Shown here piece after piece: positions 1 through 64,000 of a stretch of 64,000 nt of DNA; the stretch's first letter is position 1, and every line of letters starts with the position of its first letter. The notes beneath the pieces are model-generated. The model made no database searches and had not been told where the DNA came from. It saw nothing but the letters and a program-made list of their open reading frames with translations. The translations under genes and the position numbers were made by a program. The DNA is taken from positions 2,914,001 to 2,978,000 of the forward strand of contig OZ024759.1 of assembly GCA_964016885.1 (NCBI GenBank), written 5' to 3'. Source of the DNA: Eledone cirrhosa. Lineage: Eukaryota.

Positions 1-306
1 ACATATGTGTGCGTATGTATGTATATATGTTTATACATATACGTGCGTGTATGGGCGTGTATATATGTACGCATGCATATATGTGTGTCTGTCTTAGACT
101 ATGGCAGATACTTTTACAAGCCACATAGTAGTTTTCTCACCAATGAATGAATGAATACAGCCAGTGGTCCCATTTGACTGGTCAAGGAAGGAGTGACACC
201 TCAAATTTTGAGCCAATGAGTAGACCACACAAACAGGATGACGTCAATTGCTGGGGATGAAACGGGCCGAATATTGTCAGTTGGAAGAAATGCCTTGAAA
301 ACGATA

Positions 307-400
307 AACATATCTGAGGACCTTGTGAATGCAGAGTCAGGTTCGATCTATAATAGATCCTGCCTTGAGCTGATCGTCAGAGAAACATATTTAATATGTT
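307..400 (+). ncRNA. Type I hammerhead-like motif with long stem II insertion
   Basis: aacatat-CTGAGGA-(61 nt)-GAAA-CATATT-TA-atatgtt. Perfect 7-bp stem I; stem III mismatched. Confidence 0.6.
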
Positions 401-609
401 AATAAGTTGTGTTTTAATGCTTTAATGCATCACTGGATTCCTCGTTATCTATAATATATATCTATATATATATATATATATATATATATAGCGTTGATGA
501 GTCTCAAAATTGTGTAGGACAAGAGGATATAGAGAGGGCTCACAGCCAAACTCGCACGTGGTGAAGAATCTGCTAAAAGCCAAACTTCTACGTAGTAAAA
601 AAATCTGCT

Positions 610-1218
610 GACCGTTGCTGGAGACGTATATAGTGGTAGAACACTGGAAGGTAATATCCGTAGTAGTAGAGCACTCATTCCATGGGACGAGTTAGGTAGA
701 AGTGGTTACACAACAGTTACTTCACCATACCGAGAACAATTGTTTCACCTTAGCGGATCCTCAGATCGTAATGGACATGGTCATACGGAACAGGAAGGAC
801 AACCGAACGAACGCGCATGCGCAGAAACGGTCACTTCACTCAGGCAATACTAAATTGCGTGCGAGAGGTGAAAGGGAGATAACTACAAAAGTCCGAAAGT
901 TTCTAGTTGATAAGAAAATTAGGATGTTGTAATTCAATCCGGAGCTTTGAAGTTATGTAAAAGGTGTTTCCAGACGTGTGGACAACGTGTGAAGAATTCA
1001 TTCCTTGAGTTTAGGCAATCGCTATTGCATAATCTCTTTAGAATTGCGTATGGCTTGGACTTAGTGATGGCTTTCCATTGAATGGAGTAGTTTATACTTG
1101 AGTCCCTGAGAGACCATACGTGGCTCGCGAGTTTCGTGGATGAACGTCTGTCCGGGTACCTAAAAGACGACTGGTGGTTCAGGAAGCGTTCCTTAAATCG
1201 GCCGTCCGCCATACCCAC
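610..1218 (-). mobile_element. PLE 3' fragment: GIY-YIG C-terminal half plus pLTR with hammerhead (725-774)
   Basis: ORF 934-1218 GMADGRFKERFLNHQSSF…TKLASHVWSL…NSRNEFFTRCPH. Minus strand reads CTGAGGA-tccgctaaggt-GAAAC-AATT-GTT. The pLTR recurs at about 29780-29920 and 40025-40155. Confidence 0.8.
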
Positions 1219-1229
1219 TAAAACTAGGA

Positions 1230-1440
1230 TACTCCTGCGCTAAGAACATGAAGGCCCACATCACCAACATCCCTAAGAAAAACATCCCACCAGGGTGCTC
1301 TTGCCGTAAGCCCGAAGCGTGTCCCCTTCAACAGCAATGCAACACACCCGCTGTAGTTTATGAAGCTGTGGTCACTTCCAACCGACCAAATCGACCACAG
1401 GAGGCCAATCCTATGTGGGCATGGCGGAGGGCCGATTCCT
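1230..1440 (+). mobile_element. PLE GIY-YIG N-terminal fragment, divergent from the previous fragment
   Basis: CSCRKPEACPLQQQCNTPAVVYEA…, frameshifted into YVGMAEGRF. Confidence 0.7.
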
Positions 1441-1749
1441 GATCAGCCAGATCTGCATATTAGCAGATCCACTGATGAGTCAGATTTGCATATCAGCAGA
1501 CTGGCCAGTCAGTTTCCTGTATACGAGCGATATATATATATATATATATATATATAGCGGCGATGAATTAGTTTTGCGAGGTTTTTTATATGAAATCGTG
1601 TGTCGAAACAGATATTGTTATATTTGGGGAGGGTCATATTTGCGTAATATATATATAAAAGACAGCGAGAAGCGAAAACCAACCAAACAGTGAGTGTGTT
1701 CTGTTATTAATTCTGGCAATATTACGCAAATATGACCCTCCCCAAATAT

Positions 1750-1754
<5 letters not shown>

Positions 1755-1822
<68 letters not shown>

Positions 1823-1844
1823 TATACACACACACACACACACA

Positions 1845-1909
<65 letters not shown>

Positions 1910-1917
1910 GCATATGT

Positions 1918-1988
<71 letters not shown>

Positions 1989-1990
1989 CA
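1755..1990. repeat. (TA)n/(CA)n microsatellite
   Basis: Directly visible. Confidence 0.95.
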
Positions 1991-2178
1991 CAGTTCAAGA
2001 GTAACCAATCTTAAAGAGAGAGATGGAGATAGGAGAGGAGTGATTGGTGAATTACAGATGAATACTGCTTGATTATGGCTGACAATTGATACACCCAGGA
2101 CACCATAGTGAAATACCAATATATGGAACATTACATTATGTAACATTCTCTCCTTATCTTAATTTATATTCCTTTCAA

Positions 2179-2297
2179 GTTCCGATGAGCCGCTCTGTTT
2201 TTAAATATGTTAATTATTTTCAACTGAACCAGATCAATAATGATATATAGTCATTTGATCCAGAAATATTATATGGAGTAGCGAAACAATTGTAAAC
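2179..2297 (+). ncRNA. Hammerhead-like motif, CCGATGA core, long stem II
   Basis: gtt-CCGATGA-gccgctctgt…atggagtagc-GAAA-CAATTG-TA-aac. Confidence 0.5.
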
Positions 2298-2439
2298 GGA
2301 CATTATTATTATTAATATTATTATTATTATTCTCTACATTCCTTACATCAAACTAAATATGTTGACAATCTTTTAATAATGTCTTCCTTGTGAAATTTGT
2401 GGTCTTGTTTTGCTTAACTAATGAATATATATATATCTA

Positions 2440-2482
<43 letters not shown>

Positions 2483-2509
2483 GTAATTTGAGTTTTTCGA
2501 ATATTAATA

Positions 2510-2630
2510 ATTGTTTCTACGTTAGGCACAAGGCCAGCAATAACCCAGTGTATTACTGGTACTTTATTTTATCGACCCCGTAAGGATGAAAGGCAAAGTC
2601 AACCTCGGCGGGATTTGAACTCAGATCGTA
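2510..2630 (-). mobile_element. SINE fragment; related pieces at about 3570-3720 (+) and 27345-27447 (+)
   Basis: Shared ctttgcctttcatcctt…ggggtcgata…gctggccttgtgcc…gtagaaacaatta core; B-box-like gagttcaaatcc. Confidence 0.65.
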
Positions 2631-2758
2631 AATTTTCGAATATTAATAATAACATTCGATTCGTTGGTCTGGTCGGTGAGGGTGATCAAGGTGATATATA
2701 TATATAGTGAAAGAGTGGAGAATAACATGGTCGGCTGTACAAAAAGGGTTTTATTTAC

Positions 2759-2866
2759 AGTATTAACAATTGTTTCATTGATCAGGTGAGTCTAAAGGCC
2801 GCTGATCACTCGAAGTTGCGTCACTCGACCTTAAGTGTGTGTCTCTAATCAAATCATTGGAATACT
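2759..2866 (-). ncRNA. Hammerhead-like motif, degenerate CCAATGA core, long stem II
   Basis: Minus strand reads agtatt-CCAATGA-tttgatta…tgatcaat-GAAA-CAATTG-TT-aatact, with a perfect 6-bp stem I. Confidence 0.5.
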
Positions 2867-2919
2867 AGAGGGTGTAACACATGGCATTGGTATTTATAGA
2901 TACATCGGTGGGAATATTC

Positions 2920-3530
2920 ATCATCATCATCATTTTACGTCCGCTTTTCCCTGCTTTCAAGGGTGGGACGGGTCCTATTCAGCACAGCATCTCTCCACTT
3001 GTCACAGTCCTTCATCATCTCCTCCGTGAGCTTCAGCAATCTGAGGTCTGCTCTCACCACCTCCGCCCATGTTTTTCATGGTCTTCCTCTACTACGTCTT
3101 CCTTCAACTGGCATTTCTTGGCACTTCATCACCCATCGGTCACCCTCCATGCGCATCACATGTCCATACCATCGCAGTCTCCTCTCCTACACACTACAAC
3201 TTATCTCTCTTAAACACAGTTTCTTTCTCAACACATCCATATATTCCCACCGTCACACCTCCACTCTGGTATCGTTAATCCCTATCCCCCATTACACCTA
3301 CCCCTTTCACTTACACCCACTCTATCAACCTCCTGAGAGGGTTGTGAGGATAGAGTCCTCAGACATTCTTTCCAGAGGGTCCTGTCAGAAGCCACTGTCT
3401 CCAACTGATCCAGCTGGATCCCAAGTGAGGCCAGCGAAGCTCATGGATGTTATGCATGGGTCCACCCCTGGGTCTCCTGTTGGTTTCTTCCGTAAAATCT
3501 GTCTCAACCTGTTGATTATTATCTATTATA
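2920..3530 (-). mobile_element. Decayed LINE 3'-end fragments
   Basis: Minus strand reads WYGHVMRMEGDRWVMKC…EGRRSRGRP*KTW, typical of non-LTR RT C-termini, and ends at a (CAT)n tail. Confidence 0.6.
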
Positions 3531-3763
3531 TAAGGTGGAATGACAATGTCGGTGGAGGGTCAGAGACCAAACTTTGCAGCATGGAGTGATGGCGCTTTAC
3601 CTTCTGGGTTCAAATCCCACATAGGTTAGCTTTGTCTTTCATATTTATGGGGTCGATAACATAAAGCACAAAAATACATTGGGGTAATCGCTGGCCTTGT
3701 ACCATAAGTAGAAACAATTATGCTATTTATTTAAATTTATATATTTGCATCATCTTCTAGCAG

Positions 3764-6700
3764 CATGTCTCACCCACTTCACCATATCTTTCTATATGTC
3801 TCACCACTTCACCCTACCTTTCTACATGTCTCACCCACTTCACCATACCTTTCTACATGTCTCACCCACTTCACCCTACCTTTCTACATGTCTCACCCAC
3901 TTCACCCTACCTTTCTATATGTCTCACCCACTTCACCCTACCTTTCTACATGTCTCACCCACTTCACCCTACCTTTCTACATGTCTCACCCACTTCACCT
4001 TATCTTTCTACATGTCTCACCCACTTCACCCTGCCTTTCTACATGTCTCACCCACTTCACCATATCTTTCTACATGTCTCACCTACTCCACCCTACCTTT
4101 CTACATGTCTCACCCACTTCACCATACCTTTCTACATGTCTCACCCACTTCACCCTACCTTTCTACATGTCTCACCCACTTCACGCTATCTTTCTATATG
4201 TCTCACCCACTTCACCCTACCTTTCTACATGTCTCACCCACTTCACCCTACCTTTCTACATGTCTCACCCACTTCACCCTACCTTTCTACATATCTCACC
4301 CACTTCACCTTATCTTTCTACATGTCTCACCTACTCCACCCTACCTTTCTACATGTATCACCCACTTCACCATATCTTTCTATATGTCTCACCTACTCCA
4401 CCCTACCTTTCTACATGTCTCACCCACTTCACCATACCTTTCTACATGTCTCACCCGCTTCACCCTACCTTTCTATATGACTCACCCACTTCACCATACC
4501 TTTCTACATGTCTCACCCACTTCACCCTACCTTTCTACATGTCTCACCCACTTCACCCTATCTTTCTACATGTCTCACCCACTTCACCCTACCTTTCTAC
4601 ATGTCTCACCCACTTCACCATACCTTTCTACATGTCTCACCCACTTCACCCTACCTTTCTACATGTCTCACCCACTTCACCATACCTTTCTACATGTCTC
4701 ACCCACTTCACCATATCTTTCTACATGTCTCACCCACTTCACTCTACCTTTCTACATGTCTCACCCACTTCACCCTACCTTTCTACATGTCTCACCCACT
4801 TCACCCTACCTTTCTACATGTCTCACCCACTTCACCATACCTTTCTACATGTCTCACCCACTTCACCCTACCTTTCTACATGTCTCACCCACTTCACCAT
4901 ACCTTTCTACATGTCTCACCCACTTCACCCTACCTTTCTACATGTCTCACCCACTTCACCATACCTTTCTACATGTCTCACCCACTTCACCCTACCTTTC
5001 TACATGTCTCACCCACTTCACCATACCTTTCTACATGTCTCACCCACTTCACCCTACCTTTCTACATGTCTCACTCACTTCACCATACCTTTCTACATGT
5101 CTCACCCACTTCACCCTACCTTTCTACATGTCTCACCCACTACACCCTACCTTTCTACATGTCTCACCCACTTCACCATACCTTTCTACATGTCTCACCC
5201 ACTTCACCATACCTTTCTACATGTCTCACCCACTTCACCATACCTTTCTACACGTCTCACCCACTTCACCCTACCTTTCTACATGTCTCACCCACTTCAC
5301 CATACCTTTCTACATGTCTCACCCACTTCACCATACCTTTCTACATGTCTCACCCACTTCACCATACCTTTCTACATGTCTCACCCACTTCACCCTACCT
5401 TTCTACATGTCTCACCCACTTCACCCTACCTTTCTACATGTCTCACCCACTTCACCATACCTTTCTACATGTCTCACCCTCTTCACCCTACCTTTCTACA
5501 TGTCTCACCCACTACACCCTACCTTTCTACATGTCTCACCCACTTCACCATACCTTTCTACATGTCTCACCCACTCCACCATACCTTTCTACACGTCTCA
5601 CCCACTTCACCATATCTTTCTACATGTCTCACCCACTTCACCCTATCTTTCTACATGTCTCACCCACTTCACCATACCTTTCTACATGTCTCACCCACTT
5701 CACCCTACCTTTCTACATGTCTCACCCACTTCACACTACCTTTCTACATGTCTCACTCACTACACCCTACCTTTCTACATGTCTCACCCACTTCACCATA
5801 CCTTTCTACATGTCTCACCGACTTCACCATATCTTTCTACATGTCTCACCCACTCCACCATACCTTTCTACACGTCTCACCCACTTCACCATATCTTTCT
5901 ACATGTCTCACCCACTTCACCCTACCTTTCTACATGTCTCACCCACTTCACCCTACCTTTCTACATGTCTCACCCACTTCACACTACCTTTCTACATGTC
6001 TCACCCACTACACCCTACCTTTCTACATGTCTCACCCACTTCACACTACCTTTCTACATGTCTCACCCACTACACCCTACCTTTCTACATGTCTCAACCA
6101 CTTCACCCTACCTTTCTACATGTCTCATCCACTACACCCTACTTTTCTACATGTCTCACCCACTTCACCATACCTTTCTACATGTCTCACCCACTTCACC
6201 ATATCTTTCTACATGTCTCACCCACTCCACCATATCTTTCTACATGTCTCACCCACTTCACCATATCTTTCTACATGTCTCACCCACTCCACCATACCTT
6301 TCTACACGTCTCACCCACTTCACCATATCTTTCTACATGTCTCACCCACTCCACCATATCTTTCTACATGTCTCACCCACTTCACCATATCTTTCTACAT
6401 GTATCACCCACTCCACCATATCTTTCTACATGTCTCACCCACTTCACCATACCTTTCTACATGTCTCACCCACTTCACCCTACCTTTCTACATGTCTCAC
6501 CCACTACACCGTACCTTTCTACATGTCTCACCCACTCCACCATACCTTTCTACACGTCTCACCCACTTCACCATATCTTTCTACATGTCTCACCCACTTC
6601 ACCATACCTTTCTACATGTCTCACCCACTCCACCATACCTTTCTACACGTCTCACCCACTTCACCATATCTTTCTACATGTCTCACCCACTTCACCCTAC

Positions 6701-9700
6701 CTTTCTACATGTCTCACCCACTTCACCCTACCTTTCTACATGTCTCACCCACTTCACACTACCTTTCTACATGTCTCACCCACTACACCCTACCTTTCTA
6801 CATGTCTCACCCACTTCACACTACCTTTCTACATGTCTCACCCACTACACCCTACCTTTCTACATGTCTCACCCACTTCACACTACCTTTCTACATGTCT
6901 CACCCACTACACCCTACCTTTCTACATGTCTCACCCACTTCACACTACCTTTCTACATGTCTCACCCACTACACCCTACCTTTCTACATGTCTCAACCAC
7001 TTCACCCTACCTTTCTACATGTCTCATCCACTACACCCTACTTTTCTACATGTCTCACCCACTTCACCATACCTTTCCACATGTCTCACCCACTTCACCA
7101 TATCTTTCTACATGTCTCACCCACTCCACCATATCTTTCTACATGTCTCACCCACTTCACCATATCTTTCTACATGTCTCACCCACTCCACCATACCTTT
7201 CTACACGTCTCACCCACTTCACCATATCTTTCTACATGTCTCACCCACTCCACCATATCTTTCTACATGTCTCACCCACTTCACCATATCTTTCTACATG
7301 TATCACCCACTCCACTATATCTTTCTACATGTCTCACCCACTTCACCATACCTTTCTACATGTCTCACCCACTTCACCCTACCTTTCTACATGTCTCACC
7401 CACTACACCCTACCTTTCTACATGTCTCACCCACTCCACCATACCTTTCTACACGTCTCACCCACTTCACCATATCTTTCTACATGTCTCACCCACTTCA
7501 CCATACCTTTCTACATGTCTCACCCACTCCACCATACCTTTCTACACGTCTCACCCACTTCACCATATCTTTCTACATGTCTCACCCACTTCACCCTACC
7601 TTTCTACATGTCTCACCCACTACACCCTACCTTTCTACATGTCTCACCCACTTCACACTACCTTTCTACATGTCTCACCCACTACACCCTACCTTTCTAC
7701 ATGTCTCACCCACTTCACCCTACCTTTCTACATGTCTCACCCACTACACCCTACTTTTCTACATGTCTCACCCACTTCACCATACCTTTCTACATGTCTC
7801 ACCCACTTCACCATATCTTTCTACATGTCTCACCCACTCCACCCTACCTTTCTACATGTCTCACCCACTTCACCATATCTTTCTACATGTCTCACACACT
7901 CCACCATACCTTTCTGCACGTCTCACCCACTTCACCATATCTTTCTACATGTCTCACCCACACCACCATATCTTTCTACATGTCTCACCCACTTCACCAT
8001 ATCTTTCTACATGTCTCACCCACTCCACCATATCTTTCTACATGTCTCACCCACTTCACCCTACCTTTCTACATCTCTCACCCACTTCACCATACCTTTC
8101 TACATGTCTCACCCACTTCACCCTACCTTTCTACATGTCTCACCCACTACACCCTACCTTTCTACATGTCTCACCCACTCCACCATACCTTTCTACACGT
8201 CTCACCCACTTCACCATATCTTTCTACATGTCTCACCCACTTCACCATACCTTTCTACATGACTCACCCACTCCACCATACCTTTCTACACGTCTCACCC
8301 ACTTCACCATATCTTTCTACATGTCTCACCCACTTCACCCTACCTTTCTACATGTCTCACCCACTTCACCATATCTTTCTACATGTCTCACCCACTTCAC
8401 CCTACCTTTCTACATGTCTCACCCACTTCACCATACCTTTCTACATGTCTCACCCACTTCACCCTACCTTTCTACATGTCTCACCCACTACACCCTACCT
8501 TTCTACATGTCTCACCCACTTCACTATACCTTTCTACATGTCTCACCCACTCCACCATACCTTTCTACACGTCTCACCCACTTCACCATATCTTTCTACA
8601 TGTCTCACCCACTTCAGCCTATCTTTCTACATGTCTCACCCACTTCACCATACCTTTATACATGTCTCACCCACTTCACCCTACCTTTCTACATGTCTCA
8701 CCCACTTCACACTACCTTTCTACATGTCTCACCCACTACACCCTACCTTTCTACATGTCTCACCCACTTCACCATACCTTTCTACATGTCTCACCCACTT
8801 CACCATATCTTTCTACATGTCTCACCCACTCCACCATACCTTTCTACACGTCTCACCCACTTCACCATATATTTCTACATGTCTCACCCACTTGACCCTA
8901 CCTTTCTACATGTCTCACCCACTTCACCCTACCTTTCTACATGTCTCACCCACTTCACACTACCTTTCTACATGTCTCACCCACTACACCCTACCTTTCT
9001 ACATGTCTCACCCACTTCACACTACCTTTCTACATGTCTCACCCACTTCACCATACCTTTCTACATGTCTCACCCACTTCACCCTACCTTTCTACATGTC
9101 TCACCCACTACACCCTACTTTTCTACATGTCTCACCCACTTCACCATACCTTTCTACATGTCTCACCCACTTCACCATATCTTTCTACATGTCTCACCGA
9201 CTTCACCATATCTTTCTACATGTCTCACCCACTCCACCATACCTTTCTACACGTCTCACCCACTTCACCATATCTTTCTACATGTCTCACCCACTTCACC
9301 CTACCTTTCTACATGTCTCACCCACTTCACCCTACCTTTCTACATGTCTCACCCACTTCACACTACCTTTCTACATGTCTCACCCACTACACCCTACCTT
9401 TCTACATGTCTCACCCACTTCACACTACCTTTCTACATGTCTCACCCACTACACCCTACCTTTCTACATGTCTCAACCACTTCACCCTACCTTTCTACAT
9501 GTCTCATCCACTACACCCTACTTTTCTACATGTCTCACCCACTTCACCAGACCTTTCTACATGTCTCACCCACTTCACCATATCTTTCTACATGTCTCAC
9601 CCACTCCACCATATCTTTCTACATGTCTCACCCACTTCACCATATCTTTCTACATGTCTCACCCACTCCACCATACCTTTCTACACGTCTCACCCACTTC

Positions 9701-12700
9701 ACCATATCTTTCTACATGTCTCACCCACTCCACCATATCTTTCTACATGTCTCACCCACTTCACCATATCTTTCTACATGTATCACCCACTCCACCATAT
9801 CTTTCTACATGTCTCACCCACTTCACCATACCTTTCTACATGTCTCACCCACTTCACCCTACCTTTCTACATGTCTCACCCACTACACCCTACCTTTCTA
9901 CATGTCTCACCCACTCCACCATACCTTTCTACACGTCTCACCCACTTCACCATATCTTTCTACATGTCTCACCCACTTCACCATACCTTTCTACATGTCT
10001 CACCCACTCCACCATACCTTTCTACACGTCTCACCCACTTCACCATATCTTTCTACATGTCTCACCCACTTCACCCTACCTTTCTACATGTCTCACCCAC
10101 TTCACCCTACCTTTCTACATGTCTCACCCACTTCACACTACCTTTCTACATGTCTCACCCACTACACCCTACCTTTCTACATGTCTCACCCACTTCACAC
10201 TACCTTTCTACATGTCTCACCCACTACACCCTACCTTTCTACATGTCTCACCCACTTCACACTACCTTTCTACATGTCTCACCCACTACACCCTACCTTT
10301 CTACATGTCTCACCCACTTCACACTACCTTTCTACATGTCTCACCCACTACACCCTACCTTTCTACATGTCTCAACCACTTCACCCTACCTTTCTACATG
10401 TCTCATCCACTACACCCTACTTTTCTACATGTCTCACCCACTTCACCATACCTTTCCACATGTCTCACCCACTTCACCATATCTTTCTACATGTCTCACC
10501 CACTCCACCATATCTTTCTACATGTCTCACCCACTTCACCATATCTTTCTACATGTCTCACCCACTCCACCATACCTTTCTACACGTCTCACCCACTTCA
10601 CCATATCTTTCTACATGTCTCACCCACTCCACCATATCTTTCTACATGTCTCACCCACTTCACCATATCTTTCTACATGTATCACCCACTCCACCATATC
10701 TTTCTACATGTCTCACCCACTTCACCATACCTTTCTACATGTCTCACCCACTTCACCCTACCTTTCTACATGTCTCACCCACTACACCCTACCTTTCTAC
10801 ATGTCTCACCCACTCCACCATACCTTTCTACACGTCTCACCCACTTCACCATATCTTTCTACATGTCTCACCCACTTCACCATACCTTTCTACATGTCTC
10901 ACCCACTCCACCATACCTTTCTACACGTCTCACCCACTTCACCATATCTTTCTACATGTCTCACCCACTTCACCCTACCTTTCTACATGTCTCACCCACT
11001 ACACCCTACCTTTCTACATGTCTCACCCACTTCACACTACCTTTCTACATGTCTCACCCACTACACCCTACCTTTCTACATGTCTCACCCACTTCACCCT
11101 ACCTTTCTACATGTCTCACCCACTACACCCTACTTTTCTACATGTCTCACCCACTTCACCATACCTTTCTACATGTCTCACCCACTTCACCATATCTTTC
11201 TACATGTCTCACCCACTCCACCCTACCTTTCTACATGTCTCACCCACTTCACCATATCTTTCTACATGTCTCACACACTCCACCATACCTTTCTGCACGT
11301 CTCACCCACTTCACCATATCTTTCTACATGTCTCACCCACACCACCATATCTTTCTACATGTCTCACCCACTTCACCATATCTTTCTACATGTCTCACCC
11401 ACTCCACCATATCTTTCTACATGTCTCACCCACTTCACCCTACCTTTCTACATCTCTCACCCACTTCACCATACCTTTCTACATGTCTCACCCACTTCAC
11501 CCTACCTTTCTACATGTCTCACCCACTACACCCTACCTTTCTACATGTCTCACCCACTCCACCATACCTTTCTACACGTCTCACCCACTTCACCATATCT
11601 TTCTACATGTCTCACCCACTTCACCATACCTTTCTACATGACTCACCCACTCCACCATACCTTTCTACACGTCTCACCCACTTCACCATATCTTTCTACA
11701 TGTCTCACCCACTTCACCCTACCTTTCTACATGTCTCACCCACTTCACCATATCTTTCTACATGTCTCACCCACTTCACCCTACCTTTCTACATGTCTCA
11801 CCCACTTCACCATACCTTTCTACATGTCTCACCCACTTCACCCTACCTTTCTACATGTCTCACCCACTACACCCTACCTTTCTACATGTCTCACCCACTT
11901 CACTATACCTTTCTACATGTCTCACCCACTCCACCATACCTTTCTACACGTCTCACCCACTTCACCATATCTTTCTACATGTCTCACCCACTTCACCCTA
12001 TCTTTCTACATGTCTCACCCACTTCACCATACCTTTATACATGTCTCACCCACTTCACCCTACCTTTCTACATGTCTCACCCACTTCACACTACCTTTCT
12101 ACATGTCTCACCCACTACACCCTACCTTTCTACATGTCTCACCCACTTCACCATACCTTTCTACATGTCTCACCCACTTCACCATATCTTTCTACATGTC
12201 TCACCCACTCCACCATACCTTTCTACACGTCTCACCCACTTCACCATATATTTCTACATGTCTCACCCACTTGACCCTACCTTTCTACATGTCTCACCCA
12301 CTTCACCCTACCTTTCTACATGTCTCACCCACTTCACACTACCTTTCTACATGTCTCACCCACTACACCCTACCTTTCTACATGTCTCACCCACTTCACA
12401 CTACCTTTCTACATGTCTCACCCACTTCACCATACCTTTCTACATGTCTCACCCACTTCACCCTACCTTTCTACATGTCTCACCCACTACACCCTACTTT
12501 TCTACATGTCTCACCCACTTCACCATACCTTTCTACATGTCTCACCCACTTCACCATATCTTTCTACATGTCTCACCCACTTCACACTACCTTTCTACAT
12601 GTCTCACCCACTCCACCATACCTTTCTACACGTCTCACCCACTTCACCATATCTTTCTACATGTCTCACCCACTTCACCATACCTTTCTACATGTCTCAC

Positions 12701-14702
12701 CCACTCCACCATACCTTTCTACACGTCTCACCCACTTCACCATATCTTTCTACATGTCTCACCCACTTCACCCTACCTTTCTACATGTCTCACCCACTTC
12801 ACCATATCTTTCTACATGTCTCACCCACTTCACCCTACCTTTCTACATGTCTCACCCACTTCACCATATCTTTCTACATGTCTCACCCACTTCACCCTAC
12901 CTTTCTACATGTCTCACCCACTTCACCCTACCTTTCTACATGTCTCACCCACTTCACCCTACCTTTCTACATGTCTCACCCACTTCACCCTACCTTTCTA
13001 CATGTCTCCCCACTTCACCATACCTTTCTACATGTCTCACCCACTCCACCATACCTTTCTACACGTCTCACCCACTTCACCCTACCTTTCTACATGTCTC
13101 ACCCACTTCACCATACCTTTCTACATGTCTCACCCACTCCACCATACCTTTCTACATGTCTCACCCACTCCACCATATCTTTCTACATGTCTCACCCACT
13201 CACCCTACCTTTCTACATGTCTCACCCACTTCACCCTACCTTTCTACATGTCTCACCCACTTCACCCTACCTTTCTACATGTCTCACCCACTTCACCCTA
13301 CCTTTCTACATGTCTCACCCACTCCACCATACCTTTCTACATGTCTCACCCACTTCACCATATCTTTCTACATGTCTCACCCACTCCACCATATCTTTCT
13401 ACATGTCTCACCCACTTCACACTACCTTTCTACATGTCTCACCCACTCCACCATACCTTTCTACACGTCTCACCCACTTCACCATATCTTTCTACATGTC
13501 TCACCCACTTCACCCTACCTTTCTACATGTCTCACCCACTTCACCATACCTTTATACATGTCTCACCCACTTCACCCTACCTTTCTACATGTCTCACCCA
13601 CTACACCCTACTTTTCTACATGTCTCACCCACTTCACCATACCTTTCTACATGTCTCACCCACTTCACCATATCTTTCTACATGTCTCACCCACTCCACC
13701 ATATCTTTCTACATGTCTCACCCACTTCACACTACCTTTCTACATGTCTCACCCACTCCACCATACCTTTCTACACGTCTCACCCACTTCACCATATCTT
13801 TCTACATGTCTCACCCACTTCCCCATACCTTTCTACATGTCTCACCCACTCCACCATACCTTTCTACACGTCTCACCCACTTCACCATATCTTTCTACAT
13901 GTCTCACCCACTTCACCCTACCTTTCTACATGTCTCACCCACTTCACCATATCTTTCTACATGTCTCACCCACTTCACCCTACCTTTCTACATGTCTCAC
14001 CCACTTCACCATATCTTTCTACATGTCTCACCCACTTCACCCTACCTTTCTACATGTCTCACCCACTTCACCCTACCTTTCTACATGTCTCACCCACTTC
14101 ACCCTACCTTTCTACATGTCTCACCCACTTCACCCTACCTTTCTACATGTCTCCCCACTTCACCATACCTTTCTACATGTCTCACCCACTCCACCATACC
14201 TTTCTACACGTCTCACCCACTTCACCCTACCTTTCTACATGTCTCACCCACTTCACCATACCTTTCTACATGTCTCACCCACTCCACCATACCTTTCTAC
14301 ATGTCTCACCCACTCCACCATATCTTTCTACATGTCTCACCCACTCACCCTACCTTTCTACATGTCTCACCCACTTAACCCTACCTTTCTACATGTCTCA
14401 CCCACTTCACCCTACCTTTCTACATGTCTCACCCACTTCACCCTACCTTTCTACATGTCTCACCCACTTCACCCTACCTTTCTACATGTCTCACCCACTC
14501 CACCATACCTTTCTACATGTCTCACCCACTTCACCATATCTTTCTACATGTCTCACCCACTCCACCATATCTTTCTACATGTCTCACCCACTTCACACTA
14601 CCTTTCTACATGTCTCACCCACTCCACCATACCTTTCTACACGTCTCACCCACTTCACCATATCTTTCTACATGTCTCACCCACTTCACCCTACCTTTCT
14701 AC
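3764..14702 (+). repeat. 31-bp tandem satellite, about 350 copies (catgtctcacccacttcaccctacctttcta)
   Basis: 31-bp periodicity is directly visible. It produces the 1505-3537 aa pseudo-ORFs in all three + frames. Confidence 0.98.
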
Positions 14703-14707
14703 TGCAG

Positions 14708-14913
14708 AAGACATGAGGAGGCTGTATGAGAGAGCAGTGAACCAAAGCCTGTCTGTGGCTGACGTTGAATCCATGTTATCCGTCACTCCGGTTGTTAAGG
14801 TGAAGTCCCAGAGTTATTGTCACGATGAAAACATACGCAAGGCTCTCAGGAACAAGACAATTCCAAATTACTTTGAAAGTTTGTTTGGGAAAACTTTTCT
14901 AGCTGAAGAGGAG
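14708..14913 (+). CDS. Putative internal exon A of an unidentified host gene (…DMRRLYERAVNQSLSVADVESMLSVTPVVKVKSQSYCHDENIRKALRNKTIPNYFESLFGKTFLAEEE)
   Basis: Acceptor cctttctactgcAG at 14706-14707 and donor GAG|gtgagt at 14914. Open frame in a unique island between two simple repeats. Phase 1 to phase 0. Confidence 0.8.
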
Positions 14914-14917
14914 GTGA

Positions 14918-15520
14918 GTAGTAGTGGTGGTGGTGGTGGTGGTAGTGGTGGTGATATGGTGGTGTGGTGGTGGTGGTGGTGGTGGTGGTAGTGGTGGTGG
15001 TGATATGGTGGTGTGGTGGTAGTGGTGGTGATATGGTGGTGTGGTGGTGGTGGTGGTGGTGGTGGTATGGTGGTGCGGTTGTGTGGTGGTGGTGGTATGG
15101 TGGTGTGGTGGTCTTGGTGGTGTAGTGGTGGTTGTGGTGGTGATATGGTGGTGTGGTGGTGGTAGCGGTGGTGGTGGTGGTGGTATGGTGGTGGTAGTGA
15201 TGGTATGGTGGTGTGGTGGTATGGTGGTGGTGGTGGTGGGGGTATGGTGGTGGTATGGTGGTGTGGTGGTCTTGGTGGTGTGGTGGTGGTGGTGTGATGG
15301 TGGTGGTATGGTGGTGTGGTGGTCTTGGTGGTGTGGTGGTCTTGGTGGTGTGGTGGATGTGGGGGTGGGGGTGGGGTGGGGGTAGTAGTGGTGGTGGTGG
15401 TGGTGGTGGTATGGTGGTGGTATGGTGGTGGTATGGTGGTGTGGTGGTGGTGGTATGGTGGTGGTGGGGGTATGGTGGTAGTGGTGGTGGTGGTGGTGGT
15501 ATGGTGGTGGTATGGTGGGG
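14918..15520 (+). repeat. Degenerate (GGT)n repeat filling most of the intron between exons A and B
   Basis: Directly visible. Confidence 0.95.
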
Positions 15521-15637
15521 CGCGTGAGTGTGGGGAAGGGAGTGAAAGGGTGGGGAAGGGAGGAGAGGGAGCCCTGTTGATCAATAAACCTAGAATCTTG
15601 TAATTATTGACTTTTATAACTATTTTCTGTTTACTAG

Positions 15638-15734
15638 GAAGGTAAAGTAAAGGAAGAGTTAAAGTACAGAGCTGTGTTGACGGAGGCGATAGGGGAGGCT
15701 CCACTGCAGGAAGAATCCTCACAAGTCTCCATAG
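15638..15734 (+). CDS. Putative exon B (EGKVKEELKYRAVLTEAIGEAPLQEESSQVSI-G)
   Basis: Acceptor tattttctgtttactAG, donor AG|gtgagc. 97 nt, phase 0 to 1, in frame with exon A. Confidence 0.75.
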
Positions 15735-15955
15735 GTGAGCTTTCTATATTTTACATACTTCTTAAACTCTACACTTGAATAGATAACGAGTTAACCCTTT
15801 ATCAATTACATTACTCTATATATATAATTATATGTAACACTTTACCATTTACATTACTCCATATATATATTATATTTAACACTTTACCATTTTCAATAAT
15901 CTATATATACTATTATATTTAAAACTTTACCATTTACATTACTCTATATATACTA

Positions 15956-18900
15956 CTAGCAGATTTACCCGGCGTTGCTCGGGGTTTGAAATTATGCTAA
16001 GAATATACAGCTAGGAAGTAAAAGAACAACATTATTTGTCCCTAACCTAATTAATGCAAACGAATATTTAGTGCAATCTTTGTACACATAAAACTATGCT
16101 GATAATGAAGGAAAACACTGAACAGGATGTAGTTATACAAATGATTAAAGACAATACACGTTGCAAATCTGTAAAAAAAACAGGCAGTTTTGCTAAAGTA
16201 CAAAAAGTTGTAATGAAAGCAGAGTTGTATACAAACAAAAAAAACAATAAGAGTAGAATAAGAGAAAATCTATTCTTTGAGAGCATCCTTTGCTGTGTAT
16301 GGTTAAATTTTTAACTTATAATCCAAAATATCCTGCATGACATATTCATTGGTATGTTTTGTAATGAGTAAGGTGAAGTCAAGGCAGAGCTGTAATAAGT
16401 TTTTTGTTAGCACTAAAGCACTTCAGGATAGACGATATTCTTTGTTTTTCTTTTCGGAACAAACGCAAAGAGATTATCTCGACTGCCAACTCGTGAACAG
16501 GCAACGTAGAATTGTCCGTGCGAAAAGCAAGGTTCATCCGCGTGAATTCCAGCGACGGACAGAGTTTGACCTTGCGACTTGTTTATGGACATCGCAAAGG
16601 CAACACGAAGGGGAAATTGGGTTCGGCGAAAGGAGAAGGGAGTATCCACGCCTGATGTAGTCAGGCTAATTTTTTTTATTATCACATCCTCGCCTTTTCC
16701 ACACCCGGATAGAATGGTAGCGTCAATACTAAGTGGAGACAGTTTTTTAACCACAAGGCGTGTACCATTGCATAATTTTGGAGGAGTGATATTTCTCAGC
16801 AAATTAACTGGTGTTCCCTCTTTCAGAACCAATGTATTAGGAGGTAAACCAGGAGGATTTAAAGAATTTAGAAATTCAACTGGATAATTGACCACATCCT
16901 GTGGATCACATACAGTATCAATAGATTTATATATCCGTGGACATCCTGGAAGAAGCTGAAGAAGCTGATCGTTAATACAGCTAACCGTGATATTTTGGGG
17001 TGCAAGAATGGCTCTTTCGCATAGCCAATCAAGATTCGTATAGTTATCACGCAAGTTCGGGAATACACTCGCCTTGATATCATCGACAGTTTCAACTACA
17101 TTACAGATGTGATCAATTGCTATGTATCCATCTGTATCCGGAGGTAGGTTACCATCTCCTATTGTAAGAATGTCTCCAGAAAATGTTGATGACAGAGGGT
17201 CCCCATGCAACCTTGCACGCTTGTTGGTAGTTAGTCTTAATGATGTCACTTGTTGCCACAATGGTGAAGACTTAAGACATGCATTTACCGCATTTGCTCT
17301 TGTTCCTTTCGGTATTATAGGAAGAGTCTGTCTGAAGTTTCCTGATAGCAGAAGGGTGACACCCCCCATAACATCACTGCAATCCCGTATGTCTTGCAAA
17401 GACCTGTCTAGTGCCTCAAGAGTACCTTTGTGCGCCATTGTGCACTCATCCCAAACAATAAGGTGACATCTTCGCAGCAGATGAGCCCTTTCGGAGTCTT
17501 TGGTGATATGACAAGTAGGAGTTTCCAATTTTGCCACATCAAGGGGCAATTTAAAAACTGAATGTGCCGTCCTTCCACCAGGGAGCAAAGTTGCTGCGAT
17601 TCCAGAGGACGCAACTGCTATTGCTATGTCCTTATTCTGTCTAACCTTTGCAAGAAGAAGTTTAGTAACGAAAGTTTTCCTGTCCACCCTGGAGCATCGA
17701 GGAAAAATATGCCACCTCTTCTTTGAAATACCAATTCAGTAGTGGTGGCATTAGCCAGTCGCTGATCAGCTAGAAGTTTTGGCTCATTATCTGTGACGTA
17801 GAGGCCGAGATCATGGATGTCATAAGAAGTCTCCTGTATGATATCTGTGGGAAGTTTGTTTGAGTGTGTGCGATGAGTTTCTAGTAAACCGTAGTCACGT
17901 AAAACCTTTCCTCCAATCAGAGCTAACTTGTCCTCAATATCAACAAGAGCTCTGTTGTATAATTCATTACTAAAGCCGACCTCTATTTCTGGAAGCAGCA
18001 ACTGTGCTTGGTGTCTGTAGTCGTCTGTTAGTTCATCCCTATATTTCATCCACAAGGACAGAGGATCAGAGAAGTTGCACGAGTGAAAAAGTACCGCAAA
18101 TAAATTTCTTAGGCTGGCAGGTGATTGTGAAAGAGCAACTTCCGCCATCGTTGCAGTTGCATGCGAAGATGGAAGCACTCGTGTTGGTTTGGGGGCACAG
18201 CATAAACTCTGCCCAAGCACTCGTTGAGCTTGATGCCTGGATAACCTTCGACACACTGTCCTGTTTTTCTTCGCTTCCATGTATTTTTGTCCCAGGTTTA
18301 GTAAGATGGGACTTGTGGATATATTAAGGTTTTAGCAAATGGATCTTCTTGACATAGTTTAAAGAAAGCGGTAAGAGTAGTATCCTTTGGTTCTTGTGCT
18401 AACTGAGCAGCTGATGCATTCGTAAAATATACTCTCTGACCGTTCTCCAGGTGCACTTGGAGTTTTTGAACAGCAGGATGCCGTTGATGTATAAAAAATC
18501 CTAAAATCCGCCTGAACGCTTCATTAGAATTAATGTATCTTCCAGTTTGGTACTGGGCCACTTCATCTCGGCTGTTTTCCCGAAGTAATCCAAACGTAGC
18601 AGCATCAGAGCCTTTAATAATGTACTTACAGTATTATACGTTTATGTGTGCATCAAAAATCTTTATAAAGAGTGGATTATATGTAACAACCCATCTGTTG
18701 TCAACCTCATGTTTGCCAACCCTTGCTGTGAATCCACCATGTTCGGGTCTTCTCCGGCGATATAGTGGGTTTCCGTCATGACCAGTCTGAGTGCCCTTAA
18801 GGAACTGTCGGGGAAATTTCTTTGAGAACCTAGACTTGTCCTTAACACACGGTAGGTTGTTGTGAAATCCATGTCCACATGGGCCATGCACCATGTGTGC

Positions 18901-19788
18901 TTTAACTTTTTGGTAAAGGTCCCTGTCGATTGCCGGATCCGGAAACTCAGCATAAATGACATTGTCAATTTCATCTGATCTAAGTTTTGTCTTTAATCAG
19001 ATCAGAATGTGGGCATGTGGCAAGCCTCGTTTTTGCGACTCAATTGTAAGCATGTCACATTGTACTGGGCCAAAGATTTCACCTGTTTTGATAAGTTCCA
19101 TGAGCTTAAATAACTTAAGATGGAAAACTCTAGCAATAAGATCCTGCCTGGCTGTGGCTTTTTGAATTGGAAAGAATTCTTTCTGAATCTCTTCCCATTT
19201 GGGTTTGAAGTGAAAGTAATAAACAAATCTGGTTTACCGAAATGGCTTTGCTTATGAAAGTTTTAAAAATGAAAAAGTTGTAGGTCCCAATGATTTGAAT
19301 GGAAAGTCCCATAAGGATTGTTCTAAAAATAAACAAACCATCATCAAAATCTCGTCAATTCGAGACTGCTGCGAGATTATGCCCTTAACGTGAAAATTAA
19401 TACTTAATATAGTGAAACAAGATAAAAAAAAGTGTTTATTTAACTTTGAAAGTGCAACAGAGAATAAACAAGAAACAAAAGATAATATTAGTGATTTATC
19501 TTCAAATAAATGTGATGTTTATATTGAAAAGTTGGTTATCTCCCATTTTATAAGGATTGTCAATAAAGTTTATCCCCCTTACATCAATTTTTCTACTGAT
19601 AATTTTGATATCGATGTTTTATTGCTCAACGTGGGTCGATTTGAAACATATTTGTGATGTGACAATCTTAGCGACGTGTGCAACGGGCACAGACAATTTG
19701 GTCAAATTCAGTTTGTAATTGTGAAAGCCTTAAGCATGCAAATTTGTACACAGACATACACATCCTTGCTTTTATATATATATAAAGA
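15956..19788 (-). mobile_element. Helitron with both termini and a decayed, internally deleted Rep/Helicase gene
   Basis: Minus strand reads A|TC…cccgagcaacgccggg hairpin…CTAG|T, with no TSD. Rep motifs FITFTSNP and IESQKRGLPHAHIL. Pif1 helicase motifs ASSGIAATLLPGGRTAHS, IVWDE and FAMSINKSQGQTL. Confidence 0.93.
16413..19226 (-). pseudogene. Helitron RepHel (HUH endonuclease plus Pif1-family helicase), frameshifted
   Basis: ORF pieces 19002-19226, 18634-18974, 18298-18561, 17624-18280 and 16413-17687. Confidence 0.9.
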
Positions 19789-19831
19789 TTATATTTAACC
19801 CTTTACTATTTACATTACTCTATATATACTA

Positions 19832-20670
19832 CTAGCAGTAAAGCCCGGCGTTGCTCGGGGTCGCTCAGTAGCTGTGTTAAAGTTACAATGTTAAGTTTCT
19901 TTCTTGGCTTAAAAACTGTAGTGTCTACTGTGCAGAATTGCATGTGGTGTTTTTGATTAATATTCCCTCAACCAACAATATGCCTTATGAAGTTAAGAAA
20001 ACATAACGATAACCCGAATGTTATAACAAAAGAGGATGCTGGGGATAGAAACTGCACTGGTTATTTATTAACAAAGATCGAAAATGTAAACACTGCAACG
20101 CAGAGAAAAACATTAGCGTAACCAAATTATCAGTTATGTCTGTCTGCACGCCTATATCACCTCTCTGCACGACTGTCTGTCTGCACGCCTATATCACCTC
20201 TCTGCACGGCTGTCTGTCTGCACGACTGTCTGTCTGCACGCCTAACGACGAAATATTTGCTTGTTTTACGTAGTCTTTAAATAGACTTGTTTTCAAGTAA
20301 AAATATTGTTTTAAAATGCTTTTAAATGGAAATGAAGCAAAACGGAAGCGTAGTGTTCGAACTGATGAATTTTGCAGGTCAATATTTTGCTGGCTCGACA
20401 ACTGTTAAAGCCAGCGTAATTTTTTACGTAAGACGCTCAATGTAAACAGAACAAAGGGAAATAACTGATAACTTACGCTCAAAAATCGATACATTATATT
20501 CGATTTCGTCACATAGGGTGGGTCAATTTGAAATTTTTTTTTCCGATGTCTTCGCTAGGGCTCAATGTACAAGTATAGCAATTTCGGTGCAATTCCGTGA
20601 GAGATTCTAAGAGGAGATGTGTGCCGAAAATCGATAGACAGACAGACAACCACAGTTTTATATATATAGA
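19832..20670 (-). mobile_element. Non-autonomous Helitron (839 bp) with an internal minisatellite at about 20137-20243
   Basis: Minus strand reads A|TC…ccccgagcaacgccgggctttactgCTAG|T. The 3' hairpin is the same as in the neighbouring Helitron; no coding sequence. Confidence 0.88.
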
Positions 20671-21865
20671 TTATATATAACACTTTACGATTTACATTAC
20701 TCTATATAAACTATTATATTTAACACTTTACCATTTACATTACTCTATATATACTATTATATTTAACCCTTTACCATTTACATTACTCTATATACTATTA
20801 TATTTAATCCTTTACCATTTACATTACTCTATATATACTATTATATTTAACACTTTACCATTTACATTACTCTATATATACTATTATATTTAACACTTTA
20901 CCATTTACATTACTATATATATACTATTATATTTAATCCTTTACCATTTACATTACTCTATATACTATTATATTTAACCCTTTACCATTTACATTACTCT
21001 ATATATACTATTATATTTAACACTGTACCATTTACATTACTCTATATATACTATTATATTTAACACTTTACCATTTACATTACTCTATATATACTATTAT
21101 ATTTAACCCTTTACCATTTACATTACTCTATATACTATTATATTTAATCCTTTACCATTTACATTACTCTATATATACTATTATATTTAACACTTTACCA
21201 TTTACATTACTCTATATATACTATTATATTTAACACTTTACCATTTACATTACTCTATATATACTATTATATTTAACACTTTACCATTTACATTACTCTA
21301 TATATACTATTATATTTAACACTTTACCATTTACATTACTCTATATATACTATTATATTTAACACTTTACCATTTATATTACTATATATATACTATTATA
21401 TTTAATCCTTTACCATTTACATTACTCTATATACTATTATATTTAACCCTTTACCATTTACATTACTCTATATATACTATTATATTTAACACTGTACCAT
21501 TTACATTACTATATATATACTATTATATTTAAACCTTTACAATTTATATTACTCTATATACTTTTATATTAACCCATTACCATTTACATTCCTCTATATA
21601 TACTATTGTATTGTCACAGTAAAAGCTTTACCTCACATAATATCTCACATAACATCTCGTATACGAGAGACGTGTGTTGACGTGTGTGAACAAGCTCGGC
21701 TACCGAGTTGGATTTACTTACTCAAAAGTGAGTTTTGATTAATTGTTTTATACTGTAATATACGTTAACCCCTTGCCTTGGTCGTCAAACTGTGAGTTTA
21801 TTTATTTTCACCCCTTTTGGGGGCGAATTTTCCTTTTAAACATTTATTACGGCAAACTGATAGAA

Positions 21866-23578
21866 ATGGACGGAATTTTCACATCTCATCCTAACGAGAA
21901 AGCCACGCCCCCTAAGAAAGGTGATACAGAGAAGCTAGAAGCACAAGGCTCTAAGTCTTCCCTCCTCACTTCTGCAAAAGAAACATGGAACACGGAATTA
22001 AAAGAAAAATTTGCAAAAATGGGTGAAAACCCAGAAAGTCACATAAACGCAGACAAAAACAACAATGACAATAACAGCACGATCAACAACAGCAATAGTC
22101 ACAACACCAACCAAGGAAAAAATAACGATAACACCAAACAAAGCGAACCCACTACTGGTGCCTCCTTTGCACAGGCGGTCCGAAGAACACAGACCTGCAA
22201 GCAACTGGACATTACAACTCTGAGAGAAAAGATGAAGGAAGCAAAACAGTATGTAACTTTCAAAGAAGGGGGAGGCTTCACAATCACCTCCCCACAAGAA
22301 ATCAAAAGAGACACGACACTAAGAACGATATCTTTCAGAACAATTTCCAACATAACAAGGAAACCAGCTCAATTATCCCAAAAAGAAATTGAGCTGGTCC
22401 TAAAAAATGTGTGGAGTGATATATCGTTCATACAAAAAGGGCCACTCTATGGGAATATAACGGTGCTAATGAAGGATCAATTGACGGCCAGGAAATACTC
22501 TGTGTCGCCAATTGTTTCCAAGCTACACACATTTTCCCCCACATATTTGGGAGAAAGAACTAAAAAAATAAGAGTCTCCGGAATCCGGCCAAATCCATGG
22601 GTACTAACAGGATTTTTAGAAGACGAGAACGGAATCCTCTCAGTAGGAGAAGTCACCACAGACGTTTTCGGCGGTTTGAGCGTGGAGGTTCTGGTCTAAA
22701 TGAGACCAGAACGAATAGCCAGAATACCACAGAGGGTGTCCCTCGATGGAGAAACATTTATATACATTTCAGCCGAGGGTAGGAGGCCCATATGTTACTA
22801 CTGTTCAAGCAGGGGTCATCTAAGGGCTGCCTGTCCTCAATTGACAAAAAAAGGCTATTTTGCCTACACCCCACAGACCACCACCGCCACCACCACAACA
22901 ACAACAAAAACAACACGGAAAAATAACACAAGACACGGCCCCACCCAAAACAACTCCAAAAACACACACAAACACAACAAAACCCCAAAATACACCACTA
23001 CCCGACAGCACGGACGAGGACCCAGCTGAAACGGCACCTAGTGACGAAGAGGGGGGACCCTTCCAACCTGTAAAAAGTAAAAAAAGAAAGCACCACTCGA
23101 ACATAAACGAAACAAACACACAACCACCAACAAAAGCAAAACAAACAGAACAAACAAAATCCGCCCACCCCAAAACATAACACATACAACAAAACGTAAG
23201 CACACACAAGAACAACAAACAAACACAACGCAAATAAAACAGTACACATACATTAACACAAATAAAGAACTAGTAAAAACAATACACAAAGACCCTTCGA
23301 TGGAAACTGAAGGGCAATTCTTTGCAAGCGCGGCCAACAAACCGCATTTAAAAATGATAAGACTCCCAATGGACACCTATGCAAAACTAAGAGAGAACTT
23401 TCCTGAGGACGTGGGGAAAACATGTACTCGACCCTATAACCGCGTCCTCTTGAAACGTTTCCCCACCCACACCTCACCAAACACCCCCACCCCACCACAG
23501 AACAACACCCCACCAAACAACCCCTCCAATACGCCCATGGATATTGTGCAACATGCTCCTCAGGAGCCGAACAGGTAG
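21866..23578 (+). pseudogene. LINE ORF1 (gag-like, zinc knuckle CYYCSSRGHLRAAC)
   Basis: Premature TAA at 22697-22699 (CAA in copy 2) and later frameshifts. Confidence 0.8.
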
Positions 23579-23599
23579 GTCCTTCCTCTTTTAACCAAC

Positions 23600-26500
23600 A
23601 TGGCTGATATAAGAGTTGGGTGTCTGAATGTACGCGGCCTGGAACTGTCTTGGAAACAAGGCAAACTTTTAAACGATCTCAGGTCGCATAGAATGGATGT
23701 AATGGCTATTTGCGAGTCCAGGATCAGCAGCGAGCACCAACTGGCGCCCCTCTTCGACAACTTTGAGATCTTCGCATCTCTCTGTCAACCGGCGATGGGG
23801 GTGGAGTTGTCGTTCTGCTGCGAAAACACCTGGGCCTCGCCATACAGAAGGTGCACCTGGACACGGAGGGTCGACTGGTGGTTTTAGACGTCGGCAGTAG
23901 TGAAAGTGGAGCCCTTAGACTAATTGCTGTGTACTAATTGGGCAGCGCGGCCGGAATACTTTCAACGTCTGGAAACTTTTCTGGGAACGTCCCGCTCCTT
24001 GCTTTTAGTGGGGGACTGGAATGGTATCCTGGATGCACGTTGGGACTATGTAGGGGCATGTGCCAATAGAGGGGGGGGGTGTAAAAGCCTCAAAAGGTTA
24101 ATCGGCCGATTTGACCTGGCCGATAGATATCGACTAGATTTTCCGACTGTACCACTATGGACGTGGACCAATCGTAGTGGAACATCCAGGTCGTTCCTAG
24201 ATAGGGTCCTAGTTAGAGATAAGGATAGGGACACATTTAGCTGTCCAAAAATGTTCATAGTTGACTATTCGGATCACAAGTTAGTGACCTGCATAGCCAA
24301 CCTTGATAGAACCCATAGACAGGGACCCGGTTACTGGAAGCTGAACTTGTCCTTACCAACAAGCAAAGCTTACAGTAAACGGATTAGCACGTTAGTTAAG
24401 CAGAGTTTGACAGGGGCAATTGTCAACAACAGGTGGTGGAGCTCTCTTAAGAGAGCAATTAGAATAGAATCGATAGGTTTTAGTCAGGAATTAGCAAGGG
24501 ATAGGAACAAGACGGAAAGGGAATTAGTAGATAGAGTAGAAGAGGCGATTAGGAGTGGCAATGTAGCCAGCGTGCTGGCATCAAGAATGGCCTTAGACCA
24601 GGTCTTTGATGTGAAGCACGAGGGCTGCGTTGTCAAGAGTAAAATACGTGCTCTGGGTAATGAGGGAGCCAAAGCTGTTAGCTGGGCCCGAGTGACAGAG
24701 GCAAAAAGTGGGAACAAGTCCACGATTCGGTCTTTGAAGGACCAGGATGGGCGTGTGATCCTTGAACCTGGGTAAATGTGTGCGGCCTTTCAGTGGCACT
24801 TTGCACGACTGTTCGAGAGATGCGGCGCGCCGGGTGAGACTGTGGATTTCAATCCATACCTCGACGGTCTGCCGCGCCTCTCGGACGCGGAGGCGAAGTC
24901 TTGCGAAAGGCCGATTTCACCTGCTGAGATAGGGGCGGCGCTGAGCCAATGCGGCAAACGCAAATCCCGGGTCTCGATGGTCTACCATACGAGCTATATG
25001 TAGCGATGCCGGACTTGTTCTCCGATATCCTCGAAGCGGTCTACTGCAACTGGCAGCATAACGGGAGAATTCCCAGTTCTGTGGCCAAGGGCGTAGTTAC
25101 GCTGGTGAGGAAGGACGAGAACAAGGGGGATGACATAAGTAACTTCAGGCCCATAACTCTGCTGAATGCAGAGTTAAAGATTTTGGCCAAGGTGTTAGCG
25201 AAGAGGTTGGCGCTTGTCGTCGGAAACCTTGTGGCAGAAGCGCAGACATGCGTAATCCCGTCCAGGTCCATTCACGACAAACTCCACCTTATGCGATACA
25301 TCATAGAGAGGGTAGGGAATGAACCCGGCTTTGGTGGGGCCCTGATCAACTTGGATCAATCTAAAGCTTTCGATAGGGTTGACCATCGTTACCTGGATGC
25401 GGTGCTCGCGGCGGCAGGCTTCGGACCCGTTTTCAGGGGTTGGATTGCTGCGATGCACAGTAGCAACGTCTGCTCAAGGGTCAAGGTGAACGGCCACCTC
25501 TCGGAGCCGTTCCAAATCATGCGATCCATCCGACAGGGATGCCCTCTCTACTCCCTTCTGTATGTGCTGGCTCTTGAGCCACTACTGCGGAAGTTGGAGC
25601 GGTTGCAAGGCATCCCTTTGGAACCGGGATTGCAGAAAGCGGCGTCGGCCTACGGCGATGACGTGACAGTAATGGTGTCGAAAACCTCGCAAATCGGTGA
25701 GATCGGCACCTTACTGGAGGAATATGAAAGGTTTACAGGAGCCAAGCTGAACCGGGACAAGTCCGTCGGTTTGCAACTCGGAACATGGAGAGGCAAACCG
25801 ATGCCCTCCAACGACGTCGTCGGACGCTGGACGGAGGGCCCGGTGAAGCTGCTTGGGGTCTGGTTCAGACCAGACCTCCAGGTGGAGAAAAACTGGAACG
25901 AGGTAACGGCCAGGGTGTTTGCACTCACCCAGAAGTGGGCCCAGTGCAAACTATCCCTGAAAGGTCGAGCGGAGGTGGCGAATACTTATATAACATCCGT
26001 CATCTACTACCGCTTGACCGTCGTGCCTTGCCCAGTGAAAAGACTCGCCAAAATGGAGTACGCGCTGTTCCAATTTCTTTGGAACAAGCGGACCCCTTTG
26101 GTGAGGAGATCCATCTGCTGTCAACATCCTTCGAAAGGAGGGCTGGGGATGCCGTGGCTACAGATGCGTAAACACGCATTAAGGCTACGGCACCTCCAGG
26201 TATTCCTCACCGGTCAACCGGTATGGGCCCCGTTTGTGAGGCGAGCCTTTCCCAGACTCGTCTCGCTCACCGAGCTGCAATCCTAGGTCAAGCAAAGACC
26301 GAGAAAAGTGGGCGACTGGCACATTGAATGTGCCCAGGCGCTCACGGCCCTCTGGAAAGCGCACCCGGCAATCAGAGGAGACTCCACCTCGACATTCTAT
26401 AGAGGGTTGGTACGCAGCAGGTGCGACGATGCTCTCGGAGAAGCTCTAGGCATGGAGGAAGATGAACTGGCCAGTTTGTTCGGTAGGACGTTTGGCCCTG

Positions 26501-27033
26501 GACCGATGGACAACTTCCAAAAGTCCCTGGCTTGGCAGTGCTACCGAGGGGCTCTACCCGTTCGAGACAAGCTCCACAGGCATGGGAGCCTGGGTAGGGA
26601 TCCTTTGAATAAGATCTGTCCGAGATGCGTGCATGACGACGAAACCGTTGCGCACGCATTCGTACACTGCCCAGGCATTGCTGACCTGTGGGGCTATGTG
26701 GAACGACTACTGTCGAGGGTGGGACCAATCCGGTTGACCACCGAGTCCATTGTCACGATCAAACCGCCTCCCCCTTTCAAAAACGAAGGAGAGGCGGTTT
26801 TTCTCTGTGTGATAGCCATGGCTAAAGAAGTTGTATGGTGGACGAGGCTGAAAGGGCTGAGGTCAGACACCTTTCTCTCCGGCCAACAACTGGTCCCCTT
26901 TTTCAAATACCATTTTAAAAGAAGGATCAGAATGGAGAGAGAGGTGCTCTACCCCAGCAAGTTTTATGAAAGGTGGGTGAAAGTAGGGAGAATGGCCAGA
27001 GTGAATGGGTCTTCTCTCTATATCAGCCTGTAG
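23600..27033 (+). pseudogene. LINE ORF2 (APE endonuclease, reverse transcriptase, C-terminal zinc finger)
   Basis: LNVRGL, VGDWN, LDRVL, SDH; PGLDG, FRPITLLN, LDQSKAFD, RQGCPL, AYGDD; CPRC…ETVAHAFVHC. Several stops and frameshifts. Confidence 0.92.
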
Positions 27034-28501
27034 GTGAAAGAAGAGGAAAATGAGGAGACGAGGGAAGCACCTACTCTTTGTGCTCCTGAGGAGAAGGGTT
27101 GCACATTTTTTCCGGGGTGTGTGCGACCCATGTTAATGCCCCCTCCCTATTGAGGACTTCGTTTGTTGTTGTTATTTCATTGTTATATTTTTGTACTCGT
27201 TAATTATATGTAAACTTCCCCCTTATATCTGTCCCTACCTTTTGTGCCCTGGTGGCAAATAAAGAAATCACTCTATATACTATTATATGTAACACTTTAC
27301 CATTTACATTACTCTATATATACTATTTTATTTAACACTTTACCCACCGAGGTTAACTTTGCCTTTCATCCTTCCGGGGTCGATAGAATAAAGTACCAGT
27401 AATGCATTGGGTAATTGCTGGCCTTGTGCCAAATGTAGAAACAATTATATTTAACACTTTACCATTTACATTACTCTATATATACTATTATATTTAACAC
27501 TTTACTATTTACATTACTCTATATACTATTATATTTAACACTTTACCATTTACATTACTCTATATATACTATTATATTTTCATTGTAAAGGATTTACCTC
27601 ACATAATACTGAATCTATGAGATTTTGATATTATCTATTTTGAGAACAATACCTTAACATCAGTATGAATGGCCAGCTATGGCTTGTTTGAACAGAAAGA
27701 GGTGAGATAATTCTGGATGGATTAAATTGTAGAGTAGCTGATCATCATGATCATCATCATTGTCAGCATAATCATCATCATCATTTTACATCTATTCTTT
27801 GTGCTTCGAAGGGTTAGATGGGTTATGGGGTTTGACAGGTTAGGTGACCATGTCTTGCTTTTATAGATCAGTTTAGGGGGTCGGTTTCTATAGCTGGATG
27901 TCCTTCCTAATACCAACCACTTTACTATTTGTACTGGGATCATTTTTTCATTACAGTGAGGACTGGGTGTCTTTTGTTGTAGCATCAGCACTACCATTTT
28001 ACAGGGTGAACTGGGTGTCTTTTATCATGAAACCTGCACTATCACTTTACAGGATGGACTAAGTGCTTTATTATTGTGGAACCAGCACCAGAGGGGCATT
28101 GATGTGAGTGGGTGGGGATAAAAACAACTGTGGGAGAAGACGTGTAGTATTGTTGAGGTGAGCTAAACCTACATTGGTGTGAGCTGTATTAATAACATGA
28201 TAGGATTCAGCCTTCTCATTAAAACACCTAAGAAAGCACCTATGAAATGCAACCTCTAAGGAGACCACACAAATCTACATATGTGTTAGCTGTAGCAACA
28301 TGGTAGAACTGGGGTCCCTATCATTGAGACACCCAAGAAACCTCCTATAAGATATAACCTTGTAGGAGGCCATCTAAACCTACATATGTGTAATGTATTA
28401 TTGAACAACAGTGGGTTATGTGGTATATTTAGGGGAAAGTTAGTCTGGCAAGGACTTGATCTTCTCCTGGTGTTTGTATCTCTCTAATGATTATTTTTCA
28501 G

Positions 28502-28651
28502 GTGAGGTTGATAATTCTGAGACTCCGTTAAAGGTACGACCTGTGAACCCATCACCTGTTCATGCTTCAGGGTGTGCCTCACCCACAGCTGTTCGACCCA
28601 CAAACCCGACTCCAACCTTTTCAAGTAAAATCTCTTTAAAAGAGAGACCCA
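28502..28651 (+). CDS. Putative exon C (G-EVDNSETPLKVRPVNPSPVHASGCASPTAVRPTNPTPTFSSKISLKERP)
   Basis: Branch-like ctaat and ttatttttcAG acceptor, donor A|gtgagt. 150 nt, phase 1 to 1, in frame with exon B. Confidence 0.72.
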
Positions 28652-28714
28652 GTGAGTAAATTAGTCCCTATATCATTATGAAGTTGTTGTCATTGTAATA
28701 GAAGTAGTTGTCGT

Positions 28715-28992
28715 ATATACATATATACACACACACATATACATATATAGACACACACATATACATATATATACACATACATATACATATATATACACAC
28801 ACAAATACATATATAGACACACACATATACATATATAGACACACATATACATATATATACACCCATATACATATATAGACACACATATACATATATAGAC
28901 ACACACATATACATATATACACACACACATATACATATATATACACACATATACATATATAGACACACACATATACATATATATACACATGC
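28715..28992. repeat. Compound CA/TA minisatellite
   Basis: Directly visible. Confidence 0.85.
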
Positions 28993-29151
28993 ACCTGTTG
29001 GTTTTCACTTGCATTTATTACAAATTTCGAGCTGGTTGGTTTAATAACTGGATGGTTGTTTATTTATTGTCAAAGTTTTTTTCGTCACACATTCTGTGAC
29101 TTCCTCGGTGACTAATTTGTTATTGTGTGTCTCTCCTTTGTTCTGTCCCAT

Positions 29152-29492
29152 ATCATCATCATCATTTTACATCCGCTTTTCCCTGCTTGCAAGGGTGGGG
29201 CGGGAAATGATTCTGGCTTGATTTCTACAGCTGGATGCCCTTCCTAACACCAACCTCATTTACAGTGTGGGCTGGGTGCTTTTTTCCGTGGCACCTTTAC
29301 GACCACTTTGCAGTGGAATGATAGGGGCTGGGACCCCAGGCCCTATCATCTCATTTCTACAGCTGAGTAAACTGGAGCAATGTGAAATAAAGTGTCTTGC
29401 TCAAGGAAACAACACATCACCCGGTCTGAGAATTGAACTCACAACCTTTCGATTGCAAGGCCAATGCTCTAACCACTAAGCCATGTGCCTCC
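29152..29492 (-). mobile_element. tRNA-derived SINE, antisense relative of 36396-36726
   Basis: Reverse complement begins ggaggcacaTGGCTTAGTGGttagagc…GAGTTCAATTCtcagaccggg (A and B boxes). Confidence 0.8.
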
Positions 29493-29527
29493 ATATATAT
29501 ATATAGATATATATATTTATGTTGGTG

Positions 29528-29645
29528 AAGGCATGTGGCTGAGTGGTTAGAGAATTGGATTCACAATCATGAGGTTGTGAGTTCGATTCCTGGACCGGGC
29601 GATGCGTTATGTCCGTGATCAAGACACCTTATTTCACGTTGCTCC
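29528..29645 (+). mobile_element. tRNA-derived SINE, 5' part
   Basis: TGGCTGAGTGG A box and GAGTTCGATTCC B box. Confidence 0.75.
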
Positions 29646-30217
29646 TTCTATCAGGAGTTGCGACTGATAGAGAGTATTAGCAACTGGAAAGACCGATGGA
29701 AACATTCTTTCCTCGGTCCGATTTGACGAAAGTCAATCGATCCTGATATATATATATATATATATGTATATAACCATGACCAGTCCGAGAGGAAGATCCG
29801 CATAAGGTGAAACAATTGTTCTCAGTATGGTGAACCAACTGGTGTTACTACTTTTACCAAACTCGTCCCATGGACTGAGTGCTCTACGACTACAGATATT
29901 ACCTTCCAGTGTTCTACCTCTCTCTCTCTATATATATATATCATCATTATCATCATCATCATTTAATGTCCATCTTCCACACTAGCATAGGTTAGGCGGG
30001 TTTGTCCCGCTTGAGGCAATTTTGGTTGGGCGACCATGTCTCGCTTGTATAGAACTGTTTCTGGTAGGTTTTCTAAGGCTGGATGCCCTTCCTAACGCCA
30101 ACCACATGTACAGTGTGGACAGGGAGCTGTAAATGGAATGTGTAGCAACAAGGGCAGTGCTCCAGCATGGCTTCAGTCAGATGGCATTACAGTGTGGGCT
30201 GATATATATATATATAC

Positions 30218-30654
30218 TAGACCTGAAAAATGTGCAAACTCAAAAGAGCCACAGAATGTTATAAACCTTCAAAAGTGTGTGTGGGACTAGAGTTGTTGCT
30301 AAAAAATATTGTAATCATTATCTATCGTACACTCTGTGGCATCCTTTTATAAAAAAGAGACTCATAACGAACTCAAGACGACACGATAATTATTTAAGCT
30401 AATGTTCAATATCTCATATTAGATGTTTAGTAATGATTAATACAAAATGCACTTAAACCGAATTCTATATTATAAATTCATTTAAATAATTATCGTGACA
30501 TCTTGAGTTCGTTATGAGTCTCTTTTTTATAAAAGGATGCCACAGAGTGTACAATAGATAATGATTACAATATTTTTGAGCAACAACTCGTCCTTTTGTA
30601 GATTTATTATAACATTCTGTGGCTCTTTGGAGCTTGCACATTTTTCAGGTCTAG
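30218..30654. mobile_element. Foldback/MITE-like element with arms of about 180 bp
   Basis: ctagacctgaaaaatgtgcaa…gataattatttaa is mirrored by ttaaataattatc…ttgcacatttttcaggtctag, with a spacer of about 80 bp. Confidence 0.8.
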
Positions 30655-30959
30655 TTTAATATTTTTTTTAAGGCAACGCTTGTAATAACTCTAGTTAAAC
30701 ATGATATATATTAATAATAAATTATCGTTGTAATGTAATTAGATTATATAATTGTTATTTTATAAATGATCTTATAAATATTATTGTACGACACGCAAAC
30801 TTAAAACATTCTGTTGTTAGTCATTGCGTGTCTAACAGATATATATATATATATATATATCTTTTGCTCTTTTACCTTTTCTAGCCATCTGATTGAGGCC
30901 ATGCTGGAGCACTGCCCTTGTTGCTACACATTCTATCTCCAGCCTGTGTTGGCTGGCCA

Positions 30960-31640
30960 TTGGTTCAAGAGGGAGTTTGTTGCTGCTGCCCTTAGATTGC
31001 CTTTGTACCGTGTTGTGGGCTCATCTGGGATCCTGGATAGCAGGGTGTTGAGATGTTTCTTGAAAACATCCACATCCACACCATGCAGATCTCTCAAATC
31101 CTTTGGCAGCTTGTTAAAGAGTTGAGGGCCTTGAACCCCAGGCTATTGCAATATCTGCTCCTTATTCTAGATGTGAAAGACGGGACCTTTGGCACCACAC
31201 TGTGACGTCCTGTTCGGGGTTGGTCCAGCTCTCAATGCCAAAGTTTAGTGCTAGTTCCTCCAGGATTTTCCACATGTAAATCACTGCGTATCTCTCCCGT
31301 CTTCGTTCCAAGGAGTAGAGGTTCAGTTCCTTCAGCCTCTCCCAGTAGCTTATCTCCCTCATCTTGGCAATCGTCTTGGTGTAGCTTCGCTGGATTGCCT
31401 CAAGCTCCGTGGTTAGTTTGACACTATGGGGTGACCACAACTGGGAGCAATAGTCCAGGCGGCTTAGGACAAATGTCCTCCATTGTGTCAACATGGTGTC
31501 TCGGTCGCTTGTCCGGAAAGTCCTCAAGATCCAGCCAGCGAGTCGTCTTCACATTGTCGCCACTTTCATGATGTGTGAAGAAAAATGCATCGTCGCTCAT
31601 GTCTATACCCAGGTCTCGTATCGATTTTGACACGGGAATT
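30960..31640 (-). mobile_element. CR1/L2-type LINE RT C-terminal fragment
   Basis: IRDLGIDMS, FVLSRLDYCSQLWSP…LEAIQR…YWERLKELNLYSLERRRER. Confidence 0.8.
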
Positions 31641-31831
31641 GTATATAACGAAGGAGGTGTGGTAAGGAACCAGGTGGACCATAACACACCAGAGTACTCA
31701 ATACTTTGGGTAGTTGAGTGGGTAATAGGAAAAGAGTCAGGACGCCGGCAGGTGAGCTCTGGCCGTTTCAATAGCTAGATCTGAACTGTCGAAATGGCTG
31801 GAACTCAGCCGTCGGGGTCTGACTCCTTTCC

Positions 31832-32205
<374 letters not shown>

Positions 32206-32238
32206 ATAAGATCAAAAGATGGTTAAATGAGTTCCATG

Positions 32239-32309
32239 TATTTTATTATGCGCATTTCAAAAACAAATATCATCATGCAATAACATTTGTGTTTTCATCA
32301 GATAAAATA
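32239..32309 (-). ncRNA. Type I hammerhead, family A
   Basis: Minus strand reads tattttat-CTGATGA-stem II-GAAA-TGCGCA-TA-ataaaata. Confidence 0.8.
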
Positions 32310-32407
32310 GGAGGACATGATATGAAGGTTAAAAACACTTGTGGATAGTGCAGTTTTAAATCAACATATGAAAAGTAGTTTTAGATTGATGTGTGATATT
32401 GGGGAAA

Positions 32408-33635
32408 AAAAATCAACATACTGATTGCGGATTTGGTACGGGTGATGAGAAACGTGTCCCGCATGTGCAACCCCAAAGAACTAGAGAGACACATACAACA
32501 CTTCATCCACCGTATGCAGTTCTCGGGCTACAATCAGAGAGATAAAATCAGAGTGTATAGAGGAGCCAGAACCAAATGGGAAAAAATGGTAAATAATGAC
32601 ATAAATGGGACCTGCCCCTTGTATAGGAGCAAATTTTGGAATAGAATAGAAAGAACTAGGAACAAGGCTAATAGAATAAACTCATGGTATGATAGCAATA
32701 AATACCAGAGTGTAATGTTCATCGATACAACCCCTAGAGGTGAATTAGCTTACAAATTTAGAAGGGCCCTAGATAAACATAAACTCAATATTAAGATAGT
32801 AGAAAGACCAAGTACCTCCGTAAAAACACTTATTAGCAAGACCCTCATGTATAGATAAGAAATGTATAACCTGTAAAATAAGCCCCCATATTAACTGTAA
32901 AACTAGAAATGTAGTGTATAGCATAAGATGTACTGAAGGACAATGTAGAGACAAAAATATAGTGTACATAGGTGAGACAGCTCGTAGTGTAGGGGAACGG
33001 ATAAATGAACACTGGCGAGACCTTCAAGATAGTAAAAAATCATCTGTACTCTACCAACATGCTAAAATAGAACACAAAGGTAAATTAGAGAACATAGAAA
33101 TAAAAATAGAATCTACACACAGAAAAGACGCAATGTTTAGACAAATCACAGAGGCAATAAACATAAAAGAATTACAACCGAAATTAAATAGAAAATATGA
33201 GTGGAACAGCAACATCACAACTTACAATTAAGGATAAAATGAATACACACACACACATAGAACAAACAACCAACCAGCAACATGTAAATAAACAAATAAA
33301 TAAATGAACATAAACACACACAGACACCCGGATGTAGCGCATGCACAGACTGAGCACACAACACACACACACAGAAACAAAATGGCGTAGGACAGAACAA
33401 AGGAGAGGCACAAAAACAAAGAAAGGAATCCCCAGTCACTGAAGAGGTCACAGAGTGTGTGACGAAAGAACTATGACAATATATAAACAACTATCTGGTT
33501 GTGGAACCAACCAACCAACCAGAAATTTATAGATTTATAAATTTATTATGAATTTATTATAATAAATTGAAGTGAAAGCAACTGGTGTGTGTGTTTCTTA
33601 TTGGCAATATGACCCTCCCAAAGTATAACAATATA
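32408..33635 (+). mobile_element. 5'-truncated PLE (family B): RT C-terminus, GIY-YIG, and pLTR with hammerhead at 33435-33477
   Basis: VVYSIRC…YIGETARSVGERINEH…EAINI. HHR reads gtca-CTGAAGA-ggtcaca…tgtgac-GAAA-GAAC-TA-tgac. Same family as 45120-46820. Confidence 0.88.
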
Positions 33636-33773
33636 TATTTATATATATATATATTTAATGTATCAGGTGAGTTTTATTGTTGTACAATAAAGCAATGCAG
33701 ATATCGGATAAGATATGTTGATTTAAAACTGCACTATTCACAAGTATTTTTTAACCTTCATATCATGTCTTCC

Positions 33774-33844
33774 TATTTTATCTGATGAAAACACAAATGT
33801 TATTGCATAATGATATTTGTTTTTGAAATGCGCATAATAAAATA
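33774..33844 (+). ncRNA. Type I hammerhead, family A
   Basis: tattttat-CTGATGA-aaacacaaatgttattgcataatgatatttgttttt-GAAA-TGCGCA-TA-ataaaata. Confidence 0.8.
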
Positions 33845-33893
33845 CATGGAACTCTTTTAACCATCTTTTGATCTTATATATTATATATATATT

Positions 33894-33950
<57 letters not shown>

Positions 33951-33992
33951 ACGATATTAGATAAATGGAAACTATATTTATAAAACCATATC

Positions 33993-34058
33993 TATTTCAT
34001 TATATATATTTCAGGGATATCATATTAACAATATGTTATGCCTTCTTCAGACAAAATA
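33993..34058 (-). ncRNA. Type I hammerhead in a solo pLTR-like segment (about 33960-34620)
   Basis: Minus strand reads tattttgt-CTGAAGA-agg…cct-GAAA-TATATA-TA-atgaaata. Confidence 0.7.
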
Positions 34059-34366
34059 CAATATAAATAGTTTTATAGATAAATAGATTTGACATACCGT
34101 TCAACATCGACTTGTATTTGAAAAAGTTGATTTGGCAGTAAAAAATATTGTGGACAGTTGTAAAAAGAAAGAGAGAAAGAAAGAAAGAGAGAGAAACGAA
34201 GAAAAAGAAGAAATGCATGTGACTAAATATAGAGATATAGAAAGATAGATAAAGAGAAGAACTTCATGTAAAGAAACAGAGAGAAATATATATAGAGAGA
34301 GGAAAAAAGAAAGAGATAGATAGAGATAGATAGAGAAACTAGGAAGTTGAGTATCGGTTGATACAT

Positions 34367-34397
<31 letters not shown>

Positions 34398-34687
34398 GCT
34401 CTAGTATTAATGTAATTAAGAGAGAAAATAGCCGTTATATAGAGAGAGAAAAGAAAAAAGAAAAAATGAAAAAGAGAAAATGAAAAATAACCAGACATAA
34501 ACGAGGCAGAATTTAAAACCCTATGTTTCATCCTGTAGAAAATATTAGTTCGTATAAAACAGGCATTATAATGTAAATATCAGTATTCATGAATGAGACA
34601 TGTATCTATAATGTGTGAAAAGTAATGATCTTATGTCTAGTTTTTAAAAATTCATATGTTTATATCATAATTATAAACAAACTCCCA

Positions 34688-35404
<717 letters not shown>

Positions 35405-35407
<3 letters not shown>

Positions 35408-36145
35408 AGAACAAAAGATGGTTAAAGGAGTTCCATGTATTTTATTATGCACATTTCAAAAACAAACATCATCATGCAATAATATTTGTGTTTTCATCAG
35501 ATAAAACAGGAGGACATGATATGAAGGCTAAAAAACACTTGTGGATAGTGCAGTTTTAAATCAACATATGAGAAGTAGTTTTAGATTGATGTGTGATATT
35601 GGGAAAAATATTTTATTTAGAGGGGGGGGGGATGAAAAAAAGAGGAGGAATTTATACATTATCTTCCAACGGTTTTCAACCTCTCTATGTAAAACAATAT
35701 ATCTTTCTCAGTTATAAAAACTATCTCTCTCTCTCTATCACCCATCTCTCCTCCTATCTCATCCTTCCTCATTATATTCCTCCCTCTCATCTGACCATCA
35801 CTCTCATCTCCTCCTCTTTTTTTCATCCCCCCCCCTCTAAATAAAATATTTTTCCCAATATCACACATCAATCTAAAACTACTTCTCATATGTTGATTTA
35901 AAACTGCACTATCCACAAATGTTTTTTAGCCTTCATATCATGTCCTCCTGTTTTATCTGATGAAAACACAAATATTATTGCATGATGATGTTTGTTTTTG
36001 AAATGCGCATAATAAAATACATGGAACTCCTTTAACCATCTTTTGTTCTTATATATTATGTATACTCCAGTCCTACAAACTGTAGAGTGCTTCTTATCCG
36101 ATATCTGCATTGCTTTATTGTACTACAATAAAACTCACCTCCTAC
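35405..36145. mobile_element. Non-coding foldback of family A pLTRs, with hammerheads at 35438-35508 (-) and 35949-36019 (+)
   Basis: Arms of about 245 bp (35405-35650 and 35808-36052) are near-perfect reverse complements. Confidence 0.85.
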
Positions 36146-36148
36146 ATA

Positions 36149-36201
<53 letters not shown>

Positions 36202-36395
36202 CTGATATGGAAGATACAGAAGCAAAAACCAACCAAACAGTGAGTGTGTTCCGTTGTTATTTCTGGCAATATTATTACAACAATATGACCCTCCCAAAGT
36301 ATAACAAAATTTGTTTCAACACACGATTTCATATCAAAAACCTCGCAAAACAAATATATACATCTATATATGTGTGTGTGTGTGTATATATATAT

Positions 36396-36726
36396 GGAGG
36401 CACATGGCTTAGTGGTTAGAGCGTTGGCCTTGCAATCGAAATGTTGTGAGTTCAATTCTCAGACCGGGTGATGTGGTGTTTCCTTGAGCAAGACACTTTA
36501 TTTCACATTGCTCCAGTTTACTCAGCTATAGAAATGAGGTGATAGGGACTGGGGTCCCTATCATTCCACTGCAAAGTGTCGTGGAGGTGCCACGGCAAAA
36601 AAACACCCAGCACTCACTGTAAATGAGGTTGGTGTTAGGAAGGGCATCCAGCTGTAGAAATCAAGCCAGAATCAGTTCCCGTCCCACCCTTGCAAGCAGG
36701 GAAAAGTGGACGTAAAATGATGATGA
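36396..36726 (+). mobile_element. tRNA-derived SINE
   Basis: A box TGGCTTAGTGG, B box GAGTTCAATTC, (ATG)n tail. Confidence 0.8.
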
Positions 36727-36741
36727 TATATATATATATAC

Positions 36742-36790
<49 letters not shown>

Positions 36791-36849
36791 GTATACACAC
36801 ACACACATTATATATATATATATATATATATATATAATGTGTGTGTGTG

Positions 36850-36900
<51 letters not shown>

Positions 36901-37084
36901 GTATATATACAAATTCTCTTTCTCCACACCACCAAATCTAGCACACACTAGGACAAAAATACGCAAACACATATTAGCCCCACAACAAACCACTAGTACA
37001 ACCCAGAACGAAACCACATACACAATACAACACAACAACCCACATGCCAGAATACGAACAACCGACAACGTGCCACCAAATCTG

Positions 37085-37420
37085 TAACCCCGATCTGCAA
37101 TTGCAAAAAGCGGGCAGAATGCCCACTAAACGGTGAATGCCTCGTTAAAAACATTATTTACCGGGGCGATGTCACAGCTGGCACAAAAGACTACTCCTAC
37201 ATAGGTGGAACCTCGACTACGTTTAAGGAGTGCTGGTATAACCACAGAAGCTCCATTAAACATAGACTCAAACGATCCCAAACTTGATTGGCCGATTTGA
37301 TCTGGGACCTCAAAGACCTCGAATTCCACATCATATGGTCAGTTAAAAGACGCATGGCCCAACTCCCCAGCGACAGAAACTACTGCAGGTTATGCCGAGG
37401 CGGCTGAGATAATTAAATTG
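37085..37420 (+). mobile_element. Decayed PLE GIY-YIG fragment
   Basis: CNCKKRAECPLNGECLVKNIIYRGDV…YIGGTSTTFKECWYNHRSS. Confidence 0.75.
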
Positions 37421-37582
37421 AAATCTGCCATAAACTAGGTCTGACATAATTATAAATTATAAACACACGAGGTTGAACAACTTCTCTGCACAAACATTCG
37501 GCCGGGGGCCAGACACTAACCCTGACTGAACATAGTGATAACTACCTTTGCCATGCTACACCGTCCCTCATCTCAGTGCATT

Positions 37583-38081
37583 TGTTTTATATAACATGTA
37601 TGTTTTATATAACATGTAAGTTTTATATAACATGTAAGTTTTATATAACATGTAAGTTTTATATAACATGTAAGTTTTATATAACACGTATGTTTTATAT
37701 AACACGTATGTTTTATATAACACGTATGTTTTATATAACACGTATGTTTTATATAACATGTAAGTTTTATATAACATGTAAGTTTTATATAACATGTAAG
37801 TTTTATATAACATGTAAGTTTTATATAACACGTATGTTTTATATAACACGTATGTTTTATATAACACGTATGTTTTATATAACACGTATGTTTTATATAA
37901 CACGTATGTTTTATATAACACGTATGTTTTATATAACATGTATGTTTTATATAACACGTATGTTTTATATAACATGTAAGTTTTATATAACACGTATGTT
38001 TTATATAACACGTATGTTTTATATAACATGTATGTTTTATATAACACGTATGTTTTATATAACATGTATGTTTTATATAAC
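37583..38081. repeat. 18-bp minisatellite (gttttatataacacgtat), about 27 copies
   Basis: Directly visible; gives the YKTYML/YKTYVL pseudo-ORF. Confidence 0.97.
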
Positions 38082-38928
38082 TTAGTAAGTTTAGATTTTG
38101 TAATTATCATGCTGCATCCATCACCCCCACCAACAGACACATCGCCATACACCCCTCATCTCAGTACCATTGTGTTCTATCTGTCCTCTCTGTCAGGTTT
38201 TACCTTGTAAACCACCGTAACATCCGATCCTGTAAATATAATGTCGAACATATCATCCCATCGCCACTACCGCTGCCTTCACCATACACATCGCTATACG
38301 TCCACCATCCCTCATTCACAACCTTCTTTTCCCCGTGTTTCCTATCACTTTTTAACCTGTAATCCATTGTAAAATTCGATCCTGTAAATATTTTGTCGCA
38401 CCGACCGCCACCGCCACCAGATCTCCATACTTCAACAATCATTAACATAATCAACACATCATGCCTCCCTAAACAACGCATGTGTGTGTGTCTGTGTGTA
38501 AGTATATTTATTTGTACAACGCAATCTCCACTGGCTCTCCATCTCTCTCTATATAAATATACGCGTGTATGTATACTACATATTTGTCAGACTAAGTGTA
38601 TCTATGCATCATGTATCTCCTTATTGAATTTGACACCACCAACACATCCATCACATCACCATAAAAACCATTACCACAAACAACAACACCACACCCACAC
38701 CACACACAAAAATCAGCCTCAACTACATGCCAATCTGTCTACCGACATCCAGCACCCCACACCCTGTGACCGGCACCACCATCTTATCACAACCCCACCC
38801 CCACATACACTTCAGGCAAAAACATCCCTATGAACTAATCCACCAATCAAAACAAACTTTATTGACCAACATATGAACTTCCGTTTGTATAATACAGCAT
38901 GTATTCATTTTCTACTAGCATTACAAGG

Positions 38929-39013
38929 GGTCCGTCGAGCCGCAGATTGCATAGTCAGGTAAGATTGATACAAATCGAACCTTGAGCCGATCAGTGACGA
39001 AACGCGCGTCGCC
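38929..39013 (+). ncRNA. Hammerhead-like motif, degenerate CCGTCGA core, long stem II
   Basis: ggt-CCGTCGA-(60 nt)-GAAA-CGCGCG-TC-gcc. The insert resembles that of 307-400. Confidence 0.45.
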
Positions 39014-39089
39014 AACTAATAAATGTAATGAAGGAGTAACCAATCGTCCTTGTTATCATTTCACTGTATATATATATATATATATATAT

Positions 39090-39990
39090 TGTTTTAGTCT
39101 CATTCATTCTCAGCCCCACACTCATTGACACGGTCTCAACCTCCTGCATCAAATCCTCTGCCTCCTTCACTGTATTTGTCACCAAAACTATGTCGTCGGC
39201 AAATTCAGCATCTGATATCTTTTTCGCCTTAACTCTCCTGCTCTGAGTCGGTGCTACAGTAAAGCCAGAGTCCTGGTGTTTCTCCAGTGCAAGGCGCATA
39301 CAATAGTCCACTACGATGATAAAAAGGTAGGGAGCCAATGATTCTGGAGCACTCCAGCCAGTATCTCAAAGAACTCTGTCATCCCATCAGGTGTAATGTT
39401 GAGAAGCCAGAGGGGATCACTAATGTAGGCGGGAAGCCACTAGAATTGGTTGAGGACTTCCTGTATTTGGGAGCAAAGATTGGGAATACGGAAGATGATG
39501 TGGTTGAGCGGAAGAGCAAAGCCTGGGCGGCGTGCCACAGCTTGAGATCGGTGTGGAAGTCGGAGCTTCGTAAAAACCTGAAACTCCGCCTCTTCATTGC
39601 TGTAGTGGAGTAGTCTGTGCTGCTGTACGGGTCTGAGACTTGGACACTGACCAAGAAACTCAGTCAGATGGTGGATGGGTGCTACACGAGAATGCTGAGG
39701 ATGGCTCTGAACATTAATCAGTATACACTGAGGATGAAAAACTCAGAGCTGTATGGAAGCCTCCCAAAAGTCAGCTCAAATGTGACACAGAGGAGACTGA
39801 GGTTAGCTGGACATGCTCACCGACATCCAGAGTTGACATTGCACTCAGGAAGGGAAGACCAAGATTAACGTATGTTGATGCCCTAACGACAGACACTGGT
39901 CTGTTGGAGACGCAGGACATGGCAGCGATAATGAGTGACAGAGACCGCTGGAGAGAACTCGTCCATGGATCTCGGGAATTTTACCCGCCC
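39090..39990 (+). mobile_element. RTE-like LINE fragment with 5' inversion
   Basis: 39090-39338 (-) reads APYLFIIVVDY…EFADDIVL. 39340-39990 (+) reads VEDFLYLG…LLYGSETWTLT…RRLRLAGH. Confidence 0.8.
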
Positions 39991-40242
39991 TAGAAAAAAC
40001 AAATATATATATATATATATATAGTGGTGGAACACTGGAAGGTAATATCCGTAGTGGTAGAGCACTCAGTCCAAGGGACGAGTTAGGTAGAAGTGGTTAC
40101 ACAACAGTTAGTTCACCATACCGAGAACAATTGTTTCTACTTAGCGGATCTTCAGTTAAAAAAAACAGATTAAAGTTTAAGCATACAGAGTACGAGAATA
40201 GACCTAGAAGAAATAGATCCCGACGCATTATATGGTATAACC

Positions 40243-43200
40243 CAGTGGTCGCCAACCTTTCTAAAACCGCGGAACCCTCTAAATATTTTGAATTCTTCAC
40301 GGAACCTATATAATACAAAACTTTCAAAAAAAAAAAATAAAGTATTTATTTATTTTAGTGTTTCATGCGTGTGTATGTAATCGAACACAATTAACTAGTG
40401 GCTTTTCTGCTGCTGCGCCTCATCAGTGAGTTTAGAAAATCGAGGTTCAACACTAGTTAATGCCAGTCTCATACACTCGTCAATTGCTGACAGTTTATTC
40501 CTCTTCTTTGTGCAGATTTCTACCAACTGTGAAAACCCTTTTTCGCACAAGTAGCTAGATGGGAATAAAGTCAAATATTTCAATGCAAGTTGGCTGATTT
40601 CATTAAACTACCCAATCAAGAATAAGTCGATCCATAGTTCTTTCTTTCTTCTTTCGAATATCACTTTCAGGTCTTCGTTTGAATTCAAATCCATCAACTG
40701 ATGTAAGCATTGTGCAGGTAGTAAATTTTTACAATTTCCAGCGTCATTTTCTGACACTAACTGCTCGATCTCGGTGAACGGGTTTTTTATCCATAAATTT
40801 CCGCTAACAATATCTTTTTCCATCAAGTCAAAATAATCTGAAAAACTTGTGGAAAGCACATTTAAATGAGAAAGAATAATCTTCTTTAGATTGCTGGAGT
40901 CAAAATCTTCTATCTTTTTAAGCTCTATTTCAAGGTTTGAAAGTAATGAGTAATTGTCCGATTCAATTCTTTTTATAAAGATGTTTAATTTTTATTGAAA
41001 ATATGTAATAAAATTGATTGAAGTAAAAATATCTGCATTGTTACCCTGAAGACACTTATTTAGTTTGTTCAGTTCACCAAAAATGTCTACTAAATAAGCG
41101 AGTTGCACATTCCATTCATTGGTTTCTAAGACACTTGCTCTTTCATCATTCTGTCTTTTTAGAAAAACTATTATTTCTTCTCTCAGTTCAAAATCTCTCT
41201 TCATAGCATCCACAAAAGACAGCCAACGCACATCATTGTTTAATAACAATCTATTATAATTACTTCCAGAAGATTCACAAATAGATTCGAACATTCTAGA
41301 ATTTTTTGCTCTTGCATGGATCAAATTGATAATTTTGACAATGTCTTTCAGCTGGTCATTTAATATTTGAGCATCTCTGTCTTTGAATTTTTTTGAACAC
41401 AAAACCTCTCGATGAATCATACAATGATTTGAAATACAATTTGGGGTCTGTTCTTTAATTTTTGCAATCAAACCAGAATGTTTACCAGTCATTGCAGCTG
41501 CTCCATCTGTTGTTATTGAAGTCAACTTGCTCCAAGATACACCATTTTTTAAAAAATACTCTTCAATTTTATTGAATATATCTTGACCTTTAGTTGTGAT
41601 GTCTAATACCAGACAAAACAAATACTCTTCTACTAATTCTTTTTTATCAAGGTCTACAAACCGTACATAGCAAATTAATTGAGCCTTGTTATTAATATCC
41701 GTAGTTTCGTCCACTTGCAGACCAAAACATGTGCTTTTCTTTAGTGCAGTTAGTATCTGATTTTCTATATCAGAAGAAATATCAATTATCCTTCTTTTTA
41801 CGGTATTTGCTGACAATGGTAACTGGCTTAACTTTTTCTTTGTCCTTAATACTGCAGCTTTCAAAAAGATTCTCTGTAGCAATTGTTATACTTGGCAGAA
41901 TTAACTGTTCTCCTAATGTAAATGGTTTCTTGTTTTTACCAATCAAATGTGAAATTTCAAAAGATGTTCTTGTTAAAGCTTTATTTCTATCTGACTTTTT
42001 ACAAAACAAGTCATACATATTAGCTTGTGATTTTTTATGTTGTTTTTCAGCGAAGTAAAGTATTCCAGTGACTTGTTTTTATCATTGGTGTGATTAGTAT
42101 CAAGGTGTCTTTTAAGTTTTGCAGGATTTAAACAGCTATTTGATAGAACTTTTGAACATAGCAAACACATGGGCTGATCTGGTGTATCTTTTTTAGTGTC
42201 AGCTTTTTGAAATCCATATCTAACATAATCATCACACCACTGTCTAACCTTACTGCAGTAGACATTATATCAATGTTATTTATCTACAGTTAACATTTTT
42301 AATATGACATTAATAAACAAGAGTAATTAAGTTTTTTTTATTACAAAAAGGACTTCCAGCACTTCCTGCATATACTACTTTAGGGTCGTATTAAATATTA
42401 TTGATAATGTAAATATATTTAAATATCCGCCATACTAAAAGGTGCAAAAAATGCAAATCAGCTGATAGTGTAGAAAATGTGACGATGGTTTTGGAAATTA
42501 ATTCAGATATCTTCTATCTATTTTGACTCAAAGTTAGATATAATATAAGAAGGCTTTAGGCTGCGTTAAACATATATTAGATTGGAACAAATAAAGTTTA
42601 GTCAAATGTTTGTGGACATATATATTTATTGTATAAAGTAATTTCTCAATTGTGAATGCAGATGTCATCAAATGAATACATAATTGTGTGGCAAAGTTTA
42701 TAGTATATGCATGGAATACAAAATTACCTTTGTTAGTAGTCGAAACTTTACAGGCGTTATATTTTCTGTGCAAAGTACAACAGAATGTAACGTGTTCTTA
42801 TTTAGAATTGTCTGTGGAACTGGATGCATGTTGAAAACGACTAGTAAGCGAGTTCACTCTGAGGAAACTTTAGGCGACTTTAAAGCTTTTGTGAGGACAG
42901 CAGATTAAAACGTGTTCTCTATTGAAAACATTTTACTGAACTTACGTTGTGAGAACAGCGAACTGACTCTGTCTCTCGGCTGAACGACCTCTCTGAACTG
43001 AAGTTTTCAGTTTAAAGTTATGCTGTCATCGACCAACATTTACTTGTTCGTGATTGGTCAATTTCTAAGTTCAATTAGTGTATTATCAGTAGTAGTCAAA
43101 TTCTCGGAATTCAGAAAACTATGTCTTTCCAAGGATTGATGTGAAATTGAAAGTATTCAATTTCCACGAATCTCAGAACAGTGTTTTTCTGCTAATTCAA

Positions 43201-43390
43201 GTGAGAAACTGAAAGTAGTGTTTTCCACGAATTTGAGTGGAGAACCTGTGTACACTACAATAGTACTCGTTCATTTATACATTGCACCTTTGGCATTTTC
43301 TTTGCACCTTTTTCAGAAACCCCAAAATATTAATGGTAATGTAAATATTTATTTTTTTAAGGAACCCGGAGTTTGTTTTACGGAACCCAT
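40243..43390 (-). mobile_element. hAT (Charlie/Buster-like) DNA transposon inserted into a PLE; only one TIR seen
   Basis: Left end cagtggtcgccaaccttttct interrupts the PLE motif RSRRIIWYN|P. Subterminal ggaaccc repeats occur at both ends. The right TIR was not found. Confidence 0.85.
40395..42265 (-). pseudogene. hAT transposase (ZBED5/SCAND3/Buster-like), frameshifted
   Basis: CLLCSKVLSNSCLNPAKLKRHL, FGLQVDETTD, TTDGAAAMTG, HCMIHRE, VRWLS, FPSSYLCEKGFS. Confidence 0.9.
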
Positions 43391-43544
43391 GTAGGAGTCG
43401 TAGAGTAAGAAATGTTAATAGTATTTCTATTAAAAATGTTACTATATTTATGTTTAGGGGGAAAATTCTTCGTAATAAGGGAGAGAAAGATCTTAGCTAA
43501 TGGTGTGGCCACCTCCATATTATATGGTGGGTTATACTAACCCT

Positions 43545-44530
43545 GTAGTTAGTACTAACTGTAATTGTAGGAATCGGGTTGACTGCCCCCTATCCGGGAA
43601 ATGCCTCTCTAGTAACATTGTCTACAAATGTAAGGTTGAAACACCCACGTCCCGTAGGGCCTACATAGGGTTAACCGCCAATAGATTCAAGCAGCGTCTT
43701 TACATGCATACCCATTTTTTTCGTTACCCTTTAAAAAGGAATATGATGTCACTTTCAGCTTATATCTGGAGTCTAAAAGACAACCAGACCCAATATAAGT
43801 TACACTGGGAGATCCTAGCTAGGGCTAGATCGTATAACGGAAATAAAAGACCATGTGACCTCTGTGCCGCTGAGGCCCTGGAAATACTCTACGCCAAAGA
43901 CCACATCTTTTACAAAAAATCTGAGGCAATTTTGGCTTGTAAACATAAATTGCACAAAACTTTCCTGTATTACAGCCCCACATTATACCCTAACAGATAG
44001 TACGATCTATACGCGGATATTTTACGTCTGGATGTGGTAGCTAAGTATATGTTATGTTTATACCATTACTTATTTGCATAGGTATATATTACCCGTATGT
44101 TTTGTGCAGGTACGTATACTTTCTCGTACGTATATTTGATTGTATATGTTATGGCGTATATTTTATATATTCTGGTACATATGCTTTTGGTTATGTGTAT
44201 ACGTGAGTTTTGCGTCTGTGTGAGTATGCGGGTTCGTACGTATGTAGGGTGTGTGTATATGTGTACTTCGTGTTTTGGTTGACGTAGTCTCCGAACATAT
44301 GTGTATTTACATGTAGGTATGTGTTTGCGCTTGTTATATACGTATTTTTTTATTTTTTTATATACGTTTATTTAATTATTTGTATTCACGCACACATATA
44401 TATATGTACGTGTATTTGTATGCCTATGGCGAGTGTTTTCGCGTATGCTTGTGTATGTACGTATATGGATGCGTGTATGTATTTATTTAATTTCAATTAC
44501 CTCTGTATTTTATTTACTTTATTCTTAACT
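43545..44530 (+). mobile_element. PLE GIY-YIG domain and TG-rich 3' UTR
   Basis: CNCRNRVDCPLSGKCLSSNIVYKCKV…YIGLTANRFKQR…CDLCAAE…CKH. Confidence 0.85.
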
Positions 44531-44567
44531 CTGAAGCCGAGAATCATTCGGTTTCCTAGTTAGAATT

Positions 44568-44840
44568 TTAGTCTACGACTTCAGTTATACCATTTACGTG
44601 GTTTTGTCTTTGCGTGCAATTGTTCTCCACGCTCCACATATGACGTATTATCTTCGTTAATTCTGTTCATTGCCAGAGAACGTCACTATGAACCACCCAA
44701 GAGAACATTAGTCTACGACTTCTTTTATACCATAAACGTGGTTTTGTCTTTGCGTGTAATTGTTTTTCACCGCTCCAAATAATGACATATTATATTCGTT
44801 TTTTCCCGTTCTTTGCCAGGGAACATTTCCACGAACCAAA
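44568..44840. repeat. Diverged direct duplication of about 140 bp
   Basis: ttagtctacgacttc… at 44568 and 44708. Confidence 0.8.
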
Positions 44841-45077
44841 GTATCGTCTTGCTGTCTTCCTCCGGTTACAACGTTTTTTGAAATATTCACTTCTGCGTTC
44901 ACTGATTGACTTTGTTAGTTTCAGAAGATCCCGTTAAGGGTGAAAGCAGTGATTCTTTGCTAAAAACTTTAATCTGTTTTTTAAAAATAAATATTTGCTC
45001 TACGGTTCTTATATATTTGATATATATTTATCCTTATCGAGCCCTCTTTGGATTTTACTCTTCAAATGTATTATTAT

Positions 45078-45117
<40 letters not shown>

Positions 45118-45119
45118 TG

Positions 45120-46820
45120 TATATATATCGTTTCTGAATTTGTTTAGCAAGATTCTTTATTTGAAAACGTATGTTGAAACCGATATTGTTATACTTTGGG
45201 AGGGTCATGTTGCCAATAAGAAACACACGCATCAGTTGCTTTCACTCCAATTTATTATAGATTTATAAATTTACGGTTGGTTGGTTGGTTCCACAACCGG
45301 ATTGTCATTCATGTATTGTCAAAGATCTTTCGTCACACATTTTGTGACCTCTTCAGTGACTGGGGATTCTTTACTTTGTTTTGTGCCTCCTTTGTTCTGT
45401 CCTACGCCATCTTGTTTTTGTGTGTTTTGTGCTTGTTTTGCGCATGTTACATCCGTGTGTGTTTATATTCGTTTATTTACATGTTACTAGTTAGTTGTTT
45501 GTTCTATGTGTGTGTGTGTTTTCATTTTGTCCTTAATTATAAGTTGTGATGTTACTATTCCATTCATGTTTTCTATTTAATTTTGGTTGCAGTTCATTTA
45601 TGTTTATTGCCTCTGTGATTTGTCTAAACATTGCGTCTTTTCTGTGTATAGATTCTATTTTTATTTCTGTGTTTTCTAATTTGCCCTTATGTTCTATTTT
45701 AGCATGTTGGTAGAATAATGATGAGTCTTTTCTATCTTGGAGTTCTCGCCAGTGTTCATTTAATTGTTCTCCTATGCTACGAGCTGTCTCACCTATGTAC
45801 ATTATATTCTTATTTTTACATTGTCCCTCAGTACATCTTATGCTATATACTACGTTTCTAGTTTTACAGTCAATGTGGGGGCTTAGCTTACAGATTATGC
45901 ATTTCCTATCTATACAGGGAGGTCTTTGAAAAGGGTATGTATTACTAATTAGTGTTTTTATGGAGGTACCTGGTCTTTCCACTATCTTAATATTTAGTTT
46001 AAGTTTATCTAGGGCCCTTCTAAATGTGTAAGCTAGTTCACCTTTAGGGGTTGTATTGATGAACATTACACTCTGGTATTTATTGCTATCATACCATGAG
46101 TTTATTTTATTAACCTTATTCCTAGTTCTTTCTATTCTATTCCAAACTTTGCTCCTATACAAGGGGCAGGTCCCATTTGTATCATTATTTGCCATTTTTT
46201 CCCATTTGGTTCTGGCTCCTCTATATACTCTGATTTTGTCTCTCTGATTGTAACCAGAGAACTGCATACGGTGGATGAAGTGCTGTATGTGTCTCTCTAA
46301 TTATTTGGGGTTGCACATGCGGGACACGTTTCTCATCACCCGTACTTAATCCGCAATCAGTATGTTGATTTTTGTGTGATCCGAAACAGCTGGGTTTCGG
46401 TGGATCAGGTATTTGGAAGACATGGGTTTGACATAATGGGAATGGAGGATATGTTTTTTGTTATTAATGGTTTCTAACCTGAGCTCTGTGTCTAGTACAG
46501 GTAATCGATGGTTGGGGTGTTTGCTTGGGTAGTCTATAGTAACTTTGATACTCTGGTGGATGGAGTTAGCTATTTGCCGGATGCTTTCTATGGTGTTTTT
46601 CTTCAATTCATAACTGTTCTCAAGTGGAGGTGTTTTTACTACGATGTTTATATCATCAACGTAGCGGGAGTACATAATCAGGGTTAAGAGATTGTTGTCT
46701 TCTAATTGCTCTTTAAGTTTTTTGTCCCACCATACCATAAATAGGTTAGCTATGTCACCTGCAATGCTAACGCCAATGGCTGCTCCTTCCATTTGGGCAT
46801 ATGTTTTCCCATTAAATGCT
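45120..46820 (-). mobile_element. PLE family B: RT core, GIY-YIG, and pLTR with hammerhead at 45318-45360
   Basis: QMEGAAIG, YSRYVDD, YIGETARS. Minus-strand HHR reads gtca-CTGAAGA-ggtcaca…tgtgac-GAAA-GATC-TT-tgac. Confidence 0.9.
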
Positions 46821-46899
46821 ACGAGCTGTCTCACCTATGTTCTCTCTCACCCTGTTCTGTTGTCTAAGGAAAACAATAATATCTCGACAACTACACTTC

Positions 46900-48662
46900 A
46901 TAAAACAATGTGCCTCGTCCCGAGTTCACACCAACACCATCAACACCGATGTAAGAAGATTACAACTTACCAAAAAAAACAAGCAGATAAGCTAAAACAT
47001 AAAAAAGATTTACAGAGAATTTAGTCATCAAGAAAAACATAGGCGTAAAATAATACAAGAAATAACTAAGATCACCACACCAAGAGAAAAATTAGAATAC
47101 ATAAACATTATACATAAAGAAGAAAAATACATCATCCAAGAATGATTCATTTCTACAATTCGTTATAGACGCATATATTCCCCTATATCACCCATACTCC
47201 TAAACAAAGACTTGATATTTACCAAAAATAGATCAGACTTAACTATTGATGACATCAATATTATCACGCACACTAGACAAACACTACTTGAATTTCAGAA
47301 GGAGGACCAGAAATACATGTAATAATCTCTTCGACATAACTATGGGCTCTAGTGATTCTGCCCAAATTACCGATCTTGTGGGCCTCTTTCTTCTATTTAA
47401 CATTAATTCATCTTTTCCCCACCTTAAAGGTGGTTTATATCGTGACGACTGTCTTCTTCTATCCACTAATCTTAGCCTATCAGAAATTGAAAGAAATAAA
47501 AAACTTATTAGAACTTTCCTCAAAGACTATTATAATCTCACTATTACATTTGAAAACACCAGTAAAATAGTCAATTTCCTAGATATAACTATGGACATAT
47601 CTACGGGTATCTACCAACCTTACCATAAACCTAACCAAAACTTGCATTACATACACTCACAATCAAATCACCCTAGATCTATCCTTAAAAACCTAGCATA
47701 TAATATCTCACTCAGAATTTCTAACCTTTCATCAAATCAAGATGTATTCGATAAAAACGCGCCCTTTTATAATGAAGCTTTAGCTAGAAGCGACCACAAG
47801 AACAAATTGCGCCAATAATATTTCAAACATACAACCTCATACTACCAACAAACACCAAATGAAATACCCACACCTAAACGCCACTCATACTACACCTAAA
47901 AACACCAACCCAAAACTTAATTTCTCTACCTCTCCTCACATAAAAAATAATGCCTTTCAAAAAACCATTCACCCTAATACTCTAACATATGTCAACAACA
48001 TAAATAACAAAATTCCTAGTAATCAGACTAAAACACCTAAATCAAGTAATCTAATTAAACCTATATATAATAAAACCACTAATACTAACTCTCTCAGTAA
48101 ACCTCCCGATACATCATATAAATATAAGAAACAATGTCGAAACCGTAATAGACGTGTTACTTGGTATAATAATCCATTTAATCTACAGATTAAAGACCAT
48201 GTCCCTAAAAAATTATTTGCTATCATAGAGAAAAACTTCCCACCAAACCATAAATACCATCAAATTTTAAATAGATTTACTGTCAAATTTTCCTACTCCA
48301 CTACCAAGAATATACAACAGAATATAAGCGCTTACAACCCATATAAGTGTAAAAAAAAACAAATACACCACCAACACATCAAACCAACCATAATAATACT
48401 AAAATAAACCAAAACAAACCACTTCCACACCAATTTTGACTAATAATCTCCAACACAAACAGAACTCTACTAGCTCCACATCCCCTAAACTATCACCCAC
48501 CAATAACCTATCTAACAATACTAATATAATTACAACCTATTCTAAACTATACATTAATGAAAATAGTAACACTAATACCACTATAGATAATACAAACAAC
48601 TCTCCTGATACGATATTTACGAATGGTTGTAACTGTAGAATCAAAAGAAATTGCTCATTACA
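46900..48662 (+). mobile_element. Decayed PLE RT region, ending at the start of the GIY-YIG domain
   Basis: FDITMGSSDSAQITDLVGL, GGLYRDD, VNFLDIT, YIHSQSNHP, RRVTWYN, CNCRIKRNC. Confidence 0.85.
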
Positions 48663-49481
48663 CGCATACAAAGTACACGCATACAAAGACACATATCGGC
48701 GTTCGGGCATATCTGCACATATATACACAAACACTCTCATACACATACATAGGTACACACACGCACACACACGCATAGCCTTATGGATAGGCATCAAGGA
48801 CAGACACACTTCCAAAGACATAACCACACATACACACACATACACACACCTGTACATATGTCTACACACAAGTACATGTACCCGCTTATAAACACATAGA
48901 CAAACCCAGTCTTATGTGGGTATACATACGCACCCCCACTGACAGATACACACACCATATATATATATATGTGTGTGTACATAGACACACACACATGCAG
49001 ACACACATGCATACACATATACATATATGTGTATACGCACATATATATACACACATACATGTATATACACACATACACATACATACTTATACTCACATAT
49101 GTCTATATGTGTACACATACACACACACACAAATATACACATATACACACACATACGCACACACATATACCTACGCATATCCTTATATACATATATATAT
49201 ATATATACACACATACATACAGTATACACATAGACATAAATACATACACACACACATACACACATATATATATAAAACTCTACATGCATACACATACCCA
49301 CACATATATATATACACACATATATATACACACATATATATGTATATATACATATACGCACACGGACACCCACATGCACATATGCATATGTGCTTACACA
49401 CACATGCTTACACATATACATATATAAACAAAACCGTAAAATAAATATACAATATACAATAAAATAACAATATAGTATACA

Positions 49482-49526
<45 letters not shown>

Positions 49527-49585
49527 TAAAATAACAGATTAAGTTTAAGCAAAGAATCGCTGCTTTCACCCTTAACGGGATCTTC

Positions 49586-50211
49586 TGCACACATATATAT
49601 ATATGTACGTATGGATTCACCGAACATTTATTATAATGCTCGGTGTGTGGAAACAAACATCCCGAATTAAGCCGTACAGTGTCTAGCTACCATCGTTGCT
49701 CATTTGTTCAACACTGACAAAGGAACGCTGTACTAGTTTCAAGCTTATTAGCTATCGTCAGCAACGTATACTTTCCTGCCAGATGATTGAACGTCTGAAA
49801 GTATATACTTTCCTTATGCATATTAACGGCTGAGCAGCCCAATTTGCATATCGAGTGAGTTAATCGGCCGGGGTACCGAAAACGATAAACGGAAAAAAAT
49901 GAAACGTTTATCTTTTCGGTACCCCGGCCGATTAACTCACTCGATATGCAAATTGGGCTGCTCAGCCGTTAATATGCATAAGGAAAGTATATACTTTCAG
50001 ACGTTCAATCATCTGGCAGGAAGATATACGTTGCTGACGATAGCTAATAAGCTTGAAACTAGTACAGCGTTGCTTTGTCAGTGTTGAACAAATGAGCAAC
50101 GATGGTTGCTAGACACTGTACGGCTTAATTCGGGATGTTTGTTTACAAACACACCGAGCATTATAATAAATGTTCGATGAATCCATACGTAGATATATAT
50201 ATATGTGTGCA
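49586..50211. mobile_element. Palindromic element of about 625 bp, with hammerheads at 49725-49767 (-) and 50028-50070 (+)
   Basis: Arms 49586-49891 and 49905-50211 with a 13-nt spacer. HHR reads acgttg-CTGACGA-tagctaataagctt-GAAA-CTAG-TA-cagcgt. Confidence 0.88.
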
Positions 50212-50224
50212 TGTATCTATCTAT

Positions 50225-53200
50225 ATAGATACCCGTGTATATTTATCTGATGGACACACGTGTATAACTTGCTGAGTAAGTTCTGTTTAAATTTCTATAG
50301 AAATTCTTGTCTGTTAACTTTAATTTTTGTACCATTTTGTAGAGGGACTGCCAGGTCAAACTTTGATCTGGTCAGTCTCTCAAAATATTCTACGCCTTTA
50401 GGCGAAATAGTTAAACAAAAAAAAGTTTTTTCTTGTTGAAAAGTTAATATTTTTTAAAATGGCTGAAGCTTCTTCACCAAAATTCGAAGGAGGAAAGGGG
50501 AAGATAAACTTACAGCTTCCCCTGCCACTGTCACAGTAGCAGAGGTCAAGAAGAAAGGTCAGCCAGAGGAAGAATTTTCTCCACCTGTTAACCGACAACT
50601 TGACGTTGCCATGGCAACAACCCAAAGAACCAACGGCACCAGCAACAGCAACAACAACAATGCGACGGACGAAAACAACACCAATAACAATAACAACAAC
50701 AACAAGACCAATAACCGTGACAACAACAACAATGATAACAACAACACCACCAACGACAGCAACAACACAAACCAAAAAAATTCTCCTTCGCCGAGACGAC
50801 AAGGAAAACCCTCGACTATCTGCCAGCAGATATAACCAAAGCGAAGGAGCTACTGGCAGATGCCAAAAAATATATAATGTACGGGGAAAATGGTTCATTC
50901 ACAATCCATTCCCCCCCCCCGGAACTAAAAAGCCAGAGACTCCTAAACACTGTCATGTTTAGGACAATCTCGAATAAAAGTAAAACACCAGCTCAACCAT
51001 CACAGAGTGAGATAGAGCTGGTTTTGAAAGACGTCATGAAGGACATCACCTTCACTCAGAAGGATAGACTCTACGGGAGTCTATCCATTCTCATGAAGGA
51101 CAGGGACACAGCAGTGAAACTGTCCATCAAACCAATCACATCCACCGCATACACCTTCTACCCTACGTACATGGGTAGAAGAACACAAAAAATAAAAATC
51201 CACACCATCCTGTCGATTATGGACATATGGTGGGTTTTGACAGGTTTCCTGGACCTGGAGGATGACATGCTGGTGTCCATGGGAAAAGCATCGGGTGACG
51301 CGTTCAGTGGAACGAGCCTCGAACTTGTAGTTCAAATGAGGCTCGAAAGGATCGCCCAGATCCCTGAACGCGTCATACTGGATGATCTAACCTTCATCAA
51401 CATTACCGTTGAGGGTAGGCTGCCCTCTGCAGAACCAGAGGTCACCTGAGGGCTGTCTGTCCCCAACTTAATAAGAAAACCCCAATCCTGCCTACACCAC
51501 CAACAACTGCACAACCAACACAATCACCACAACTACCACTACAAAAACAACCACCACAGCTCAAACCAAAACAAAACAATGTCCAACCCATCCCCTCCAC
51601 TCAAAAAACAAAAACAATTTCCAAAACACCCGCACCACAAACACAACCCGAAAATATACCCCTCCCCTCCAACGCGGAAGATGAGCCTAGTTCGTCGTCA
51701 GACGAGGAGGAGCACTTCCACACAATCAAAAGAAAAAAAAGAAAACACACCTCAGACACACAAATGAAAACAACCCCTCCCCAAAACATAACACTGACAC
51801 CAACACAAAAGAGCTCACAACAACAGCAAACAAAAAACACCACACAAAAACAAAAACATGCATACACATACATAAACACAAGAAACAAAAAACTGTTAAA
51901 CATTGTTTACAACAACAATCTAATAAAAACACAAGGGCCTAACTTCACCCAGGCAGGGGATTTCCCCCACCTCAAAATGATTAAGGCCCCACAGGACACC
52001 TATAAAACTTTAAAAAACAATTTTAAAGAGGACGTGGGTCCCCCCTGCGTCTGGCCCATTAACCGCGTCCTCCTAAAAAAACTACCACACCTCCTCCCCA
52101 AACACCCACACAACTCCAAACTCCCCAACCACACAACACACTGATGCCCCTACACTTCCACAAACCACCACCCCACCCAACAACCCATTCCCCACCCTAA
52201 TGGAAATTGTGCAGCCCGATACCCTGGACGCAGAGAGGTAAGTGCCTTTTCTCTTCACCACCAACATGGCTATGCTAAGAGTAGGCTGTTTAAATGCGCG
52301 TGGCCTGGGCTCAACTTGGAAGCAAGCAATGCTTCTAAATGACCTCAGGTCACAACGTATAGATGTGATGGTTATTTGCGAGGCCCGGATCAGCAACGTG
52401 CGACAGCTGGCCCCCACCTTTGATGACTTTGAGATGCACGCATCTCTCTGTCAGCCCGGAGGTGGGGGTGGAGTTGTCGTTCTGCTGCAAAAACATCTGG
52501 GTCTCGCAACACAGATGGTACATTTGGACCCGGAGGGTCGACTAGTGGTTCTGGACCTTGGCAGTGGTAAAGGCGGGGCGTTTAGGTTGGTAGCCGTCTA
52601 CGGCCCTTTCGGGTCAATGCGGCCGGACTTCTTCCATCGTCTGGAGACTTTTCTAGGGACGTCCCGCTTCTTGCTGGGGGACTGGAATGGTATCCTAGAT
52701 GCACGATGGGACTACGTAGGGGCCTGTCCCGATAGAGAGGGGTGTAATAGCCTCAAAGGGTTAATCGGTTGATTTGACCTGGCCGATAGATATCGACTAG
52801 ATTTTCCGACTGCGCCAACCTGGACTTGGGCAAATCGTAGCGGATCATCTAGGTCGTACCTAGATAGGTTCTTAGTTAGAATTAAGGATAAGGACTTTTT
52901 AAGTTGTCCAAAAATGCGCATGGTTGGCTATTCAGACCACAAGTTAGTGACCTGCATGATCAACCTTGACAGAACTCATAGACAGGGACCCGGTTACTGG
53001 AAGCTCAACTTGTCCTTGCCGGCAGGTAAGGCTTACAGGGACCGGATTAGCACTTTAGTTAAGGAGCGGTTGACGGGCGCCATCGTCAACAGCAGGTGGT
53101 GGGATCTCTCAAAAGAGAGATTAGAGTAGTCTCTATAGAATTTAGTAAGGAGTTAGCCTCAAATAGAAATAGGAAGGAAAGGGAGTTGGTAGATAGTGTA

Positions 53201-55948
53201 GAAGAGGCAATTAGAAGCGGCGACGTGGCCAGAGTGCTAGCGTCGAGAACGGCCCTGGGCCAGTTCTTCGACGCGAAACACAAAGGCTGCATCGTCCGAA
53301 GCAAAATACGTGCTCTGGGAAACGAGGGGACCAAAGCTGTTAGCTGGGCCCGCGTGACAGAAGCCAAAAGAGGGAGCAGATCCACTATCCGGTCTTTGCG
53401 AGACCAGGATGGACGGGTGATCCTTGAACCTAAGCAGATGTGCGAGGCTTTTCAAAAGCACTTTGCCGGATTGTTCGGAAGGGGCGGGGGGCCGGTTGGG
53501 GATGTGGACTTCGGTCCATACCTCGACGGCCTGCCGCGTCTCTCGGACAGGGAGGGGAAGTCCTGCGAGGAGCCGATTTCAGCCGCTGAGATAGAGGACG
53601 TGCTTAGCCAATGCGGCAAACGCAAATTCCCGGGTCTCGATGGTTTTCCATACGAACTATATCTAGCTATGCCGGACTTGTTCCCCGATCTCCTCGAGGC
53701 GGTCTACTGCAACTGGCAACAGAACGGGAGAATTCCCTGTGCTGTGACCAAGGGCGTAGTCACGCTAGTGAGGAAGGACGAGAACAAGGGGGACGATATA
53801 AATAATTTCAGGCCCATAACTCTGCTAAATACAGAGTTACAGGTGCTAGCAAAGAGGTTGGCGCTTGTCGTGGGCAACCTGGTGGGAGATGCGCAGACAT
53901 GTGCTATCCCGTCCAGGTCCATCCACGACAACCTCCACCTCATGCGATACATCATAGAGAGGGTTGGGAACGAACCCGGCTTTGGTGGGGCCCTGATCAA
54001 CTTGAATCAATCTAAGGCATTCGATAGGGTCGACCATGGTTACCTGGATGTGGTGCTAGCGGCGGCAGGCTTCGGACCCGTTTTCAGGGGCTGGATCAAT
54101 GCCATGCACAGCAGCCGCATCTGCTCTATGGTCAAGGTGAACGGCTACCTCTCGGAGCCGTTCGAAATCGCGCGGTCCATCCGACAGGGGTGCCCTCTCT
54201 CCTCCCTTCTGTATGTAATGACTCTAGAGCCACTGCTGCGGAAGTTGGAGTTGTTACAGGGCATCCCGTTGGAACCGGGATTGCGGAAAGCGGTGTCAGC
54301 CTACGCCGATGACGTAACAGTAATGGTGTCGACGGCCTCGGAAATCGGGGCGATCGGCACCTTACTGGAGGAGTACGAAAGGTTTACAGGGGCTAAGCTG
54401 AACCGGGACAAGTCGATCGGTCTGCAACTCGGCACGTGGAGGGGCAGATCGATGCCCTCCGATGGCGTCGTCGGGCGCTGGACGGAGGGCCCGGTGAAGT
54501 TGCTCGGGGTCTGGTTCGGACCAGACCTCCAGATGGAGAAGAACTGGGGTGAGGTAACGAACAGGGTGTTTGCACTGACCTAGAAGTGGGCCGAGTGCAA
54601 ACTGTCCCTGAAAGGTCGGGCGGAGGTGGCGAACACTTATATAGCGTCCGTCATCTACTACCGCCTGACCGTGGTGCCTTGCCCAAGGGAAACGCTCGCC
54701 AAAATGGAGCGCGCACTCTTCCAATTCCTTTGGAAGAAGCGGGCTCCTATGGTGAGGAGATCCATCTGCTGTCAACACCCTTCGAAAGGAGGGCTGGGGA
54801 TGCCGTGGCTAATGATACGTAAACACGCATTAAGGCTACGGCACCTTCAGGTATTCCTCTCCGGTCAACCGGTGTGGGCCCCGTTTGTGAGGCGAGCCTT
54901 TCCCAGACTCGTCTCACTCACCGAGCTGCAATCCTGGGTCAAGCAAAGACCGAGAAAACTGGGCGCCTGGCACACCGAGTGTGCCCAGGCGCTCACGGCT
55001 CTCTGGCAGGCGGACCCGGCTGTCAGTGGAGAATCCACCTCGTCATTCTATAGAGGGCTGGTGGTTAGCAGGTTCGACGACGCCCTCGGAGAAGCCCTAG
55101 GCATGGAGGAAGACGAACTGGCCAACCTGTTCGGTAGGACATTCAGCCCGGGACCCATGGATAACTTCCAGAGGTCCCTGGCCTGGCAATGCTACAGAAG
55201 GGCTCTGCCCGTTCTAGAAAGGCTCTACAGACACGGGCGCCCGGGTAGGGACCCATCGAAAAAGATCTGTCCCAGATGCGTGTGCGACGAGGAAACCGTT
55301 GCACACGCATTGGTACACTGCTCGGGCATTGCCGATCTGTGGGGCTATGTCGAACAACTGCTGTCAAGGGTGGGACCGATCCGGTTGACCACCGAGTCTA
55401 TTGTAACGATCAAGCCGCCTCCCCTCTTCAAAAACGAAGGAGAGGCGGTGTTTCTGTGCGTAATAGCCATGGCGAAAGGGGTTGTATGGTGGACGCGTCT
55501 GAAAAGACTGAGGTCAGACACCTTTCTCTCTGGCCAACAACTGGTCCGTTTCTTCCGATATCATTTCGGAAGAAGGATCAGGATGGAGAGAGAGGTGCTG
55601 CACCCCAGCCGTTTTTATGAAAGATGGGTGAAAGTGGCGAGAATGGCCCGTGTGAATGGGCCTTCACTCTACATCAGACTATAAGTGAGGAAGATGAAAG
55701 ACCAAGGGAGCACCCCTTCTCTGTGCTCCCGAGTAAAAGGGTTGCACACTTTTTTTCGGGGGTGTGTGCGACCCCCCAAGGCGCCTCCTCTCTATTGAGG
55801 ACTTTGTTATAAATTTTATTTTTTGTTATATTTTATTTTATTTTTATATATTGTTATTGCCTCCTCCTTATTGAGGACGCCTTGTTTTGTAAACTCCCCC
55901 CATTGTACTTGTCCCACTTTTGATGCCCTGGTGGCAAATAAAAGAAAC
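50225..55948 (+). mobile_element. Near full-length L1/Tx1-clade LINE, copy 2 (inactivated)
   Basis: ORF1 remnants at about 50459-52241. ORF2 at 52266-55684 with APE, RT (AYADD) and CPRC…HALVHC. The 3' end matches copy 1; the 5' boundary is approximate. Confidence 0.92.
52266..55684 (+). pseudogene. LINE ORF2 (APE-RT-zinc finger), with stops and frameshifts
   Basis: ORF pieces 52242-52772, 52914-53129, 53096-54583 and 54626-55684. Confidence 0.9.
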
Positions 55949-56694
55949 ATATCTATATATATATATATACTTACTATTGTACGTCTGTATACATATATGT
56001 ATGTACGTATACATACTTATATTTAAGTAACAGCCGTACTAAGAGTGAGAAATGATATTTCGTTTCATTTTTTCCGTATATATATATATATATATATATA
56101 ATACATAATAAAATGTATATATAATCCATCCGTACACATTCCTCTGCGATGTACACACATATATATATATATATATAAAATATATATATATATAGACCTA
56201 TATATACATACATACATACACACACATACATACATACGTATACACACACATACGCATACACAGCTATATATATATACATATATATATACACACACCCACA
56301 TATGTACACACAGGTACATGCATGCACACACATATAAACTCACGCATATACGTACACCTGCACACATACACCCCCCCCCCCCACACACACACACAGACGC
56401 GCATATATATATATATATATCTACATACACACACACATACATATACATACGCACAGGTCTACACATAAACATACATATAAAAACAATAAGATAATAAAAT
56501 AAAATAAATTTACAATATGTTAAAATACATTAAAATCTGTATATAACTTCACAAAGAGATTAATAAAAAAAAAAGGGGGCAGGAAAAGGAGAAGGTACGT
56601 GTGTTCATGTGATATACTACACACAGGTAGTATGAGGTGCAAACTTAGGGCCGTGTATGGAACAAACAACAATAACAAAACAATAATAGCAATA

Positions 56695-56920
56695 ATGATT
56701 TCTTTATTAACCACAAGGGTTTACATAAAGTAGACATTAAGGACAATACAGGATGGTACAAATGGGCATTTCTGCGTGTAAAAAGGAGGATGTAACAAAA
56801 AAATAACAATGTAAAATTCCCCAATAGGGGGGAGACTTCGGAGGGACATTTGTGGAGAAAGCCCAGTAAAAGGCCACAGTGACCCTGACCACCAAGGCAA
56901 GTGCCCTCTCCCAGTTTTCC
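56695..56920 (-). mobile_element. Probable 3' UTR remnant of a related LINE
   Basis: The reverse complement ends cccttgtggttaataaagaaat, similar to ccctggtggcaaataaagaaat in copy 1. Confidence 0.45.
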
Positions 56921-57349
56921 ACCTTTAATTTACAGATACGTACTCAGAGTAGGCCCATTCACTCGGGCCATTCTTGCTTCTCTCACCCATCTTTCAACAA
57001 TAATAATAATTATTATTCCAAAGTGGAACATGTGGCGAGTATATATTCACGATTGACGGGGTACACATTCATGAGGACGCTTGGTCCGGTCACCTTGGGG
57101 TATGTCACTGTGGTTGGGGTATGCTGTTCTATATGTTTGGGGTATTTGACTGGACGACCGTGGACTCTGTGTTAGTCGGTCCCGGCATAGGCGATGTACC
57201 TGCTCAATGTTGCGTGCTCGGTCTGGTGTGCACCTGGTTTATTTAGGTTTGCCACACGGGGCGTATAATGTCATCAGGGTATGGTGTCAGGTCCCTTAAT
57301 CCTGTTGGGCCGCTCGGGTCTGTGCGTACTCCGTCTCTGTTTTTTGAAG

Positions 57350-57438
57350 GTGTCCGAAGGAACCTGCAGCCGTAGAATCAACCAGATCCATACAGTGATC
57401 ATGTCTCGAGCTACCTGCCGGCGAAACAATTGTAACAC
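57350..57438 (+). ncRNA. Hammerhead-like motif, degenerate CCGAAGG core, long stem II
   Basis: gtgt-CCGAAGG-(62 nt)-GAAA-CAATTG-TA-acac. Confidence 0.45.
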
Positions 57439-57500
57439 GCAATAAACTGAGTCCAGATGCATCACTGATTTTTTTGGTTTTTATACTATATATATATATA

Positions 57501-59057
57501 CAGTGCCCCGCAAAAGTTTACAACACATTAGGAAAAATGCGGTTTTAGGTATTTTTAATAAAGTTAGGGTAATGAAAATTTAACTACTGATAGAACATAT
57601 AATGAGGCATTTAATGATACAATCATATTTTTTTTTAAATAACAAGGAAATAACTCATGAAGAAAAATCAATATTTTTATAACGCAAAAGTTTACAACAC
57701 ATTTTCTATTTATCGCTTTTTTTCAAGAAAATTCTTAAATTTTCAGATTTAAAATTCAGTAGAATGTTCTAGATTAGGTTTAAGGTAACTTCTAAGGACT
57801 ATTCAAAACATTACGTCATTATTTGTCTGACAACCATCCTGTAAACATTGACAACCATCCTGTAAACATTGACAATATGGGGAAAAATAAACTGATTGAT
57901 CAAGACCTCCGTAAAAGCATTGTAGACCTTCATACAAATGGTGTTGGTTATAGAAAGATATCTTGTCAGTTAAATGTGCCATTGAGTTCAGTTGGTACTA
58001 TAATTCGTCACTGGAAATCTCATCATTCCATCTGTCCTCTAATTAGTTCTGGTTGTCCTAGAAAGATAACGGAACGTGCAGCTCGGTTATTGACGAGAAA
58101 GGTTGGCAACGAACTCCGGTGTACTCTTAAAAATCTTCAGGATGACCTAGAAGAAAGTGGAGTAAAAGTGAGCACAGATACAATTAGTCGTTCACTTCGT
58201 CGATATAATATCTTCTCGAGATCTCCAAGGAAAACACCACTTCTTACGAGGAAACACTTCTTCGTTGATTAAACTTTGCAAATGATCTCATCAAACCTGC
58301 GTCATTTTGGGAAGGTGTACTTTGGTCGGACGAAACAAAAAATTGAACTTTTTGGTCGAAATGCTGTGGCAAAAGTCTGGAGAAAGTAAAGTACTGAATA
58401 TTCGCCGAAGAATACTATTCCAACTGTAAAATTTGGAGGTGGATCAATCATGGTCTGGGGTTGCTTTAGCGCCACAGGTGTAGGAAATATTGAAATAATA
58501 GAAGGAAGAATGGGTGGCACTTATTATAGAGGTATTTTGCAAAGGAATTTACATCAAAGTGCACATTCTCTCAGCTTAAAGCCAGGTTGGTTTTTTCAAC
58601 AAGATAACGATCCAAAGCATACTGCAAAGCTAACACAATCTTGGTTAAGTATGAATGGAATAAATGTTCTAAAATGGCCAAGTCAGTCTCCAGATCTTAA
58701 CCCGATCGAAAATTTGTGGAGAGAACTGAAACTCAGACTTCAAAAAAGGAAACCCCAAAATATCCCTGAACTAAAGAAAATGTGTTGTGAAGAATGGAAA
58801 AATATTAGCCAAGAAACATGCAAGAAGTTTGTAGGAGGCAACTCCAAACGCCTACAGGCTATAATTAGCAACAAAGGTTACGCTACGAAATATTAAGAGA
58901 TGATTTAATAAATGTGTTGTAAACTTTTGCGTTATAAAAATATAGATTTTTCTTAATGAGTTATTTCCTTGTTATTTTTTTAAAAATATGATTGTATCAT
59001 TAAATGCCTCATTATATGTTCTATCAGTAGTTACATTTTCATTACCCTAACTTTATT
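57501..59057 (+). mobile_element. Tc1-family transposon with long IR-DR-type TIRs; outer right end lost
   Basis: Starts TA|cagtg. Direct repeat gcaaaagtttacaacacatt at 57510 and 57684. 58911-59057 is the reverse complement of the inner left TIR. Confidence 0.9.
57877..58896 (+). pseudogene. Tc1 DD34E transposase, frameshifted
   Basis: WSDE, MVWGCF, QQDNDPKH…WPSQSPDLNPIENLW. 34 residues lie between D and E. Confidence 0.92.
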
Positions 59058-60817
59058 CATAATCAAAATCTATATTTTATTATACATATTTCAAAGGTAC
59101 AATGTTGTTTAAGTACGTTTTTATCAGACAAAATGTATGATTTGATATGTGACATACCACTATGGTCTTGATTATTCAATTCCAGTATTGGCTGTGATTT
59201 ATTTCACCAAATCTCAACGTGTTTATACCACAAATAATATGATAAACTTAGAGAAGAAAAGGGCATAGAGGGAGATGCAAAGAAGAGGAAAGGGCAAAAA
59301 TAAATAAATAAATGAATAAATAAATAAATGAATAAATGGATGAATGAATACAAGAAAAAAAATATAAAAGAAAAGAGGAATAAAAACAAAAGAGAGGGAA
59401 GATGTGGGGAGAGTAAAGAGAAAACGAAAGGCAATAAAGAAAAACGAAGAAAAAGAAAATGAAACTATGAAATAGAGGGCAGAATAAAAAAACCTGTTGT
59501 ATTCAAATGCAAGATAAAATAAGAAATCAAAAATCTATTCACATATATCAATGAATATCGCTTGTATTGGATTATGCTTTAGCTAATTATACTTTTATAT
59601 TATATCCAGATTATTAGGTATAGATTACTTTCTATAGCAATCAAATATTTAAGTTAATTACAAATTTATATAATTTAATTTAGCTCATTATAGAATATTA
59701 TAATTTTTAATTTTAAGGTAAGATATTCTATTAATATTTTACTACAACTTTAAAAGAATTAATCTTTAAAGCGTATTTAAATAATTATTAAATATGTATT
59801 AAAATATAATACCATGCATATATCCCCATCAATACATATAATATATTTTGTTCATTTATTATCCAAATTAATTTAGAAATTCTCTTTATGAAAGCTTTGT
59901 TATTCTTTAATTTTCATTTATTTCTTAGAATCCAACTGTGGTTATATTTGCACTCTATAATTTTATTTCATTTAATCAATGCTTATATTTACTTCTATAC
60001 TTAATTATTCTGATATATAGTTTCCTTTTAATGATAGTCTTAAACTTCATATCTCACGTCCAGCGATATTTTAAAAGCCTTAAATTATCTATTGTATATA
60101 TCGTAATTGACGCCTAATTAAATATTGAATTATACTAATCAAAGCATAGGATAAAAAGACTCTTAATGAAATTATTCCAATACATATAAATATCAATAAA
60201 TTAGGCAAAATTTATATCAATTAGGCAAAATTTATATATATTTAAATTATTAATTGTCCTTATTTTTTTTTAACTGGTACATTGCCTGGAAAGTTTTACA
60301 ATGTTATGGTGACAACTACTAAATAATTCATTTTTTTTTGTTGATTAAATTGTCATAGTTTGTGATTATCTGTAGAATCTCTTCATTGCAAAGATTGCAA
60401 ATTTCTGAGATTGTTAAGTTCTGGTAGGAAATAGCAAACTTTAATTTCCTCCAAGAGATGGAGTATTTAATATTATTGTCCTTTAAAGACCATACTAATT
60501 GCGAAAATGAAGTTGAGAATTTCTTATCTGGTCTATTGAAAGTATGTCTATGATTATACCAACGTTCCTTACATTTAGATGAAGTGGGACCTATGCAGTT
60601 ATATATTATTATTTGCCTTAATGGTACATTTATATTCTAGATTTTTGTCAAGGCAATTATTTTGTAAAGGACATTCAGACCTCTTTCTACAATTACATTT
60701 CTTCTCAGTGTTATTTACAGACGTTATACTATTCACATTATTATTAAAAGGCGTTCTACTATTATTCGTGTTTAAACTATTATTATTGTTATTCCTATTA
60801 ACTAATATATTATTATT

Positions 60818-61550
60818 ATGAATGTATATATAGTGTATTTTGCAATACACTGTATGCTTAAGTAAAAGCATTTTGAAGACTTTACGCTATTGTTTTAAAG
60901 TAGTGACCATGAAACTTCTTTTTTCAACAAACAAAGGGAGATAAGCTGATAGATCTCTGTTTCATCCTGTTGGTATTCCTCAGAGCTTAGCACTCCCCTT
61001 GTTTGTTGAAAATTAGGAATGTTGGATTCTTATAGAATTCCAGGAAGTGATTATACAGAGCGGTTGCAATACACTGTATGCTTAATTAAAAGCACTTTGA
61101 AGACCTTACGCTATTGTTTTAAAGTAGTGACTATGTCACTTTAATTAAGCATACAGTGTATATATAGTGCAAAATACACTATATATACATTCATATATAT
61201 ATATATATCGCTATTTCAGAGCACCAATTCTAATTTTCAATTTTTGCTGGACCGGCAACCGCTCTGTATAATCAGTCCCTGATTATTACTGGAATTCTAT
61301 AAGAATCCAACATTCATAATTTTCAACAAACAAGGGGGGTGCTAAGCTCTGAGGAATACCAACAGTATGAAACAGAGATCTGTCAGCTTATCTCCCTTTG
61401 TTTGTTGAAAAAAGAAGTAAGTGACATAGTCACTACTTTAAAACAATAGCGTAAGGTCTTCAAAGTGCTTTTAATTAAGCATACAGTGTATTGCAAAATA
61501 CACTATATATACATTCATATATATATCGCTATTTCAGAGCACCAATTCTA
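60818..61550 (+). mobile_element. Retrozyme-like non-coding element (~330-nt unit with terminal redundancy plus an inverted partial copy) nested in an (ATT)n tract of the PLE
   Basis: ttaattaagcatacagtgta recurs at 61141 and 61471. 60818-61140 is antisense to the same unit. HHRs lie in both arms. Confidence 0.75.
61343..61390 (+). ncRNA. Canonical type I hammerhead, predicted GUC cleavage after 61384; antisense copy at 60942-60989
   Basis: taagct-CTGAGGA-atac(caaca)gtat-GAAA-CAGAGATCTG-TC-agctta. Stem I is extended by 61320-61338 pairing with 61392-61411. Confidence 0.88.
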
Positions 61551-61598
<48 letters not shown>

Positions 61599-63039
61599 GC
61601 TAATTATAGGTTGGTTCAATTTAAGATTTTTATTATTTACTTTTGTTATATTTTGAGCAATATCCATAGTTGTTGAATAAGATAATTTAACTGTGTGTCT
61701 ATTGAAGGTAGAGTAATATTTATGTGATCTTGGGAAGCATTTATCCAAAGCTTTAAAAAGTAAATGTGCTGCAGGTGTTTTAGTAGCGAAAGATGCTAGC
61801 GGAACATACCAAATTATAGATCTAGTTCTTATTTTTTTCTTCGATTTATTCATCCAGTTGTTGTTTTTATATTTTATTATGATTATTATGATTATAATTA
61901 ATTTTATTTTGATGGATTTCTGTATTTTTATCTATATACTCAATATTATTGTTATATCCAGCTTTATGTAACGCTTCATTATAATATATAGCCTTACTAT
62001 TATAGCCTGGATATTCTTTGTTGTACACTGTTGACTATTGCGTTCTTAACACTTTTAGGATGATTAGAATAAAAACTAACATAATTTAAGTTCTCATTGA
62101 CTTTATGGAAAGGATAATAAAGGCCTGAGTTCAGATTTAGAGTCACATCTAAAAAATTGACTATTTTATTATTTTCTATTTCTAATTTCAGGTCATAATT
62201 TAAAAGAAATTCTATAATTGATTTCTTTACACTATTTAATTAACTATTGTTATGTTTTTCTACAATAAATAGTATGCCGTCCCTATAATCTCCAGCAATT
62301 TTCTATTTATCATGTTAAGGATAAAGATGCCCACAAGATCTGTAACTTGCGCCGAATCTGACGAACCCATAGGAATGACAAAATTCTTCGTCTATCTGCC
62401 CTAGTGCAAAGATCATTATTAAAATCAATCAAGGTTCGCCTTGCTGTTAATATAATATTTATCTCCTCACTAGATAGGTTTGTGTGTTTATATGCATATG
62501 ATAGCACCTTATTTAATAGATTAGGAGTTATCGAGGAATAATAACTGGCTATATCCATTTGAATGAACTTATAATTATTTTTATATTTAATATTTTTGAA
62601 CCAATCTATAACTTCACTTGTGCATTTCTATAGATTTAGCTGTGATTTCAACTTAATTGTTGATAAAATCCTATCTATTATATTCTTACTAATTATTCCA
62701 AGATCATTTATTTGTTTATTTCTTGCTTTTTCCTCTTCTTTTCATCCCCTTATATATTTCTACCTTGCTCTATGTCCTCTTCTTCTCTAAGTTTATCATA
62801 TTATTTGTGGTATAAAAACGTTGAGATTTGGTGAAATAAATCACTGCCAATACTGGAATTGAATAATCAAAACCATAGCGGTATGTCACATATCAAATCA
62901 TATATATATTTTGTCTGATGAAAACGTACTTAAACACCATTGCACCTTTGAAATATGTATAATAAAATATATATTTTGATTATGAGAATAATTTTCATTT
63001 ATTAACATTTGGAATAATATATATATATATATACATATA

Positions 63040-63095
<56 letters not shown>

Positions 63096-63096
<1 letters not shown>

Positions 63097-63594
63097 AGGA
63101 GGTGAATTTTATTGTAGTACAATAAAGCAATGCAGATATCGGATAAGTAGCACTCTACAGTTTGTAGGACTGGAGTATAAATAATATAAGATCAAAAGAT
63201 GGTTAAAAGAGTTCCATGTATTTTATTATGCGCATTTCAAAAACAAATGTCATCATGAGATGACATTGGCGTTTTCGTCAGGTAAAATAGGGAGACATGA
63301 TATGAAGGTTAAAAAGCACTTGCAGTTATAAATCAACATATATGTTGATTTAAAACTGCACTATTCAGAAGTGCTTTTTAACCTTCATATCATGTCTCCC
63401 TATTTTATCTGACGAAAACGCCAATGTCATCTCATGATGACATTTGTTTTTGAAATGCGCATAATAAAATACATGGAACTCTTTTAACCATCTTTTGATC
63501 TTATATTATTTATACTCCAGTCCTACAAACTGTAGAGTGCTACTTATCCGATATCTGCATTGCTTTATTGTACTACAATAAAATTCACCTCCTA
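63096..63594. mobile_element. Spacerless palindrome of family A pLTRs, with hammerheads at 63219-63289 (-) and 63401-63471 (+)
   Basis: taggaggtgaatttt…aaaattcacctccta, with centre aacatatatgtt near 63340. CTGACGA cores. Confidence 0.88.
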
Positions 63595-63635
63595 CACACA
63601 CACACACACACACACACATACACACACACACACAC

Positions 63636-63695
<60 letters not shown>

Positions 63696-63768
63696 GTGTG
63701 TGTGTGTGTGTGTAGTCCAATCATTGACCTCTATCAGTGACTTTTGACCTCTCTTATTAATTTTCCAG

Positions 63769-63864
63769 GTAATCCAACTGGAAGTGATGGAGCGGCCATG
63801 TCTATGACCGCGTTAAACGTCACACCTCGACCACTACTGTATCACAGGTATTCAGAACCTATAG
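63769..63864 (+). CDS. Putative exon D (S-NPTGSDGAAMSMTALNVTPRPLLYHRYSEPI-G)
   Basis: Acceptor ttaattttccAG, donor AG|gtaata (an alternative CAG|gtattc follows 63847). 96 nt, phase 1 to 1, compatible with exon C. Confidence 0.6.
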
Positions 63865-63896
63865 GTAATATATATATATATATAACATCTACACAC

Positions 63897-63951
<55 letters not shown>

Positions 63952-64000
63952 CTCACACAGACACGCATGTATACAAAAACATATATAAATACATACATGC

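Follow-up and report, generated by a model that had tools for sequence, protein, structure and literature searches.

Metazoan non-LTR retrozymes are described, in the available parts of PMC7229834 and bioRxiv 10.64898/2026.07.22.740005, as tandem arrays of two or more hammerhead units from which circular RNA is produced. In the same parts, the case for their mobilisation by Penelope-like elements (PLEs) is built on ribozymes held in common, on co-occurrence and on phylogeny and makes no use of insertion footprints. A footprint consisting of a tail plus an inversion was not found for retrozymes in the titles and abstracts of the searched, largely open-access literature. PLE insertions, according to the available part of PMC8557442, are characterized by a partial tandem, an adjacent inverted and truncated copy and a tail of 30–40 bp, which is often one-sided. 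A PLE protein studied in vitro cuts ATT on both strands and extends both of them, starts reverse transcription at two internal positions, the spacing of which corresponds to the tail, and accepts unprocessed RNA (PMC11167929).

The unit found at positions 60818–61550 of the window (the whole 64-kb stretch of DNA analysed) resembles a non-LTR retrozyme as portrayed in the available parts of PMC7229834 and PMC7761336, and behaves like a PLE-dependent non-autonomous element. As far as these parts go, it shares with the retrozymes a length of 150–450 nt, the lack of coding capacity, a low GC content (under 45–50%), a canonical type I hammerhead (6-bp helix I, 4-bp helix II), strong self-pairing, a high copy number and the co-occurrence with PLEs; for retrozymes, too, solo monomer copies have been described. 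In contrast to the retrozymes, the locus comprises 1.25 units with one intact ribozyme instead of a tandem with two hammerheads; its hammerhead has an A10.1-U11.1 pair, and its outer stem I extends over 19 bp. By the two-ribozyme criterion given in the available part of bioRxiv 10.64898/2026.07.22.740005, it is not an active retrozyme and would be a solo derivative. The element is retrozyme-like and at most a candidate member of the class.

Likenesses to the endonuclease PLEs (Penelope/Poseidon, Neptune, Hydra and Naiad; available part of PMC8557442) are the partial tandem, the inverted 5'-truncated copy and a tail of 30–40 nt at one end. A microsatellite or ATT target and 3' ends that lie close to a stem-loop, on the downstream side of an uncut hammerhead, are common to the locus, these PLEs and PAc (PMC8557442 and PMC11167929, as far as available). 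Unlike the endonuclease PLEs, the unit has no ORF and lacks the RT and GIY-YIG ORF of its own that marks an autonomous PLE; its ribozyme is canonical and not minimal, and its arms stem from different templates. The unit ends 132–169 nt past the cut site, whereas the first start of PAc is at approximately 85–92 nt (PMC11167929). Non-coding PLE dependants with pLTRs and head-to-tail copies are also represented by non-autonomous Chlamys PLEs such as MRC1, which, going by the available part of PMC8557442, differ in being algal, in having no canonical hammerhead and in having a known autonomous partner that carries the same 3' sequence.

Layout of the locus and its predicted hammerhead ribozyme

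The locus is made up of three parts. Copy A (61140–61553, plus strand) comprises 1.25 non-coding units, i.e. one unit (61141–61470) and a repeat of its first 95 nt. Upstream of it, piece C (61064–61141, minus strand) is an inverted stretch of 78 nt, identical to 61419–61496 in 78 of 78 positions. Copy B (60817–61066, minus strand) is inverted, 5'-truncated and derived from another template, and its hammerhead is damaged (core at 60983, site at 60948). The terminal direct repeat of copy A (61141–61235 versus 61471–61553) shows 0 substitutions and two 6-nt indels in 83 aligned columns, with a start-to-start distance of 330. One of the indels is a difference in (TA)n length, while the other, a 6-nt insert in the 5' repeat, perfects a locus-specific palindrome (61156–61189, plus strand), which adjoins the inversion joint and was likely generated by local fold-back copying. 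Twelve nucleotides of the 330-nt period are present in the 5' repeat only, and in the public sequencing run X1 the 3' repeat version reached a depth of 545,000 compared to 3,500 for the 5' version. Since the version found at high depth elsewhere is that of the 3' repeat, the usual period is about 318 nt and the value of 330 is special to this locus. The period of 330 with about 80 nt of terminal redundancy proposed in the sequence-only reading was thus recovered as a direct repeat, but it is not the period typical of the family.

Piece C is joined to copy A via a microhomology of 2–3 nt and to copy B via one of 4 nt. About 90 nt of the unit are omitted at the joint between C and B, which makes the inverted part a composite that does not run colinear with a circle. 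Of the inverted, circularly permuted copy suggested before, the inverted orientation holds, but the copy consists of two pieces from two templates; its internal direct repeat (60842 and 61066) is present as well and corresponds to the overlap of C and B. Compared to 61257–61519, copy B differs by 12 substitutions in 249 columns and by two indels, one of 10 and one of 4 nt, a divergence of about 5%. Piece C has the allele of copy A at 61465 (61095 in C), which is rare among the aligned contigs (637 of 219,695 depth). Rare alleles were counted at 6 of 249 positions in B and 3 of 413 in A (p 0.09, among 40 of the 310 variants).

The unit is 318–330 nt long with a GC content of 33–34%. One period folded as a circle reached −86 kcal/mol (z −7.6 against 60 shuffles, 64% paired, 34% GC), and the z value of the circular fold ranged from −7.6 to −10. 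Its description as non-coding was borne out: the longest stop-free frame across the ribozyme has 48 aa and gave no Pfam match, and no ORF remnant was found within 60818–61550. A search of the whole window with nhmmer yielded no further relative of the unit except TA-rich noise, and exact-pattern scans of metagenome contigs, viral contigs and prokaryote genomes gave no match.

Copy A holds a canonical type I hammerhead with an extended stem I (61320–61411, plus strand), which is predicted to be self-cleaving. Stem I has 6 bp (61343–61348 and 61385–61390) and is followed by the core CUGAGGA (61349–61355), a 4-bp stem II with a 5-nt loop, GAAA, a palindromic stem III and the GUC site; the cut is predicted after C61384, the position that had been named from the sequence. 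The helix sizes match the canonical metazoan type I motif as given in the available part of PMC4209133, while the 10.1-11.1 pair, usually a conserved G-C in this motif according to the same part, is A-U. Beyond a bulge, stem I continues for about 19 bp, as claimed earlier (fold z −4.9; equalled by 0 of 200 shuffles). The claim of a 5-bp stem III was not upheld, as this stem folds into 4 bp capped by a palindromic tetraloop and a fifth pair would leave a loop of 2 nt. A hammerhead motif scan of the 64 kb yielded 9 matches, compared to 0.075 per block-shuffled window, and a motif as strong as that of copy A occurred in 0 of 40 shuffles. Among the nine, the hammerhead of copy A, which had been called the best-formed of the window, is the only one that combines canonical helices of 6 and 4 bp with an intact GUC.

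The active fold is predicted to lie 0.7 kcal/mol above the minimum in copy A, where it makes up about 3% of the ensemble, and 6.8 kcal/mol in copy B. The A10.1-U11.1 pair and this low predicted share of the active fold may result in weak cleavage. Each strand of the locus carries one hammerhead motif, intact in A (plus) and damaged in B (minus). With a single intact hammerhead, the locus would give one cut and would be unable to release a monomer or a circle itself. No hammerhead family was among the 95 Rfam matches in the window and the 14 local ones; the Rfam miRNA matches were discarded as TA-repeat noise.

Several other hammerhead elements are located in the window. A second family (32209–32403, 33713–33874, 35408–36145 and 63097–63593; cores at 32301 and 35500 on the minus strand and at 33782, 35957 and 63409 on the plus strand) has a long loop II and a palindromic stem III, forms inverted pairs in (TA)n, and its copies stop approximately 38 or 130 nt past the cut site. 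At 63017–63673, the inverted arms are 305 nt long and 96% identical and, unlike in the other pairs, include the flanking (TA)n(GT)n microsatellites in a symmetric manner; either a fold-back duplication or an assembly effect would account for them. A third family (49586–50211) consists of two inverted arms (298 matches, 7 substitutions), each of which bears a minimal hammerhead (50034, plus; 49761, minus). Further motifs were found at 45356 and 34050, both on the minus strand.

Relatives of the unit in public sequencing runs

Parts of the unit are present in 8 of 13 runs, from 5 studies and with 5 organism labels, none of them on record as RNA. Four public runs (X1, X4, X5 and X11) were aligned to 60650–61750. 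The summed contig depth in X1, which may come from the sample behind the window, was 288,000–291,000 at 61242–61315 and 344,000–545,000 at 61464–61537; such depth is not equal to copy number. It amounted to 19,000–31,000 over the ribozyme, where the dip is caused by diverged modules, to 840–4,600 in the host flanks and to 7–25 for single-locus contigs, among them those with the alleles specific for copy B. From these values, we infer a copy number of the order of 10^4 in X1.

The unit belongs to a very abundant family, in which the ribozyme core, the long stem I and the 3' hairpin are kept via compensatory changes. In the core, C3-G8 is replaced by U3-A8 in 13 contigs of X1, one of X4 and one of X5, a natural covariation of PLE ribozymes known from the available part of PMC4209133. 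The arms of the outer stem I show an exchange of A-U for G-C (22 and 49 X1 contigs and 375 X11 reads), with the two arms on separate records. The hairpin at the 3' end has a relative with two compensatory pair changes, in which the GCAA loop is replaced by UUCG (2537 X11 reads and one X5 contig). Both loops belong to stable RNA tetraloop classes.

In X4 record 9, which bears another organism label, 61466–61536 runs straight into 61219–61287, so that the end of one unit meets the start of a unit. The contig records are too short for two ribozymes, and two junctions on one molecule are beyond what contigs can prove. Joints from antisense to sense at other positions were found in 7 of the best 15 of 31 joints, each in a single X1 contig and several with short fillers; given sides of 22–36 nt at 85% likeness and their proneness to repeats, they are supportive only. 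Six loose ends were seen in X1 among 24 of 477, of which five are unit variants and one lies in the host; the X1 share running into unlike sequence was 0. X5 record 21 represents an inverted locus, the long end of which lies at 61549 and is followed by (TA)n; this end independently matches that of copy A.

Some candidate boundaries were rejected. The X11 pile-ups at 61084, 61239, 61296, 61473 and 61476 were not accepted as element ends, as 5 of the best 6 lie on AATT in a restriction-based library; the read ends of X11 are restriction sites and thus uninformative on boundaries. An X11 joint between 60881 and 61320 was not counted, as the stem I palindrome may have led to mis-mapping. The depth step at 61239 was dismissed because 44 X1 contigs go on there in a unit variant. 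In addition, 555 X11 reads pass from 61526 into a long (TA)n and could represent either copies with the short end inserted in (TA)n or internal repeats of greater length.

Host Penelope-like element, target and 3' ends

The locus is embedded in a decayed, 5'-truncated, Hydra-like PLE on the minus strand (59053–63016), in which RT pieces (62627–62003), a linker, a CxCX5C motif at about 60697 and a GIY-YIG part (60636–60331) were identified, the latter as a high-scoring lead. The host PLE has inverted terminal repeats (59057–59281 and 62757–62985) and a hammerhead of its own at 62915, and its right arm is 25–31 nt longer than the left; similar inverted, asymmetric ends are found in the host PLE and the other hammerhead elements of the window. 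P0001, a single RT-linker-GIY-YIG ORF and the sole match among 111 candidates, aligns with residues 320–398 to 61841–61605 and with residues 407–435 to 60697–60611. Since this alignment brackets 60818–61550, the insertion lies in the linker of the PLE. Deleting 60818–61550 restores the host reading frame, in agreement with the earlier placement in an (ATT)n linker between RT and GIY-YIG. Neither the host pieces nor P0001, which was rescanned, were recognized by Pfam, and no homologue was found in a search with the host endonuclease piece. Judged by motifs (C-terminal GIY-YIG, CxCX5C linker, CxxC and CxH around E and N), the host PLE would fit the Hydra clade as outlined in the available part of PMC8557442. 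Downstream of copy A, the target (ATT)16 (61551–61598, plus strand) encodes on the minus strand an Asn run of the host linker. A preference of insertions for this (AAT)n run, which codes for Asn, would best explain the nesting.

Other repeats are scattered over the window, and the repeat content suggests an invertebrate animal. Pieces of PLEs of the host group were found by tblastn of P0001 at 43497–44000, 47243–48891, 946–1391 and 37039–37395, while 45533–46834 and 32397–33231, which are 89% alike, represent a different PLE family with GIY-YIG. A Tc1/mariner-like transposon (57499–59063, DDE_3 match) has its right inverted repeat cut short by the host PLE end. A 31-nt satellite (3764–14702, 353 copies) is followed by a GTG-rich tract up to 15518. 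Two 3.6-kb copies (23537–27191 and 52200–55834, 83% alike) are taken by us to be LINE-like, with endonuclease- and RT-like ORFs; 16413–18996 and 40608–41885, on the minus strand, presumably comprise pieces of a Helitron-like helicase and a transposase of the hAT type. Head-to-head tRNA-like short repeats at 29374–29645 (weak Rfam tRNA match) are probably SINEs.

Both 3' ends of the inserted copies face outward into the microsatellite, that of B at the equivalent of 61516–61519 and that of A at 61550–61553, i.e. 31–37 nt apart. The resulting tail (61519–61553, plus strand) is present at the right end only and, if B and A represent one event, corresponds in length to the published PLE tail of 30–40 nt. 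The fold places a hairpin of 8 bp with a GCAA loop (61485–61504, plus strand) immediately 5' of the short end, and this hairpin is a candidate recognition or start element for the RT.

Insertion mechanism and alternative explanations

The partial tandem, the adjoining inverted 5'-truncated copy, the one-sided tail and the ATT/TA target together form a layout that equals the published PLE insertion signature, which makes target-primed reverse transcription by a PLE likely. The element, abundant, non-coding, approximately 320 nt long and equipped with a canonical type I hammerhead, was probably inserted in trans by the RT-endonuclease of an autonomous PLE. Mobilisation of the hammerhead unit by PLEs, as put forward in the sequence-only reading, is thus made likely by the footprint. 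Insertion would begin with a cut of both strands in (ATT)n by the endonuclease, after which the target ends would prime reverse transcription at two internal starts, 31–37 nt apart and just downstream of the conserved hairpin; priming at each target end is suggested by the two 3' ends facing outward. At the right end, 413 nt would be copied from RNA A with the long start, and at the left end 250 nt from a different RNA, B, with the short start. The two cDNAs would then be joined via microhomologies of 2–4 nt and a 78-nt fill. While the sequence of this fill is observed, its copying from A is part of the proposed mechanism and is indicated by the rare allele of A at 61465, which C carries.

Copies A and B each extend across an intact ribozyme junction, and the length of A is more than one unit; the template must therefore have been longer than a cut monomer. 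Multimeric RNA transcribed from tandem source loci would be cleaved by the ribozyme into monomers, the ends of which are predicted to be held together by the 25-bp stem I. The earlier conclusion that permuted copies longer than a unit imply a circular RNA template found no support in the form proposed: a PLE protein uses unprocessed RNA in vitro and the pattern is an ordinary one for PLEs, so a linear uncut tandem transcript fits equally well, and the inverted part is a composite of two templates. For copy A, we lean towards such an uncut tandem transcript as the template; a re-ligated monomer circle is a less likely source and a template jump an improbable one. It is doubtful that the complete scheme of a circle of about 318 nt, recognition of a tetraloop hairpin (GNRA or UUCG), two fixed starts, two RNAs per break and a dimeric PLE enzyme applies.

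The element might be a true non-LTR retrozyme, the tandem source loci of which give rise to a ligated circle of about 318 nt, with copy A as a product of rolling reverse transcription. The canonical hammerhead, the stable helix III, the size, the GC content of 34% and the fold z of −7.6 resemble the retrozymes of coral, mussel and axolotl in the available part of PMC7229834, and X4 record 9 shows the end of the unit joined to its start. The absence of substitutions between the two repeats points in the same direction, but 0 substitutions in 83 nt would have a probability of about 0.2 for independent units, so that the identity favours a circle weakly; moreover, the repeats differ by two 6-nt indels, one intact hammerhead is present here, and linear tandem RNA leads to a similar layout in ordinary PLEs. 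This origin is accordingly regarded as possible, though not as the favoured one. Somewhat less credit is given to two successive insertions by the same machinery, in which an older copy B would have received copy A together with the 78-nt inversion C at its 5' end. A succession of this kind would accommodate the 5% divergence of B from A, its larger number of rare alleles, its presumably dead ribozyme and the identity of C with A. However, the junction of B with C retains no target sequence, the reading frame of the target is kept on rejoining, and the excess of rare alleles is not significant (p 0.09). The end offset of 31–37 nt from B to A also equals the published tail length, whereas two insertions require the tail to be counted from the end of C in the hairpin loop, which gives 54–60 nt.

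Two further explanations dispense with an independent mobile unit or with RNA altogether. If the unit were only the pLTR of a coding PLE, the locus would be a truncated remnant that underwent a local duplication. Most PLE insertions are truncated at the 5' end, retrozymes are similar to pLTRs (bioRxiv 10.64898/2026.07.22.740005, available part), and a low-copy exit into an ORF is possible, as the survey of loose ends covers 24 of 477. Against such an origin, improbable in our view, stand the missing ORF remnant in 60818–61550, the lack of resemblance between the unit and the ends of coding PLEs in the window and the canonical hammerhead, which contrasts with the long-loop or minimal ones at the other PLE ends of the window. 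In addition, no well-supported exit into unlike sequence was seen in X1 among these loose ends, and the unit end meets the start in two organisms. A repeat formed at the DNA level (satellite or fold-back element) or an assembly artefact, with the ribozyme fold being incidental, could be suspected in this AT-rich, hairpin-rich region, where inverted repeats are prone to mis-assembly. It is rendered highly improbable by the covariation in core, stem and tetraloop, which acts at the RNA level, by the B alleles at single-locus depth in X1, by the 12 sites that distinguish A from B and by the motif being found in 0 of 40 shuffles.

To the questions of which enzyme mobilises animal retrozymes and whether or not a circle serves as template, the locus adds a PLE footprint, consisting of inversion, one-sided tail and microsatellite target, on a non-coding unit with a canonical hammerhead. 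The unit may be one more family of an already described class, with a circle as a putative form. The covarying hairpin beside the start sites is offered as a testable candidate recognition element, and with thousands of copies at hand, mapping of the 3' ends would reveal the start sites used in vivo. Should the complete scheme with a circle as template prove right, the partnership of PLEs and retrozymes would be open to direct test and a natural minimal PLE template would be defined.
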